Shown here: positions 1 to 32,000 of the stretch, piece after piece
Layout of the letters: every line of letters begins with the position of its first letter
How positions within the stretch are numbered: position 1 is the first letter of the stretch
Source: Candidatus Saccharimonadota bacterium
GTDB lineage: Bacteria; Patescibacteriota; Saccharimonadia; Saccharimonadales; UBA4665
Reading direction: 5' to 3'
DNA: 32,000 bases
Assembly (NCBI GenBank): GCA_963716945.1
Contig: OY970322.1
Location: 210,001 to 242,000, forward strand
Translations under genes and position numbers: made by a program
The notes under the pieces: model-generated
The model's input: only the letters and a program-made list of their open reading frames with translations
What the model was told of the DNA's origin: nothing
The model's database searches: none

Positions 1-1
1 C

Positions 2-751
2 AGTCTGCGGACCAGGCTGTCGTTCGAAGTCGGCATGACCCAGCTTGGCGGCCACGCTGTTTACCTGGCACCCGAGGACATCAAGCTCGGCGTACGTGAA
101 ACCGTCCACGACACGGCGATTGTCATCGGCAGCATGGCCGACGTAATCATGGCCCGGGTTTCCAGCCATGAGGCGGTACAAGAGCTGGCCGAGTACTCCA
201 AGGTACCGGTCATCAACGGCATGACCGACCTGGAGCACCCGTGCCAGGTACTGGCCGACCTGCAAACTATCTATGAGCGGTTCGGCACTTTCGAAGGCAT
301 TAGGATGGCTTATTTAGGCGATGCTGACAACAATGTCACTAATTCGCTGGCCCTGGCGGCCGGCCTGCTGGGCATGGAAATGAGTATTGCCGCCCCCAAA
401 GGCTACGAACTTTCGCCGGACATCGCCGCTAGAGCCGGCCGGTTGTCGCAATTTGATAATCCACAGGCGGCCGTCAAAGGGGCCCAGGTAGTCGTGACCG
501 ACACTTGGGTCAGCATGGGCAAAGAGACCGAACGCGCCGAACGGCTTAAAGACCTGTCGCCGTTCCAGGTTAATCAGGAACTGATGGCTCTGGCCGACAA
601 AAAAGCTATCTTCATGCACTGCCTGCCGGCTTACCGCGGCAAAGAAATGACCGCCGAAGTCATTGACGGTCCCCAGTCGGCCGTGTTCGCCGAAGCCGAA
701 AACCGCATGCATGCCGAAAAGGCCTTGCTGCTGTACGTGCTGGCCCCCTAA
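2..751 (+). CDS. argF: ornithine carbamoyltransferase (5' end outside window)
   Basis: The frame is open from base 2 (SLRTRLSFEVGMTQLGGH). It carries the HPCQVLADL and FMHCLPA motifs typical of OTCases and sits in an arg/car gene context. Confidence 0.9.
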   Translation, partial: SLRTRLSFEVGMTQLGGHAVYLAPEDIKLGVRETVHDTAIVIGSMADVIMARVSSHEAVQELAEYSKVPVINGMTDLEHPCQVLADLQTIYERFGTFEGIRMAYLGDADNNVTNSLALAAGLLGMEMSIAAPKGYELSPDIAARAGRLSQFDNPQAAVKGAQVVVTDTWVSMGKETERAERLKDLSPFQVNQELMALADKKAIFMHCLPAYRGKEMTAEVIDGPQSAVFAEAENRMHAEKALLLYVLAP

Positions 752-764
752 TAGGTTCTGGTTC

Positions 765-3700
765 CTAATGTGCTTGCAGGCGTCTGACGGTCTGCCGTTT
801 GCGCCGGAATTCGCGCACGGCTTCCACGATGGACTGGCTGGCCGGCAGGGTGGTGACTATCGAAACGTGGCCCTCCAAGGCGGCTTTTCGGGTTTCGTAG
901 CCGTCCGAGCGGGCGGCCGTCGTGGAATTGGGGATATTAATGATGAGGCCTACCGGGTTGTGCTTGATGAACTGGACGATATTATGCTTTTTGTCCTGGC
1001 TGACTTTGGCGATTGTCCGGCCGGTAGGTACGCCATTGCTTGCTAAAAACGAGGCCGTGCCCTTGGTAGCGACCAGCTCAAAACCCAGTGCCGACAGGTC
1101 TTTGGCTATCGGTAGGATGGACTGTTTGGCGTAATCGGCCACGCTGATGACGATGGTACCGCTGTCCGGGATCGTCAAGCCGCTGGCGGTTTCGGCTTTG
1201 GCGAACGCTTCGGCGAAGTTTTCGCCCAGCCCCATGACCTCGCCGGTGCTTTTCATCTCCGGGCCGAGAACTATGTCGACGTTGCTGAAACGACTGAAGG
1301 CGAAGACCGACTCTTTGACTGCAACCAGACCGTCCAAGTGGCCGGCCGGCCGGATGAGTCCCTGCTTGTCGGTCTTGAAGCCGTAGGCTTTAGCCAATGC
1401 CGTTAAGGATTCGCCGAGCATGACGCGGGTGGCGATTTTGGCAATCGGCACGCCTATGGCCTTGGCCACGAAAGGTACCGTCCGGCTGGCCCGCGGGTTA
1501 GCTTCGATAACGAAAACCTGGCCGTCCTTGATAACGAACTGCATATTTATCAAACCGATTACTTTTAATTCTTCGGCGATGGCCGAGGCGTATTGTATGA
1601 GCGTGGTGATGGTTTCCGGCGATAAGTTTTGCGTCGGCAGGGCGCAGGCGCTGTCGCCGCTGTGGACGCCGGCCCGTTCGACATGTTCCATGATGCCGGC
1701 GATCACGACCCGGCCGCCGCGGTCACGCAAGGCGTCGAGGTCGACTTCGGTGGCATCTTCCAGAAAATGATCCAGCAAGACCGGGCGCTCGGTGCTCAGG
1801 CCGCCCTCTTTGGCCAGCGCGCCGCCGTCCGCCAGCTCCTGGAAAGCCGACTTCAGGCCCGGCTCGTCATGGACGATGCGCATCGCCCGGCCGCCTAACA
1901 CGTAGCTGGGGCGGAGCAGGACCGGATAGCCGGCCCGGCGGGCCGTTTTGATCGCCTTGTCGAGCGTGGTTGCCGTACCGCCGGGGGGCTGAGGTATCGA
2001 TAACTTTTGGCATAGCTTATTCCAGGCGTCGCGGTCCTCGGCCCGGTCGATGCTGGCCGGACTGGTGCCGAGGACCAAGTCTGCGGGCAAGTCGTTGGCC
2101 AGTTTCAGGGGCGTCTGGCCGCCCAGGCTGACGATGATGCCGTCCGGTTTCTCGACGGCCACGACGTTCATGACGTCCTCCAGCGTAATCGGCTCGAAGT
2201 ATAGTTTGTCGCTGGTATCATAGTCGGTGCTGACGGTTTCGGGATTGCAGTTGTACATGATGCTTTCGACGCCGGCCTCCTTGAGGGCGAAGCTGGCGTG
2301 TACGCAGGTGTAGTCGAATTCAATGCCTTGGCCGATGCGGTTCGGGCCGCTGCCCAGGATCATGACTTTTTTGCGGTTGCTCCGGCTAACTTCGGTTTCG
2401 TCTTCCCACGTCGAATAGCAATAAGGCGTATTGGCCTCAAACTCGGCGGCGCAGGTGTCGACGGTCTTATAAACCGGCTCGATTCTTAAGGCCCGGCGGC
2501 GGGCGGCTACTTTTGCCGTGGTCGTGCCGGCCAGGTAAGCCAGCTGCGAGTCGGAGAAGCCGAGTTGTTTCATCTGCCTGAGTTCACGCGCCTCGATAGT
2601 CCTGAGGTTTAGGCCAGAGAAACGCGACCGGGCGGCCGAGATGCGGTTGATTTGATGCAAGAACCAGGGGTCGTAGCCGCATAGTTTAGCCAGTTTTTCG
2701 GGCTTCTGGCCGCGCCTTAAGAGTGACTCGACCTGGAATAGCCTGTCCGGTGTCGGCATAGTGATGGCTTTTAGTAGCTTAGCGGTCGGAAGCTTATCGA
2801 CGCCGGTCTCCTTGGCATCGGCGTTCAGGCCGGCCCGGCCGAGCTCCAGGCTCCGGACGGCCTTCTGCAGGCTCTCCGGAAAAGTCCGGCCGATCGCCAT
2901 GACCTCGCCAATTGACTGCATCTGGGCGCCCAGTATGCCGGGCGTGCCGGGGAACTTCTCGAATGCCCAGCGCGGAATCTTGGTTACGACATAGTCGATA
3001 ACCGGCTCGAAACTGGCCGGCGTTTTCTTAGTGATGTCGTTAGGGATTTCATCCAGCGAGTAACCGACGGCCAGCAGGGCGGCGATCTTGGCGATCGGGA
3101 AGCCGGTGGCCTTGCTGGCCAAGGCCGAACTGCGGCTGACGCGCGGGTTCATCTCGATGATTATTTGTTCGCCGGTCTTGGGGTTAACGGCGAACTGGAC
3201 GTTGCTGCCGCCGGTTTCGACGCCGACCCGCCGCAGGCAGGCGAACGCCGAGTCGCGCATCTGCTGGTATTCGACATCGGTCAAGGTCTGGGCCGGCGCG
3301 ACGGTAATCGAATCGCCGGTGTGTACGCCCATGGCGTCGACGTTTTCGATCGAGCAGATGATAACGCAGTTATCCTTGCGGTCGCGCATGACCTCGAGCT
3401 CGAATTCTTTCCAGCCTTTGATGCTTTTTTCGACCAGGATCTCGTCGATCGGGCTGGCATCGATGCCGTCGGCGGCTAAGCGGTCAAACTCTTCCTCGGT
3501 TTCGGCGATGCCGGTGCCCTTGCCGCCCAGGATGTAGGCCGGCCGGATAATGACCGGCAAACCGATTTTTTTCATTATCTTGCGGGCGTCCTTAAGGTTA
3601 TGGGCGGTTCCGGAAACTGCCGTATTAAGCCCGATTTCATCCATGGCGTCTTTGAATTGCTGCCGGTCTTCGGCGGTCGCGATGGCTTGCGGGCTGGCGC

Positions 3701-4049
3701 CGATAAGCTTGATGTTGTGCTTCTTCAAGATGCCTTGCTCATGCAGCTCCATCGCCAGGTTAAGCGCGGTCTGTCCCCCCAGCGTCGGCAGGATCACGTC
3801 CGGCCGTTCCTTGATGATTATTTGTTCCAGAACCTCGGCCGTTAGCGGTTCGACATAGGTGCTGTCGGCGAAATCGGGGTCGGTCATGATGGTGGCCGGA
3901 TTGGAGTTGGCTAGGATAATCCGGTAACCTTCGGCCCGCAATACCCGGCAGGCCTGGGTACCGGAATAGTCGAATTCGCAGGCCTGCCCGACGACAATCG
4001 GGCCGCTGCCGATGATAAGGATGCTCTTGATGTCGGTGCGTTTCGGCAT
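765..4049 (-). CDS. carB: carbamoyl-phosphate synthase large subunit
   Basis: 1094 aa with duplicated ATP-grasp halves ([34 protein letters not shown] and [36 protein letters not shown]). Its start is interlocked with the carA stop. Confidence 0.97.
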
Positions 4050-5116
4050 TAGCGGTGTGCCTCCATCATGGCTTTGAAGCGGTCAAACAGGTAGCCGGCA
4101 TCGTGCGGCCCCGGTCCGGCCTCGGGGTGGTATTGGACGCTGAAGGCGGGGTAGCGGGTGCTTTTGATGCCCTCGATGACACCGTCGTTGAGGTTGCGGT
4201 GGGTAACGACCGCGTCCCGCAGGCTGCTTTCGACGACGGTGAAGTTATGGTTCTGGCTGGTGATTTCGACCTTGCCGTTATCCAAGTCCTGGACCGGATG
4301 GTTGGCGCCGTGGTGGCCGAACGGCATCTTTTCGGTTTTGGCGCCAAGCGCCGTGGCCAGCAGTTGATGGCCGAGGCAGATACCGAAAACCGGCACCGTG
4401 CCCAGCATTTGCCTGACGGTCTCGACGCCGTAATCTATTATTTCGGGGTCGCCGGGGCCGTTGCTCAAGAAAAGCCCGTCGGGCCGGGTGGCTAGGATTT
4501 GTTGTTTCGTGGCACTGGCCGGCAGGATTGTCACGGTCGCGAACTTGGCCAGATGGTCGAGGATCGAGGTTTTGATGCCGAAATCGAGGGCAGTAATCCG
4601 GAACTTGCCCGAACCTCGTTTATAAGGTCTGGCGGCGGAAACCGTTTTGACGAGATCCACGCCGCCGGTACCGGGCTCCTTCTTGGCGGCAGCCAGCAGC
4701 ACTTTTACGGGAGCGGTGCCGAAAGCCCCCGGCAACGAGCCGTATTGCCTGATGTGGCGGGTCAGTTTGCGGGTGTCGAGGCCGCTGATGGCGCTGATAC
4801 CGGCGGCTTCCAGCCACTGTGCGAGTGATTGGCCGGCCCGGTAGTTGCTATAGTGCTCGTCATAATCACGCACGATCAGACCGCGGGCAAAGATGCCGCA
4901 GCTTTCGTTATCCGCCTGGTTAACGCCGTAGTTGCCGATGTGCGGATTGGTAAAGCTTATAATCTGGCCGGCATAGCTGGGGTCGGACAGAATTTCCTGA
5001 TAACCGCTGAGGGCCGTATTGAACACCACTTCGCCGCTGCTGACGGGCTTCTCAGCGCCGAAAATCTGACCCTCAAAAACCGTGCCATCCTTTAATACCA
5101 AAGCCCCGGGTGTCAT
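4049..5116 (-). CDS. carA: carbamoyl-phosphate synthase small (glutaminase) subunit
   Basis: GATase-1 motifs are present (GICLGHQLL catalytic Cys, [13 protein letters not shown]). I chose the start at Met29 of the ORF-track call ([11 protein letters not shown]), because the longer form would overlap the argC start and the divergent promoter. Confidence 0.93.
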
Positions 5117-5125
5117 TAAAGGCTC

Positions 5126-5131
5126 ATTGTA
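5126..5131 (-). promoter_or_regulatory. -10-like hexamer TACAAT, 9 nt upstream of the revised carA ATG
   Basis: Minus strand reads agtTACAATgagccttta-ATG. No SD is visible. Confidence 0.35.
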
Positions 5132-5173
5132 ACTGTGTTTTTCAGCCCCCGCAAGGTGTAAGCGCCCGGCTTC

Positions 5174-5182
5174 TGGTATAAT
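5174..5182 (+). promoter_or_regulatory. extended -10 (TGGTATAAT), 8 nt upstream of the argC ATG; putative leaderless promoter
   Basis: Sequence is TGGTATAAT-taatagag-ATG with no SD between. Confidence 0.55.
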
Positions 5183-5190
5183 TAATAGAG

Positions 5191-6213
5191 ATGGAGACAA
5201 AAAATATCAAAGTCGGAATCGTCGGCGTATCCGGCTATTCCGGCCGCGAGCTGCTCAGGTTTTTGCTTGACCACCCCCGGGCCGACGTAGTCTACGTATC
5301 GGCAAACACCACGGTTGGCAAGGTCGCCGATCTGTGGCCGGAGTTTGCCGGCCGGACGGAACTGGTCTGCGAGCCTTACCAAGTTGACGAAGCCGCCAAG
5401 GCCGACCTGGTTTTCCTGGCCACGCCCCACACTGTCAGCATGCGCCTGGCGCCCGAGCTGATAGACCGCGGCCTCAAGGTCATAGACATCAGCGGCGACT
5501 TCCGCCTGTCATCGCCCGAAGAATACGCCAAGTGGTATAAGGCCGATAAGCATGCCGCGCCGCACCTGTTGCCGGACGCGGTTTACGGCTTGCCGGAGAT
5601 TTATAGCGACCGGATTAAGGGCGCCAACCTGGTCGCCAACCCCGGCTGTTACCCGACCGTCAGCATCTTGGCGGTGGCGCCGTTGGCCCAACTTGGTATA
5701 ACCAGCGTCCATATCGACGCCAAATCGGGGGTCAGCGGTGCCGGCATCGCCCACACCGAACGGCTGATGGCCGAGATGAAAGACAATTTCCGGGCCTACA
5801 AAGTCCTGGCCCACCAGCACAGCCCGGAAATCGTCGAACAGCTTTCGCTGCTGGCCGGCCGGCCCTTGCCGATTGCTTTCGTGCCTCACCTGTTGCCGTT
5901 AGAGCGCGGAATTTTCGCGACGGTTTATGTCAGCTTGCGCGAGCCTTTGGAGCCGGCGGCGGCCCAGCGCCTATTCGAGGATTTCTACGGCCAGGCCGCT
6001 TTCGTAGAAGTCGTGCCCGAAACCGAAGAGCTTGAGCTCAAAACCGTCGTCGGCACCAACAAAATGCAAATTCATGTCGCCGCCGCGCCCGACCAAAACC
6101 TACTGGTCGTCACGGCCACAATCGATAATTTAATCAAGGGTGCTTCCGGCCAGGCCATCCAGAATTTCAACCTGATCTATGGTTTTGACGACAAGACGGG
6201 GCTCGGCTCATGA
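5191..6213 (+). CDS. argC: N-acetyl-gamma-glutamyl-phosphate reductase
   Basis: Has VGIVGVSGYSGRELLRFL (Rossmann) and the NPGCYPT catalytic Cys motif. There is a 4-nt ATGA overlap with argJ. Confidence 0.95.
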   Translation: METKNIKVGIVGVSGYSGRELLRFLLDHPRADVVYVSANTTVGKVADLWPEFAGRTELVCEPYQVDEAAKADLVFLATPHTVSMRLAPELIDRGLKVIDISGDFRLSSPEEYAKWYKADKHAAPHLLPDAVYGLPEIYSDRIKGANLVANPGCYPTVSILAVAPLAQLGITSVHIDAKSGVSGAGIAHTERLMAEMKDNFRAYKVLAHQHSPEIVEQLSLLAGRPLPIAFVPHLLPLERGIFATVYVSLREPLEPAAAQRLFEDFYGQAAFVEVVPETEELELKTVVGTNKMQIHVAAAPDQNLLVVTATIDNLIKGASGQAIQNFNLIYGFDDKTGLGS

Positions 6214-7355
6214 CTAAGACCGACGGCGGCATCCTGGCCGCCAAGGGCTTCAAGGCCGGCAGCGCCGAGGCGGGGATTAAAGCCGCCGGCGGCCTGGACC
6301 TGGGTATTATATGGTGCGAAACGCCGGCGGCAACGGCCGCGATTTTCACCCAAAACAGCGTTCTCGCCGCGCCGGTCCAGCTCAGCCGGCCGCGCGCCAA
6401 GAACGGCGACGCCCAAGCCATAGTCGTCAACAGCGGCAACGCCAACTGCATGACCGGCGAAACCGGCAAGCAGCACGCCGGACAGATGACCCGCGACACG
6501 GCTAAATTACTCGGTATCGACGAAGCCAAGGTTCTGGTGGCTTCGACCGGCATAATCGGCAAACCGCTGCCGATAGATAACGTTCTAAACGGTATCGGGG
6601 CCGCTTTCGCCCAAGCCGCCTCGTCGGCACAGGCCGCGGCCGACTTCGCCCAGGCCATCACCACGACCGACACGGTTACCAAAACCGTCGCTTACGAATG
6701 TGAAATCGGCGGCCAGACAGTAACCGTCGGCGGCTGCGCCAAGGGCTCGGGCATGATGCAGCCGAACATGGCCACCATGCTGGCCTTCCTGACTACCGAT
6801 GCCGCCATAGCGCCCGGGCTGCTCGACCAAGCGCTCCGCGAGGCTGCCCGGACCACCTTCAATTCAATTACCGTCGACGGCATGACCAGCACGAACGACA
6901 TGCTGGCGATTATGGCCAGCGGCCAAGCCGGCAACGCAGCTATCAATGCAGAGAACGAGGCCTATAACACTTTCCTAGAAACGCTCCGGCAAGCCTGCCT
7001 GGACCTGGCGCTAATGATTGTCCGCGACGGTGAGGGCGCGACCGTGCTGGTCAAAGTCAACGTCAAAGGTGCCGCCGATTACGAACAGGCCAAGGCCATC
7101 GCTTACGAAGTCGCCAATTCGCCGCTGGTCAAAACCGCTGCCCACGGCCGGACCGGCAATTGGGGCCGCATCGCCCAGGCTATCGGCAAACTCGGCTTGC
7201 CGATCACCGAGGAGTCGCTTGAGATAGAGGCCGATAGCCCCTCGGACGACCAGCTTGACCTGACAATTACTACCAAGCTCGGATCGGCCGACGCCACCGT
7301 CTATACCTGCGATTTCAGCAAGGACTACATCGACATCAACGTCGCCTACAATTAA
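6210..7355 (+). CDS. argJ: bifunctional ornithine acetyltransferase / N-acetylglutamate synthase
   Basis: Has GCAKGSGMMQPNMATMLAFLTTDA, including the conserved autoproteolytic A|TML site. Confidence 0.95.
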   Translation: MTKTDGGILAAKGFKAGSAEAGIKAAGGLDLGIIWCETPAATAAIFTQNSVLAAPVQLSRPRAKNGDAQAIVVNSGNANCMTGETGKQHAGQMTRDTAKLLGIDEAKVLVASTGIIGKPLPIDNVLNGIGAAFAQAASSAQAAADFAQAITTTDTVTKTVAYECEIGGQTVTVGGCAKGSGMMQPNMATMLAFLTTDAAIAPGLLDQALREAARTTFNSITVDGMTSTNDMLAIMASGQAGNAAINAENEAYNTFLETLRQACLDLALMIVRDGEGATVLVKVNVKGAADYEQAKAIAYEVANSPLVKTAAHGRTGNWGRIAQAIGKLGLPITEESLEIEADSPSDDQLDLTITTKLGSADATVYTCDFSKDYIDINVAYN

Positions 7356-7591
7356 GCACCGCCTTAAAGGGCCGGGCCAATCGGGTATACGCCGGGCCTG
7401 GACCGGCCGTTTTCAAGCACCCCCATAAGAACAGTATGAAAGCTATATGGAAACATATGTTTTGGTAATGTTTTGACACTGTTCCCGTACAGGCCTTGCG
7501 GAGCGCCAATAGAAGATAAGTCACAAGCATCTAAGACGGCCGCATGAACCGAGCTACGGCCCAGGCCGCCTGGAATACCCCCGCCGCCGTC

Positions 7592-7600
7592 TGTTAGAAT
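7592..7600 (+). promoter_or_regulatory. extended -10 (TGTTAGAAT), 7 nt upstream of the argD ATG; putative leaderless promoter
   Basis: Sequence is TGTTAGAAT-agaacga-ATG with no SD. Confidence 0.55.
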
Positions 7601-7607
7601 AGAACGA

Positions 7608-8777
7608 ATGACGCCGCAAGAATTTGACCAGTACGTTCTGCCAGCATACCAACGTTTCCCGATTACCATTGTCCGCGCTGAAGGCAGCTATATATATGAC
7701 AGCGAAGGCAAGCAATACCTGGACTTTCTCTCCGGCTGGGGGGTCTCCAATCTCGGCCACCGCCCGCCGGCCGTAGTCCAAGCCATCGAAAAGCAGGTCA
7801 AAGAGCTGATTCACGTTCCCAATGTTTTCTATACCGAGCAGCAGGGCCGGCTGGCCAAAATGCTGGTCGAAAACAGTATCGAAGGCAAGGTCTTCTTCGG
7901 CAACAGCGGTGCCGAAGCCAACGAAGCCGCCATCAAGTTCGCCAAACTCTACGGCCGGGGCCAAAGGCACAAGATAATTACCGCCGAACGGTCTTTTCAC
8001 GGCCGGACCTCGGCTACGATGGCGGCGACCGGGCAGACCAAAATCAAAACCGGGTTCGAACCGCACTTGCCCGGTTTCGTCCACGTGCCGCTCAACGATA
8101 CCCAAGCTCTGGTTAACGCCATAGACGCCCAGACGGTAGCCATAATGCTGGAGCTGGTCCAAGGCGAGGGCGGTATCAATATAGCCACGCCTCAATACCT
8201 GGCGGAGGTCAAGCGCGTTTGCCGTGAAAACGACCTCCTGCTAATTGTCGACGAAGTTCAATCGGGCATGGGCCGGACCGGACCCTTATTCGCTTACCAG
8301 AACCATGACCTGGAGCCTGATATCATAACCGTTGCCAAGGCGCTGGCCAGCGGCTTGCCGATCGGCGTTGCCATCGCCGGCAGCAGGGTCGCCGAACTCG
8401 TCAAGCCGGGTATGCACGGCAGCACTTTCGGCGGCGGAGCGCTGGTTTCGGCGGCGGCGATAGCGACTCTGGAGGTTATTCTGAAGCCTGAGACCGCCGA
8501 GAACGTAAAAGCGCTGACAGCCTTGCTGGCCGGCAAGCTTTCTGACCTGGCGGCCAAGCACGGCTGCATTACCGAACTGCGCCAGCAGGGCCTGATGATC
8601 GGCTTGGAGCTGGACCGCGATTCAGGTCCCGCCGCCGAGGCCTGTTTGCAGAAGGGGCTGTTTGTCAACAGCACCCAAGGCAACGTAATCCGGCTGCTGC
8701 CGCCGCTTAACGCTACCGCCGAAGAAGTCGAAACGGCGGTTGCCATATTGGATGAGGTGCTTCAAGCGCAAACATGA
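7608..8777 (+). CDS. argD: acetylornithine aminotransferase (class III PLP)
   Basis: Has GNSGAEANEAAIKFAK, DEVQSGMGRTG and the TVAKALASGLPIG PLP-lysine region. It overlaps argB by 4 nt. Confidence 0.93.
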   Translation: MTPQEFDQYVLPAYQRFPITIVRAEGSYIYDSEGKQYLDFLSGWGVSNLGHRPPAVVQAIEKQVKELIHVPNVFYTEQQGRLAKMLVENSIEGKVFFGNSGAEANEAAIKFAKLYGRGQRHKIITAERSFHGRTSATMAATGQTKIKTGFEPHLPGFVHVPLNDTQALVNAIDAQTVAIMLELVQGEGGINIATPQYLAEVKRVCRENDLLLIVDEVQSGMGRTGPLFAYQNHDLEPDIITVAKALASGLPIGVAIAGSRVAELVKPGMHGSTFGGGALVSAAAIATLEVILKPETAENVKALTALLAGKLSDLAAKHGCITELRQQGLMIGLELDRDSGPAAEACLQKGLFVNSTQGNVIRLLPPLNATAEEVETAVAILDEVLQAQT

Positions 8778-10060
8778 AAATCGCCGACTTACCAGCCAAA
8801 CAAGCCGAGCGCTACCTCAAGGATTTACAAAAATTTGAGGCCCACCGCCAATTACTGATCAAGGTCGGCGGCGGCCTGCTGGAGGACGAAACGGCAGTTC
8901 TGGAACTGTCCGAAGCTCTCGCCGAACTGGCCAGGCATGGCATTCACACGCTGCTTATTCATGGCGGCGGCCCGCAGCTCAGCGAGGCGATGAAGCGCTA
9001 CAAGGTCGATGCCCGGTTCATTGACGGCAAGCGCTACACCGACGAAGCGACGCTCAAACTGGCCAAGTCCGTCTTCGCCGGCCTAACGAACGACCTGGTA
9101 AAAGCGCTCCAGGCCAACGGCATTGACGCCGCGGCCCTGCCCGCCGAAGAGTTGTTCAAAGCCAAGCGTGACCCGGCCCTCGGTTTGGTCGGCACCGAAG
9201 TAACGTCCGTGGCGTCCAAGGCCATCATTGATGCCCTGAGCCGGGCCTCGGTACTGGTCCTGTACCCACTGGCCCGTGATACCGATACCGGTGAAACGCT
9301 TAACGTCAACGCCGACACTATTTTCCGGGCTTTGGCGACCGAGCTACAGCCCCACCGTATGACCAGCCTGAGCCCGACCGGCGGTGTCCTCAAGCTGATT
9401 GACGACACCGACGCCCACGAGATAATCAGCGGCATCGATATCCGCGACATAGAAGGCCTAATCGCCGAAGGCACCGTCAGCGGCGGCATGGCGCTGAAGC
9501 TGCGCGAACTGGCGACCATCCTCAGCCGCCTGGAAACCGGCTCAGCGATTTCGATTACCAAGCCGTCCGAGCTGCTGGCCGAGCTGCTGACCGACCAAGG
9601 CTCGGGCACTTTCGTCGGCAAAGGCCAGAAGATCATTACCACGACCGACATCGGCCCGGTCTTTAACGACTTTTCGGCGCTGATCGAAGAGGCGTTCGGC
9701 AAGGCCCTGCCCGCCGGCTATGATAAGAAACCATTCGAGAAAATCTACTTCACGGCCGACCACCAGGCGTTCGGCGTCGTGACCAGGCTATCAGACGGTA
9801 CGGCCTACCTCGACAAGCTGGCCGTTTCGCCCCAGCTGCAGGGCCGCGGCGTCGGAGAGAGCCTCTGGTATAAAATTACTGCCGACTACCCGGTCATACT
9901 CTGGCGCTCCCACGTCACTAACCGCTATTCGACCTGGTACCACCGGCACGCCGACATTATGAAACGCCATGGCGAATGGATTCTCTTCGGCCGCGGCGTC
10001 GATTTCCCGAAACTCGAAGCTATGACCGAGGAGCTGGCTGCCATTCCGGCCATGCGCTAG
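8774..10060 (+). CDS. argB: acetylglutamate kinase fused to a C-terminal N-acetyltransferase (NAGS/K-type) domain
   Basis: 428 aa. The N-terminal amino-acid-kinase fold has LLIKVGGG and LLIHGGGPQ. The C-terminal ~150 aa has AYLDKLAVSPQLQGRGVGESLW, which resembles the NAT domain of bifunctional NAGS/K enzymes. Confidence 0.85.
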   Translation: MKIADLPAKQAERYLKDLQKFEAHRQLLIKVGGGLLEDETAVLELSEALAELARHGIHTLLIHGGGPQLSEAMKRYKVDARFIDGKRYTDEATLKLAKSVFAGLTNDLVKALQANGIDAAALPAEELFKAKRDPALGLVGTEVTSVASKAIIDALSRASVLVLYPLARDTDTGETLNVNADTIFRALATELQPHRMTSLSPTGGVLKLIDDTDAHEIISGIDIRDIEGLIAEGTVSGGMALKLRELATILSRLETGSAISITKPSELLAELLTDQGSGTFVGKGQKIITTTDIGPVFNDFSALIEEAFGKALPAGYDKKPFEKIYFTADHQAFGVVTRLSDGTAYLDKLAVSPQLQGRGVGESLWYKITADYPVILWRSHVTNRYSTWYHRHADIMKRHGEWILFGRGVDFPKLEAMTEELAAIPAMR

Positions 10061-10083
10061 CTACCCGCCAACCCGGCTTAATC

Positions 10084-10092
10084 TGTTAAACT
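10084..10092 (+). promoter_or_regulatory. extended -10 (TGTTAAACT), 7 nt upstream of the argS ATG; putative leaderless promoter
   Basis: Sequence is TGTTAAACT-aagggca-ATG with no SD. Confidence 0.5.
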
Positions 10093-10099
10093 AAGGGCA

Positions 10100-11773
10100 A
10101 TGAAAGATGAGCTAGAGCAGCAAATCGCGGCGGCCTGCCAGGCCGAATTTGACGTCGAAGCCGGCATCGAACTGACCCGGCCCGAAGAACAGTTTGGCGA
10201 CTACGCCACCAACGCGGCTCTGCAATTATCCAAACAGCTGGGTAAGAATCCGCGCGAAATCGCCGAAACCCTGGCCGTGAAACTTCGCGAAACCTTACAT
10301 GAACAGATCAGCGAAGTAACGGTCGCCGGCCCGGGCTTCATCAACCTGAAGCTAAACGACGAAGCTCTAAAGACCTCACTCGAAGCCAAGCCGCGGCAAT
10401 CGCTGCAAGGCCAAACCGTAGTCGCCGAATACTCCGACCCCAACCCGTTCAAGGTCCTGCACGCCGGCCACCTCTATACCAGTGTCGTCGGCGACGCTAT
10501 CGGCAACTTGCTGGAGACAGCCGGCGCGACCGTCCACCGGGTAAATTTCGGCGGCGACGTCGGCCTGCACGTCGGCAAAACCATGTGGGCCATAATCCAA
10601 GAGCTAGGCGGTGAAAACCCGGACAAACTAGCGGCCGTTCCGGATGCCGGCCGTTCCGACTGGATGGCGCTAGCCTACGTCCAAGGCACCCGGGCCTACG
10701 AAGAAGACGAAGCCGCCAAACCCGAAATCATCGAACTCAACCAACGGGTTTACCGCCTTTACGCCGACAACGACCACGATTCGCCGTTCGCCCAAATATA
10801 CTGGACCTGCCGCCAGTGGAGTTACGACTACTTCGACAGCTTTTACGAACGCATCGGCACCGAATTCGAGAAATACTATCCGGAAAGCGAAACCGCTCCG
10901 CTCGGCCTGCAAACCGTCCGCGACCACATCGGTGAAGTTTACGAAGAAAGCGACGGCGCGGTCGTCTTCAACGGCGAGCAATACGGTTTGCACACCCGGG
11001 TTTTCATTAATTCCAACGGCCTGCCGACATACGAAGCCAAAGACGTCGGGCTGATCATGAAGAAGTGGCAGGACTACCGGTTCGACCAGTCAATCATCAT
11101 CACCGGCAACGACATCATCGAGTACATGAAAGTCGTCCTCAAAAGCATCGAGCAGTTCATGCCCGAATTATCATCGCGCAGCCGCCACTTGACGCACGGT
11201 ATCGTCAAACTGGCCGGCGGCACCAAGATGAGCAGCCGCCAGGGCAACATCCTGCGCGCCGCCGACGTGTTGACGGCCGCCGCCGAAGCCAATCAGCGGG
11301 CCGCCGGCCACGATGATGACCAGACCACCCTCGGCGCCGTCAAGTACGCCTTCCTGAAAATCAGGACCGGCGGCGACGTCATCTACGACCCGGCCGAGTC
11401 GGTCAGCCTGGAAGGCAATAGCGGTCCGTACCTGCAATACGCCCACGCCCGCGCCCGCTCGATCCTGCGCAAAGCCGGCGACGGACAGGCCAAACTGCCC
11501 GATGAGGCCGATTTCGAAGCCGGCGAGCGCTCGCTGGCCCGCAAAATCAGCGAATACTCCGAAACCGTCGACAAAGCCGTCGCCGAACTGATGCCGCACC
11601 ACGTCTGCGCCTACCTCTACGAATTGGCCCAGGTTTTTAACCGTTTCTACGAGCACAACCGGGTCATCGGCGACGGCCGGCAGGACGTGAGGCTGGCGCT
11701 GGTCGGCCGCTATGCCGAGACCCTGCGTTCCGGCCTGGAACTGCTAGGCATTGCCGCGCCGGAACAGATGTAG
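10100..11773 (+). CDS. argS: arginine--tRNA ligase
   Basis: 557 aa class I aaRS with a HIGH-type motif (LHAGHLYT), a KMSKS-type motif (GTKMSSRQGN) and a DALR-like C-terminus. Confidence 0.96.
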   Translation: MKDELEQQIAAACQAEFDVEAGIELTRPEEQFGDYATNAALQLSKQLGKNPREIAETLAVKLRETLHEQISEVTVAGPGFINLKLNDEALKTSLEAKPRQSLQGQTVVAEYSDPNPFKVLHAGHLYTSVVGDAIGNLLETAGATVHRVNFGGDVGLHVGKTMWAIIQELGGENPDKLAAVPDAGRSDWMALAYVQGTRAYEEDEAAKPEIIELNQRVYRLYADNDHDSPFAQIYWTCRQWSYDYFDSFYERIGTEFEKYYPESETAPLGLQTVRDHIGEVYEESDGAVVFNGEQYGLHTRVFINSNGLPTYEAKDVGLIMKKWQDYRFDQSIIITGNDIIEYMKVVLKSIEQFMPELSSRSRHLTHGIVKLAGGTKMSSRQGNILRAADVLTAAAEANQRAAGHDDDQTTLGAVKYAFLKIRTGGDVIYDPAESVSLEGNSGPYLQYAHARARSILRKAGDGQAKLPDEADFEAGERSLARKISEYSETVDKAVAELMPHHVCAYLYELAQVFNRFYEHNRVIGDGRQDVRLALVGRYAETLRSGLELLGIAAPEQM

Positions 11774-11790
11774 CATAATAGTCCCAGACT

Positions 11791-12312
11791 ATGGCGAAAA
11801 AATCTCAGCGGCAAAATTCCGGCAGGGCAACCAATACCGGCGGCACCATCCGTTTCGAAATACCGGCCAGCAGCCGCCAGGCCAAGCAGCAGGTTATTAT
11901 TACTCCCGACATTCATCCGGTCAGCGGTTTCGTCGATTTCCTGCGCGAACACGCCGTCGTCGGCCTGGCCATCGGTTTCGTCATCGGTACGCAGGTGCAG
12001 TCGCTGGTCAAGCAACTGGTCTCCAGCTTCATCGACCCGCTGTTCAAGCTGCTGCTGGGGCAGGCTTTGAGCCAGCGTACTTTCACGCTGCACTGGCACG
12101 GCCGGGCGGCCAACTTCGGCTGGGGCGCTTTCGTTTACGCCCTGCTGGACTTCATTTTCGTACTGGCCGTCATCTATGTCGTCGTCAAATCTCTGCACCT
12201 CGACGAACTGGATAAGCCCAAGCACAAGCCCAAACACCAGGGCAAGCTGCGCAAAAAAGTAGAAGAACTCAAAGTCGAACTGGAGGACGAAGAAGATGAA
12301 ATTATCGGATGA
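11791..12312 (+). CDS. mscL: large-conductance mechanosensitive channel with N-terminal extension
   Basis: [39 protein letters not shown] matches the MscL TM1 signature. A second TM and a charged C-terminal helix are present. Confidence 0.8.
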
Positions 12313-12685
12313 CGAGTGGAAAACCAAGCTCACCCCGGAGCAATACCACATCCTGCGCGAGAAGGGCACCGAAGCCCCGTTCACCGGCAAGCTATTGAAC
12401 CAGCACGGCACCGGCGACTTCATCTGCGCCGCCTGCGGCGCGGTGGTCTTCAAGAGCGACACCAAGTTCGACAGCGGCAGCGGCTGGCCGAGCTTCTACG
12501 ACCCGGCCAACACCGAAGCCGTCAAGCTCACCGAAGACACCAGCCTCGGTATGCACCGGGTCGAAGTCCAGTGCGCCAATTGTGGCAGCCACTTGGGCCA
12601 CGTTTTCAACGACGCGCCCGACCAGCCCACCGGCATGCGCTTCTGTATCAACTCGGCCGCCCTCGACTTCAAAGAAAAGAAATAG
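12296..12685 (+). CDS. msrB: peptide-methionine (R)-S-oxide reductase
   Basis: Two CxxC zinc motifs ([21 protein letters not shown]) and a catalytic RFCINS Cys. Confidence 0.95.
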
Positions 12686-12736
12686 TACGACCTAGCCTGC
12701 AGCGATTACCGGAACCGGATTGACGTATCCTCATTA

Positions 12737-12800
12737 TGTCTAAAATTAAACATAAATTGTTATAATTGAACAATTATCTCAGTAAATTTACTTTTTGCAA
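12737..12800 (+). repeat. copy A of a 64-bp AT-rich upstream module (promoter plus conserved leader)
   Basis: An ungapped hand alignment to 14952-15015 gives 54/64 identical positions. It contains TGTTATAAT and the 10-bp palindrome GTAAATTTAC. Confidence 0.85.
12758..12766 (+). promoter_or_regulatory. extended -10 (TGTTATAAT) for the 12859 operon; predicted ~85-nt leader ending in an AAGGAG SD
   Basis: Consensus TGnTATAAT lies inside repeat copy A, and AAGGAG sits 8 nt before the ATG at 12859. Confidence 0.55.
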
Positions 12801-12858
12801 CTTACCTGTCACTATATCCCGGTAAAGCTCTAGCAAAATAATTCAAGGAGAATACTTT

Positions 12859-13617
12859 ATGTCAGGAAGTGAAGGCGCTCCTGCTGACCCGGGACAAGAC
12901 CCTGCTATAGTCGATCCGGCAGCGGCAAACCAAGCTGACCAAACTTTAAGCCCTGAGCAAATGGCAGCCCGGGCTGAGGAACGCATGGAAGACGTTTATG
13001 ACATCGTTGTAAGCGGCGGCATCGTACGTAATACCCTGGAATTTGGGCATGATCCCAGTAGGCCCGACGATGTATTAACCCCCGCCCTGTATACGGACGG
13101 GGTTGGGATTGCAACTGCACCCGGAGAGAAAGGCGTTGGCATGGAAGCCCCGGTTACGGGAGTCCACGCCAATCGTCCAGATACAGTACCGAGCCCGTTT
13201 AAATCTAGGGAACAGCCCCTGGACCGACCGGATGCAAGCCTAGACTTTTCTCCTGATGGTCGTTACATGTCGCGGCCAAGTCGCGGCCGAGAAGGGCGCG
13301 CAAAGGTACCTCGTTTTGTGAGACTTGTTACGAGAAACGAACAAGGCGAACCTATATATGAAGATGAAGCTTTCCATCTCAAAGACGGCCTGCGCGGCTA
13401 TGCCGTCCAAAGAAAGACTCTTGAAGGTGCCGGTGACGCTCAATACGACCAGGAACCGCATACCGACGTAGAAGAGTTTACTAGGATTGTCACTGAAGCC
13501 ACTGACATAGTTTTGGCTGCGACTAAGGCTCGTGCGGAACAGGAACAGGCGAAACGTACGGTAGCCGAAGCAAGACTTGTAGTAATGGCCGCAAAGGCAC
13601 TGGCTGACTTTAATTAG
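12859..13617 (+). CDS. hypothetical protein (orphan, acidic, largely low-complexity/disordered-looking, coiled C-terminus)
   Basis: 252-aa ORF with a strong SD (AAGGAG-N8-ATG). Its codon usage is AT3-rich relative to its neighbours. I recognise no motif, TM segment or signal peptide. Confidence 0.7.
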   Translation: MSGSEGAPADPGQDPAIVDPAAANQADQTLSPEQMAARAEERMEDVYDIVVSGGIVRNTLEFGHDPSRPDDVLTPALYTDGVGIATAPGEKGVGMEAPVTGVHANRPDTVPSPFKSREQPLDRPDASLDFSPDGRYMSRPSRGREGRAKVPRFVRLVTRNEQGEPIYEDEAFHLKDGLRGYAVQRKTLEGAGDAQYDQEPHTDVEEFTRIVTEATDIVLAATKARAEQEQAKRTVAEARLVVMAAKALADFN

Positions 13618-13632
13618 GGGGTAAACCAAATC

Positions 13633-14262
13633 ATGACAAGAGAACAAGTATCCGCCGATCCGGCTACAGACCTGCCTACACATGATCCGGTGGCACCCCA
13701 GGAACAAGGCCACGAGGCTGATATATTTACCCGTGAGGCAGAGGCCAAACGGGTTATACACGACTCGGCCGGTGCTTTAATGGAGCGTCTCAGACCGGGA
13801 AAGCCGTTTAGGCTCGTACTTGATGTACAGCGCGGTGAACGGGAGCCTGATTCAGCAGGTTTCTATAGGGCATTTCCGCAGGGCACACTTTACCTATATA
13901 CAGAGGTTGACCAAAGAGCGGGTGAACACTATTACGAAATCGGCGAAGCGATGATAAGACCTATTACACTTGATGGGCGTCGAGGCGGCCCAGTCGACAG
14001 TGCTAAACAAGTAGAAGCGGCAATGATTAGTGAGAATTTTCTTGGAAACTTTCAGGATGGTGAAGCGCGTACCAACGATCATCACGACGGCTTGCGCTTT
14101 AGGTTGGCAAGAAGCGCTCGACAGGAAGAGATCGATCCTCGCGCTACCGACGAACGAGTCGTAGCAATACAAGAGATATTAGGCCGAGCTTTGCAGGAAG
14201 TTGTTGGTCGGCTGGAAGCGTCCCAGCAGTCTCAGGAGGCAAATCCGTCCCCAGTAGCCTAA
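13633..14262 (+). CDS. hypothetical protein (orphan)
   Basis: 209-aa ORF starting 15 nt after the previous stop, with an AGGGGG SD-like element upstream. It uses the same atypical codons. I recognise no motif. Confidence 0.65.
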   Translation: MTREQVSADPATDLPTHDPVAPQEQGHEADIFTREAEAKRVIHDSAGALMERLRPGKPFRLVLDVQRGEREPDSAGFYRAFPQGTLYLYTEVDQRAGEHYYEIGEAMIRPITLDGRRGGPVDSAKQVEAAMISENFLGNFQDGEARTNDHHDGLRFRLARSARQEEIDPRATDERVVAIQEILGRALQEVVGRLEASQQSQEANPSPVA

Positions 14263-14945
14263 TGATGGGATGCGGCTCCAGAGCCTTGTTTTTTGACGGT
14301 CTGAAGACCCTGGCGGATTGAGGCGACGGCGCGGTCGACCTCGAAATCGCGGACGACCATCATGATTTCGTTCAGGGTGGTGATGATTTCGATGACCGAA
14401 ATGCCTTCCCAGGCCAGGATGCGCAACGGAAATTGCAGCACGCCGGTGGTTTCGATCTGGCCGTGGGTGCGTTGCAGGCTGATGCCGGTCAGGTCCGGAA
14501 TCGTGCTGACGATAGTCTCGTCTTTGAGCGCCGCCTTAAGGTCTTTGTCCAGGCTTTTACTGGTGATAATTGTGGTTTCGTGCTGGCCCTGGGTGAAGAC
14601 GAACAGCGACGTGTGCCGGTCGTCCATTGCCTGGGCCATGAGCGACAATTTGGCTAGCAGGGCGGGGGAGTTCTTGACTGTCAGTTCGAATAGGTCAGAC
14701 CTGAGCGCCATATTGGCCAGATAATCAGCCGGGTTAACCTGGTAATAGGGCTTCATGGCCGCGGCGTAGCGCTGCAGCGCGATGAATACGGCACTTTCGC
14801 TTACATCCTTAACCAGATCTTTCTCGATCTGCGGCTTGAGCTGCCGGGCCAGGGCCGACAAATTGACCAGTTTGTCAGACATCGCCTCGCGCAGGTAAGG
14901 CGACTGGTTGACGAGTTCTTCGACTTTTTCGGGAATCGTGATCAT
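14259..14945 (-). CDS. ACT-domain-like small-molecule-binding protein (aspartokinase C-terminal-like)
   Basis: 228 aa with host-like GC and codon usage. The C-terminal ISVIEIITTLNEIMMVVRDFEVDRAVASIRQ resembles an ACT beta-alpha-beta-beta-alpha-beta unit. The family call is from memory only. Confidence 0.4.
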   Translation of the reverse strand: MITIPEKVEELVNQSPYLREAMSDKLVNLSALARQLKPQIEKDLVKDVSESAVFIALQRYAAAMKPYYQVNPADYLANMALRSDLFELTVKNSPALLAKLSLMAQAMDDRHTSLFVFTQGQHETTIITSKSLDKDLKAALKDETIVSTIPDLTGISLQRTHGQIETTGVLQFPLRILAWEGISVIEIITTLNEIMMVVRDFEVDRAVASIRQGLQTVKKQGSGAASHH

Positions 14946-14959
14946 TAGCTCTGTCTAAA

Positions 14960-14967
14960 ATTATACA
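14960..14967 (-). promoter_or_regulatory. extended -10 (TGTATAAT) for the ACT-like gene
   Basis: Minus strand reads TGTATAAT-N14-ATG(14945). It lies inside repeat copy B. Confidence 0.5.
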
Positions 14968-14975
14968 TTACTTAT

Positions 14976-14981
14976 TATATA
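14976..14981 (+). promoter_or_regulatory. -10-like hexamer TATATA for the 15061 ORF (positional equivalent of the TATAAT in copy A)
   Basis: It aligns column-for-column with 12761-12766. AAAGGAG lies 10 nt before the ATG at 15061. Confidence 0.45.
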
Positions 14982-15060
14982 TGAACAATTATATCAGTAA
15001 TTTTACATTATGCAAGTGTTTATGTTGTAATTGTCCTGCTATGAAAGGAGCAGCTATTAA

Positions 15061-15918
15061 ATGAGCGAGCAAGCCAAACAAGAGAATCTAGTCGTTGCCG
15101 GTGTTCAGTTGCCTATCACAAGCAATGAAGTATTTATAGAACCAGCGCTTAGTACTGTGTTGGAAGCGGCAGAGGCAAGCCTAAAGGACCATGAAGGTGC
15201 CGAGGGCGACACCTCATCTTATCCTTTTCGTCTTGCCCAGTATGCGGTCCTTGGCGTAACTGAGCTCGCCGCGGTCAGCAATCTGCTCAAATCTCCTGAG
15301 CAAACAGACCAGCTTCTAGCAGCTATAAGCGATCAAAGAGGCAGCTTCTGGGAGGTATTTGACCCTTCGGCGGCGCACAAAGGCCTTACTACATCATCGC
15401 TTGAGTGGGCTAAGCAACAACTGGCTACCGACGCTCCATTAGACGCTGTAGAGATTAAGGACGGTCAAGGCAATTCAATAACTGCCGGGATAAGAGGATT
15501 TATTGAAAAAGTGAGACTTGAAGGGGGTAGGCCTTATGAAATGAGACAGCCAGAACTTTGGGTTAATGTATCAGGCCCAGGTGGTGGGAGCGCTCATTCT
15601 ATTATCCTTGATTACCGGGCTAAGCTTAGGGGCGCTGAAAGAGGCGTATATGCGAGTAAACTTGAGCGCTGGACGCTGAACTGGCAGTCTAGGGAATCGG
15701 GGCATCGACATATGCGCCAGCTGGCCACTCTGGTGCCTTTCTATGGGTCCACGGGCGACTGGATGCGTCTGGTGGACAGGGAAGAGCTAATAGATGGTCA
15801 TTCAGGCGATATTCTTACGAGAACACAATACAGAGTCTTGACCCCTGCCACGGGCGTGGTTCGGAGTGACTCCGCAGTGTACGATAGGAGAGTGATTGAT
15901 AATATGCTGAACGACTAA
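15061..15918 (+). CDS. hypothetical protein (orphan)
   Basis: 285-aa ORF with a strong SD and many AGA/AGG/CTT/GGT codons that are rare in neighbouring genes. I recognise no motif, TM segment or signal peptide. Confidence 0.7.
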   Translation: MSEQAKQENLVVAGVQLPITSNEVFIEPALSTVLEAAEASLKDHEGAEGDTSSYPFRLAQYAVLGVTELAAVSNLLKSPEQTDQLLAAISDQRGSFWEVFDPSAAHKGLTTSSLEWAKQQLATDAPLDAVEIKDGQGNSITAGIRGFIEKVRLEGGRPYEMRQPELWVNVSGPGGGSAHSIILDYRAKLRGAERGVYASKLERWTLNWQSRESGHRHMRQLATLVPFYGSTGDWMRLVDREELIDGHSGDILTRTQYRVLTPATGVVRSDSAVYDRRVIDNMLND

Positions 15919-16280
15919 GTGCGTCCGGAGTACTTAGTGCCCCAAGCGGCCATTTGCTTGAGGATGGGGAGGAGGTCGGTGCCTTTGGAGGTGAGGGCGT
16001 ATTCGGTGCGGGGCGGGACTTCGGCGTAGCTTTTGCGGGTAATGATGCCTTCGGCTTGCAGGTCGTCCAGGCGTTGGCTGAGCGTGCGGGGGTTGATGCT
16101 GCCGACCGAGCGTTCGAGTTCGCAGAAACGTTTCGGGCCGCTGAACAGGTCGCGCAGGATTAGTGCGGTCCATTTGTTGCCGATGATTTGCATGGCACTG
16201 GCGATGCAGCCGACGTGCGGCTCCAGCGGCTTGGCTGCCGCGGCGCGGGGACTGGCTTGCGTAACTGAGGCGGTTTTCAT
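15915..16280 (-). CDS. HxlR-family winged-helix transcriptional regulator
   Basis: GNKWTALILRDLFSGPKRFCELERSV..INPRTLSQRLDDLQAEGIITR...PPRTEYALTSKG is the canonical HxlR pattern. Confidence 0.9.
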   Translation of the reverse strand: MKTASVTQASPRAAAAKPLEPHVGCIASAMQIIGNKWTALILRDLFSGPKRFCELERSVGSINPRTLSQRLDDLQAEGIITRKSYAEVPPRTEYALTSKGTDLLPILKQMAAWGTKYSGRT

Positions 16281-16290
16281 AGCTTTACAA

Positions 16291-16312
16291 AGTATAGTTA
16301 TGCATCTATACT
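16291..16312. promoter_or_regulatory. inverted repeat AGTATAG-N8-CTATACT (candidate HxlR operator)
   Basis: Perfect 7-bp arms lie in the 77-bp divergent intergenic region. A third AGTATAG copy is at 16335-16341. Confidence 0.5.
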
Positions 16313-16357
16313 GGTTAGATTAATAACTATAAAAAGTATAGCATAGGAGAACAAAAT

Positions 16358-16954
16358 ATGAAACTAGCTGTTATCATCGGTGCTACCCGCCAAGGCCGCA
16401 AAACCCCGCAGCAGGCCAAATGGGTGGCTAACACCGCCAAAGGAATGAAGGACGTCGAAGTTGAATTGATCGACCTTAAAGACTATCCGATGCCATTCTT
16501 TGACGAGCCGGTCTCACCGCGTTATAACCCCGACCGCCAGATTGACCCGGCCGTTAAGCCTTGGCTCGACAAGCTGACCGCGGCCGATGCTTACGTGTTC
16601 GTGACACCTGAGTATAATCACTCGGTTACCGGCGTCCTCAAGAACGCTCTGGACTACGTCACCTGGGAACTGCAGCGCAAACCGGCGCAAGTGGTTTCGC
16701 ATGGCGCGGCCGGCGGCGCCCGGGCCGCGACCGACCTCAAGGAAATCCTGTCCGAGAGCAAGGCCGTGCCGCTGCCGACGTACTCGCCGCTGGCCATGGC
16801 CGGTATGAGCGAGATGATCGACGAGGCGGGTAATTTGTCCGAAGCCGCCAAGGCGAACCCCTACGGACCGCAAACTGCCTTGGGGACCATGCTGGATGAG
16901 TTAAAATGGTACAGCGACGCGCTGGCCGCGGCTCGCACCGAAAATCAGACATAG
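16358..16954 (+). CDS. NAD(P)H-dependent FMN reductase family oxidoreductase
   Basis: Has the FVTPEYNHSVTGVLKNALDY signature and a flavodoxin-like N-terminus. It is divergent from the HxlR gene, a common pairing. An AGGAG SD is present. Confidence 0.85.
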   Translation: MKLAVIIGATRQGRKTPQQAKWVANTAKGMKDVEVELIDLKDYPMPFFDEPVSPRYNPDRQIDPAVKPWLDKLTAADAYVFVTPEYNHSVTGVLKNALDYVTWELQRKPAQVVSHGAAGGARAATDLKEILSESKAVPLPTYSPLAMAGMSEMIDEAGNLSEAAKANPYGPQTALGTMLDELKWYSDALAAARTENQT

Positions 16955-16975
16955 TCCGAGAGACTTATGTGTTCA

Positions 16976-17002
16976 AAAAGAGCCCTTAGGGGCTTCTTTT
17001 TG
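16976..17002 (+). terminator. rho-independent terminator (A-tract, GC hairpin, T-tract)
   Basis: Sequence is aaaaagAGCCCttagGGGCTtcttttt, 22 nt after the FMN-reductase stop. Confidence 0.7.
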
Positions 17003-17009
17003 TTATGAT
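17001..17009 (+). promoter_or_regulatory. extended -10 (TGTTATGAT), 7 nt upstream of the orn ATG at 17017; putative leaderless promoter
   Basis: Sequence is TGTTATGAT-tgaggta-ATG. The ORF-track ATG at 17005 lies inside this hexamer. Confidence 0.5.
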
Positions 17010-17016
17010 TGAGGTA

Positions 17017-17577
17017 ATGATTGACAAACACGCCGTTTCGACCAAGCTGCTGTGGGTGGATTTGGAGATGACAGGGCTTGATCCGCTGGAGGACGTGATA
17101 CTCGAAGTGGCGGCCGAAGTCACTGACTTCGATTTCAAGACCCTGGCCAGCTACGAAGCTATCGTCAAGCAGCCGCGCGACTTGGTGATCGAGCGGATGG
17201 GCAAGAATATCTGGTGGAAAGACTATCCCAAGAACCGCGACGAGTTCGTCCGCAAGCTGGACGACGGCAAACCGGCCGAAGAGGTCCAGAGCGAGCTGAT
17301 TGGGCTGATCGAGACGCATTTCGGCGACGAGCCGGCGGTTTTGGCCGGCAACAGCATCCACAATGACCGCAGCTTTATCAAACAATGGTGGCCGCAGTTG
17401 GACCTGAAGCTCCACTACCGCATGCTTGACGTCAGCGCTTGGAAGGTTCTCATGCAGGCCAAATACGGCGTCCAGTTCGAGAAGAAAGAAATCCACCGCG
17501 CGTTCGACGACATCCAGGCCTCAATCGCCGAGTTGCAGCATTACCTGGAGTGGTTCAAAGACCAGCAGGCCGATTAA
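17017..17577 (+). CDS. orn: oligoribonuclease (DEDDh 3'-5' exonuclease)
   Basis: Has LLWVDLEMTGLD, GNSIHNDRSFI and HRAFDDIQASIAEL (DEDDh motifs). The start is moved to the second Met on promoter grounds. Confidence 0.9.
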   Translation: MIDKHAVSTKLLWVDLEMTGLDPLEDVILEVAAEVTDFDFKTLASYEAIVKQPRDLVIERMGKNIWWKDYPKNRDEFVRKLDDGKPAEEVQSELIGLIETHFGDEPAVLAGNSIHNDRSFIKQWWPQLDLKLHYRMLDVSAWKVLMQAKYGVQFEKKEIHRAFDDIQASIAELQHYLEWFKDQQAD

Positions 17578-18854
17578 GAGAACTGGATTTGCTGGTCGCC
17601 GGTGCGTTCCGGCGAAATCCAGTGGCTGGCGACCCGGCTGCGGTTGAGGGCCTGCTTGAAGTTGAAGATACAGCGGAAAATAGCCGCCAGCTGAATAACA
17701 TTCATTAGGTAGAACACGAAGTACATCATCGGCGCGTAGAGGCTCATCTTGAGCTTCTTGGCGGCATTCATGTGTTCATCCGGCCAAACGTTGAGCAACA
17801 AGTATAAGGTGATGGTCATGTAGGCGCCGATCAGCATCGAGGGGTTGAACAGCAGGTAGCAGACATAGATGACGTAGCCGATCGCCAGCGGCTCCAGCAG
17901 CAGCATCAATTCGCCCAGGAAAGCCATCGGCAGGCGGTAGAACGTTAGTCCGCGGCTGTAGCGTTTGTCGGTGTTGGCGACCAGGCCGCGGTACTTGATG
18001 AGGTTTTGCAGGCTGCCGAGTTTCCAGCGGTAGCGCTGGCGCATCAGGCCCTTGAAAGTCTGAACGCCTTCGGTCATGGCCAGGACGTTGGCGGCGTAAA
18101 TGATACGGTGTTCGCGGTTGCCCTGGGCGACGACCTTGAGGCTCAGGCCGATGTCTTCGGTCGTGGTGTCGTTGTCGTAGAGATGGACTTTTTTGAGCAT
18201 GTCGCGGCGGTAGGTCGAGGCGACGCCGCCGACGATGAACTCGCTGTTGGTGATGGAGAAGAACTTTTTGGAACGGTAGCCGACCATGTGCTCGAATTTT
18301 TGCAGCAGGCCGAGCATGCTCAGGCTGTCCAGGATACGGACGTTAGCCGCTACGCCGACCACTTTGGGGTCGTCGAAATAGGTAACGGCATTGCTGATGC
18401 TCTTGCGGTGGAGTACGGAGTCGGCATCGAGCGCCATGACCAGGTCGCCGGTAGCGCCCCGCCGCAGGGCGTGGTTGAGGGCTTCGGCTTTGCCGCCGTT
18501 GACCCGCTTGTACATTAGCCGGATATCGCGGTTCGGGTGCTGCTTGATATATTGGCGTACCAGCCGGCGGGTGTCGTCGGTCGAAGCGTCGTCGATGACG
18601 ATGATCTCAAGCTTGCGGTAGGTGTTCTTGCGGACCGATTCCAGGCAGCGCACGATGCCGGCCGCTTCGTTGTGGGCCGGGATCAGGACGCTGACTTTGG
18701 GCCGGAGCTTGTGGTGCGAGCGGGCGGCCATGCGGGCGTGGCGCCGGAACTGCCAGATGTCGTAGTAATTGGCACCGACCAGATAGAGGCCCAGGTGGAC
18801 GATATCGATCACGCTGATGGTGATGAAAAGGTAGAACAAGAATTGCAGAAACAT
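17574..18854 (-). CDS. processive family-2 glycosyltransferase (PgaC/IcaA/NodC-like membrane synthase)
   Basis: Has VLIPAHNE, IVIDDASTDDT, ALDADS, TEDIGLS and QRYRWKLG (the Q-x-x-R-W processivity motif), with an N-terminal TM segment and about 4 C-terminal TM segments. Confidence 0.85.
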   Translation of the reverse strand: MFLQFLFYLFITISVIDIVHLGLYLVGANYYDIWQFRRHARMAARSHHKLRPKVSVLIPAHNEAAGIVRCLESVRKNTYRKLEIIVIDDASTDDTRRLVRQYIKQHPNRDIRLMYKRVNGGKAEALNHALRRGATGDLVMALDADSVLHRKSISNAVTYFDDPKVVGVAANVRILDSLSMLGLLQKFEHMVGYRSKKFFSITNSEFIVGGVASTYRRDMLKKVHLYDNDTTTEDIGLSLKVVAQGNREHRIIYAANVLAMTEGVQTFKGLMRQRYRWKLGSLQNLIKYRGLVANTDKRYSRGLTFYRLPMAFLGELMLLLEPLAIGYVIYVCYLLFNPSMLIGAYMTITLYLLLNVWPDEHMNAAKKLKMSLYAPMMYFVFYLMNVIQLAAIFRCIFNFKQALNRSRVASHWISPERTGDQQIQFS

Positions 18855-18856
18855 CG

Positions 18857-19435
18857 TTAAACCACTTGTACGAGCTTAAACACGAACAGCGTGCGGTTTT
18901 GGTACCACAGGCCCGAGCACGTTTGCAGGGTTAGGATCGGCGGACCCTGGTAGGTGAAGAGGGAAGTGTCGGTCGGTTTAGTGATGCGTTCGCTAACCAT
19001 CTTGTAGACGAACTTGTGGTTATTGGTGGTCGTGACTATGGCTTCGTCACCGGGCTGGACCTTGAGCAATTTATAAAAGACGGCCCAGCGGTTGTGGCCA
19101 TAAATGAAAGTGTTGCCGTTGCCGTTGTTCGGCTCGGGCGTGACGGTAGCATATTCGGCATTGGTGAGGCTCAGAGACCACGTCTGGGAGGCCTTATTGT
19201 AGTAGCCGGGGTCGATGTCGTCGGAAATGTCTACGCCGGGGATGTCGATATGGGCCGGGAAGCCGCTGATGGTCGGTTTTTTCAGGGTGGAAGTACTGCT
19301 GGCCTGGGAAGCGAAGAAGGGCTGGGAATTCCTTTGCTGCCAAGACTGTATCAAGTGCTGGGAACTCAGAAACAGGCCTGTCAGGACAAGGAGCAGGCCG
19401 ATCGTGAAATAAAATCGTAGCTTCTGGTTCTTCAT
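18857..19435 (-). CDS. sortase-family transpeptidase
   Basis: N-terminal membrane anchor, catalytic His (FIYGHN), the LTLQTCSG catalytic Cys motif and a downstream Arg (NRTLFVF). It ends 2 nt before the GT2 start. Confidence 0.85.
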   Translation of the reverse strand: MKNQKLRFYFTIGLLLVLTGLFLSSQHLIQSWQQRNSQPFFASQASSTSTLKKPTISGFPAHIDIPGVDISDDIDPGYYNKASQTWSLSLTNAEYATVTPEPNNGNGNTFIYGHNRWAVFYKLLKVQPGDEAIVTTTNNHKFVYKMVSERITKPTDTSLFTYQGPPILTLQTCSGLWYQNRTLFVFKLVQVV

Positions 19436-19446
19436 GTCTAAAGTCC

Positions 19447-19491
19447 AACAAAAAGAGGGGGCGGGAGCTTGATAAGCGCCCGTATCCCCTC
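19447..19491 (-). terminator. hairpin plus T-tract between the mini-LPXTG gene and the sortase (terminator/attenuator)
   Basis: Minus strand reads GAGGggatacGGGCG-loop-CGCCCCCTC followed by TTTTTGTT. Confidence 0.45.
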
Positions 19492-19518
19492 CTTGTTCTT
19501 GCGTCGGTCGACGGCTAT

Positions 19519-19704
19519 TTAGGCTTTGTAGGCCTGCTTAGCCGCGAACCGGGCAATTGTTGAAAGCATGATAACTCCACCGGTTACGATGCTTATGATA
19601 GAAGTAACCAGCAAAAGATGGTTACCACCAGTGTTTGGTAGAACAGCAACACCGGCTACCGTAGTAGCTGCTGATGCTGCGCCGCCGCCTTTGCCTCCGT
19701 ACAT
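19519..19704 (-). CDS. 61-aa protein consisting almost only of an LPXTG sorting signal (LPNTG + TM + RFAAKQAYKA tail)
   Basis: Sequence is MYGGKGGGAASAATTVAGVAV-LPNTG-GNHLLLVTSIISIVTGGVIMLSTIA-RFAAKQAYKA. An AGGAGG SD lies upstream and a consensus promoter is present. The gene is adjacent to the sortase. Confidence 0.7.
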   Translation of the reverse strand: MYGGKGGGAASAATTVAGVAVLPNTGGNHLLLVTSIISIVTGGVIMLSTIARFAAKQAYKA

Positions 19705-19745
19705 AGTACGTCCTCCTATTAACAGAGAATTCGGGTCTACGAACC

Positions 19746-19770
19746 ATACCTGTTCACGTGTGACAGGTAT
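19746..19770. promoter_or_regulatory. 25-bp dyad ATACCTGT-N9-ACAGGTAT (centre CACGTG) in the 5' leader of the mini-LPXTG gene
   Basis: Perfect 8-bp arms lie between the predicted promoter and the SD. Confidence 0.45.
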
Positions 19771-19805
19771 ACCCTCGCAGAGATTCCGCGCTCTCTTAAA
19801 GACTT

Positions 19806-19833
19806 ATTATACATAATGCTGACAACTTGTAAA
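19806..19833 (-). promoter_or_regulatory. sigma70-type promoter TTTACA-N16-(TG)TATAAT for the mini-LPXTG gene
   Basis: Minus strand reads TTTACAagttgtcagcattaTGTATAAT. It predicts a leader of roughly 95 nt. Confidence 0.6.
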
Positions 19834-19878
19834 GTATATTATTTGAATTGCTTATGCTAAGGTGTCATGGCATGCTAA

Positions 19879-19900
19879 ATACCCGGCCGGAACCGGGTAT
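19879..19900 (-). terminator. hairpin ATACCCGG-N6-CCGGGTAT downstream of the deacetylase stop
   Basis: The 8-bp stem is 33 nt after the stop. Only a short T-run (TTT) follows on the minus strand. Confidence 0.4.
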
Positions 19901-19932
19901 CTATTCAGGCCTCCCGACCGGCTGTTTTGGCG

Positions 19933-22200
19933 TTAGTTCTGGTACCAGCGGACGTCGTCCACATAAGCCGTGATGCCCGAATTGCCGACTATGATTACCT
20001 GTAAGCTGGCTGACGCGACGCTAGCCGAACTGGGGACGTAGGTAAAGCTGACGTTGCTGGTGCCGACGGTCGAAACGCCGACTTTGTACTGGCCGGAAAT
20101 CCAGTTGCCGCTGCTGTCGTATTCGTCGACGTAGAAGGCCACCTCGCCACTGGTCAGGGTTTGCAGGTTCAGATAGGTAGTTAACGTGTAAGTTTTGGTC
20201 GGGTCAACCGTTACTTTCGGCGAGAACAGATGGATGTTGGCCGGCGTGGCGGGGGCCACCGCTTTGACGGAGTTGACGGGGTTATTGGGGCTGCCGTTGT
20301 TGCCGCTGTCAGCCGTGATGTTGGCCGGGTCGTCGGTACTCCAGCCGTCGGCGATACCATCATCGAAGGTGCCGTTAGCGACCAGGTTGGTCGGGGCTAC
20401 CGGCGTCGTAGTTGTCAACGGGAACCACTGGACGTTATCGACGTAGGCGGTGATGCCGCTGCCTGAGGCTATAACCTGCAGGCTGGCTGAAGCGACGTTG
20501 GCCGAGCTGGGCGTGTAGGTGAAGTTCATCTCTTCGACGAAAGACGAGGTTTCCTGCTTGAGATACTGGCCGGAAATCCAGTTGCCGCTGCTGTCGTATT
20601 CGTCGACGTAGAAGGCCACCTCGCCGCTGGTGATAGCCTGGACGTTGAGGAAGCTTTTGAGCATGTAGGTGGTATTCGGGTTGACGGTGACTTTCGGCGA
20701 GAACAGGTGGGCGTTGCCTGAAGCGCCGGTGCTGAATTTGATCGAGTTGGTCGGGTCGGGGTAGCTGCCGTTGTCGCCGCTATCGGCCGTTACGTCGGCC
20801 GGGTTGTCGGTCGTCCAGCCGTCGGCGATGCCGTCGTTGAAGCTGGCGTTGGGCAACAGGTTGGTACTGCTGGTAACCAGGCCCTGGCTGACGGTGACGG
20901 GGTTGATTAAACCGGCCGCTTCTTTGGCTTGGACGTAAGCCGCGATTTGGTCGAGCTCGGCCGTACCGTATTGATAGTCGTCCGGATTGGTGCTGGGTTT
21001 CGGCATGATGTCGTGGAAAGTTAAGATCAGCCATTGCTTGTTGGTTATGGCGTTGTTGATCTGGGCTTCGACATCGGCTACGGTGTCGGTGGTTTCCTGA
21101 ACGGTGTAGTCCTGCAGGTAGTAATCGCTGTAGGGCCAGACGTTGGCGCTGTTGGCCGCGTTCTTGAACTGGCGCATGGTGGCGTAAGATTTGGCGATCT
21201 GGGCCAGCACGTTATTGTTGTAATCGCCGTAGGGCGGCGCGAAATCGGTGGCGTTGATACCGTTGGCGGCCAAAGCGCTCTTGCTGTTAACCAGTTCGGC
21301 ATCGACCTGTGCGGTAGTCAGAGTGTTGGTCTGGCAGTCGTCGGGGTCCTGGGCGGCGCTGCTGGCCAGGCAGTCGTGGTCGACGGTGTGCGAACCGATT
21401 TCCCAGCCGTAATTGTTTTGCAGCTGGGCAATTTGCGGCCAGCTCATGTAGGTTGTGTCGTTGTTGGCGCGGCAGGTGTTGGGCTCTATCGTCATGCCGA
21501 CGCAGCCGGTAATGATGTAGTCGGTGCCGATTAGGCCGTACTTGTAAAGCGTCGGCGCGGCCTGGCTGACGGCAGACGTTAAGCCGTCATCGAACGTGAA
21601 GGAAACTTTGGCGGTCGGCGTGTAGTTGGATGCCGGGTTGAAAGTCGAGGGCGGAGGGGTGGCCGGCGGCGTCGGAATCGGCGCGGGGTTATTAACGGTC
21701 ACGGTCACGGAAGCGGAAGTCGTGCTCAAATTGTCTATATTGGTCGCCACGGCGGTCAGCTTATGGCTGGCGTTGGTAGCGGTGGTGCTGTCCCAGCTGA
21801 AGCTGTAAGGTGCAGCCGTTACTGCGCTGCCCAGGTTAGTGCCGTCAAGTTTGTATTGGACGCTGGCAATGCCTTGGGCGTCGCTGACGCTGGCCGTGAT
21901 GGTCTGGGTACCGGTAATGACCGCTTTGGCGGCCGGACTGGTGATACTGATTTTCGGCGCCGTCGGCTTGGTCGTCTTAGCCGGAGGCGTAGTTGTCTTC
22001 GGCGGCGTCTTGGCAGAATTAACGGCCGGACTGGCGATGGAATTAGTAGAACCGGAAGGGGTACCGATAGTTATTTTTTGCGTGATCGGCGCGCCTACGG
22101 CTACGGCTTGCAAGGGGGCAAGCATTACTGCTACGGCCGTGGCTAGGGCGACAGCCGGGCGTAAATTTTGAATTAACTTTTTAAAACTGCTGGTGCTCAT
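19933..22200 (-). CDS. secreted polysaccharide deacetylase (NodB homology domain) with Ig-like N-terminal region and two tandem C-terminal carbohydrate-binding-like modules
   Basis: It has a signal peptide (ALATAVAVMLAPLQAVAVGA) and a TP-rich linker. NodB motifs are FTFDDG and GSHTVDH. Two ~155-aa repeats follow (DGIADGW...GEVAFYVDEYDSSGNWISGQY...ITAYVD). There is no LPXTG. Confidence 0.85.
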   Translation of the reverse strand: MSTSSFKKLIQNLRPAVALATAVAVMLAPLQAVAVGAPITQKITIGTPSGSTNSIASPAVNSAKTPPKTTTPPAKTTKPTAPKISITSPAAKAVITGTQTITASVSDAQGIASVQYKLDGTNLGSAVTAAPYSFSWDSTTATNASHKLTAVATNIDNLSTTSASVTVTVNNPAPIPTPPATPPPSTFNPASNYTPTAKVSFTFDDGLTSAVSQAAPTLYKYGLIGTDYIITGCVGMTIEPNTCRANNDTTYMSWPQIAQLQNNYGWEIGSHTVDHDCLASSAAQDPDDCQTNTLTTAQVDAELVNSKSALAANGINATDFAPPYGDYNNNVLAQIAKSYATMRQFKNAANSANVWPYSDYYLQDYTVQETTDTVADVEAQINNAITNKQWLILTFHDIMPKPSTNPDDYQYGTAELDQIAAYVQAKEAAGLINPVTVSQGLVTSSTNLLPNASFNDGIADGWTTDNPADVTADSGDNGSYPDPTNSIKFSTGASGNAHLFSPKVTVNPNTTYMLKSFLNVQAITSGEVAFYVDEYDSSGNWISGQYLKQETSSFVEEMNFTYTPSSANVASASLQVIASGSGITAYVDNVQWFPLTTTTPVAPTNLVANGTFDDGIADGWSTDDPANITADSGNNGSPNNPVNSVKAVAPATPANIHLFSPKVTVDPTKTYTLTTYLNLQTLTSGEVAFYVDEYDSSGNWISGQYKVGVSTVGTSNVSFTYVPSSASVASASLQVIIVGNSGITAYVDDVRWYQN
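19936..20388 (-). repeat. C-terminal copy of the intragenic tandem module (~477-nt period)
   Basis: It is paralogous to 20389-20865. A 62-nt stretch at 20087-20148 is identical to 20564-20625. Confidence 0.85.
20389..20865 (-). repeat. N-terminal copy of the intragenic tandem module
   Basis: See the partner copy. Protein-level similarity runs throughout, and the nucleotide identity is perfect only in the 62-nt core. Confidence 0.85.
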
Positions 22201-22269
22201 AAGACTAAGTTCCCGATTAATAGCTTGCTATTAAGGACAGAACACCACCATACTGACCGTTGGCTCATT

Positions 22270-22297
22270 AGTATATAATTAATTCTAATAATTGCAA
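22270..22297 (-). promoter_or_regulatory. sigma70-type promoter TTGCAA-N16-TATACT for the deacetylase gene
   Basis: Minus strand reads TTGCAAttattagaattaattaTATACT, about 70 nt upstream of the ATG at 22200. Confidence 0.45.
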
Positions 22298-22493
22298 TAC
22301 CTTTTTGGCGCCATCCGCCATTTTATTTTGATTTATATCTGTAAAAATGACATTAAAAGTCAAGTTAAAATTAATTGCCTTCGCAGCACAAGCATAATGA
22401 ATAAAAAGCTGAAGCGTTTTGATGCCGGCCCGGGTTCCGCCGGACAATTTTATCGGCACCGGCCAGCTGTATTACAATATTGCCTAGACGCTT

Positions 22494-22817
22494 ATGGACC
22501 ACAAAACAGTCGAAGACTATATCCTCAGCATGCCAAACGCCCGGCTTGATTACCCGTTTGGCGAAGACGTGGCCGTTTATAAAGTCGACGATAAGATGTT
22601 CGCGCTGATCAGGGAAGGCAAAGAACCGGTCCAGCTGAGCCTAAAATGCGACCCCGAACTGAGCAAACTGCTGCGCGAGAAGTATGACGAGGTCATGCCC
22701 GGCTACCATCTGAATAAAAAGCACTGGAACACGTTGGTCCTGACCGGCCAACTGGCGTGGGACGACGTGCAGGGGCTAGTCCGCCACAGTTACGATCTGG
22801 TGGCCGGGTCGGCTTAG
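22494..22817 (+). CDS. MmcQ/YjbR-family protein
   Basis: YPFGEDVAVYKVDDKMFALI...LKCDPELSKLLREKYDEVMPGYHLNKKHWNTLVL is typical of the YjbR fold family. Confidence 0.8.
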   Translation: MDHKTVEDYILSMPNARLDYPFGEDVAVYKVDDKMFALIREGKEPVQLSLKCDPELSKLLREKYDEVMPGYHLNKKHWNTLVLTGQLAWDDVQGLVRHSYDLVAGSA

Positions 22818-23566
22818 TCCGAGGCGGGAAGCGTGTTGAGCTGGGTCAGCAATAGCTGGGCCTGGCTGTAGTCGCTGCTGAAGAGCGCGCGTTTGGTTTT
22901 GTCGGTCGTGCCGTTGTAGGCCAGTTTGAGGTCGTTTTCGTAAGCCGCCAGCTCGGAGTTCATAATTGTCTTAAATGTCTGGTCATAAATGCCGGCCGTG
23001 ACGGCGCTGGCCAGCTGCGCGTCGGTACTGCTGCTGACTTTCAGGTTAAGAGTCTTGATCTTGAGTTTTGAGCCGCTGCCGACGATGTATTTTATGATAG
23101 CCGCCTGTGAGCTGCCGACGCTAAGCTGGCTGGTCGCGGCGAAGTTCTGGTCGGTGGTAGTCAGGCTCGGCTGTCCGCTGGCGGCGGTAGACAGGTGTAT
23201 CAATTCCTGCTGGTCTTGGGCGATGCCGGTCATCGTGGCCAAGCCCGGGTTGTGGTTAAGAATAGCCTTGACTATGAGAAATGCGATTAGCAGGACCAGC
23301 AAGCCGCCGGCGACATATACGGCCCGCATGCCGGTGGAATTGCTGCCCGGCAAAGTGAAAGCTTTGCCGCCCGCCGGCTCGCCGGGATGGGTAATGAAGT
23401 CATAAGGCTGGGCCTGGACTTGGGGTTGGAATTGCGGCTGGGGTTGGGGCGGCTGAGGCTGCGCTTGCGGCTGCGGCTGCGGCCTGAAACCGCCTGCCGG
23501 TCCGGCCGGAGGCACGGGCGGCGGCATCGGCGGTCGCGGCGGTTCGGGGGGTGATTGCGGCGGCAT
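22814..23566 (-). CDS. single-pass membrane protein with a Pro/Gln-rich cytoplasmic N-terminus and an unknown extracytoplasmic domain
   Basis: N-terminal PPEPPRPPMPPPVPP and (PQ)n repeats are followed by one TM segment (AVYVAGGLLVLLIAFLIVKAIL). I recognise no motif in the C-terminal ~150 aa. Confidence 0.6.
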   Translation of the reverse strand: MPPQSPPEPPRPPMPPPVPPAGPAGGFRPQPQPQAQPQPPQPQPQFQPQVQAQPYDFITHPGEPAGGKAFTLPGSNSTGMRAVYVAGGLLVLLIAFLIVKAILNHNPGLATMTGIAQDQQELIHLSTAASGQPSLTTTDQNFAATSQLSVGSSQAAIIKYIVGSGSKLKIKTLNLKVSSSTDAQLASAVTAGIYDQTFKTIMNSELAAYENDLKLAYNGTTDKTKRALFSSDYSQAQLLLTQLNTLPASD

Positions 23567-23573
23567 GACCTTA

Positions 23574-23582
23574 ATTAAACCA
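23574..23582 (-). promoter_or_regulatory. extended -10 (TGGTTTAAT), 7 nt upstream of the ATG at 23566; putative leaderless promoter
   Basis: Minus strand reads TGGTTTAAT-taaggtc-ATG. Confidence 0.45.
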
Positions 23583-23621
23583 TAAGCTTAAGCGTCAAGT
23601 GAAGCGGCCGCCCGGATAGTC

Positions 23622-23630
23622 TGCTATTCT
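23622..23630 (+). promoter_or_regulatory. extended -10 (TGCTATTCT), 6 nt upstream of the MFS ATG; putative leaderless promoter
   Basis: Sequence is TGCTATTCT-gttgtc-ATG with no SD. Confidence 0.45.
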
Positions 23631-23636
23631 GTTGTC

Positions 23637-25142
23637 ATGAGCAAGCAGCAGCGGCTGGTGCTGGTGGTGAGCATCCTGGCGTCGTTCGTGTCTTTCCTGG
23701 ACGGCTCGATAGTCAACGTGGCCCTGCCTGCCATCCAGAGGGAACTGGGCGGCGGCTTGGCGGCCCAGCAATGGGTTGTCGACGCTTATCTTCTGACCTT
23801 GGGTTCGTTAATCCTGATTGCCGGCTCGCTATCCGACCTGCTCGGGCGGAAGAAAATTCTGGCTTTGGGCCTGAGCGGTTTCGCGGCCGCTTCTTTGCTG
23901 TGCGCGGTCGCGCCAGACAGCGGTCTGTTAATTGCGGCCAGGGCCTTGCAGGGCATAGCCGGCGCCTTGCTGGTGCCGAGTTCGCTGGCCCTAATCATAG
24001 ATACGTTTTCGGGGGCAGCCCAAGGCAAGGCGATTGGCAGTTGGACGGCTTGGACGGGAATTTCCTTTATTATCGGGCCTTTGTTGGGCGGCTTCCTGGT
24101 CGACGCGGCTTCGTGGCGCTGGATTTTTGCCATTAATTTGGTGCCGATTGCCGTTACTTTGTATCTTTTGAAATTCGTCAAGGCCGGCACTGCCGGCCGC
24201 TCCAAAGCCAAGGTTGATATAGGCGGTGCTTTGTTATGCGCCCTGGGCCTGGCCGGCTCGGTTTTCGCCCTGATCGAACAGCCGCATTACGGCTGGGGCA
24301 GCCCGCTTATATACCTGCCGCTGGCCGTCGGCGTTTTGCTGTTGCTGGGTTTTGTCGCTTACGAGCGGCGGGCCAAGTACGCCATGCTGCCGCTCGGCCT
24401 GTTTCGTAACCACAATTTCAGCGTCGGCAACCTGGCCACGCTGTCGGTTTACGCCGGTTTGACGGCCTCGACATTCCTGCTGGTCGTCTTCCTGCAGCAG
24501 GTGGCGGGCTATTCGGCGCTGTCGGCCGGGATGTCGTTGCTGCCGGTGACTATTATCATGTTTTTGGTGTCGCCCCGGGCCGGCGCGCTGGCCGGCAAGT
24601 ACGGCCCGCGGCTGTTTATGGGTTTCGGGCCGCTGGTTGCCAGCTTGGGCTTTTTGATGATACTGCGTCTCACGGAAGACCTTAGCTATTGGACGGGCCT
24701 TTTCCCGGCCATCATGGTTTTCGGTTTCGGGCTGGCTTTTACCGTCGCGCCGCTGACGGCCGCCATCCTCGGCGACGTGCCGGCGGCCCAGGCCGGCATC
24801 GCTTCGGCGGTTAATAATGCCGTCGCCCGGATTGCCGGCTTACTTGCCGTGGCGGCCGTCGGCGCCATCGTAGCTACCAGTTTCGGCAGTGTCATTGACC
24901 GGCAGTTCCAGGCTGCCGGCATTCCCGGCTACTACGCGTCAATGGCCAGGCAAACGCCCCTCAGCCTGACGCCGCCCGACCGCCAACCGTACAAGACCAA
25001 CCCGGCCGTCGCCGATGCCATGTCGGACGCCTCGGTTTCGGCTTTTCACGCCGGGATAGCCAGTATCGCCGTTCTGCTGGCGGCCGGCGGCGTGATTTCG
25101 CTGGCCGGTATCAGGAACCCTGTCCGTGCTGAACGGGCCTAG
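23637..25142 (+). CDS. MFS transporter, DHA2 (EmrB/QacA-like, ~14 TMS) drug:H+ antiporter family
   Basis: 501 aa. It has LDGSIVNVALPAIQRELG, the GSLSDLLGRKK motif A and about 14 hydrophobic segments. Confidence 0.85.
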   Translation: MSKQQRLVLVVSILASFVSFLDGSIVNVALPAIQRELGGGLAAQQWVVDAYLLTLGSLILIAGSLSDLLGRKKILALGLSGFAAASLLCAVAPDSGLLIAARALQGIAGALLVPSSLALIIDTFSGAAQGKAIGSWTAWTGISFIIGPLLGGFLVDAASWRWIFAINLVPIAVTLYLLKFVKAGTAGRSKAKVDIGGALLCALGLAGSVFALIEQPHYGWGSPLIYLPLAVGVLLLLGFVAYERRAKYAMLPLGLFRNHNFSVGNLATLSVYAGLTASTFLLVVFLQQVAGYSALSAGMSLLPVTIIMFLVSPRAGALAGKYGPRLFMGFGPLVASLGFLMILRLTEDLSYWTGLFPAIMVFGFGLAFTVAPLTAAILGDVPAAQAGIASAVNNAVARIAGLLAVAAVGAIVATSFGSVIDRQFQAAGIPGYYASMARQTPLSLTPPDRQPYKTNPAVADAMSDASVSAFHAGIASIAVLLAAGGVISLAGIRNPVRAERA

Positions 25143-25194
25143 CCGCTCGACGCTTATGCTATGCGCCGGGGTAAATTAGCTATAAGCTATTGGT

Positions 25195-26959
25195 ATGGAT
25201 GCTGTCGAAGAGGTTAAGTCGCGTTTGAACATCGAGGATGTGGTGGCCGAATATGTCCAGCTGAAACGGGCCGGGCGGAACTGGCGCGGGCTGAGCCCGT
25301 TTACCAATGAGAAAACACCTAGTTTCATCGTCAGCCCGGAGAAACAAATTTGGCACGATTTCAGCTCCGGCAAGGGCGGCAACATGTTCAGCTTTATCAT
25401 GGAGGTCGAAGGCCTGGAGTTCAAGGGCGCCTTGGAGCTGTTGGCCCGCAAGGCCGGCATCGATATCGAACAATACCGCAGCCAGAGCAGCAGCCCGCGC
25501 GGTCCGGATAAGGAGAAACTATACTCGGTTCTGGAAACGGCCGCCCATTTCTACCAGGTCCAATTCTCCAAAAACCAAACGGCTCTCGAGTACGTTTTCA
25601 AGAAACGCGGCTTTACCAAAGCAACGGCCCTGGAGTGGCGGCTCGGCTACGCGCCCAACAACGGCTCGGCGCTGCTGGCGTTTCTCAAGACTAAAAGTTT
25701 CAGCGAAGACGACATCAAGCGCGCCGGCCTGAGCGCCCGGAGCTACCGCGGCGGCAGCCAGGACATGTTCCGCGGCCGGCTGATGATTCCGCTGCAGGAC
25801 CCGCAGGGCCGGGTCATCGGTTTCACCGCCCGGCAGCTGGGCGATGACGACCCCGACGCGCCGAAATACATCAACACGCCCCAGACCGTCTTATACGACA
25901 AGAGCCGCCATGTTTACGGTCTGCACCTGGCCAAGGAAGCGATCCGCAAGAGCAAGTTCGTCGTAATTACCGAAGGCAACCTCGACGTTATCGCCAGCCA
26001 CCAGGCCGGTGTCCGGCAGGTAGTGGCGACCGCCGGCACGGCCCTGACAGAGCAGCACCTCAAAGCCCTCAGTCGGTTTACCGGCGACATTCGCCTCAGT
26101 TTCGACGCCGACAAAGCCGGCCTGGCCGCCACCGAGCGGGCTATCCCAATTGCCAGCCGGGTCAAGGTCTCGCTCAGTATGATCGACATCCCGAGCGGCA
26201 AAGACCCCGACGAACTGATCGGGCAAGACCCCAAGCTGTGGCGGGAAGCGGTCACCAAGAACCAATACGCTCTGGACTGGCTGATGGCGCGTTACGCCAA
26301 GCTGCTGGATATCGGTTCGGCCCAGGGCAAACGTGAGTTCAGCGACGTTTTGCTGCCGGTGGTACGCAGTTTATCCGACGAGGTCGAACGCGACCACTAT
26401 TTGAATGCCATCGCCAAGACGATCGATGTCAGCCGCGACGCGCTGGAACAGAAATTCAACAAGACCGCCGGCCAAGCGCCGCCCGCCCGCCGGCGCCGCG
26501 TCAAAGCCACGCCGCAACAGGTCGACAAGCAGGCCGTCGAGAACCGAAAGCTTCAGGATAATTTCCTCAGCCTGGTCCTGATGCGGCCGACTCTACGCGA
26601 GTTCCTCGAACTGATGGAACCGGACATGCTGTATACCGGCGACGGCCGGGCTTTGCTGGAGTTCCTGCGCTCCAATCCCGACTTTGACGGCAAAAAAGAC
26701 CTCGCGGCAGTGCAAAATTTAGCCGATTATGTTAAAATAGAAGCATTACTCTACGAGGAACTCTACCAGGGCCTCGAGCTTAACGAGCTTCATTACGAAG
26801 CCGCTCGATTGCAGGCACGACTGGTAGAACAATTTATAAAAACGCAAAAAGCCAAACTGGCCGAAGCCCTGGAAACCGCCGACGAAACGGCCACCCGTAC
26901 GCTTCTGCAACAAGCCAAAAAATACGATTCACTACTTAAACAAGTCAAAGGAGCTGCCA

Positions 26960-26967
<8 letters not shown>
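25195..26967 (+). CDS. dnaG: DNA primase
   Basis: The NEKTPSF zinc-ribbon region is recognisable, although its metal ligands are substituted. The TOPRIM region has [17 protein letters not shown] and SFDADKAG. It overlaps rpoD by 8 nt. Confidence 0.92.
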
Positions 26968-28105
<1,138 letters not shown>

Positions 28106-28111
28106 AAGTCC

Positions 28112-28216
28112 GGGCAGCCGGCCCAGCCAGGCAAGCAGGGTCAAGCGTAGTGCAACCGGACCGATGCTAATCGGTCCGCGTGAAACGCACTGTTTGCCTG
28201 GCTGGGCCGGCTGCCC
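28112..28216. terminator. 105-nt nested hairpin (23-bp perfect outer stem, 9-bp inner stem) between the convergent rpoD and GNAT genes; possible bidirectional terminator or structured element
   Basis: GGGCAGCCGGCCCAGCCAGGCAA (28112-28134) is the exact reverse complement of 28194-28216. The inner stem is CGGACCGAT-gcta-ATCGGTCCG (28157-28178). Confidence 0.5.
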
Positions 28217-28642
28217 TTACAGCACCTTCTTGAAGTAGTAGCCCTCTTGGGTATAGCCGTTTTTGCGGTAGAACTTGTGGGCGACCTTATAGGCGTAGCC
28301 GGACTCGATATAAATGCGGCCGTAGCCGGATTCGGCGGCGATGCTCTCTATGCCTTGGATGAGCTGACTGCCCAGCCCATGCTCGCGAAATTCCGGGTCG
28401 ACATACAATTCGTCGACCTGCATTATCGGTTCCGGGTATCTGACGACCAGGCGGGCGGAGGCGGTAATGAAACCGGCCAGCCGCCGGTCTTGCTCGGCGA
28501 CCAGAATGAAATTGTCTTTGCTGGCGATAACCTTTTGCAAGGAGTCGCTATCCAACTTTGAATATCTGTCTACCTCCATGAAGGCATCATATAGAGCCAT
28601 CAGGTTTACGTGGTCGCCTAAAACCGCTTCGCGTATTACCAT
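28217..28642 (-). CDS. GNAT-family N-acetyltransferase
   Basis: 141 aa. VDELYVDPEFREHGLGSQLIQ is the acetyl-CoA motif A (R/Q-x-x-G-x-G/A). Confidence 0.85.
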   Translation of the reverse strand: MVIREAVLGDHVNLMALYDAFMEVDRYSKLDSDSLQKVIASKDNFILVAEQDRRLAGFITASARLVVRYPEPIMQVDELYVDPEFREHGLGSQLIQGIESIAAESGYGRIYIESGYAYKVAHKFYRKNGYTQEGYYFKKVL

Positions 28643-28649
28643 AGGTTAA

Positions 28650-28655
28650 ATTATA
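28650..28655 (-). promoter_or_regulatory. -10 hexamer TATAAT, 7 nt upstream of the GNAT ATG; putative leaderless promoter
   Basis: Minus strand reads TATAAT-ttaacct-ATG. Confidence 0.45.
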
Positions 28656-28693
28656 ACCCGGCGCGTTACCGGTCGCTTATGGCTGGCCTGGAT

Positions 28694-28701
28694 TGTATAC
28701 T
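28694..28701 (+). promoter_or_regulatory. extended -10 (TGTATACT), 7 nt upstream of the ATG at 28709; putative leaderless promoter
   Basis: Sequence is TGTATACT-ggctagg-ATG. The ORF-track start at 28679 lies upstream of it. Confidence 0.5.
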
Positions 28702-28708
28702 GGCTAGG

Positions 28709-29281
28709 ATGAAGATTATTGGTCTAGCAGGCACCAACGGCTCCGGCAAAGATACCGTCGGCCATATCCTGGCCGAAGATTACGGTTACCTTTTCATATC
28801 GGTGACGGATCTGCTGCGGGAAGAGGCGCGGCAACGCGGGCTCGAACCCAGCCGCGAAAACCTGCGCTTGATCAGCGCCGAATGGCGCCGCGAAGCGGGC
28901 CTGGGCGTCTTGGTCGACAAAGCCGTTGCCGAATTCGGCAAAGCCGGCGGCAGCTACAAAGGCCTGGCCATAGCCAGCCTGCGCAATCCCGGCGAAGCCG
29001 ACCGTGTCCACCAGCTCGGGGGTAAGGTGCTGTGGATAGACGCCGACCCGCGGATCCGCTACGACCGCATCCAGGCTAACGCCGCCAGCCGGGGCCGGGC
29101 CGAAGAAGATAACAAGACCTTTGACGAATTCCAAGCCGACGAGGCCGTAGAGATGAACCAAACCGGCGACGCCGCCACGCTCGACATGTCGGCCGTCAGG
29201 CAGCGCTGCGACGCCACGCTTATTAACGATCAAGACGATTTGCAGGAACTCAAGAGCCGTATAGCTGCAATTCCTCAGTAA
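28709..29281 (+). CDS. P-loop nucleotide/nucleoside-monophosphate kinase-like protein
   Basis: MKIIGLAGTNGSGKDT is a Walker A with the GKD(T) variant, as seen in dNMP-kinase/CoaE-like small kinases. Its size (~190 aa) fits. The start is moved to 28709. Confidence 0.55.
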   Translation: MKIIGLAGTNGSGKDTVGHILAEDYGYLFISVTDLLREEARQRGLEPSRENLRLISAEWRREAGLGVLVDKAVAEFGKAGGSYKGLAIASLRNPGEADRVHQLGGKVLWIDADPRIRYDRIQANAASRGRAEEDNKTFDEFQADEAVEMNQTGDAATLDMSAVRQRCDATLINDQDDLQELKSRIAAIPQ

Positions 29282-29321
29282 CCTAAACAGGGCATAGCCC
29301 TTGTATATTATGCATAAATCT

Positions 29322-29329
29322 TGTATAAT
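29322..29329 (+). promoter_or_regulatory. extended -10 (TGTATAAT), 6 nt upstream of the ATG at 29336; putative leaderless promoter
   Basis: Sequence is TGTATAAT-aaagat-ATG. The ORF-track TTG start at 29321 overlaps the element. Confidence 0.5.
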
Positions 29330-29335
29330 AAAGAT

Positions 29336-30184
29336 ATGTCAGGAACAGGTGGCCACGCACCCGGTATCGAAGTTATAGACGTGCACCCCGATTTGCGGGT
29401 CGTCGAAAGCAACCGTCTGAATGGTAATATGTATCAACGTTTCTCCGATGGCAATAGCTTCTACGTAAGCCGGATGAGGGTTATCGGGGTTGCCGGCTGC
29501 GGCCAAACCGTGGCTATGCTGCCCAAGGGCGCCGACAGCTATGAAGACCTGGAGCAGGGGCCGGTGGTCGCTCCGAAGGAGGCTTACTTTAAATGGCCGG
29601 CGGATCTCCAGCCGGCGGCTGATGTGGCCTATGACCCGGAAGACCCGCCGCAGATGGTGGACTTACCGGCGGACGGCCTCATCACCCGCCGCTCCGGTAA
29701 AGGCTTAATGCTCAACGCGGCTGATTGCGCCCCGACCATTATCTATGACCCGAGATTACGAATCTTGGGCTTGGCGCATAACGGCAGGGAAGGCGCTACG
29801 CTCGGAATAGGGCCTAAGCTGGTCGAACATATGCGGCGGATGTACGGCACGAAGCCTTCCGACCTGGTTGTGCATTTCGGGGCCTCGATTGCGCCGGAGT
29901 CATATGTCATGCCTCGTTTAGGGGAGTCCTTGCGGCAAGAGGCCTGGCGGCCGTTCCTGCGCGAAGTTGAGGGCGGGTATGAAACCGACATTGTCGGCTT
30001 TGCCGCCCAGAGCCTTCTGGACAGAGGCGTACGGGGCGAAAATATCACCCGTTCGGCTATTGATACTTTTTCCCACCCCGACTACTTTTCTTTCGTAGAA
30101 CATGCTGCCAGCGGAGGGGCTGTTCCCGATGGCCGCAATGGTTTTATAGCCGTATTGAGACAACAAGAAGTGCAGCCGGCGTGA
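29336..30184 (+). CDS. YfiH/PgeF (DUF152, 'laccase-domain') family protein
   Basis: It has LNAADCAPTIIYDP (A-D-C-x-P) and GLAHNGREG, the positional equivalent of the HAGWRG motif. The C-terminal FSHPDYFSF resembles the family end. The family call is from memory. Confidence 0.55.
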   Translation: MSGTGGHAPGIEVIDVHPDLRVVESNRLNGNMYQRFSDGNSFYVSRMRVIGVAGCGQTVAMLPKGADSYEDLEQGPVVAPKEAYFKWPADLQPAADVAYDPEDPPQMVDLPADGLITRRSGKGLMLNAADCAPTIIYDPRLRILGLAHNGREGATLGIGPKLVEHMRRMYGTKPSDLVVHFGASIAPESYVMPRLGESLRQEAWRPFLREVEGGYETDIVGFAAQSLLDRGVRGENITRSAIDTFSHPDYFSFVEHAASGGAVPDGRNGFIAVLRQQEVQPA

Positions 30185-31122
30185 GTAATTCGGAAACGGC
30201 AATCGCCGCGCCAACGTTTTACGGACAGCACCAGGAACAACTACGCAGGCTGTTTGAAATAACCGGTCTGCCCGAAGAAGTCAGCGCGGACTTGCCGATG
30301 GCCGTAGAGGCCACCCAGCCCTGGGTACGGGGCGATCACTCCCGGCCCGAGCATAGGTTCAGGTTCAAAGACCCGGAATCGGCCGAGCTGCACGATATCT
30401 ACGGCGACTTGGGCTTGCGTGACGCCCATGACCTGCCAGCCGGCACCTACCAGCACGCCATCTTGCTCGGGGGTGTCCACCGGGGTAACAACCGGCGCCT
30501 GGGGTTTATGAACCAAGTGTTAACGAGCGGCACCGTCATCGTCGAGGATATTACCCTTCTCGGCGGTGAACGCCGGGTTTACCCGGAAGTCGAAATCGAG
30601 GACATAGAGAACAACCTGCACGCCCTTAGAAACGTCGATGAGCCCTGGCTCGACCGCCTGAGAAACAGCAAGGTCGAGTCGTGGTGGGAAACGGACCTGT
30701 TGCGGCTCGCTGCCACCGTCCGGCTTGGACGGCTGTCCGTTGCCGGGCGTGAATACGAGCCGTTAAACTCCCGCTACCGGCCTCATCGCCAAACCTTCAC
30801 TTGGCGCAAACTGCCGTTGGCCATCATGCATACCCTGGCGGTTGCCCGGCAGGGAGAACCGCGGCATACCACCGAGGCCTGCGTGCGCGACTGGCTGGAC
30901 ACCATGCTGCCGGCCGATAATGCACGCGTGGCGTTCTTCGGTGCCAACCCGCACCTTACACGAATGGGCAGGTCCGCCCAAGCCGTTTTGCGGGCCCAAG
31001 GCAGGCCGGACATCGATCTGGTCGTTGCCGGCCCGGCGTCGGTCGAGGGGCTGGGCCATGGCCATTATTTGGGCGAGGTCGCCCGCCAATTGTACGAGGA
31101 TAAACGTTTGCTAGAGGCGTGA
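30181..31122 (+). CDS. hypothetical protein, translationally coupled (GTGA) to the YfiH-like gene; possibly distant DUF218/YdcF-like
   Basis: 313-aa ORF with host-like codon usage. It has weak ILLGG...LLGGER...HLTRMGRSA patterns reminiscent of DUF218. This is not a secure assignment. Confidence 0.55.
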   Translation: MSNSETAIAAPTFYGQHQEQLRRLFEITGLPEEVSADLPMAVEATQPWVRGDHSRPEHRFRFKDPESAELHDIYGDLGLRDAHDLPAGTYQHAILLGGVHRGNNRRLGFMNQVLTSGTVIVEDITLLGGERRVYPEVEIEDIENNLHALRNVDEPWLDRLRNSKVESWWETDLLRLAATVRLGRLSVAGREYEPLNSRYRPHRQTFTWRKLPLAIMHTLAVARQGEPRHTTEACVRDWLDTMLPADNARVAFFGANPHLTRMGRSAQAVLRAQGRPDIDLVVAGPASVEGLGHGHYLGEVARQLYEDKRLLEA

Positions 31123-31920
31123 TTTGGTCTGTCCCGTGGCCCGGGCATTAAGAGGCAGCTTCTCATAGCCCGGCAAAAGTTTCTGCCCCCGTTCAAGCAG
31201 TTTGAACAATTCTTTGAAAGAATCGGCTATTTGCTGACTTTCAATCAATAGGCCCAAGGCCTCCTGGCCATACGAAATTATGTACAGCTTATTATCGAAG
31301 GCTCCCCATTCGACAGGCGTGGTGTAGTCGGTTTCCTTGAGCCAAGTACGCTTGAGCAGCACTAACGGGTCTTTCTGGCGGTAGTCCTTTGGAGCTGCCG
31401 GCACGTCGGCAGTCAGGGCCCGCCGGCTGACATTTTTGTTGGGGGCCAGCATCCGGAGGTTGTGCATGGTAGGGAAGCCGTAAAAATCTATGCCCGACTT
31501 GGTGTTAACGTAAACGACCTCCTCTTTGGACTTGGCAATGGCCTCGAAAATCTGCCGGATTTCCGACTCGCCCTGGAAGTAGCGGATCCCCGGCTGCTCA
31601 TGCGTCTTGTAAAACTTCTGGATCAGCTGCTGTGATTCGGTTTCCAGGGCCGCCCCAGAAGCTTCTCTGGCAGCATGCTGTTCACGGGCTAGCTCCATCA
31701 GGCGTGACGGGTTGGCCGCCCGGTAGTGCAGTTTTTTATCTTTGTCGAAGCGCTCGGCCAGTTTGTACGCCACCAAATTATCGAGAATCTTATAGCAGTT
31801 TGTGCGGGTTTCGTGGACGTAACGGGCTAATTCGGCCGGTTTCCAGTCCTTCTTTTCCAGCAGCGCGGCGTAGCATTTTGACTCTTTGGCCGTAAGTCCG
31901 GCAGCTGTTAAATCAATCAT
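31111..31920 (-). CDS. TrmB-family transcriptional regulator
   Basis: The N-terminal wHTH LTAKESKCYAALLEKKDWKPAELARYVHETRTNCYKILDNLVAYKLAER is typical of TrmB. The protein is 269 aa with a C-terminal effector-like domain. Confidence 0.8.
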   Translation of the reverse strand: MIDLTAAGLTAKESKCYAALLEKKDWKPAELARYVHETRTNCYKILDNLVAYKLAERFDKDKKLHYRAANPSRLMELAREQHAAREASGAALETESQQLIQKFYKTHEQPGIRYFQGESEIRQIFEAIAKSKEEVVYVNTKSGIDFYGFPTMHNLRMLAPNKNVSRRALTADVPAAPKDYRQKDPLVLLKRTWLKETDYTTPVEWGAFDNKLYIISYGQEALGLLIESQQIADSFKELFKLLERGQKLLPGYEKLPLNARATGQTKSRL

Positions 31921-31926
31921 CTATCA

Positions 31927-31935
31927 AGCTTAACA
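31927..31935 (-). promoter_or_regulatory. extended -10 (TGTTAAGCT), 6 nt upstream of the TrmB ATG; putative leaderless promoter
   Basis: Minus strand reads TGTTAAGCT-tgatag-ATG. Confidence 0.45.
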
Positions 31936-32000
31936 CAGTTTAGTCTTTTTGTGAATTAAAAATATACAAAAAAGCCATATCATCTATAAATTAACGTATT

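Follow-up and report, generated by a model that had tools for sequence, protein, structure and literature searches.

Two putative expression slots with differing cargo genes flank a conserved ACT-domain gene

Genes and features of the locus

The window (the whole stretch of 32,000 nt, or 32 kb, that was analysed) comes from a probably Saccharibacteria-like host genome of ~1.1 Mb and contains three open reading frames, ORF1, ORF2 and ORF3, placed around a gene for an ACT/DUF7523 protein (Table 1). Two putative slots can be drawn here, slot A between msrB and the 3' end of the ACT gene and slot B between the 5' end of the ACT gene and hxlR, and the genes within them are called cargo below. The ORF2 and ACT stop codons overlap by 4 nt, and the ORF3 stop overlaps that of hxlR. 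Synteny with relatives supports msrB as the left flank, and the hxlR flank is conserved in the relatives L002, L003, L004, L011, L018 and L023. The hxlR gene partners the FMN reductase gene rather than the cargo, and a 27-nt inverted repeat lies at 16282-16342.

Table 1. Features of the ACT/DUF7523 locus, in window coordinates
Feature	Coordinates	Strand	Description
msrB	12296..12685	+	Pfam SelR, E = 9.5e-50; left flank of slot A
Module copy A	12737..12800	+	Conserved bidirectional promoter-operator block (predicted), 5' of ORF1
ORF1-type 5' leader	12816..12858	+	AAGGAG at 12845-12850, 8 nt before ATG
ORF1	12859..13617	+	252 aa; slot A; rare, fast-evolving family
ORF2	13633..14262	+	209 aa; true orphan; starts 15 nt 3' of ORF1
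ACT/DUF7523 gene	14259..14945	-	228 aa; fixed element of the locus
Module copy B	14952..15015	+	Divergent promoter block (predicted) between ACT gene and ORF3
ORF3-type leader	15032..15060	+	AAGGAG at 15045-15050, 10 nt before ATG
ORF3	15061..15918	+	285 aa; slot B; very rare family
hxlR-type regulator gene	15915..16280	-	Pfam HxlR, E = 3e-30; right flank of slot B
FMN reductase gene	16358-16954		Pfam FMN_red, E = 9e-38

All three ORFs are genuine coding frames at the positions first proposed for them. Their coding frames contain no stops, against 4-25 in each alternative frame, and GC1 exceeds GC2 in every one; in-frame codon frequencies of ORF2 correlate with those of ORF1 and ORF3 combined (r = 0.69, compared with -0.07 and -0.12 for the remaining two frames), and its frame stayed open in 0 of 20000 shuffles. 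It is scarcely conceivable, then, that these are frames open by chance in AT-rich spacers, or else decayed pseudogenes, a reading that can draw on the lack of family matches, the low AlphaFold confidence and the absence of any ORF2 homologue but that conflicts with these statistics and with full-length homologues of ORF1 and ORF3 in genomes spanning 41-59% GC.

No motif was recognised in these proteins at the outset, and none emerged from the searches: ORF1 had no match in Pfam, PHROG, NCBIfam, PADLOC or the PDB, ORF2 and ORF3 had no protein-family or PDB match, and profile comparisons among the three gave no relationship. AF2 models of ORF1 and ORF3 were of low confidence (pLDDT 50 and 40) and of too low a quality for use. 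The reported absence of transmembrane segments holds (19-residue hydropathy maximum at most 1.3), and the net charges are -10 to -15; of the acidic, Pro-rich N-termini described earlier, acidity is found in all three proteins, whereas Pro-richness is clear in ORF1 and ORF2 and weaker in ORF3. Our guess is that these are cytoplasmic, acidic, fast-evolving accessory proteins, with roles perhaps in conflict (defence or counter-defence) or host interaction.

Codon usage and composition

GC3 is 0.447, 0.438 and 0.472 in ORF1, ORF2 and ORF3, as opposed to a mean of 0.745 (sd 0.047, minimum 0.63) for the 27 other genes of the window, which corresponds to z values of -6.4, -6.5 and -5.8; the ACT gene between them has a normal GC3 (0.74), as had been noted. 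The preliminary description had relied on hand counts of A/T-ending codons (41 of 74 in ORF1, 22 of 84 in argC), which proved exact, and on an excess of five codons over the flanking genes, which was confirmed by frequencies per 1000 codons in ORF1-3 and their neighbours (AGA, 22.8 vs 1.3; GCA, 29.5 vs 4.6; CTT, 25.5 vs 7.1; GGT, 21.4 vs 9.9; AGG, 14.7 vs 3.5). Relative synonymous codon usage (RSCU) of ORF1-3 is uncorrelated with that of the host (r = 0.04), as against r = 0.52-0.59 with low-GC relatives and 0.62 with the cargo of L004. Cargo GC3 is 0.32-0.47 in every genome, regardless of host GC3, and within the ORF1 family it resembles that of the host (0.36) in low-GC L023 and takes an intermediate value (0.45) in high-GC hosts. 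GC3 is normal and high (0.74-0.84) in an accessory block at 17574-22200, so accessory status is insufficient to account for low GC3. These data support the conclusion that ORF1-3 are compositionally foreign.

Promoter modules and leaders

A 64-nt module precedes both units, as first described, and its copies A and B are 84% identical. A 24-nt core of this module occurs exactly twice in the window, where 0 occurrences are expected by chance, and the modules are the only direct repeats in the 32 kb. In copy A, the perfect palindrome AGTAAATTTACT (12781-12792) overlaps a -35-like TTTACT (12787-12792), and a -10-like CACTAT lies downstream (12810-12815). In copy B, a candidate promoter directed toward the ACT gene has a -35 box TTGTTC (reverse complement of 14983-14988) and an extended -10 box TGTATAAT (reverse complement of 14960-14967), in agreement with the earlier placement of the ACT promoter inside a module copy, while one directed toward ORF3 has TTTACA (15002-15007) and TGTAAT (15026-15031) separated by an 18-nt spacer; a palindrome-like site is found at 14996-15007. 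These promoter and operator assignments are predictions from consensus matches, and several overlapping promoter-like hexamers fit within the module.

Orthologues of copy A are present in L003, L004, L017 and L023, and alignment of 8 of the 13 module copies found in 10 genomes revealed an invariant core. Module B is 77-92% identical between genomes, compared with just 19-58% at the adjacent four-fold sites of the ACT gene; all module-like matches in a metagenome scan fell at slot A or slot B, and the module was not found in viral contigs. Such conservation suggests that the module is functional and, since both units share it, co-regulation of the two is plausible.

Each unit also has the long AT-rich leader with AAGGAG ascribed to it (173 nt, GC 0.34, and 115 nt, GC 0.26), whereas all that precedes ORF2 is a weak GGGGG motif, 11 nt 5' of its start. 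The ORF1 leader GTAAAACACTAGCAAAATAATTCAAGGAGA is kept in the window, L003, L004, L017 and L023 and accompanies the ORF1 family, with no Rfam match and no significant fold; the distant ORF3-family locus L019 has the ORF3 leader motif ATGAAAGGAGC too. A TATAAT-like box lies 6-14 nt ahead of the ATG in most neighbouring genes, which therefore look leaderless or short-leadered, as had been proposed. Starts led by a Shine-Dalgarno (SD) site are not exclusive to ORF1-3, as they are also seen at the FMN reductase gene, sigA, carB and a gene outside the slots for a 61-aa LPNTG peptide (19519-19704; GC3 0.44).

Relatives and slot contents

Full-length relatives of ORF1 (P0002, 85%; L004, 46%; L023, 44%; L003/P0003, 42%) were seen only in slot A of this lineage, and those of L003, L004 and L023 are found without ORF2 or ORF3. 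ORF2 matched only itself among 5.8 billion proteins. Among 1.84 billion representative proteins ORF3 has only four true relatives, P0005 (48%), P0007, P0008 and P0010; its full-length homologues have 24-49% identity, and in L002, L018 and L019 they occur without ORF1 or ORF2. Transcription of the ORF3 family is always divergent from that of the ACT gene, which P0005 (L002) and P0010 (L019) adjoin; P0007 (L018) sits at the end of a contig with hxlR next to it, and L022 is not long enough to show the context of this family.

The closest relative of the window, L004 (housekeeping proteins mostly 84-90% identical, range 68-90%), lacks ORF3 and has unrelated genes of 345 and 336 aa in slot B, yet the more distant L002 (63-77%) carries ORF3. 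Besides the ORF3 family (window, L002, L018 and L019), slot B holds a 429-aa P-loop protein in L011, proteins of 100 and 80 aa in L003, 157 and 117 aa in L015, and 153 aa in L005, a 370-aa asparaginase-like protein in L023, and orphans of 424-506 aa in L006-L008; no similarity was detected when the slot-B cargo families were compared with one another. Thus, the same slots carry different, mostly orphan, cargo in related genomes.

In contrast to the cargo, the ACT/DUF7523 gene and the promoter module are conserved in ~12 related genomes that are probably Saccharibacteria-like, and the ACT protein is 72-96% identical across the other genomes compared. Every relative examined combines the ACT gene, the module and a divergent SD-led gene, and this holds even for L019, which keeps the ACT-module-cargo order despite a different wider context (his genes upstream). 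The DUF7523 match reaches 27.1 bits where the cut-off is 27, and ACT_9 and ACT_7 fall below Pfam cut-offs, while the C-terminal ~100 residues resemble aspartokinase ACT domains; the N-terminal DUF7523 domain has no PDB relative, and neither a WYL nor a recognised HTH domain was found in the protein. Arginine or histidine biosynthesis genes neighbour the ACT gene, and asparaginase-like genes recur beside it (L023, L005, L004, L009 and L019). Since ORF1-3 are separable and the cargo differs, the ACT gene is a conserved platform for interchangeable cargo, not a specific partner, and it probably encodes a regulator. The possible link between the ACT gene and the three ORFs raised in the preliminary description therefore stands as a conserved neighbourhood and falls as a specific partnership with these proteins.

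Analysis of L023 provides a view of how this locus changes. By its ArgS, MscL, MsrB and DnaG sequences (77-88% identity to L002 vs 58-71% to the window) L023 is assigned to the L002 lineage, yet its ACT, HxlR and FMN reductase proteins are closer to those of the window (94, 86 and 73%) than to those of L002 (82, 81 and 54%), and its ACT gene has a GC3 of 0.60 in a host of GC3 0.32-0.46. L023 is mosaic at precisely this locus, which shows that recombination has occurred between lineages differing in GC; cargo, and even the ACT-hxlR core, has passed between lineages that differ greatly in GC content. Because recombination joins such lineages, it can account for the AT3-rich codons of the cargo. 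Together with codon usage and patchy distribution, the mosaic supports a lateral origin of ORF1-3, which was one of the two origins first suggested, the other being a distinct native class.

Interpretation and alternatives

We think it reasonably probable that the ACT gene is flanked by two expression slots that recombination supplies with cargo and that a conserved bidirectional promoter-operator, probably regulated by the ACT protein, controls. Each slot would open with one module copy (~65-90 nt), a dense bidirectional region of sigma-70-type promoters in which the palindromic operator-like site sits over the cargo -35 box, and the cargo would come as units that lack a promoter but bring their own 5' leader and SD ahead of one or more ORFs. 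Here slot A carries ORF1-ORF2 and slot B carries ORF3, and in both the cargo is packed as far as the convergent host gene's stop codon. The ACT protein may be a regulator that responds to a small ligand, probably an amino acid, and it would act at the module on its own promoter and on both cargo promoters. Exchange of cargo by homologous recombination in the conserved flanks would explain why the AT3-rich dialect of low-GC relatives appears in a host of GC3 0.75, and the locus would be a hotspot for gene swapping, not a fixed machine of three proteins. Known defence, toxin and effector families gave no match to any cargo protein. ORF1 and its conserved leader are in slot A of both low-GC and high-GC lineages and the ORF3 family looks like the ancestral occupant of slot B, so vertical descent combined with rapid divergence, and not swapping, could underlie some of the pattern.

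An extension of this last point, that ORF1-3 are a native expression class of vertically inherited, very fast-evolving resident genes, is the strongest competitor, although we consider it unlikely. Their low GC3 would then represent escape from whatever force raised GC in this lineage, with GC-biased gene conversion, which is unable to act on alleles too divergent to recombine, as one candidate cause and weak codon selection as another, and the differing cargo of relatives would reflect loss and divergence beyond recognition. This proposal fits the shared slot and leader of the ORF1 family in the window, L003, L004 and L023, the GC3 values within that family, the adjacency of the ORF3 family to the ACT gene even in distant L019, the identity of ORF3 to its L002 relative (48%), which is near that of FMN reductase (53%) and MscL (55%) between these two genomes, and the low GC3 of an unrelated SD-led gene outside the slots. 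It is harder to reconcile with the unrelated slot-B genes of L004 when L002 retains ORF3, with the wide variation in gene number and cargo length among genomes, with the real inter-lineage import in L023, and with the high GC3 of the accessory block.

Foreign composition could also indicate that a mobile island, the remnant of a prophage or plasmid, or a known system of the anti-phage defence or toxin-antitoxin kind was inserted beside the ACT gene, and relatives offer some hints of this kind: P-loop NTPase motifs in cargo of L004 (336 aa) and L011 (429 aa, with sub-threshold AAA_16 and KAP matches), and MazE/AbrB-PIN or MazE genes adjoining slot A in L017 and L003. Such an element is nonetheless improbable, since the 32-kb window was found, as previously stated, to lack integrase and tRNA genes, and it also lacks transposase and any direct repeats but the promoter modules; searches of IMG/VR, INPHARED phages and PLSDB plasmids gave no relatives, and the cargo proteins have no significant PADLOC or PHROG matches. 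Even less probable is the original proposal that ORF1-3 form one co-regulated three-protein module working specifically with the ACT protein. The three ORFs share a promoter module across their two units, a codon dialect and acidic N-termini, and they bracket the ACT gene. However, when the co-occurrence of the ORFs, the ACT gene and the module was followed across genomes, the latter two persisted and the trio did not, being never together outside this genome and an identical 9.2-kb contig; relatives of ORF1 and ORF3 occur apart, ORF2 has none, profiles give no kinship among the three, and other genomes fill the slots with unrelated genes. The failure of the trio to co-occur largely refutes the three-protein reading.

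Likeness to known systems

The two proposed slots resemble several known arrangements in part. One class is chromosomal hotspots or hypervariable islands whose content is replaced through homologous recombination in the flanks, among them the hypervariable regions at fixed sites in streamlined marine bacteria and the defence-island hotspots that lie between conserved core genes. Like these, the present locus is fixed between core genes (msrB, ACT and hxlR), varies in content among close relatives, is foreign in composition and lacks integrase or tRNA, with L023 as direct evidence of an imported tract. Unlike these, its slots are tiny, with one gene or a few apiece, and a dedicated promoter-operator module (as predicted), strongly conserved and present in two copies, heads each of them; the apparently promoter-less cargo is packed exactly between the module and the convergent gene's stop codon, and nearly all cargo is orphan. 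In an integron platform a resident Pc promoter expresses promoter-less gene cassettes, and here too a resident conserved promoter is predicted to drive interchangeable promoter-less ORF units, with similarity between genomes breaking just 3' of the -10 box; unlike an integron, the locus has no IntI integrase and no attI or attC sites were seen, each slot has 1-2 genes, and exchange is apparently by ordinary homologous recombination.

Regulators of the WYL-domain BrxR/CapW family sense ligands and are encoded next to varied phage-defence systems (PMC9122601). The ACT protein is similarly a small-ligand-binding-domain protein whose gene lies beside highly variable accessory genes and diverges from them, and the promoter region that they share contains a conserved palindromic site; unlike BrxR/CapW, the ACT protein combines an ACT domain with a DUF7523 N-terminal region, is a candidate DNA binder only, and adjoins cargo that matches no known defence systems. 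ACT domains serve enzymes and regulators as binding sites for amino acids or other small ligands. Although the sub-threshold Pfam ACT matches and the uncharacterised DUF7523 region set this protein apart from known amino-acid-responsive ACT regulators, its aspartokinase-like C-terminus and the adjoining amino acid biosynthesis and asparaginase-like genes are features of likeness to them.

A conserved ACT gene flanked by three AT3-rich genes

The window is ~59% GC, and its region between msrB and hxlR contains four genes. One, encoding an ACT/DUF7523 protein, is host-like in composition; the other three (ORF1, ORF2 and ORF3) have a GC content at third codon positions (GC3) of 0.447, 0.438 and 0.472, against a mean of 0.745 (sd 0.047, minimum 0.63) in the 27 other genes of the window, which corresponds to z-scores of -6.4, -6.5 and -5.8. 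The codons that the preliminary description had named as frequent in these genes (AGA, AGG, CTT, GGT and GCA) are strongly enriched on counting, with AGA used 22.8 versus 1.3 times and GCA 29.5 versus 4.6 times per 1000 codons in ORF1-3 and the window's other genes, respectively. Its hand counts of A/T-ending codons (41 of the first 74 in ORF1 and 22 of the first 84 in argC) were exact, and its observation as a whole held when the ORFs, composition, repeat and leaders were rechecked. With a net charge of -10 to -15, the encoded proteins are acidic, and, in keeping with the proposed absence of transmembrane segments, none contains a hydrophobic segment.

Several lines of analysis establish that ORF1-3 are real genes and nearly orphan. 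Among 5.8 billion clustered proteins, ORF1 has two relatives only (85% and 42% identity), ORF3 has a single one (48%) and ORF2 has none. When 1.84 billion representatives were searched exhaustively with an ORF3 profile (HMMER), just four true relatives emerged, a further match (P0009) being a tandem-repeat artefact, and syntenic loci supplied additional ORF1 relatives in the related loci L004 (46%) and L023 (44%). Read in frame, ORF2 has codon frequencies correlated with those of ORF1 plus ORF3 (r = 0.69, versus -0.07 and -0.12 in the other two frames), and its frame stayed open in 0 of 20000 shuffles; these tests indicate that it is coding, and its comparative support is nil. ORF1, ORF2 and ORF3 share one reading frame, with nothing but a TAG stop plus four sense codons between ORF1 and ORF2. 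Since relatives terminate ORF1 at the same position, the shared frame looks coincidental and not like the sign of a split gene.

Coordinates of features in the window and in related loci (L numbers)
Sequence	Feature	Position	Strand	Remark
Window	arginine-related cluster	35-11773		OTC, carB, carA, argC, argJ, argD, argB-NAT fusion, argS
Window	msrB	12296-12685		left flank of four-gene region
Window	module copy A	12737-12800		before ORF1
Window	ORF1	12859-13617		between msrB and ACT gene
Window	ORF2	13633-14262		between ORF1 and ACT gene
Window	ACT/DUF7523 gene	14259-14945	minus	228 aa; GC3 0.74
Window	module copy B	14952-15015		between ACT gene and ORF3
Window	ORF3	15061-15918		between ACT gene and hxlR
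Window	hxlR	15915-16280	minus	right flank of four-gene region
Window	27-nt imperfect inverted repeat	16282-16342		74%; hxlR/FMN reductase divergent intergenic
Window	promoter-like TTTACA-17-TATACT	16284-16312		same intergenic
Window	second variable region	17574-22200		
Window	sortase gene	18857-19435		
Window	LPNTG peptide gene	19519-19704	minus	61 aa; strong AGGAGG SD; GC3 0.44, like ORF1-3
Window	AT-rich intergenic	22201-22493		~290 nt
Window	YjbR gene	22494-22817		
L002	ACT gene	9235-9893		in two frames
L003	MazE-like gene	80-352		alone, directly upstream of module copy A
L004	asparaginase-N-terminal-like gene	4218-4736		by or near ACT gene
L005	asparaginase-N-terminal-like gene	8175-9263		by or near ACT gene
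L009 (oriented)	asparaginase-N-terminal-like gene	720-1238		by or near ACT gene
L011 (oriented)	orphan ORF	7208-7711		GC3 0.36; between MFS transporter gene and dnaG
L015 (oriented)	apparent homologue of the L018 orphan	from ~950		behind unrelated cargo
L017 (oriented)	MazE/AbrB-like antitoxin and PIN-like toxin genes	3375-4015		directly upstream of module copy A
L018	275-aa orphan	838-1665		after ORF3-like gene
L019	asparaginase-N-terminal-like gene	15310-15813		by or near ACT gene
L023	recombination mosaic	5735-8681		
L023	asparaginase-N-terminal-like gene	6780-7892		by or near ACT gene

A duplicated putative promoter-operator module

The preliminary description also reported that the same 64-nt module precedes ORF1 and ORF3, and the two copies were recovered at 84% identity. 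Its 24-nt core occurs at just two sites in the window (0 expected by chance), and 13 copies were found across 10 genomes. When metagenomes were scanned with this core, all true matches lay at the intervals on either side of the ACT gene, a pattern scan of IMG/VR viral contigs found none, and three matches (L012-L014) with no flanking similarity were set aside as chance occurrences. Eight aligned copies share an invariant core (TGTCTA..., AACAATT.T..CAGTA..TTTAC.TT..GCAA). In addition, copy B is 77-92% identical in genome pairs whose adjacent ACT genes match at only 19-58% of four-fold degenerate sites, so the constraint on the module equals that on the ACT protein. This strong conservation supports a function for the repeat, which may act as a selected promoter-operator block with the elements predicted by consensus.

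Matching to consensus predicts promoters in both directions. Towards the ACT gene, a -35 element TTGTTC is separated by a 17-nt spacer from an extended -10 element TGTATAAT, which lies 14 nt before the ATG; a second predicted pair in this direction, TTGCA(A/T)-16-TGATATAAT or GATAAT, is the one that a promoter scanner gives for copy A. The predicted promoters towards the opposite genes are TTTACA-18-TGTAAT in copy B and TTTACT-17-CACTAT in copy A, and their -35 box is overlapped by a 12-nt palindrome, AGTAAATTTACT, that is perfect in copy A and matches at 10/12 positions in copy B. This palindrome would explain the invariance of the CAGTA stretch, which no promoter hexamer covers. Copy A retains the full module, even the part predicted to serve the ACT gene, though that direction holds no gene; as to the origin of this copy, no conserved trace of an ACT 5' end was seen upstream of it by eye.

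The leaders were described earlier as long and carrying a canonical AAGGAG Shine-Dalgarno (SD) sequence. This motif lies 8 nt before the start of ORF1 and 10 nt before that of ORF3; ORF2 has a weak G-rich motif only, and an SD is no exclusive mark of these genes, as the FMN reductase gene, sigA, carB and the 61-aa LPNTG peptide gene are also SD-led. The accompanying statement that most neighbouring genes look leaderless agrees with a TATAAT-like box 6-14 nt before the start of most window genes, which gives them a leaderless or short-leadered appearance. In the arginine-related cluster, which is complete in a genome of ~1.1 Mb, the -10 box is right at the start codon in most genes, which produces the leaderless look. 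A riboswitch or structured leader was considered and rejected (no Rfam match at E up to 1; folding z-scores of -1.7 to +0.2).

Slot contents vary among relatives

Syntenic loci were gathered from about a dozen related genomes and metagenome contigs through matches to the conserved ACT protein and to the core of the module. Most of the closer relatives keep the arrangement msrB - slot A - ACT (reverse) - slot B - hxlR - FMN reductase, where slots A and B denote the intervals next to the ACT 3' and 5' ends, respectively, and the genes within them are referred to as cargo. Genomes whose slot B cargo differs lose similarity directly past the -10 box, and each cargo family carries its own leader and SD: an ORF1-type leader is kept in five genomes (L017 counted by leader alone) and an ORF3-type motif, ATGAAAGGAGC, is common to the window and the distant L019. 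At the other end, the cargo and the convergent gene (ACT or hxlR) overlap by 4 nt at their stop codons in several genomes.

Slot contents in the loci compared and GC3 of host genes
Locus	Slot A	Slot B	Host GC3
Window	ORF1 family; ORF2	ORF3-family gene	about 0.75
P0002 contig (P0002, an ORF1 relative)	ORF1 family		
L002	absent	ORF3-family gene	0.29-0.39
L003	ORF1 family	100-aa and 80-aa proteins	
L004	ORF1 family	unrelated 345-aa and 336-aa proteins; P-loop in the 336-aa one	0.66-0.80
L005		153-aa protein, then asparaginase-like gene	
L006-L008		424-506-aa orphans and a second orphan gene	
L009	degenerate		
L011		429-aa P-loop protein	0.65-0.83
L015		157-aa and 117-aa proteins	
L018		ORF3-family gene	
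L019		ORF3-family gene	
L023	ORF1 family	370-aa double asparaginase-like protein	0.32-0.46

ORF2 was found in the window only among the slot A contents compared; on the P0002 contig (JGI 3300050821), the ORF1 homologue is followed at 20 nt by a partial gene. The closest relative, L004, in which identity of housekeeping proteins is 68-90% and mostly 84-90%, is without ORF3, yet the more distant L002 (63-77%) has it, a patchiness that goes beyond simple descent. The earlier interpretation of a co-regulated three-protein module of possibly foreign origin is supported in part. ORF1, ORF2 and ORF3, patchy across relatives and replaced by differing cargo, are not a fixed set. An orphan that follows the ORF3-like gene of L018 has an apparent homologue, judged by eye, behind unrelated cargo in L015, which suggests a reshuffling of cargo genes into varying combinations.

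The preliminary finding of no recognisable motif in ORF1-3 agrees with family, PDB and Foldseek searches, which gave no significant match. Pfam and PHROG returned zero matches for ORF1 and ORF2 and non-significant ones only for ORF3; Pfam, PHROGs, NCBIfam and PADLOC yielded nothing significant for ORF1-3 and ~25 cargo proteins of relatives, the cargo, asparaginase-like genes aside, having no Pfam match above gathering score and no significant PADLOC match. PDB sequence and profile searches with ORF1, ORF2, ORF3 and the ACT protein, in which no relative of the latter was found either, were also negative. The AlphaFold2 models predicted from shallow alignments (pLDDT 50 for ORF1 and 40 for ORF3) are unusable, and Foldseek found no match to them in the PDB at E up to 0.001. 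No similarity between cargo families is detectable: paralogy among ORF1, ORF2, ORF3 and other cargo was dismissed by hhalign, hmmsearch and blastp, and weak matches between cargo proteins (E = 0.001-0.1) were lost on profile comparison.

Codon usage and exchange between lineages

Cargo GC3 is 0.32-0.47 in every genome, regardless of host GC3. Relative synonymous codon usage (RSCU) of ORF1-3 is uncorrelated with that of the window's own genes (r = 0.04) and correlates with that of low-GC members of the same clade (r = 0.52-0.59) and of L004 cargo (r = 0.62). Direct evidence of exchange at the slot locus comes from L023, which groups with the L002 lineage by ArgS, MscL, MsrB and DnaG. Its ACT, HxlR and FMN reductase proteins are 94, 86 and 73% identical to those of the window lineage versus 82, 81 and 54% to those of L002, and its ACT gene has a GC3 of 0.60, versus 0.32-0.46 for its other genes; this segment is a recombination mosaic. 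Most simply, homologous recombination in the conserved flanks would carry cargo, and at times the core too, from one lineage to another that differs in GC.

Alternatively, ORF1 and ORF3 could be vertically inherited, fast-evolving genes that escape the force that raised host GC, an explanation we regard as rather improbable. It would fit the presence of ORF1 in the same slot and with the same leader in low-GC and high-GC lineages alike, as well as the appearance of the ORF3 family as the ancestral occupant of slot B, but as a general rule it is at odds with the normal high GC3 of the accessory block at 17574-22200. AT3-rich orphans are inserted at other sites of the lineage too, as the high-GC L011 has one between an MFS transporter gene and dnaG, a position at which the window has only 52 nt.

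The ACT/DUF7523 protein as a putative regulator

The ACT protein retains 72-96% identity in the genomes compared. Its Pfam assignments are marginal for DUF7523 (27.1 bits, gathering cut-off 27) and sub-threshold for ACT_9 and ACT_7 (E = 0.02-0.06), and it has weak similarity to the ACT region of aspartokinase. In L002 the gene lies in two frames and is called as a 139-aa product, reflecting a frameshift or an assembly error. A literature search on DUF7523, OFTM59, Saccharibacteria hypervariable regions or leaderless genes returned nothing relevant.

Four features link the ACT gene to the module. In L019, whose wider surroundings differ (his genes upstream, hxlR missing), the ACT gene, the module and a divergent SD-led gene still occur together; the whole module is retained in copy A; the module was found nowhere else in the data examined than the slots of the ACT locus; and, in five genomes, asparaginase-like genes recur beside the ACT gene, which also has genes of arginine or histidine biosynthesis as neighbours. 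The asparaginase-N-terminal-like genes are single- or double-domain, and none is present in the window. Together, these features suggest that the protein, with its sub-threshold ACT matches and uncharacterised DUF7523 domain, is a putative amino-acid-responsive regulator acting at the palindrome.

Relationship to known systems and possible function

The locus has island-like traits, including GC3 z-scores of about -6, RSCU uncorrelated with the host and cargo that differs between relatives. However, genomic-island hallmarks (integrase, tRNA or att target, flanking direct repeats) are absent, the promoter module being the sole direct repeat pair. As stated in the preliminary description, the window has no integrase or tRNA, and it has no transposase or Rfam family either; the integrase/recombinase Pfam scan covered window genes not already identified by synteny, and no integrase or recombinase was called in related loci. 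IMG/VR pattern and protein scans for the module or homologues on viral sequences were negative, as were tblastn searches of INPHARED phages with ORF1 and ORF3 and of PLSDB plasmids with ORF1-3.

In operation the locus resembles a chromosomal hotspot fed by recombination, though without mobile-element hallmarks. In its logic it also recalls the promoter platform of an integron, which supplies promoter-less cassettes with a resident promoter, and the conserved promoter-like module before varying cargo may act in this way; no IntI-type tyrosine recombinase was found, however, and no inverted repeat recurs at cargo ends as attC sites do at cassette 3' ends. A further resemblance is to BrxR-type loci, in which a sensor-regulator accompanies variable cargo (PMC9122601), but this likeness lies in gene-neighbourhood logic only, since BrxR/CapW proteins combine wHTH and WYL domains and the ACT protein matches no WYL or HTH family. 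Despite the shared logic, the locus belongs to none of the hotspot/mobile-element, integron or BrxR-type families.

The anatomy and evolutionary behaviour of the locus rest on data; the regulator step and the function are inferred. ORF1 relatives share 42-46% identity in comparisons that give 84-92% for housekeeping proteins, and slots elsewhere hold P-loop NTPases and abut MazE/PIN genes. Cytoplasmic, acidic, fast-evolving, strain-specific products in such company are typical of conflict or host-interaction genes, which makes this a candidate role for ORF1-3, albeit a tentative one. No match of ORF1-3 to a known defence, toxin, phage or plasmid family was found; at the thresholds used, PADLOC gave zero matches for ORF1-3, the ACT protein and 13 of the 14 scanned cargo proteins of relatives, and weak, non-significant matches only for the 345-aa protein of L004 and the 429-aa protein of L011.

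More speculatively still, and on balance improbably, the locus could be an integrase-free gene-capture platform specific to a Saccharibacteria-like lineage, in which an ACT sensor and a duplicated bidirectional promoter-operator express captured promoter-less cassettes in response to a signal, possibly host-derived amino acids. The slots would then be a nursery of orphan, rapidly evolving epibiont proteins directed against hosts or phages, and ORF1-3 would found new families with such roles.

Ultra-small episymbiotic bacteria contain many genes without known function, and there are few handles on those relevant to their lifestyle. This locus provides one, in that a short cis-element, as strongly constrained by purifying selection as the neighbouring protein, is linked to the gene for a putative ligand sensor and is predicted to drive strain-specific orphan genes across a whole lineage. 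If the ACT protein controls the module, its ligand would reveal the signal for deploying the most variable proteins, and the module would serve genetics in this group as a regulated promoter ready for use. The locus is also a clean natural example of accessory genes that keep a foreign codon dialect although their host is GC-rich, and a recombination mosaic is documented beside it. Should ORF1-3 prove to be ordinary accessory genes, the finding would be a well-described hotspot and nothing beyond.

Other features of the window

The inverted repeat in the divergent intergenic region between hxlR and the FMN reductase gene, where a promoter-like sequence also occurs, is probably the HxlR operator, and it is more likely that hxlR is paired with the FMN reductase gene through this repeat of its own. 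The AT-rich intergenic region between a divergent surface-protein gene and the YjbR gene contains no ORF of at least 110 aa (short unsupported frames only), no tRNA and no Rfam match.

The block at 17574-22200 is a second variable region with normal high GC3 (0.74-0.84). It encodes a GT2 glycosyltransferase, a sortase, the LPNTG peptide and a 755-aa protein (Big_7, polysaccharide deacetylase, CBM_4_9), and is absent at the same position in L002, L010, L011 and L023, in which RNase T is followed directly by YjbR or the next gene. The LPNTG peptide gene adjoins the sortase gene, and its product (MYGGKGGG...VAVLPNTGGNHLLLV...ARFAAKQAYKA) carries an LPNTG sortase-sorting signal with a hydrophobic stretch and a basic tail, but has next to no mature domain and lacks a signal peptide.

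Follow-up and report, generated by a model that had tools for sequence, protein, structure and literature searches.

Why should an AT-rich segment of 64 nt occur twice, 2.2 kb apart and ahead of unrelated genes, within one locus of a Candidatus Saccharimonadota bacterium? A sequence-only reading of the 32,000-nt stretch concerned (contig OY970322.1, positions 210,001 to 242,000; hereafter the window) had reported this pair and explained it as a duplicated two-way promoter region with a shared operator or leader RNA. The repeat itself is genuine: repeat searches and statistics recovered 12737-12800 and 14952-15015 as an ungapped direct repeat with a spacing of 2215 and 54/64 identical positions (84%), by far the longest repeat within 11000-17000. 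Modeled on the local composition, with GC at about 18% and a match probability of 0.353, the value of P(>=54/64) is 8.5e-16, or about 4e-7 when corrected for all position pairs in 32 kb, and chance does not account for the match. The edges of the repeat are sharp, with the 20-mers flanking both ends matching at only 3-7 of 20 positions. Its core, GAACAATTATNTCAGTAANTTTAC, is found at only two sites in the window with 3 mismatches allowed (100 shuffles gave an expectation of 0). At E<=10 a module profile recovered just the two copies in the window, and in none of the other fetched loci was there a third, and the representative genome of a relative has two copies, both at this locus, and no others. 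Hence the module is not a generic AT-rich promoter consensus, an outcome that the earlier reading had named as telling against it. The sequence details which that reading had cited are likewise present, namely TGTTATAAT in copy A against TATATA in copy B, GTAAATTTAC against GTAATTTTAC, and, on the minus strand, TGTATAAT in copy B and TGTTTAAT in copy A. The two copies and the genes around them are arranged as follows.

12737-12800, plus strand: copy A of the module, a derived duplicate with apparently rightward function only, 59 nt before the ATG at 12859
12801-12858, plus strand: A-type leader with Shine-Dalgarno (SD) sequence (AAGGAG, 12845-12850), conserved and unlike the sequence after copy B
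12859-14262, plus strand: operon of two orphan genes (252 aa and 209 aa), placed under copy A
14259-14945, minus strand: DUF7523/tandem-ACT gene (228 aa, Pfam DUF7523), lacking an SD sequence and read leftward from copy B
14952-15015, plus strand: copy B of the module, the ancestral divergent control region, beginning 6 nt from the leftward DUF7523 ATG
15061-15918, plus strand: orphan gene (285 aa) with an SD sequence (AAGGAG, 15045-15050), the rightward cargo of copy B

Copy B occupies the interval that separates the DUF7523/tandem-ACT gene from a rightward gene, and it is seen in the same position in at least 9 related genomes (orthologous copies in L002, L018, L017, L012, L023, L028, L020 and L026). 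Across 9 genomes it starts 3-6 nt from the conserved DUF7523 ATG and is followed after about 45-60 nt by the rightward start codon, which in the window lies 46 nt away at 15061. The amino-acid-sensor-like DUF7523 protein has 123 homologues of 33-95% identity with a conserved N-terminus, and its AF2 model resembles aspartokinase regulatory subunits (E 6e-9), the C-terminal 150 aa being predicted to form tandem ACT domains like those of these subunits. The rightward slot is occupied by unrelated families in different genomes (285, 345, 370, 458, 153, 221 and 157 aa). The 285-aa orphan of the window has no match in Pfam, NCBIfam, PADLOC or PHROGs and a single homologue, of 48% identity, among 5.8e9 proteins. 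Copy B marks a conserved expression slot beside the DUF7523/ACT gene, into which unrelated orphan genes swap.

Copy A sits behind msrB and has orthologues in L018 (7523-7586), L017 (7513-7576) and L014 (119-182). In the window, L018 and L017 it occupies the same place before the same orphan family, orthologues of the 252-aa protein following it in L018 (255 aa, 46%) and L017 (251 aa, 44%), while L002, L023, L020 and L028 have neither the A copy nor the 252/209-aa genes. Conservation among the A copies runs from TGTCTA as far as the start codon, with a mean column identity of 81% over module and leader in 4 genomes, and their upstream flanks are unalignable. Neither orphan protein of the operon has a family match in Pfam, NCBIfam, PADLOC or PHROGs, and the proteins downstream of the two copies are unrelated to each other (BLASTP of the 252-aa against the 285-aa protein, E = 0.12; of the 209-aa against the 285-aa protein, E = 3.8), local profile searches also detecting no homology between them.

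It is clear from this distribution that copy B is ancestral and that copy A is an old duplicate carried by a subset of relatives. This upholds the proposal that a bidirectional promoter region was duplicated to give one of the copies, with B native in all relatives examined and A added in some of them. Three further genomes carry A copies, as an old duplication would predict, and the A copies have a signature of their own (C at position 42 in 4/4; A at 13 and T at 56 in 3/4 each). The module is conserved well above neutral expectation: B copies are 71-92% identical, although the fourfold sites of DUF7523 are saturated (25-44% identity), and both copies are held by selection across genomes with saturated synonymous sites. 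Substitutions fall where a promoter would tolerate them: the sole variable stretch, positions 17-31, is a spacer of fixed length. All copies share one syntenic neighborhood (msrB ... DUF7523 ... HxlR). It should be noted that the HxlR/FMN-reductase intergenic region is equally conserved, and therefore conservation of the module by itself does not point to any special mechanism.

The minus strand of copy B reads as a series of stacked sigma-70-like promoters, TTGCAA-16-TGnTATAAT followed by further hexamers, giving three TAnnnT hexamers at 14-nt intervals. The candidate leftward elements are these.

15010-15015, minus strand: -35 TTGCAT of copy B (TTGCAA in most relatives)
14988-14996, minus strand: extended -10 TGATATAAT of copy B, with a 16-nt spacer to the -35 TTGCAT
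14974-14979, minus strand: middle TATAAT of copy B, TAnnnT in 8/10 B copies despite variable surroundings
14960-14965, minus strand: proximal -10 TATAAT of copy B, 14 nt from the ATG of DUF7523 and kept as TAnnnT in 9/10 B copies
12745-12778, minus strand: degraded leftward hexamers of copy A (GATAAT 12773-12778, TATAAC 12759-12764, TTTAAT 12745-12750)

TGnTATAAT is present in all ten B copies, where its sole variable base is the 'n' (A or C), and the promoter score at this extended -10 (9.6-11.5) is the highest of any position. The proximal hexamer has a -35, TTGTTC (14983-14988), at a spacing of 17 that varies in sequence and is fixed in length. With their -35 elements included, TTGCAA-16-TGnTATAAT was counted in 10/10 B copies and TTGTTC-17-TAnnnT in 9/10. 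As the earlier reading had noticed for the window, the minus-strand TATAAT of copy B is degraded in copy A, and this extends to the relatives: bases T1/A2/T6 of TAnnnT are kept at 27/30 hexamers in B copies against 3/12 in A copies, which have no leftward gene (Fisher p = 8e-5, uncorrected for shared ancestry, so that the A-type losses could represent just 4-5 events).

In the rightward direction the candidate elements lie partly outside the repeat.

15002-15007, plus strand: candidate -35 TTTACA of copy B, TTTAC being invariant in all 14 copies
15023-15031, plus strand: candidate extended -10 TGT-TGTAAT of copy B, 18 nt past the -35 and outside the 64-nt repeat
12787-12792, plus strand: candidate -35 TTTACT of copy A
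12807-12815, plus strand: candidate extended -10 TGT-CACTAT of copy A, 17 nt past the -35
12758-12766, plus strand: TGT-TATAAT of copy A, the -10 of the earlier reading, a good extended -10 in this genome only

The arrangement TTTAC(A/T) at module positions 51-56, 17-18 nt, and TGn plus a hexamer ending in T was found in 10/14 copies (those of the window's copy B, L002B, L018B, L023B, L020B, L026B and the four A copies). The hexamer ending in T is found at 17-18 nt in 13/14, L012B, L028B and L017B lacking the TG. More specifically, TGT-T(G/T)TAAT is found in the same place in 6/8 aligned B regions, and TG(T/G)-CA(C/T)(T/G)AT at a fixed distance in 4/4 A copies. In half of these candidate -10 hexamers (TTTAAT, TGTAAT) position 2 is not the usual A, and since AT-rich DNA is rich in promoter-like hexamers, the promoter assignment is not unique. 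The rightward and leftward -35 elements (TTTACA and TTGCAA) are 2 nt apart.

Elements of the same style recur elsewhere in the window. TTTACA-17-TATACT is conserved as the promoter of the FMN-reductase gene (16358), TTGCAA-16-TATACT precedes 22200, TGG-TTTAAT is predicted for the gene at 23566, and TGn-extended -10 elements stand 6-8 nt before several start codons. Leaderless genes are apparently common in this genome, and DUF7523 has no SD sequence, as opposed to the AAGGAG of the leadered genes here. Together these features offer a promoter model for an uncultured lineage without transcript maps, comprising TTTACA/TTGCAA -35 elements, TGn-extended -10 elements and frequent near-leaderless starts.

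We consider it probable that the module is a compact divergent sigma-70-type promoter/control region which was duplicated long ago. It lies next to the start codons served, and its hexamers at 16-18 nt spacing are conserved with variable spacers, as in divergent sigma-70 promoters. In copy B the stacked leftward promoters (TTGCAA-16-TGnTATAAT, the middle TATAAT and TTGTTC-17-TATAAT) would express the SD-less DUF7523/ACT gene with a very short leader. To the right, at least the -35 TTTACA would belong to the module, and with a TGn-extended -10 just beyond the repeat it would drive the gene in the neighboring slot, here the 285-aa orphan. Copy A would be the duplicate behind msrB that kept the rightward promoter and gained a leader of its own. 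It would have lost the consensus in all three leftward -10 hexamers and would drive the 252/209-aa orphan operon. It is plausible that the operon at 12859 and the gene at 15061 are controlled together; this, a single signal for both copies and the choice of hexamers in use are all inferred. Promoters alone leave two things unexplained, namely the invariant TGTCTA and the conservation of positions 1-50 in A copies, which have no leftward gene.

An addition to the divergent promoter that we regard as possible, though doubtful, is a transcription factor bound at an imperfect dyad, TGTCTA-N4-TA(T/A)ACA, and perhaps also at the right block, that would co-regulate the ACT gene, the 285-aa orphan and the 252/209-aa operon.

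14952-14967, no strand assigned: imperfect dyad TGTCTA-N4-TATACA of copy B; in copy A it lies at 12737-12752 and reads TGTCTA-N4-TAAACA

The only sites of this dyad in the window are the two module copies (0.2 expected). It is present in every module copy, and at 4939-4954 of L024, where the rest of the module is absent, it survives with the proximal -10 spoiled (TATAGA). The symmetric bases T1 G2 T3 / A14 C15 A16 and T5 A6 / T11 A12 are kept in all copies, and position 13, which distinguishes A from B, is non-symmetric; an operator would also explain why the left half stays conserved in A copies. However, the dyad coincides with the proximal leftward -10, discriminator and start region and with a possible mini-ORF (see below), so that there are other possible causes of its conservation. 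Furthermore, no candidate protein was found. For the adjacent ACT protein, considered as the candidate, the modeled N-terminal domain (72 residues, 4-helix, pLDDT 88) matches no known DNA-binding fold, having no PDB fold match (best E = 9.6) and no HTH match in Pfam, and the repeats that go with the neighboring HxlR regulator, at 16282-16342, are different ones.

The sequence-only reading placed the rightward start just after the hexamer at positions 22-30, near GAACAA, which would make the 34 nt GAACAATTAT.TCAGTAA.TTTAC.TT.TGCAA a common 5' end of the mRNAs, acting as a leader RNA element or +1-proximal operator; this we hold to be rather unlikely. TGT-TATAAT of copy A is a perfect extended -10 and the top plus-strand match for gene 12859. 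TAnnnT (TATTAT/TATAAT) is found at positions 22-27 or 25-30 in 9-10 of the 14 copies, symmetric with the minus-strand TATAAT at 28-23 in the manner described for bidirectional promoters (PMC10268837), and use of these hexamers would put the conserved 34 nt in the transcript. The model would also account for what the A copies keep, namely TGTCT, which would serve as a weak -35, and the module's right half. Yet this -10 (TGTTATAAT or TATATA) falls in the sole variable stretch. L018A (TTTTAA / TAAATA), L020B, L023B and L028B have no usable TAnnnT hexamer there although the module is kept, and the TG is missing in the other three A copies. Read on the other strand, moreover, the right half comes close to a consensus extended -10 promoter, in which only the 'n' of TGnTATAAT varies. 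The better-conserved candidate rightward promoter described above would put the start past the 64-nt block, and the 34 nt would then lie outside any shared leader. A start site in that place had been named in advance by the earlier reading as telling against it, and it is what the candidate promoter predicts.

RNA structure also lends little to this idea. Folding z-scores ranged from +0.05 to +1.44, RNAalifold paired no bases on the plus strand when given 8 B regions, and the 4 pairs on the minus strand of B are all invariant, showing no covariation. The A leader has a weak hairpin (-3.4 kcal/mol) and 12 weak pairs, one of them compensatory, from just 4 sequences. The palindrome GTAAATTTAC, pointed out earlier in copy A, is not conserved, with distant copies reading CAGTTCTTTTAC or CAGTTTTTTTAC. 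Rfam searches gave only a chance snoRNA match elsewhere for 12000-16500 at E<=5, and no match for the whole window at the gathering threshold. The lack of an Rfam match, a stable fold or covariation speaks against a cis-regulatory RNA or riboswitch.

The left block could also be read as a very short, possibly leaderless uORF (M-Y-N-F-R-H/Q, 6-9 codons) coupled to the SD-less ACT gene by a stop/start overlap (ATGA or TAATG), which we judge quite improbable.

14945-14968, minus strand: possible mini-ORF ATG TAT AAT TTT AGA CAG AGC TAA (MYNFRQS), whose stop overlaps the DUF7523 ATG (TAATG)

An A/T/G-TG start stands at the same position in 15/15 copies, with TAnnnT 5 nt upstream in 10/15. Among the B copies the ATGA/TAATG overlap is seen in 6/11 and the ORF ends 1-2 nt before the ATG in 3 more, and the linker from TGTCTA to ATG measures 6, 6, 6, 6, 6, 6, 3 and 3 nt in 8/10 copies; the apparent frequency of leaderless genes and the SD contrast noted above would suit such an ORF as well. 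Nevertheless, what is conserved is the nucleotide sequence, AGA and TTT being invariant with their third positions included, residues 3-4 are variable (N/S/I/R and F/S/I), and half of the starts are TTG. The A copies keep the block without a downstream gene, the ORF there continuing for 9 to >27 unconserved codons. The regularity of frame may stem from one or two indel events, and a -10 and start-site region fits the block equally well.

A broader proposal, which strikes us as very improbable, would make the module the control site of an undescribed lineage-specific unit, in which the dyad operator and/or the leaderless six-codon ORF (MYNFRH/Q), coupled to a stand-alone tandem-ACT sensor, would tie the rapidly replaced orphans to an amino-acid signal, as a fixed expression slot that was duplicated for a second slot. 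Least credible of all is that the module forms the end, or the attachment site, of an element that moves or recombines and thereby shuttles orphan cassettes: the unrelated families to the right of copy B in different genomes, and the two direct-orientation copies that bracket the 252/209-aa operon and the DUF7523 gene in the window, would fit it, but there is no integrase, transposase or terminal inverted repeat, every copy lies in one syntenic neighborhood, PHROGs and PADLOC give no match, viral-contig matches are weak and core-only (14-16 bits against 34-60 bits for true copies), and A and B have long diverged and been kept apart, unlike in active mobility. An element of the MITE, Correia or REPIN-like kind was rejected, there being two copies at one locus and none elsewhere in the window, the fetched loci or the relative's genome, and terminal inverted repeats were not reported.

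Leaderless short uORFs of mycobacteria are reportedly coupled to downstream genes (Shell et al. 2015; Canestrari et al. 2020). The possible ORF of the module likewise starts a few nt past a -10 and runs up to the start codon of a gene without an SD sequence; it differs in being a possibility read from sequence, in having no run of a sensed amino acid, in its starts, half of them TTG, and in a block that is also conserved where no gene follows. Cis-regulatory leader RNAs and riboswitches are comparable in that the module is a conserved non-coding block before non-homologous genes, but unlike them it has 18% GC and reads as promoter hexamers.

The divergent promoter that we favor has closer counterparts. 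Like bidirectional sigma-70 promoters (Warman et al. 2021, cited in PMC10268837; PMC12825309), the module is one AT-rich segment that would serve both strands. In the symmetric type, opposite-strand -10s overlap, -7T and -11A pair reciprocally and start sites are 18 bp apart. TATTAT of copy B (14973-14978, plus strand) overlaps the middle TATAAT (14979-14974, minus strand) with a one-base offset, which would set starts about 18 bp apart, and this geometry is found at positions 22-28 in 7/10 B and 2/4 A copies. Unlike in such symmetric promoters, the best-conserved parts of the module are the three leftward hexamers at 14-nt intervals and the rightward promoter.

A second likeness is to putative mobile promoters (Matus-Garcia, Nijveen & van Passel 2012; summarized in PMC3575422), defined there as upstream regions (about -150 to -50) that share 80% identity or more over 50 nt or more and precede non-homologous genes of one genome. 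Here the identity is 84% over 64 nt, at -122 to -59 and -109 to -46 from the starts, and the adjacent coding sequences (252/209-aa against 285-aa proteins) are non-paralogous. As with most of those families, the module belongs to no Rfam family and no known mobile element. The differences are that its copies lie 2.2 kb apart in one locus instead of being dispersed, that the duplication is old with both copies selected in several genomes, and that the donor was two-way and the copy lost one direction. The locus is an ordinary case of bacterial promoter reuse, and no new kind of mechanism follows from it. It is useful for annotation and gives the study of regulatory evolution a small, clean natural example, in which a two-way region was copied and the copy dropped one direction and kept the other.

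Copies A (12737-12800) and B (14952-15015) of the 64-nt AT-rich module are identical at 54 of 64 positions without gaps, with a sharp cut-off of similarity at both module ends. At their own composition (~18% GC) such a match has a chance probability of 8.5e-16 per comparison, or about 4e-7 over the whole window, which confirms the repeat reported in the sequence-only reading. A profile HMM of the module recovered no third copy in the window, and its 24-nt core found no further site there even when three mismatches were allowed (0 expected). In one scan each of genome and metagenome collections, the true copies were confined to a single syntenic neighborhood, and the scan of one relative's representative genome returned only the two copies of this locus; we therefore rejected a dispersed repeat, and the module does not behave as a generic AT-rich promoter motif. 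Core-only matches in several fetched contigs (L005, L007, L009-L011, L015, L016) were judged to be chance, as was a 26-nt exact match to the copy A core (TTGAACAATTATCTCAGTAAATTTAC) in Taishania sp. (Bacteroidota; L004 599-632, minus strand), since it lies within the 3' end of a 199-aa coding gene and has dissimilar flanks. The genes of the region are as follows:

765-4049, carB
4049-5200, carA
7608-8777, plus strand, aminotransferase
8774-10060, AA-kinase/NAT gene
10100-11773, plus strand, ArgS
11791-12312, plus strand, MscL
12296-12685, MsrB
12859-13617 and 13633-14262, plus strand, two orphan genes (252 and 209 aa) after copy A
14259-14945, minus strand, DUF7523/ACT gene
15061-15918, plus strand, third orphan gene (285 aa) after copy B
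beyond the third orphan, a leftward HxlR regulator and an FMN reductase

The locus lies at the end of an arginine-biosynthesis/ArgS cluster (1-12685), whose assignments come from Pfam matches on an identical Logan contig (L001) and from the syntenic locus L002. A replication origin at the cumulative GC-skew minimum near 12.8 kb was rejected, as this minimum follows gene orientation, the coding strands here having C>G.

Syntenic loci from other genomes were collected by pattern scans and by look-up of DUF7523 homologues; the relatives' MAGs are deposited under the label "Candidatus Dormiibacterota". Copy B was found at the same place, its start 3-6 nt away from the ATG of DUF7523, in L002, L018 (the same genome as L003/L008/L013/L019), L017, L012, L023, L028, L020 and L026, and is retained in part only in L022 and L024. 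Copy A occurs in three further related genomes (L018, L017 and L014). A shared conserved leader and then the 252-aa orphan or its orthologues (44-49% identity) come after it in the window, L018 and L017, and L002, L023, L020 and L028 have neither an A copy nor the 252- and 209-aa genes. All four A copies have C at module position 42, and three of the four have A at position 13 and, likewise, T at position 56. Given that copy B is widely syntenic and that copy A is seen in a subset with shared A-type bases, copy B is ancestral and copy A an old duplicate, older than the split of the genomes that carry it. The duplication proposed from the sequence alone is thus upheld.

The minus strand of copy B reads TTGCAT-AATGTAAAATTAC-TGA-TATAAT-TGTTCATA-TATAAT-AAGTAATG-TATAAT-TTTAGACAGAGCTA-ATG. 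Its distal leftward element, TTGCAA-16-TGnTATAAT, is present in all 10 B copies with variation in the "n" alone, and the proximal element, TTGTTC-17-TAnnnT, in 9 of 10. Positions 17-31, the sole variable part of the module, carry a TAnnnT at a fixed place in 8 of 10 B copies. We observed that T1, A2 and T6 are kept in 27 of 30 leftward hexamers of B copies, as against 3 of 12 in A copies (Fisher p = 8e-5, a value that ignores shared ancestry). The spoiled A-copy hexamers are GATAAT in all four, TTTAAT or TTTAAC in three, and TATAAC and TTTAAA in one each, and to the left of the A copies lies the end of a co-directional gene, with nothing to transcribe leftward. The DUF7523 gene lacks a Shine-Dalgarno sequence, and 11-14 nt separate its ATG from the proximal -10 (7 nt in L022), which would fit a transcript with a very short leader. 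Several other genes of the window have a TGn-extended -10 just 6-8 nt ahead of their start codon. For six genes (starts 5191(+), 7608(+), 10100(+), 11791(+), 23566(-) and 31920(-)) the best promoter-like match was a -10 ending 6-11 nt upstream, TGn-extended in 5 of 6, suggesting that leaderless or near-leaderless mRNAs may be common in the source genome.

In the rightward direction TTTAC(A/T) at positions 51-56 is invariant, and 10 of 14 copies have, 17-18 nt further on, TGn plus a hexamer with T as its last base; the B copies of L012, L028 and L017 have a hexamer ending in T at the same distance without the TG. These hexamers are TGTAAT or TTTAAT in B copies and CACTAT, CATGAT or CATTAT in A copies. 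The candidate elements lie outside the 64-nt repeat:

12807-12815, plus strand, candidate rightward -10 of copy A, with transcription predicted to start near 12822
15023-15031, plus strand, candidate rightward -10 of copy B, with transcription predicted to start near 15038

Taken with the leftward elements, these features argue that the locus is a duplicated divergent promoter/control region, of which copy A has lost the leftward function. The sequence-only reading had instead placed the rightward -10 within the repeat, at positions 22-30, followed by a shared 34-nt leader. A good extended -10 is seen there only in the window's copy A, within the variable stretch, and the A copy of L018 and the B copies of L020, L023 and L028 have no usable hexamer; the comparative data thus do not support this placement, nor the shared leader, as the candidate rightward -10 is beyond the 64-nt block. 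Positions 22-30 are nevertheless a candidate rightward promoter of lower probability, given that a hexamer is present there in 9-10 of 14 copies and forms, with the minus-strand TATAAT at 28-23, the symmetric geometry of bidirectional promoters.

Two further readings, both of lower probability, would be additions to the promoter model. The left-end dyad TGTCTA-N4-TA(T/A)ACA (TGTCTAAAATTATACA) is found in every copy, A copies included, and also in L024, which has lost the remainder of the module and has a spoiled proximal -10. It may be a protein-binding site. By eye, TGAACAATTATATCA and TTATACA do not appear to have the spacing of consensus ARG, DnaA or SOS boxes, and these readings were set aside. 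It is also possible that the left block is a short upstream ORF, which is seen in all module copies, for example:

14945-14968, minus strand, possible mini-ORF (A/T/G)TG-TAT-AAT-TTT-AGA-CAN.. (M-Y-N-F-R-H/Q), 6-9 codons
L018 5971-6003 and L026 4971-5003, the same block

Its end overlaps the DUF7523 start (ATGA/TAATG) or precedes it by 1-2 nt in 9 of 11 B copies, and 5 nt ahead of its start there is a TAnnnT hexamer. The ORF coincides with the dyad. Neither reading is needed for the main conclusion, but a promoter-only model gives no reason for A copies to keep the left half. The palindrome GTAAATTTAC, considered as an operator, is not conserved in L020, L023, L026 and L028, the more distant copies having CAGTTCTTTTAC or CAGTTTTTTTAC in its place.

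The proposed RNA element fared no better: no Rfam family matched even with a relaxed cut-off, in single-sequence folding shuffled sequences were at least as stable as either copy on either strand, and RNAalifold, given 8 B regions, returned no plus-strand pairs and just four invariant pairs on the minus strand. For the A-type leader, the alignment of 4 A regions gave a weak hairpin in which a single pair is compensatory, and the module failed the tests for a riboswitch-like leader. It also failed those for a miniature mobile element (neither an integrase or transposase nor terminal repeats or dispersed copies were detected), and a phage or defence origin was rejected, viral-contig matches being chance and PHROGs and PADLOC searches empty.

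Returning to the duplicated divergent promoter region, fourfold-degenerate sites of DUF7523 are saturated, at 25-44% identity, versus 71-92% for the B module in the same genome pairs. Orthologous A copies are conserved from TGTCTA up to the start codon, and the DNA just upstream is unalignable. As a control, the HxlR/FMN-reductase intergenic region was equally conserved (80% mean column identity) around TTTACA-17-TATACT and its repeats, so that such conservation is normal for promoter/operator DNA in the lineage and no unusual mechanism need be invoked. This control region (16281-16357; conservation measured across L002, L018 and L017) has the paired repeats CAAAGTATAG / AAAAGTATAG inside an inverted repeat of 27 nt, and probably serves as HxlR operator and promoter.

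The three orphans of the window are mutually unrelated, without a match in Pfam, NCBIfam, PADLOC or PHROGs, and have one to a few homologues at most (for the 285-aa protein a single one, at 48% identity, among 5.8 billion proteins). Their genes (12859-14262 and 15061-15918) have a GC content of 0.51-0.54 versus 0.56-0.66 in the neighbors, and a slightly positive coding-strand GC skew, opposite to that of neighboring coding strands. The rightward gene after copy B varies from genome to genome, the families having no homology links:

285-aa family, window and L002
345 aa, L018
370-aa tandem asparaginase-like protein, L017 and L028
153 aa, L020
458 aa, L023
221 aa, L026
157 aa, L012

Hidden homology among the cargo was rejected, as BLASTP and profile comparisons of 25 neighboring proteins recovered no families other than the 285-aa, 252-aa and asparaginase-like ones, which were not linked to one another. 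Between-genome similarity stops just past the proposed rightward -10 of copy B. This, together with the differing cargo, suggests that the module serves as a fixed expression slot next to a conserved gene. Asparaginase-N-domain-like proteins (GGTIDS motif), tandem two-domain (362-370 aa) or single-domain (172 aa), recur beside the module, those of L017 and L028 being the copy B cargo:

L017 4780-5892
L028 3785-4891
L020 4175-5263
L018 7640-8158
L006 720-1238

In L006 a B-like copy (1278-1341, plus strand) with its three leftward TATAAT hexamers intact follows the co-directional 172-aa asparaginase-like gene, away from DUF7523; no clear ORF comes after it, and CAGCAG, at its rightward -10 position, is a poor hexamer.

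The DUF7523 protein occurs widely in the lineage (123 matches at 33-95% identity). In its model (pLDDT 87.6) the C-terminal ACT pair resembles aspartokinase regulatory subunits (Foldseek E = 6e-9), which are the sole matches of the full model. The N-terminal four-helix domain (residues 1-72; 14721-14945, minus strand; pLDDT 88 when modelled alone) has invariant N28, S30, R34 and P38 and no PDB fold match (best Foldseek E = 9.6). Full-length and N-domain profile searches against PDB sequences and an N-domain Pfam scan gave no DNA-binding match. Given that the N-domain matches no solved fold, we found no support for this protein as the module's DNA-binding regulator. Literature searches returned no papers on DUF7523 and nothing relevant on Saccharibacteria promoters or start sites. 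The L002 orthologue (9215-9893, minus strand) has a gene call of just 139 aa (P0105; 83% identity across 58% of the query), similar DNA carrying on downstream of the call and the B module ahead being intact; a frameshift, pseudogene or assembly error could account for this.

The module resembles overlapping divergent sigma-70 promoters, and the A/B pair falls within the operational definition of promoter reuse, or a "putative mobile promoter", which asks that upstream regions of non-paralogous genes share 80% identity or more across 50 nt or more (PMC3575422). A duplicated divergent promoter/control region is thus of a known kind, to which this pair would add one case.
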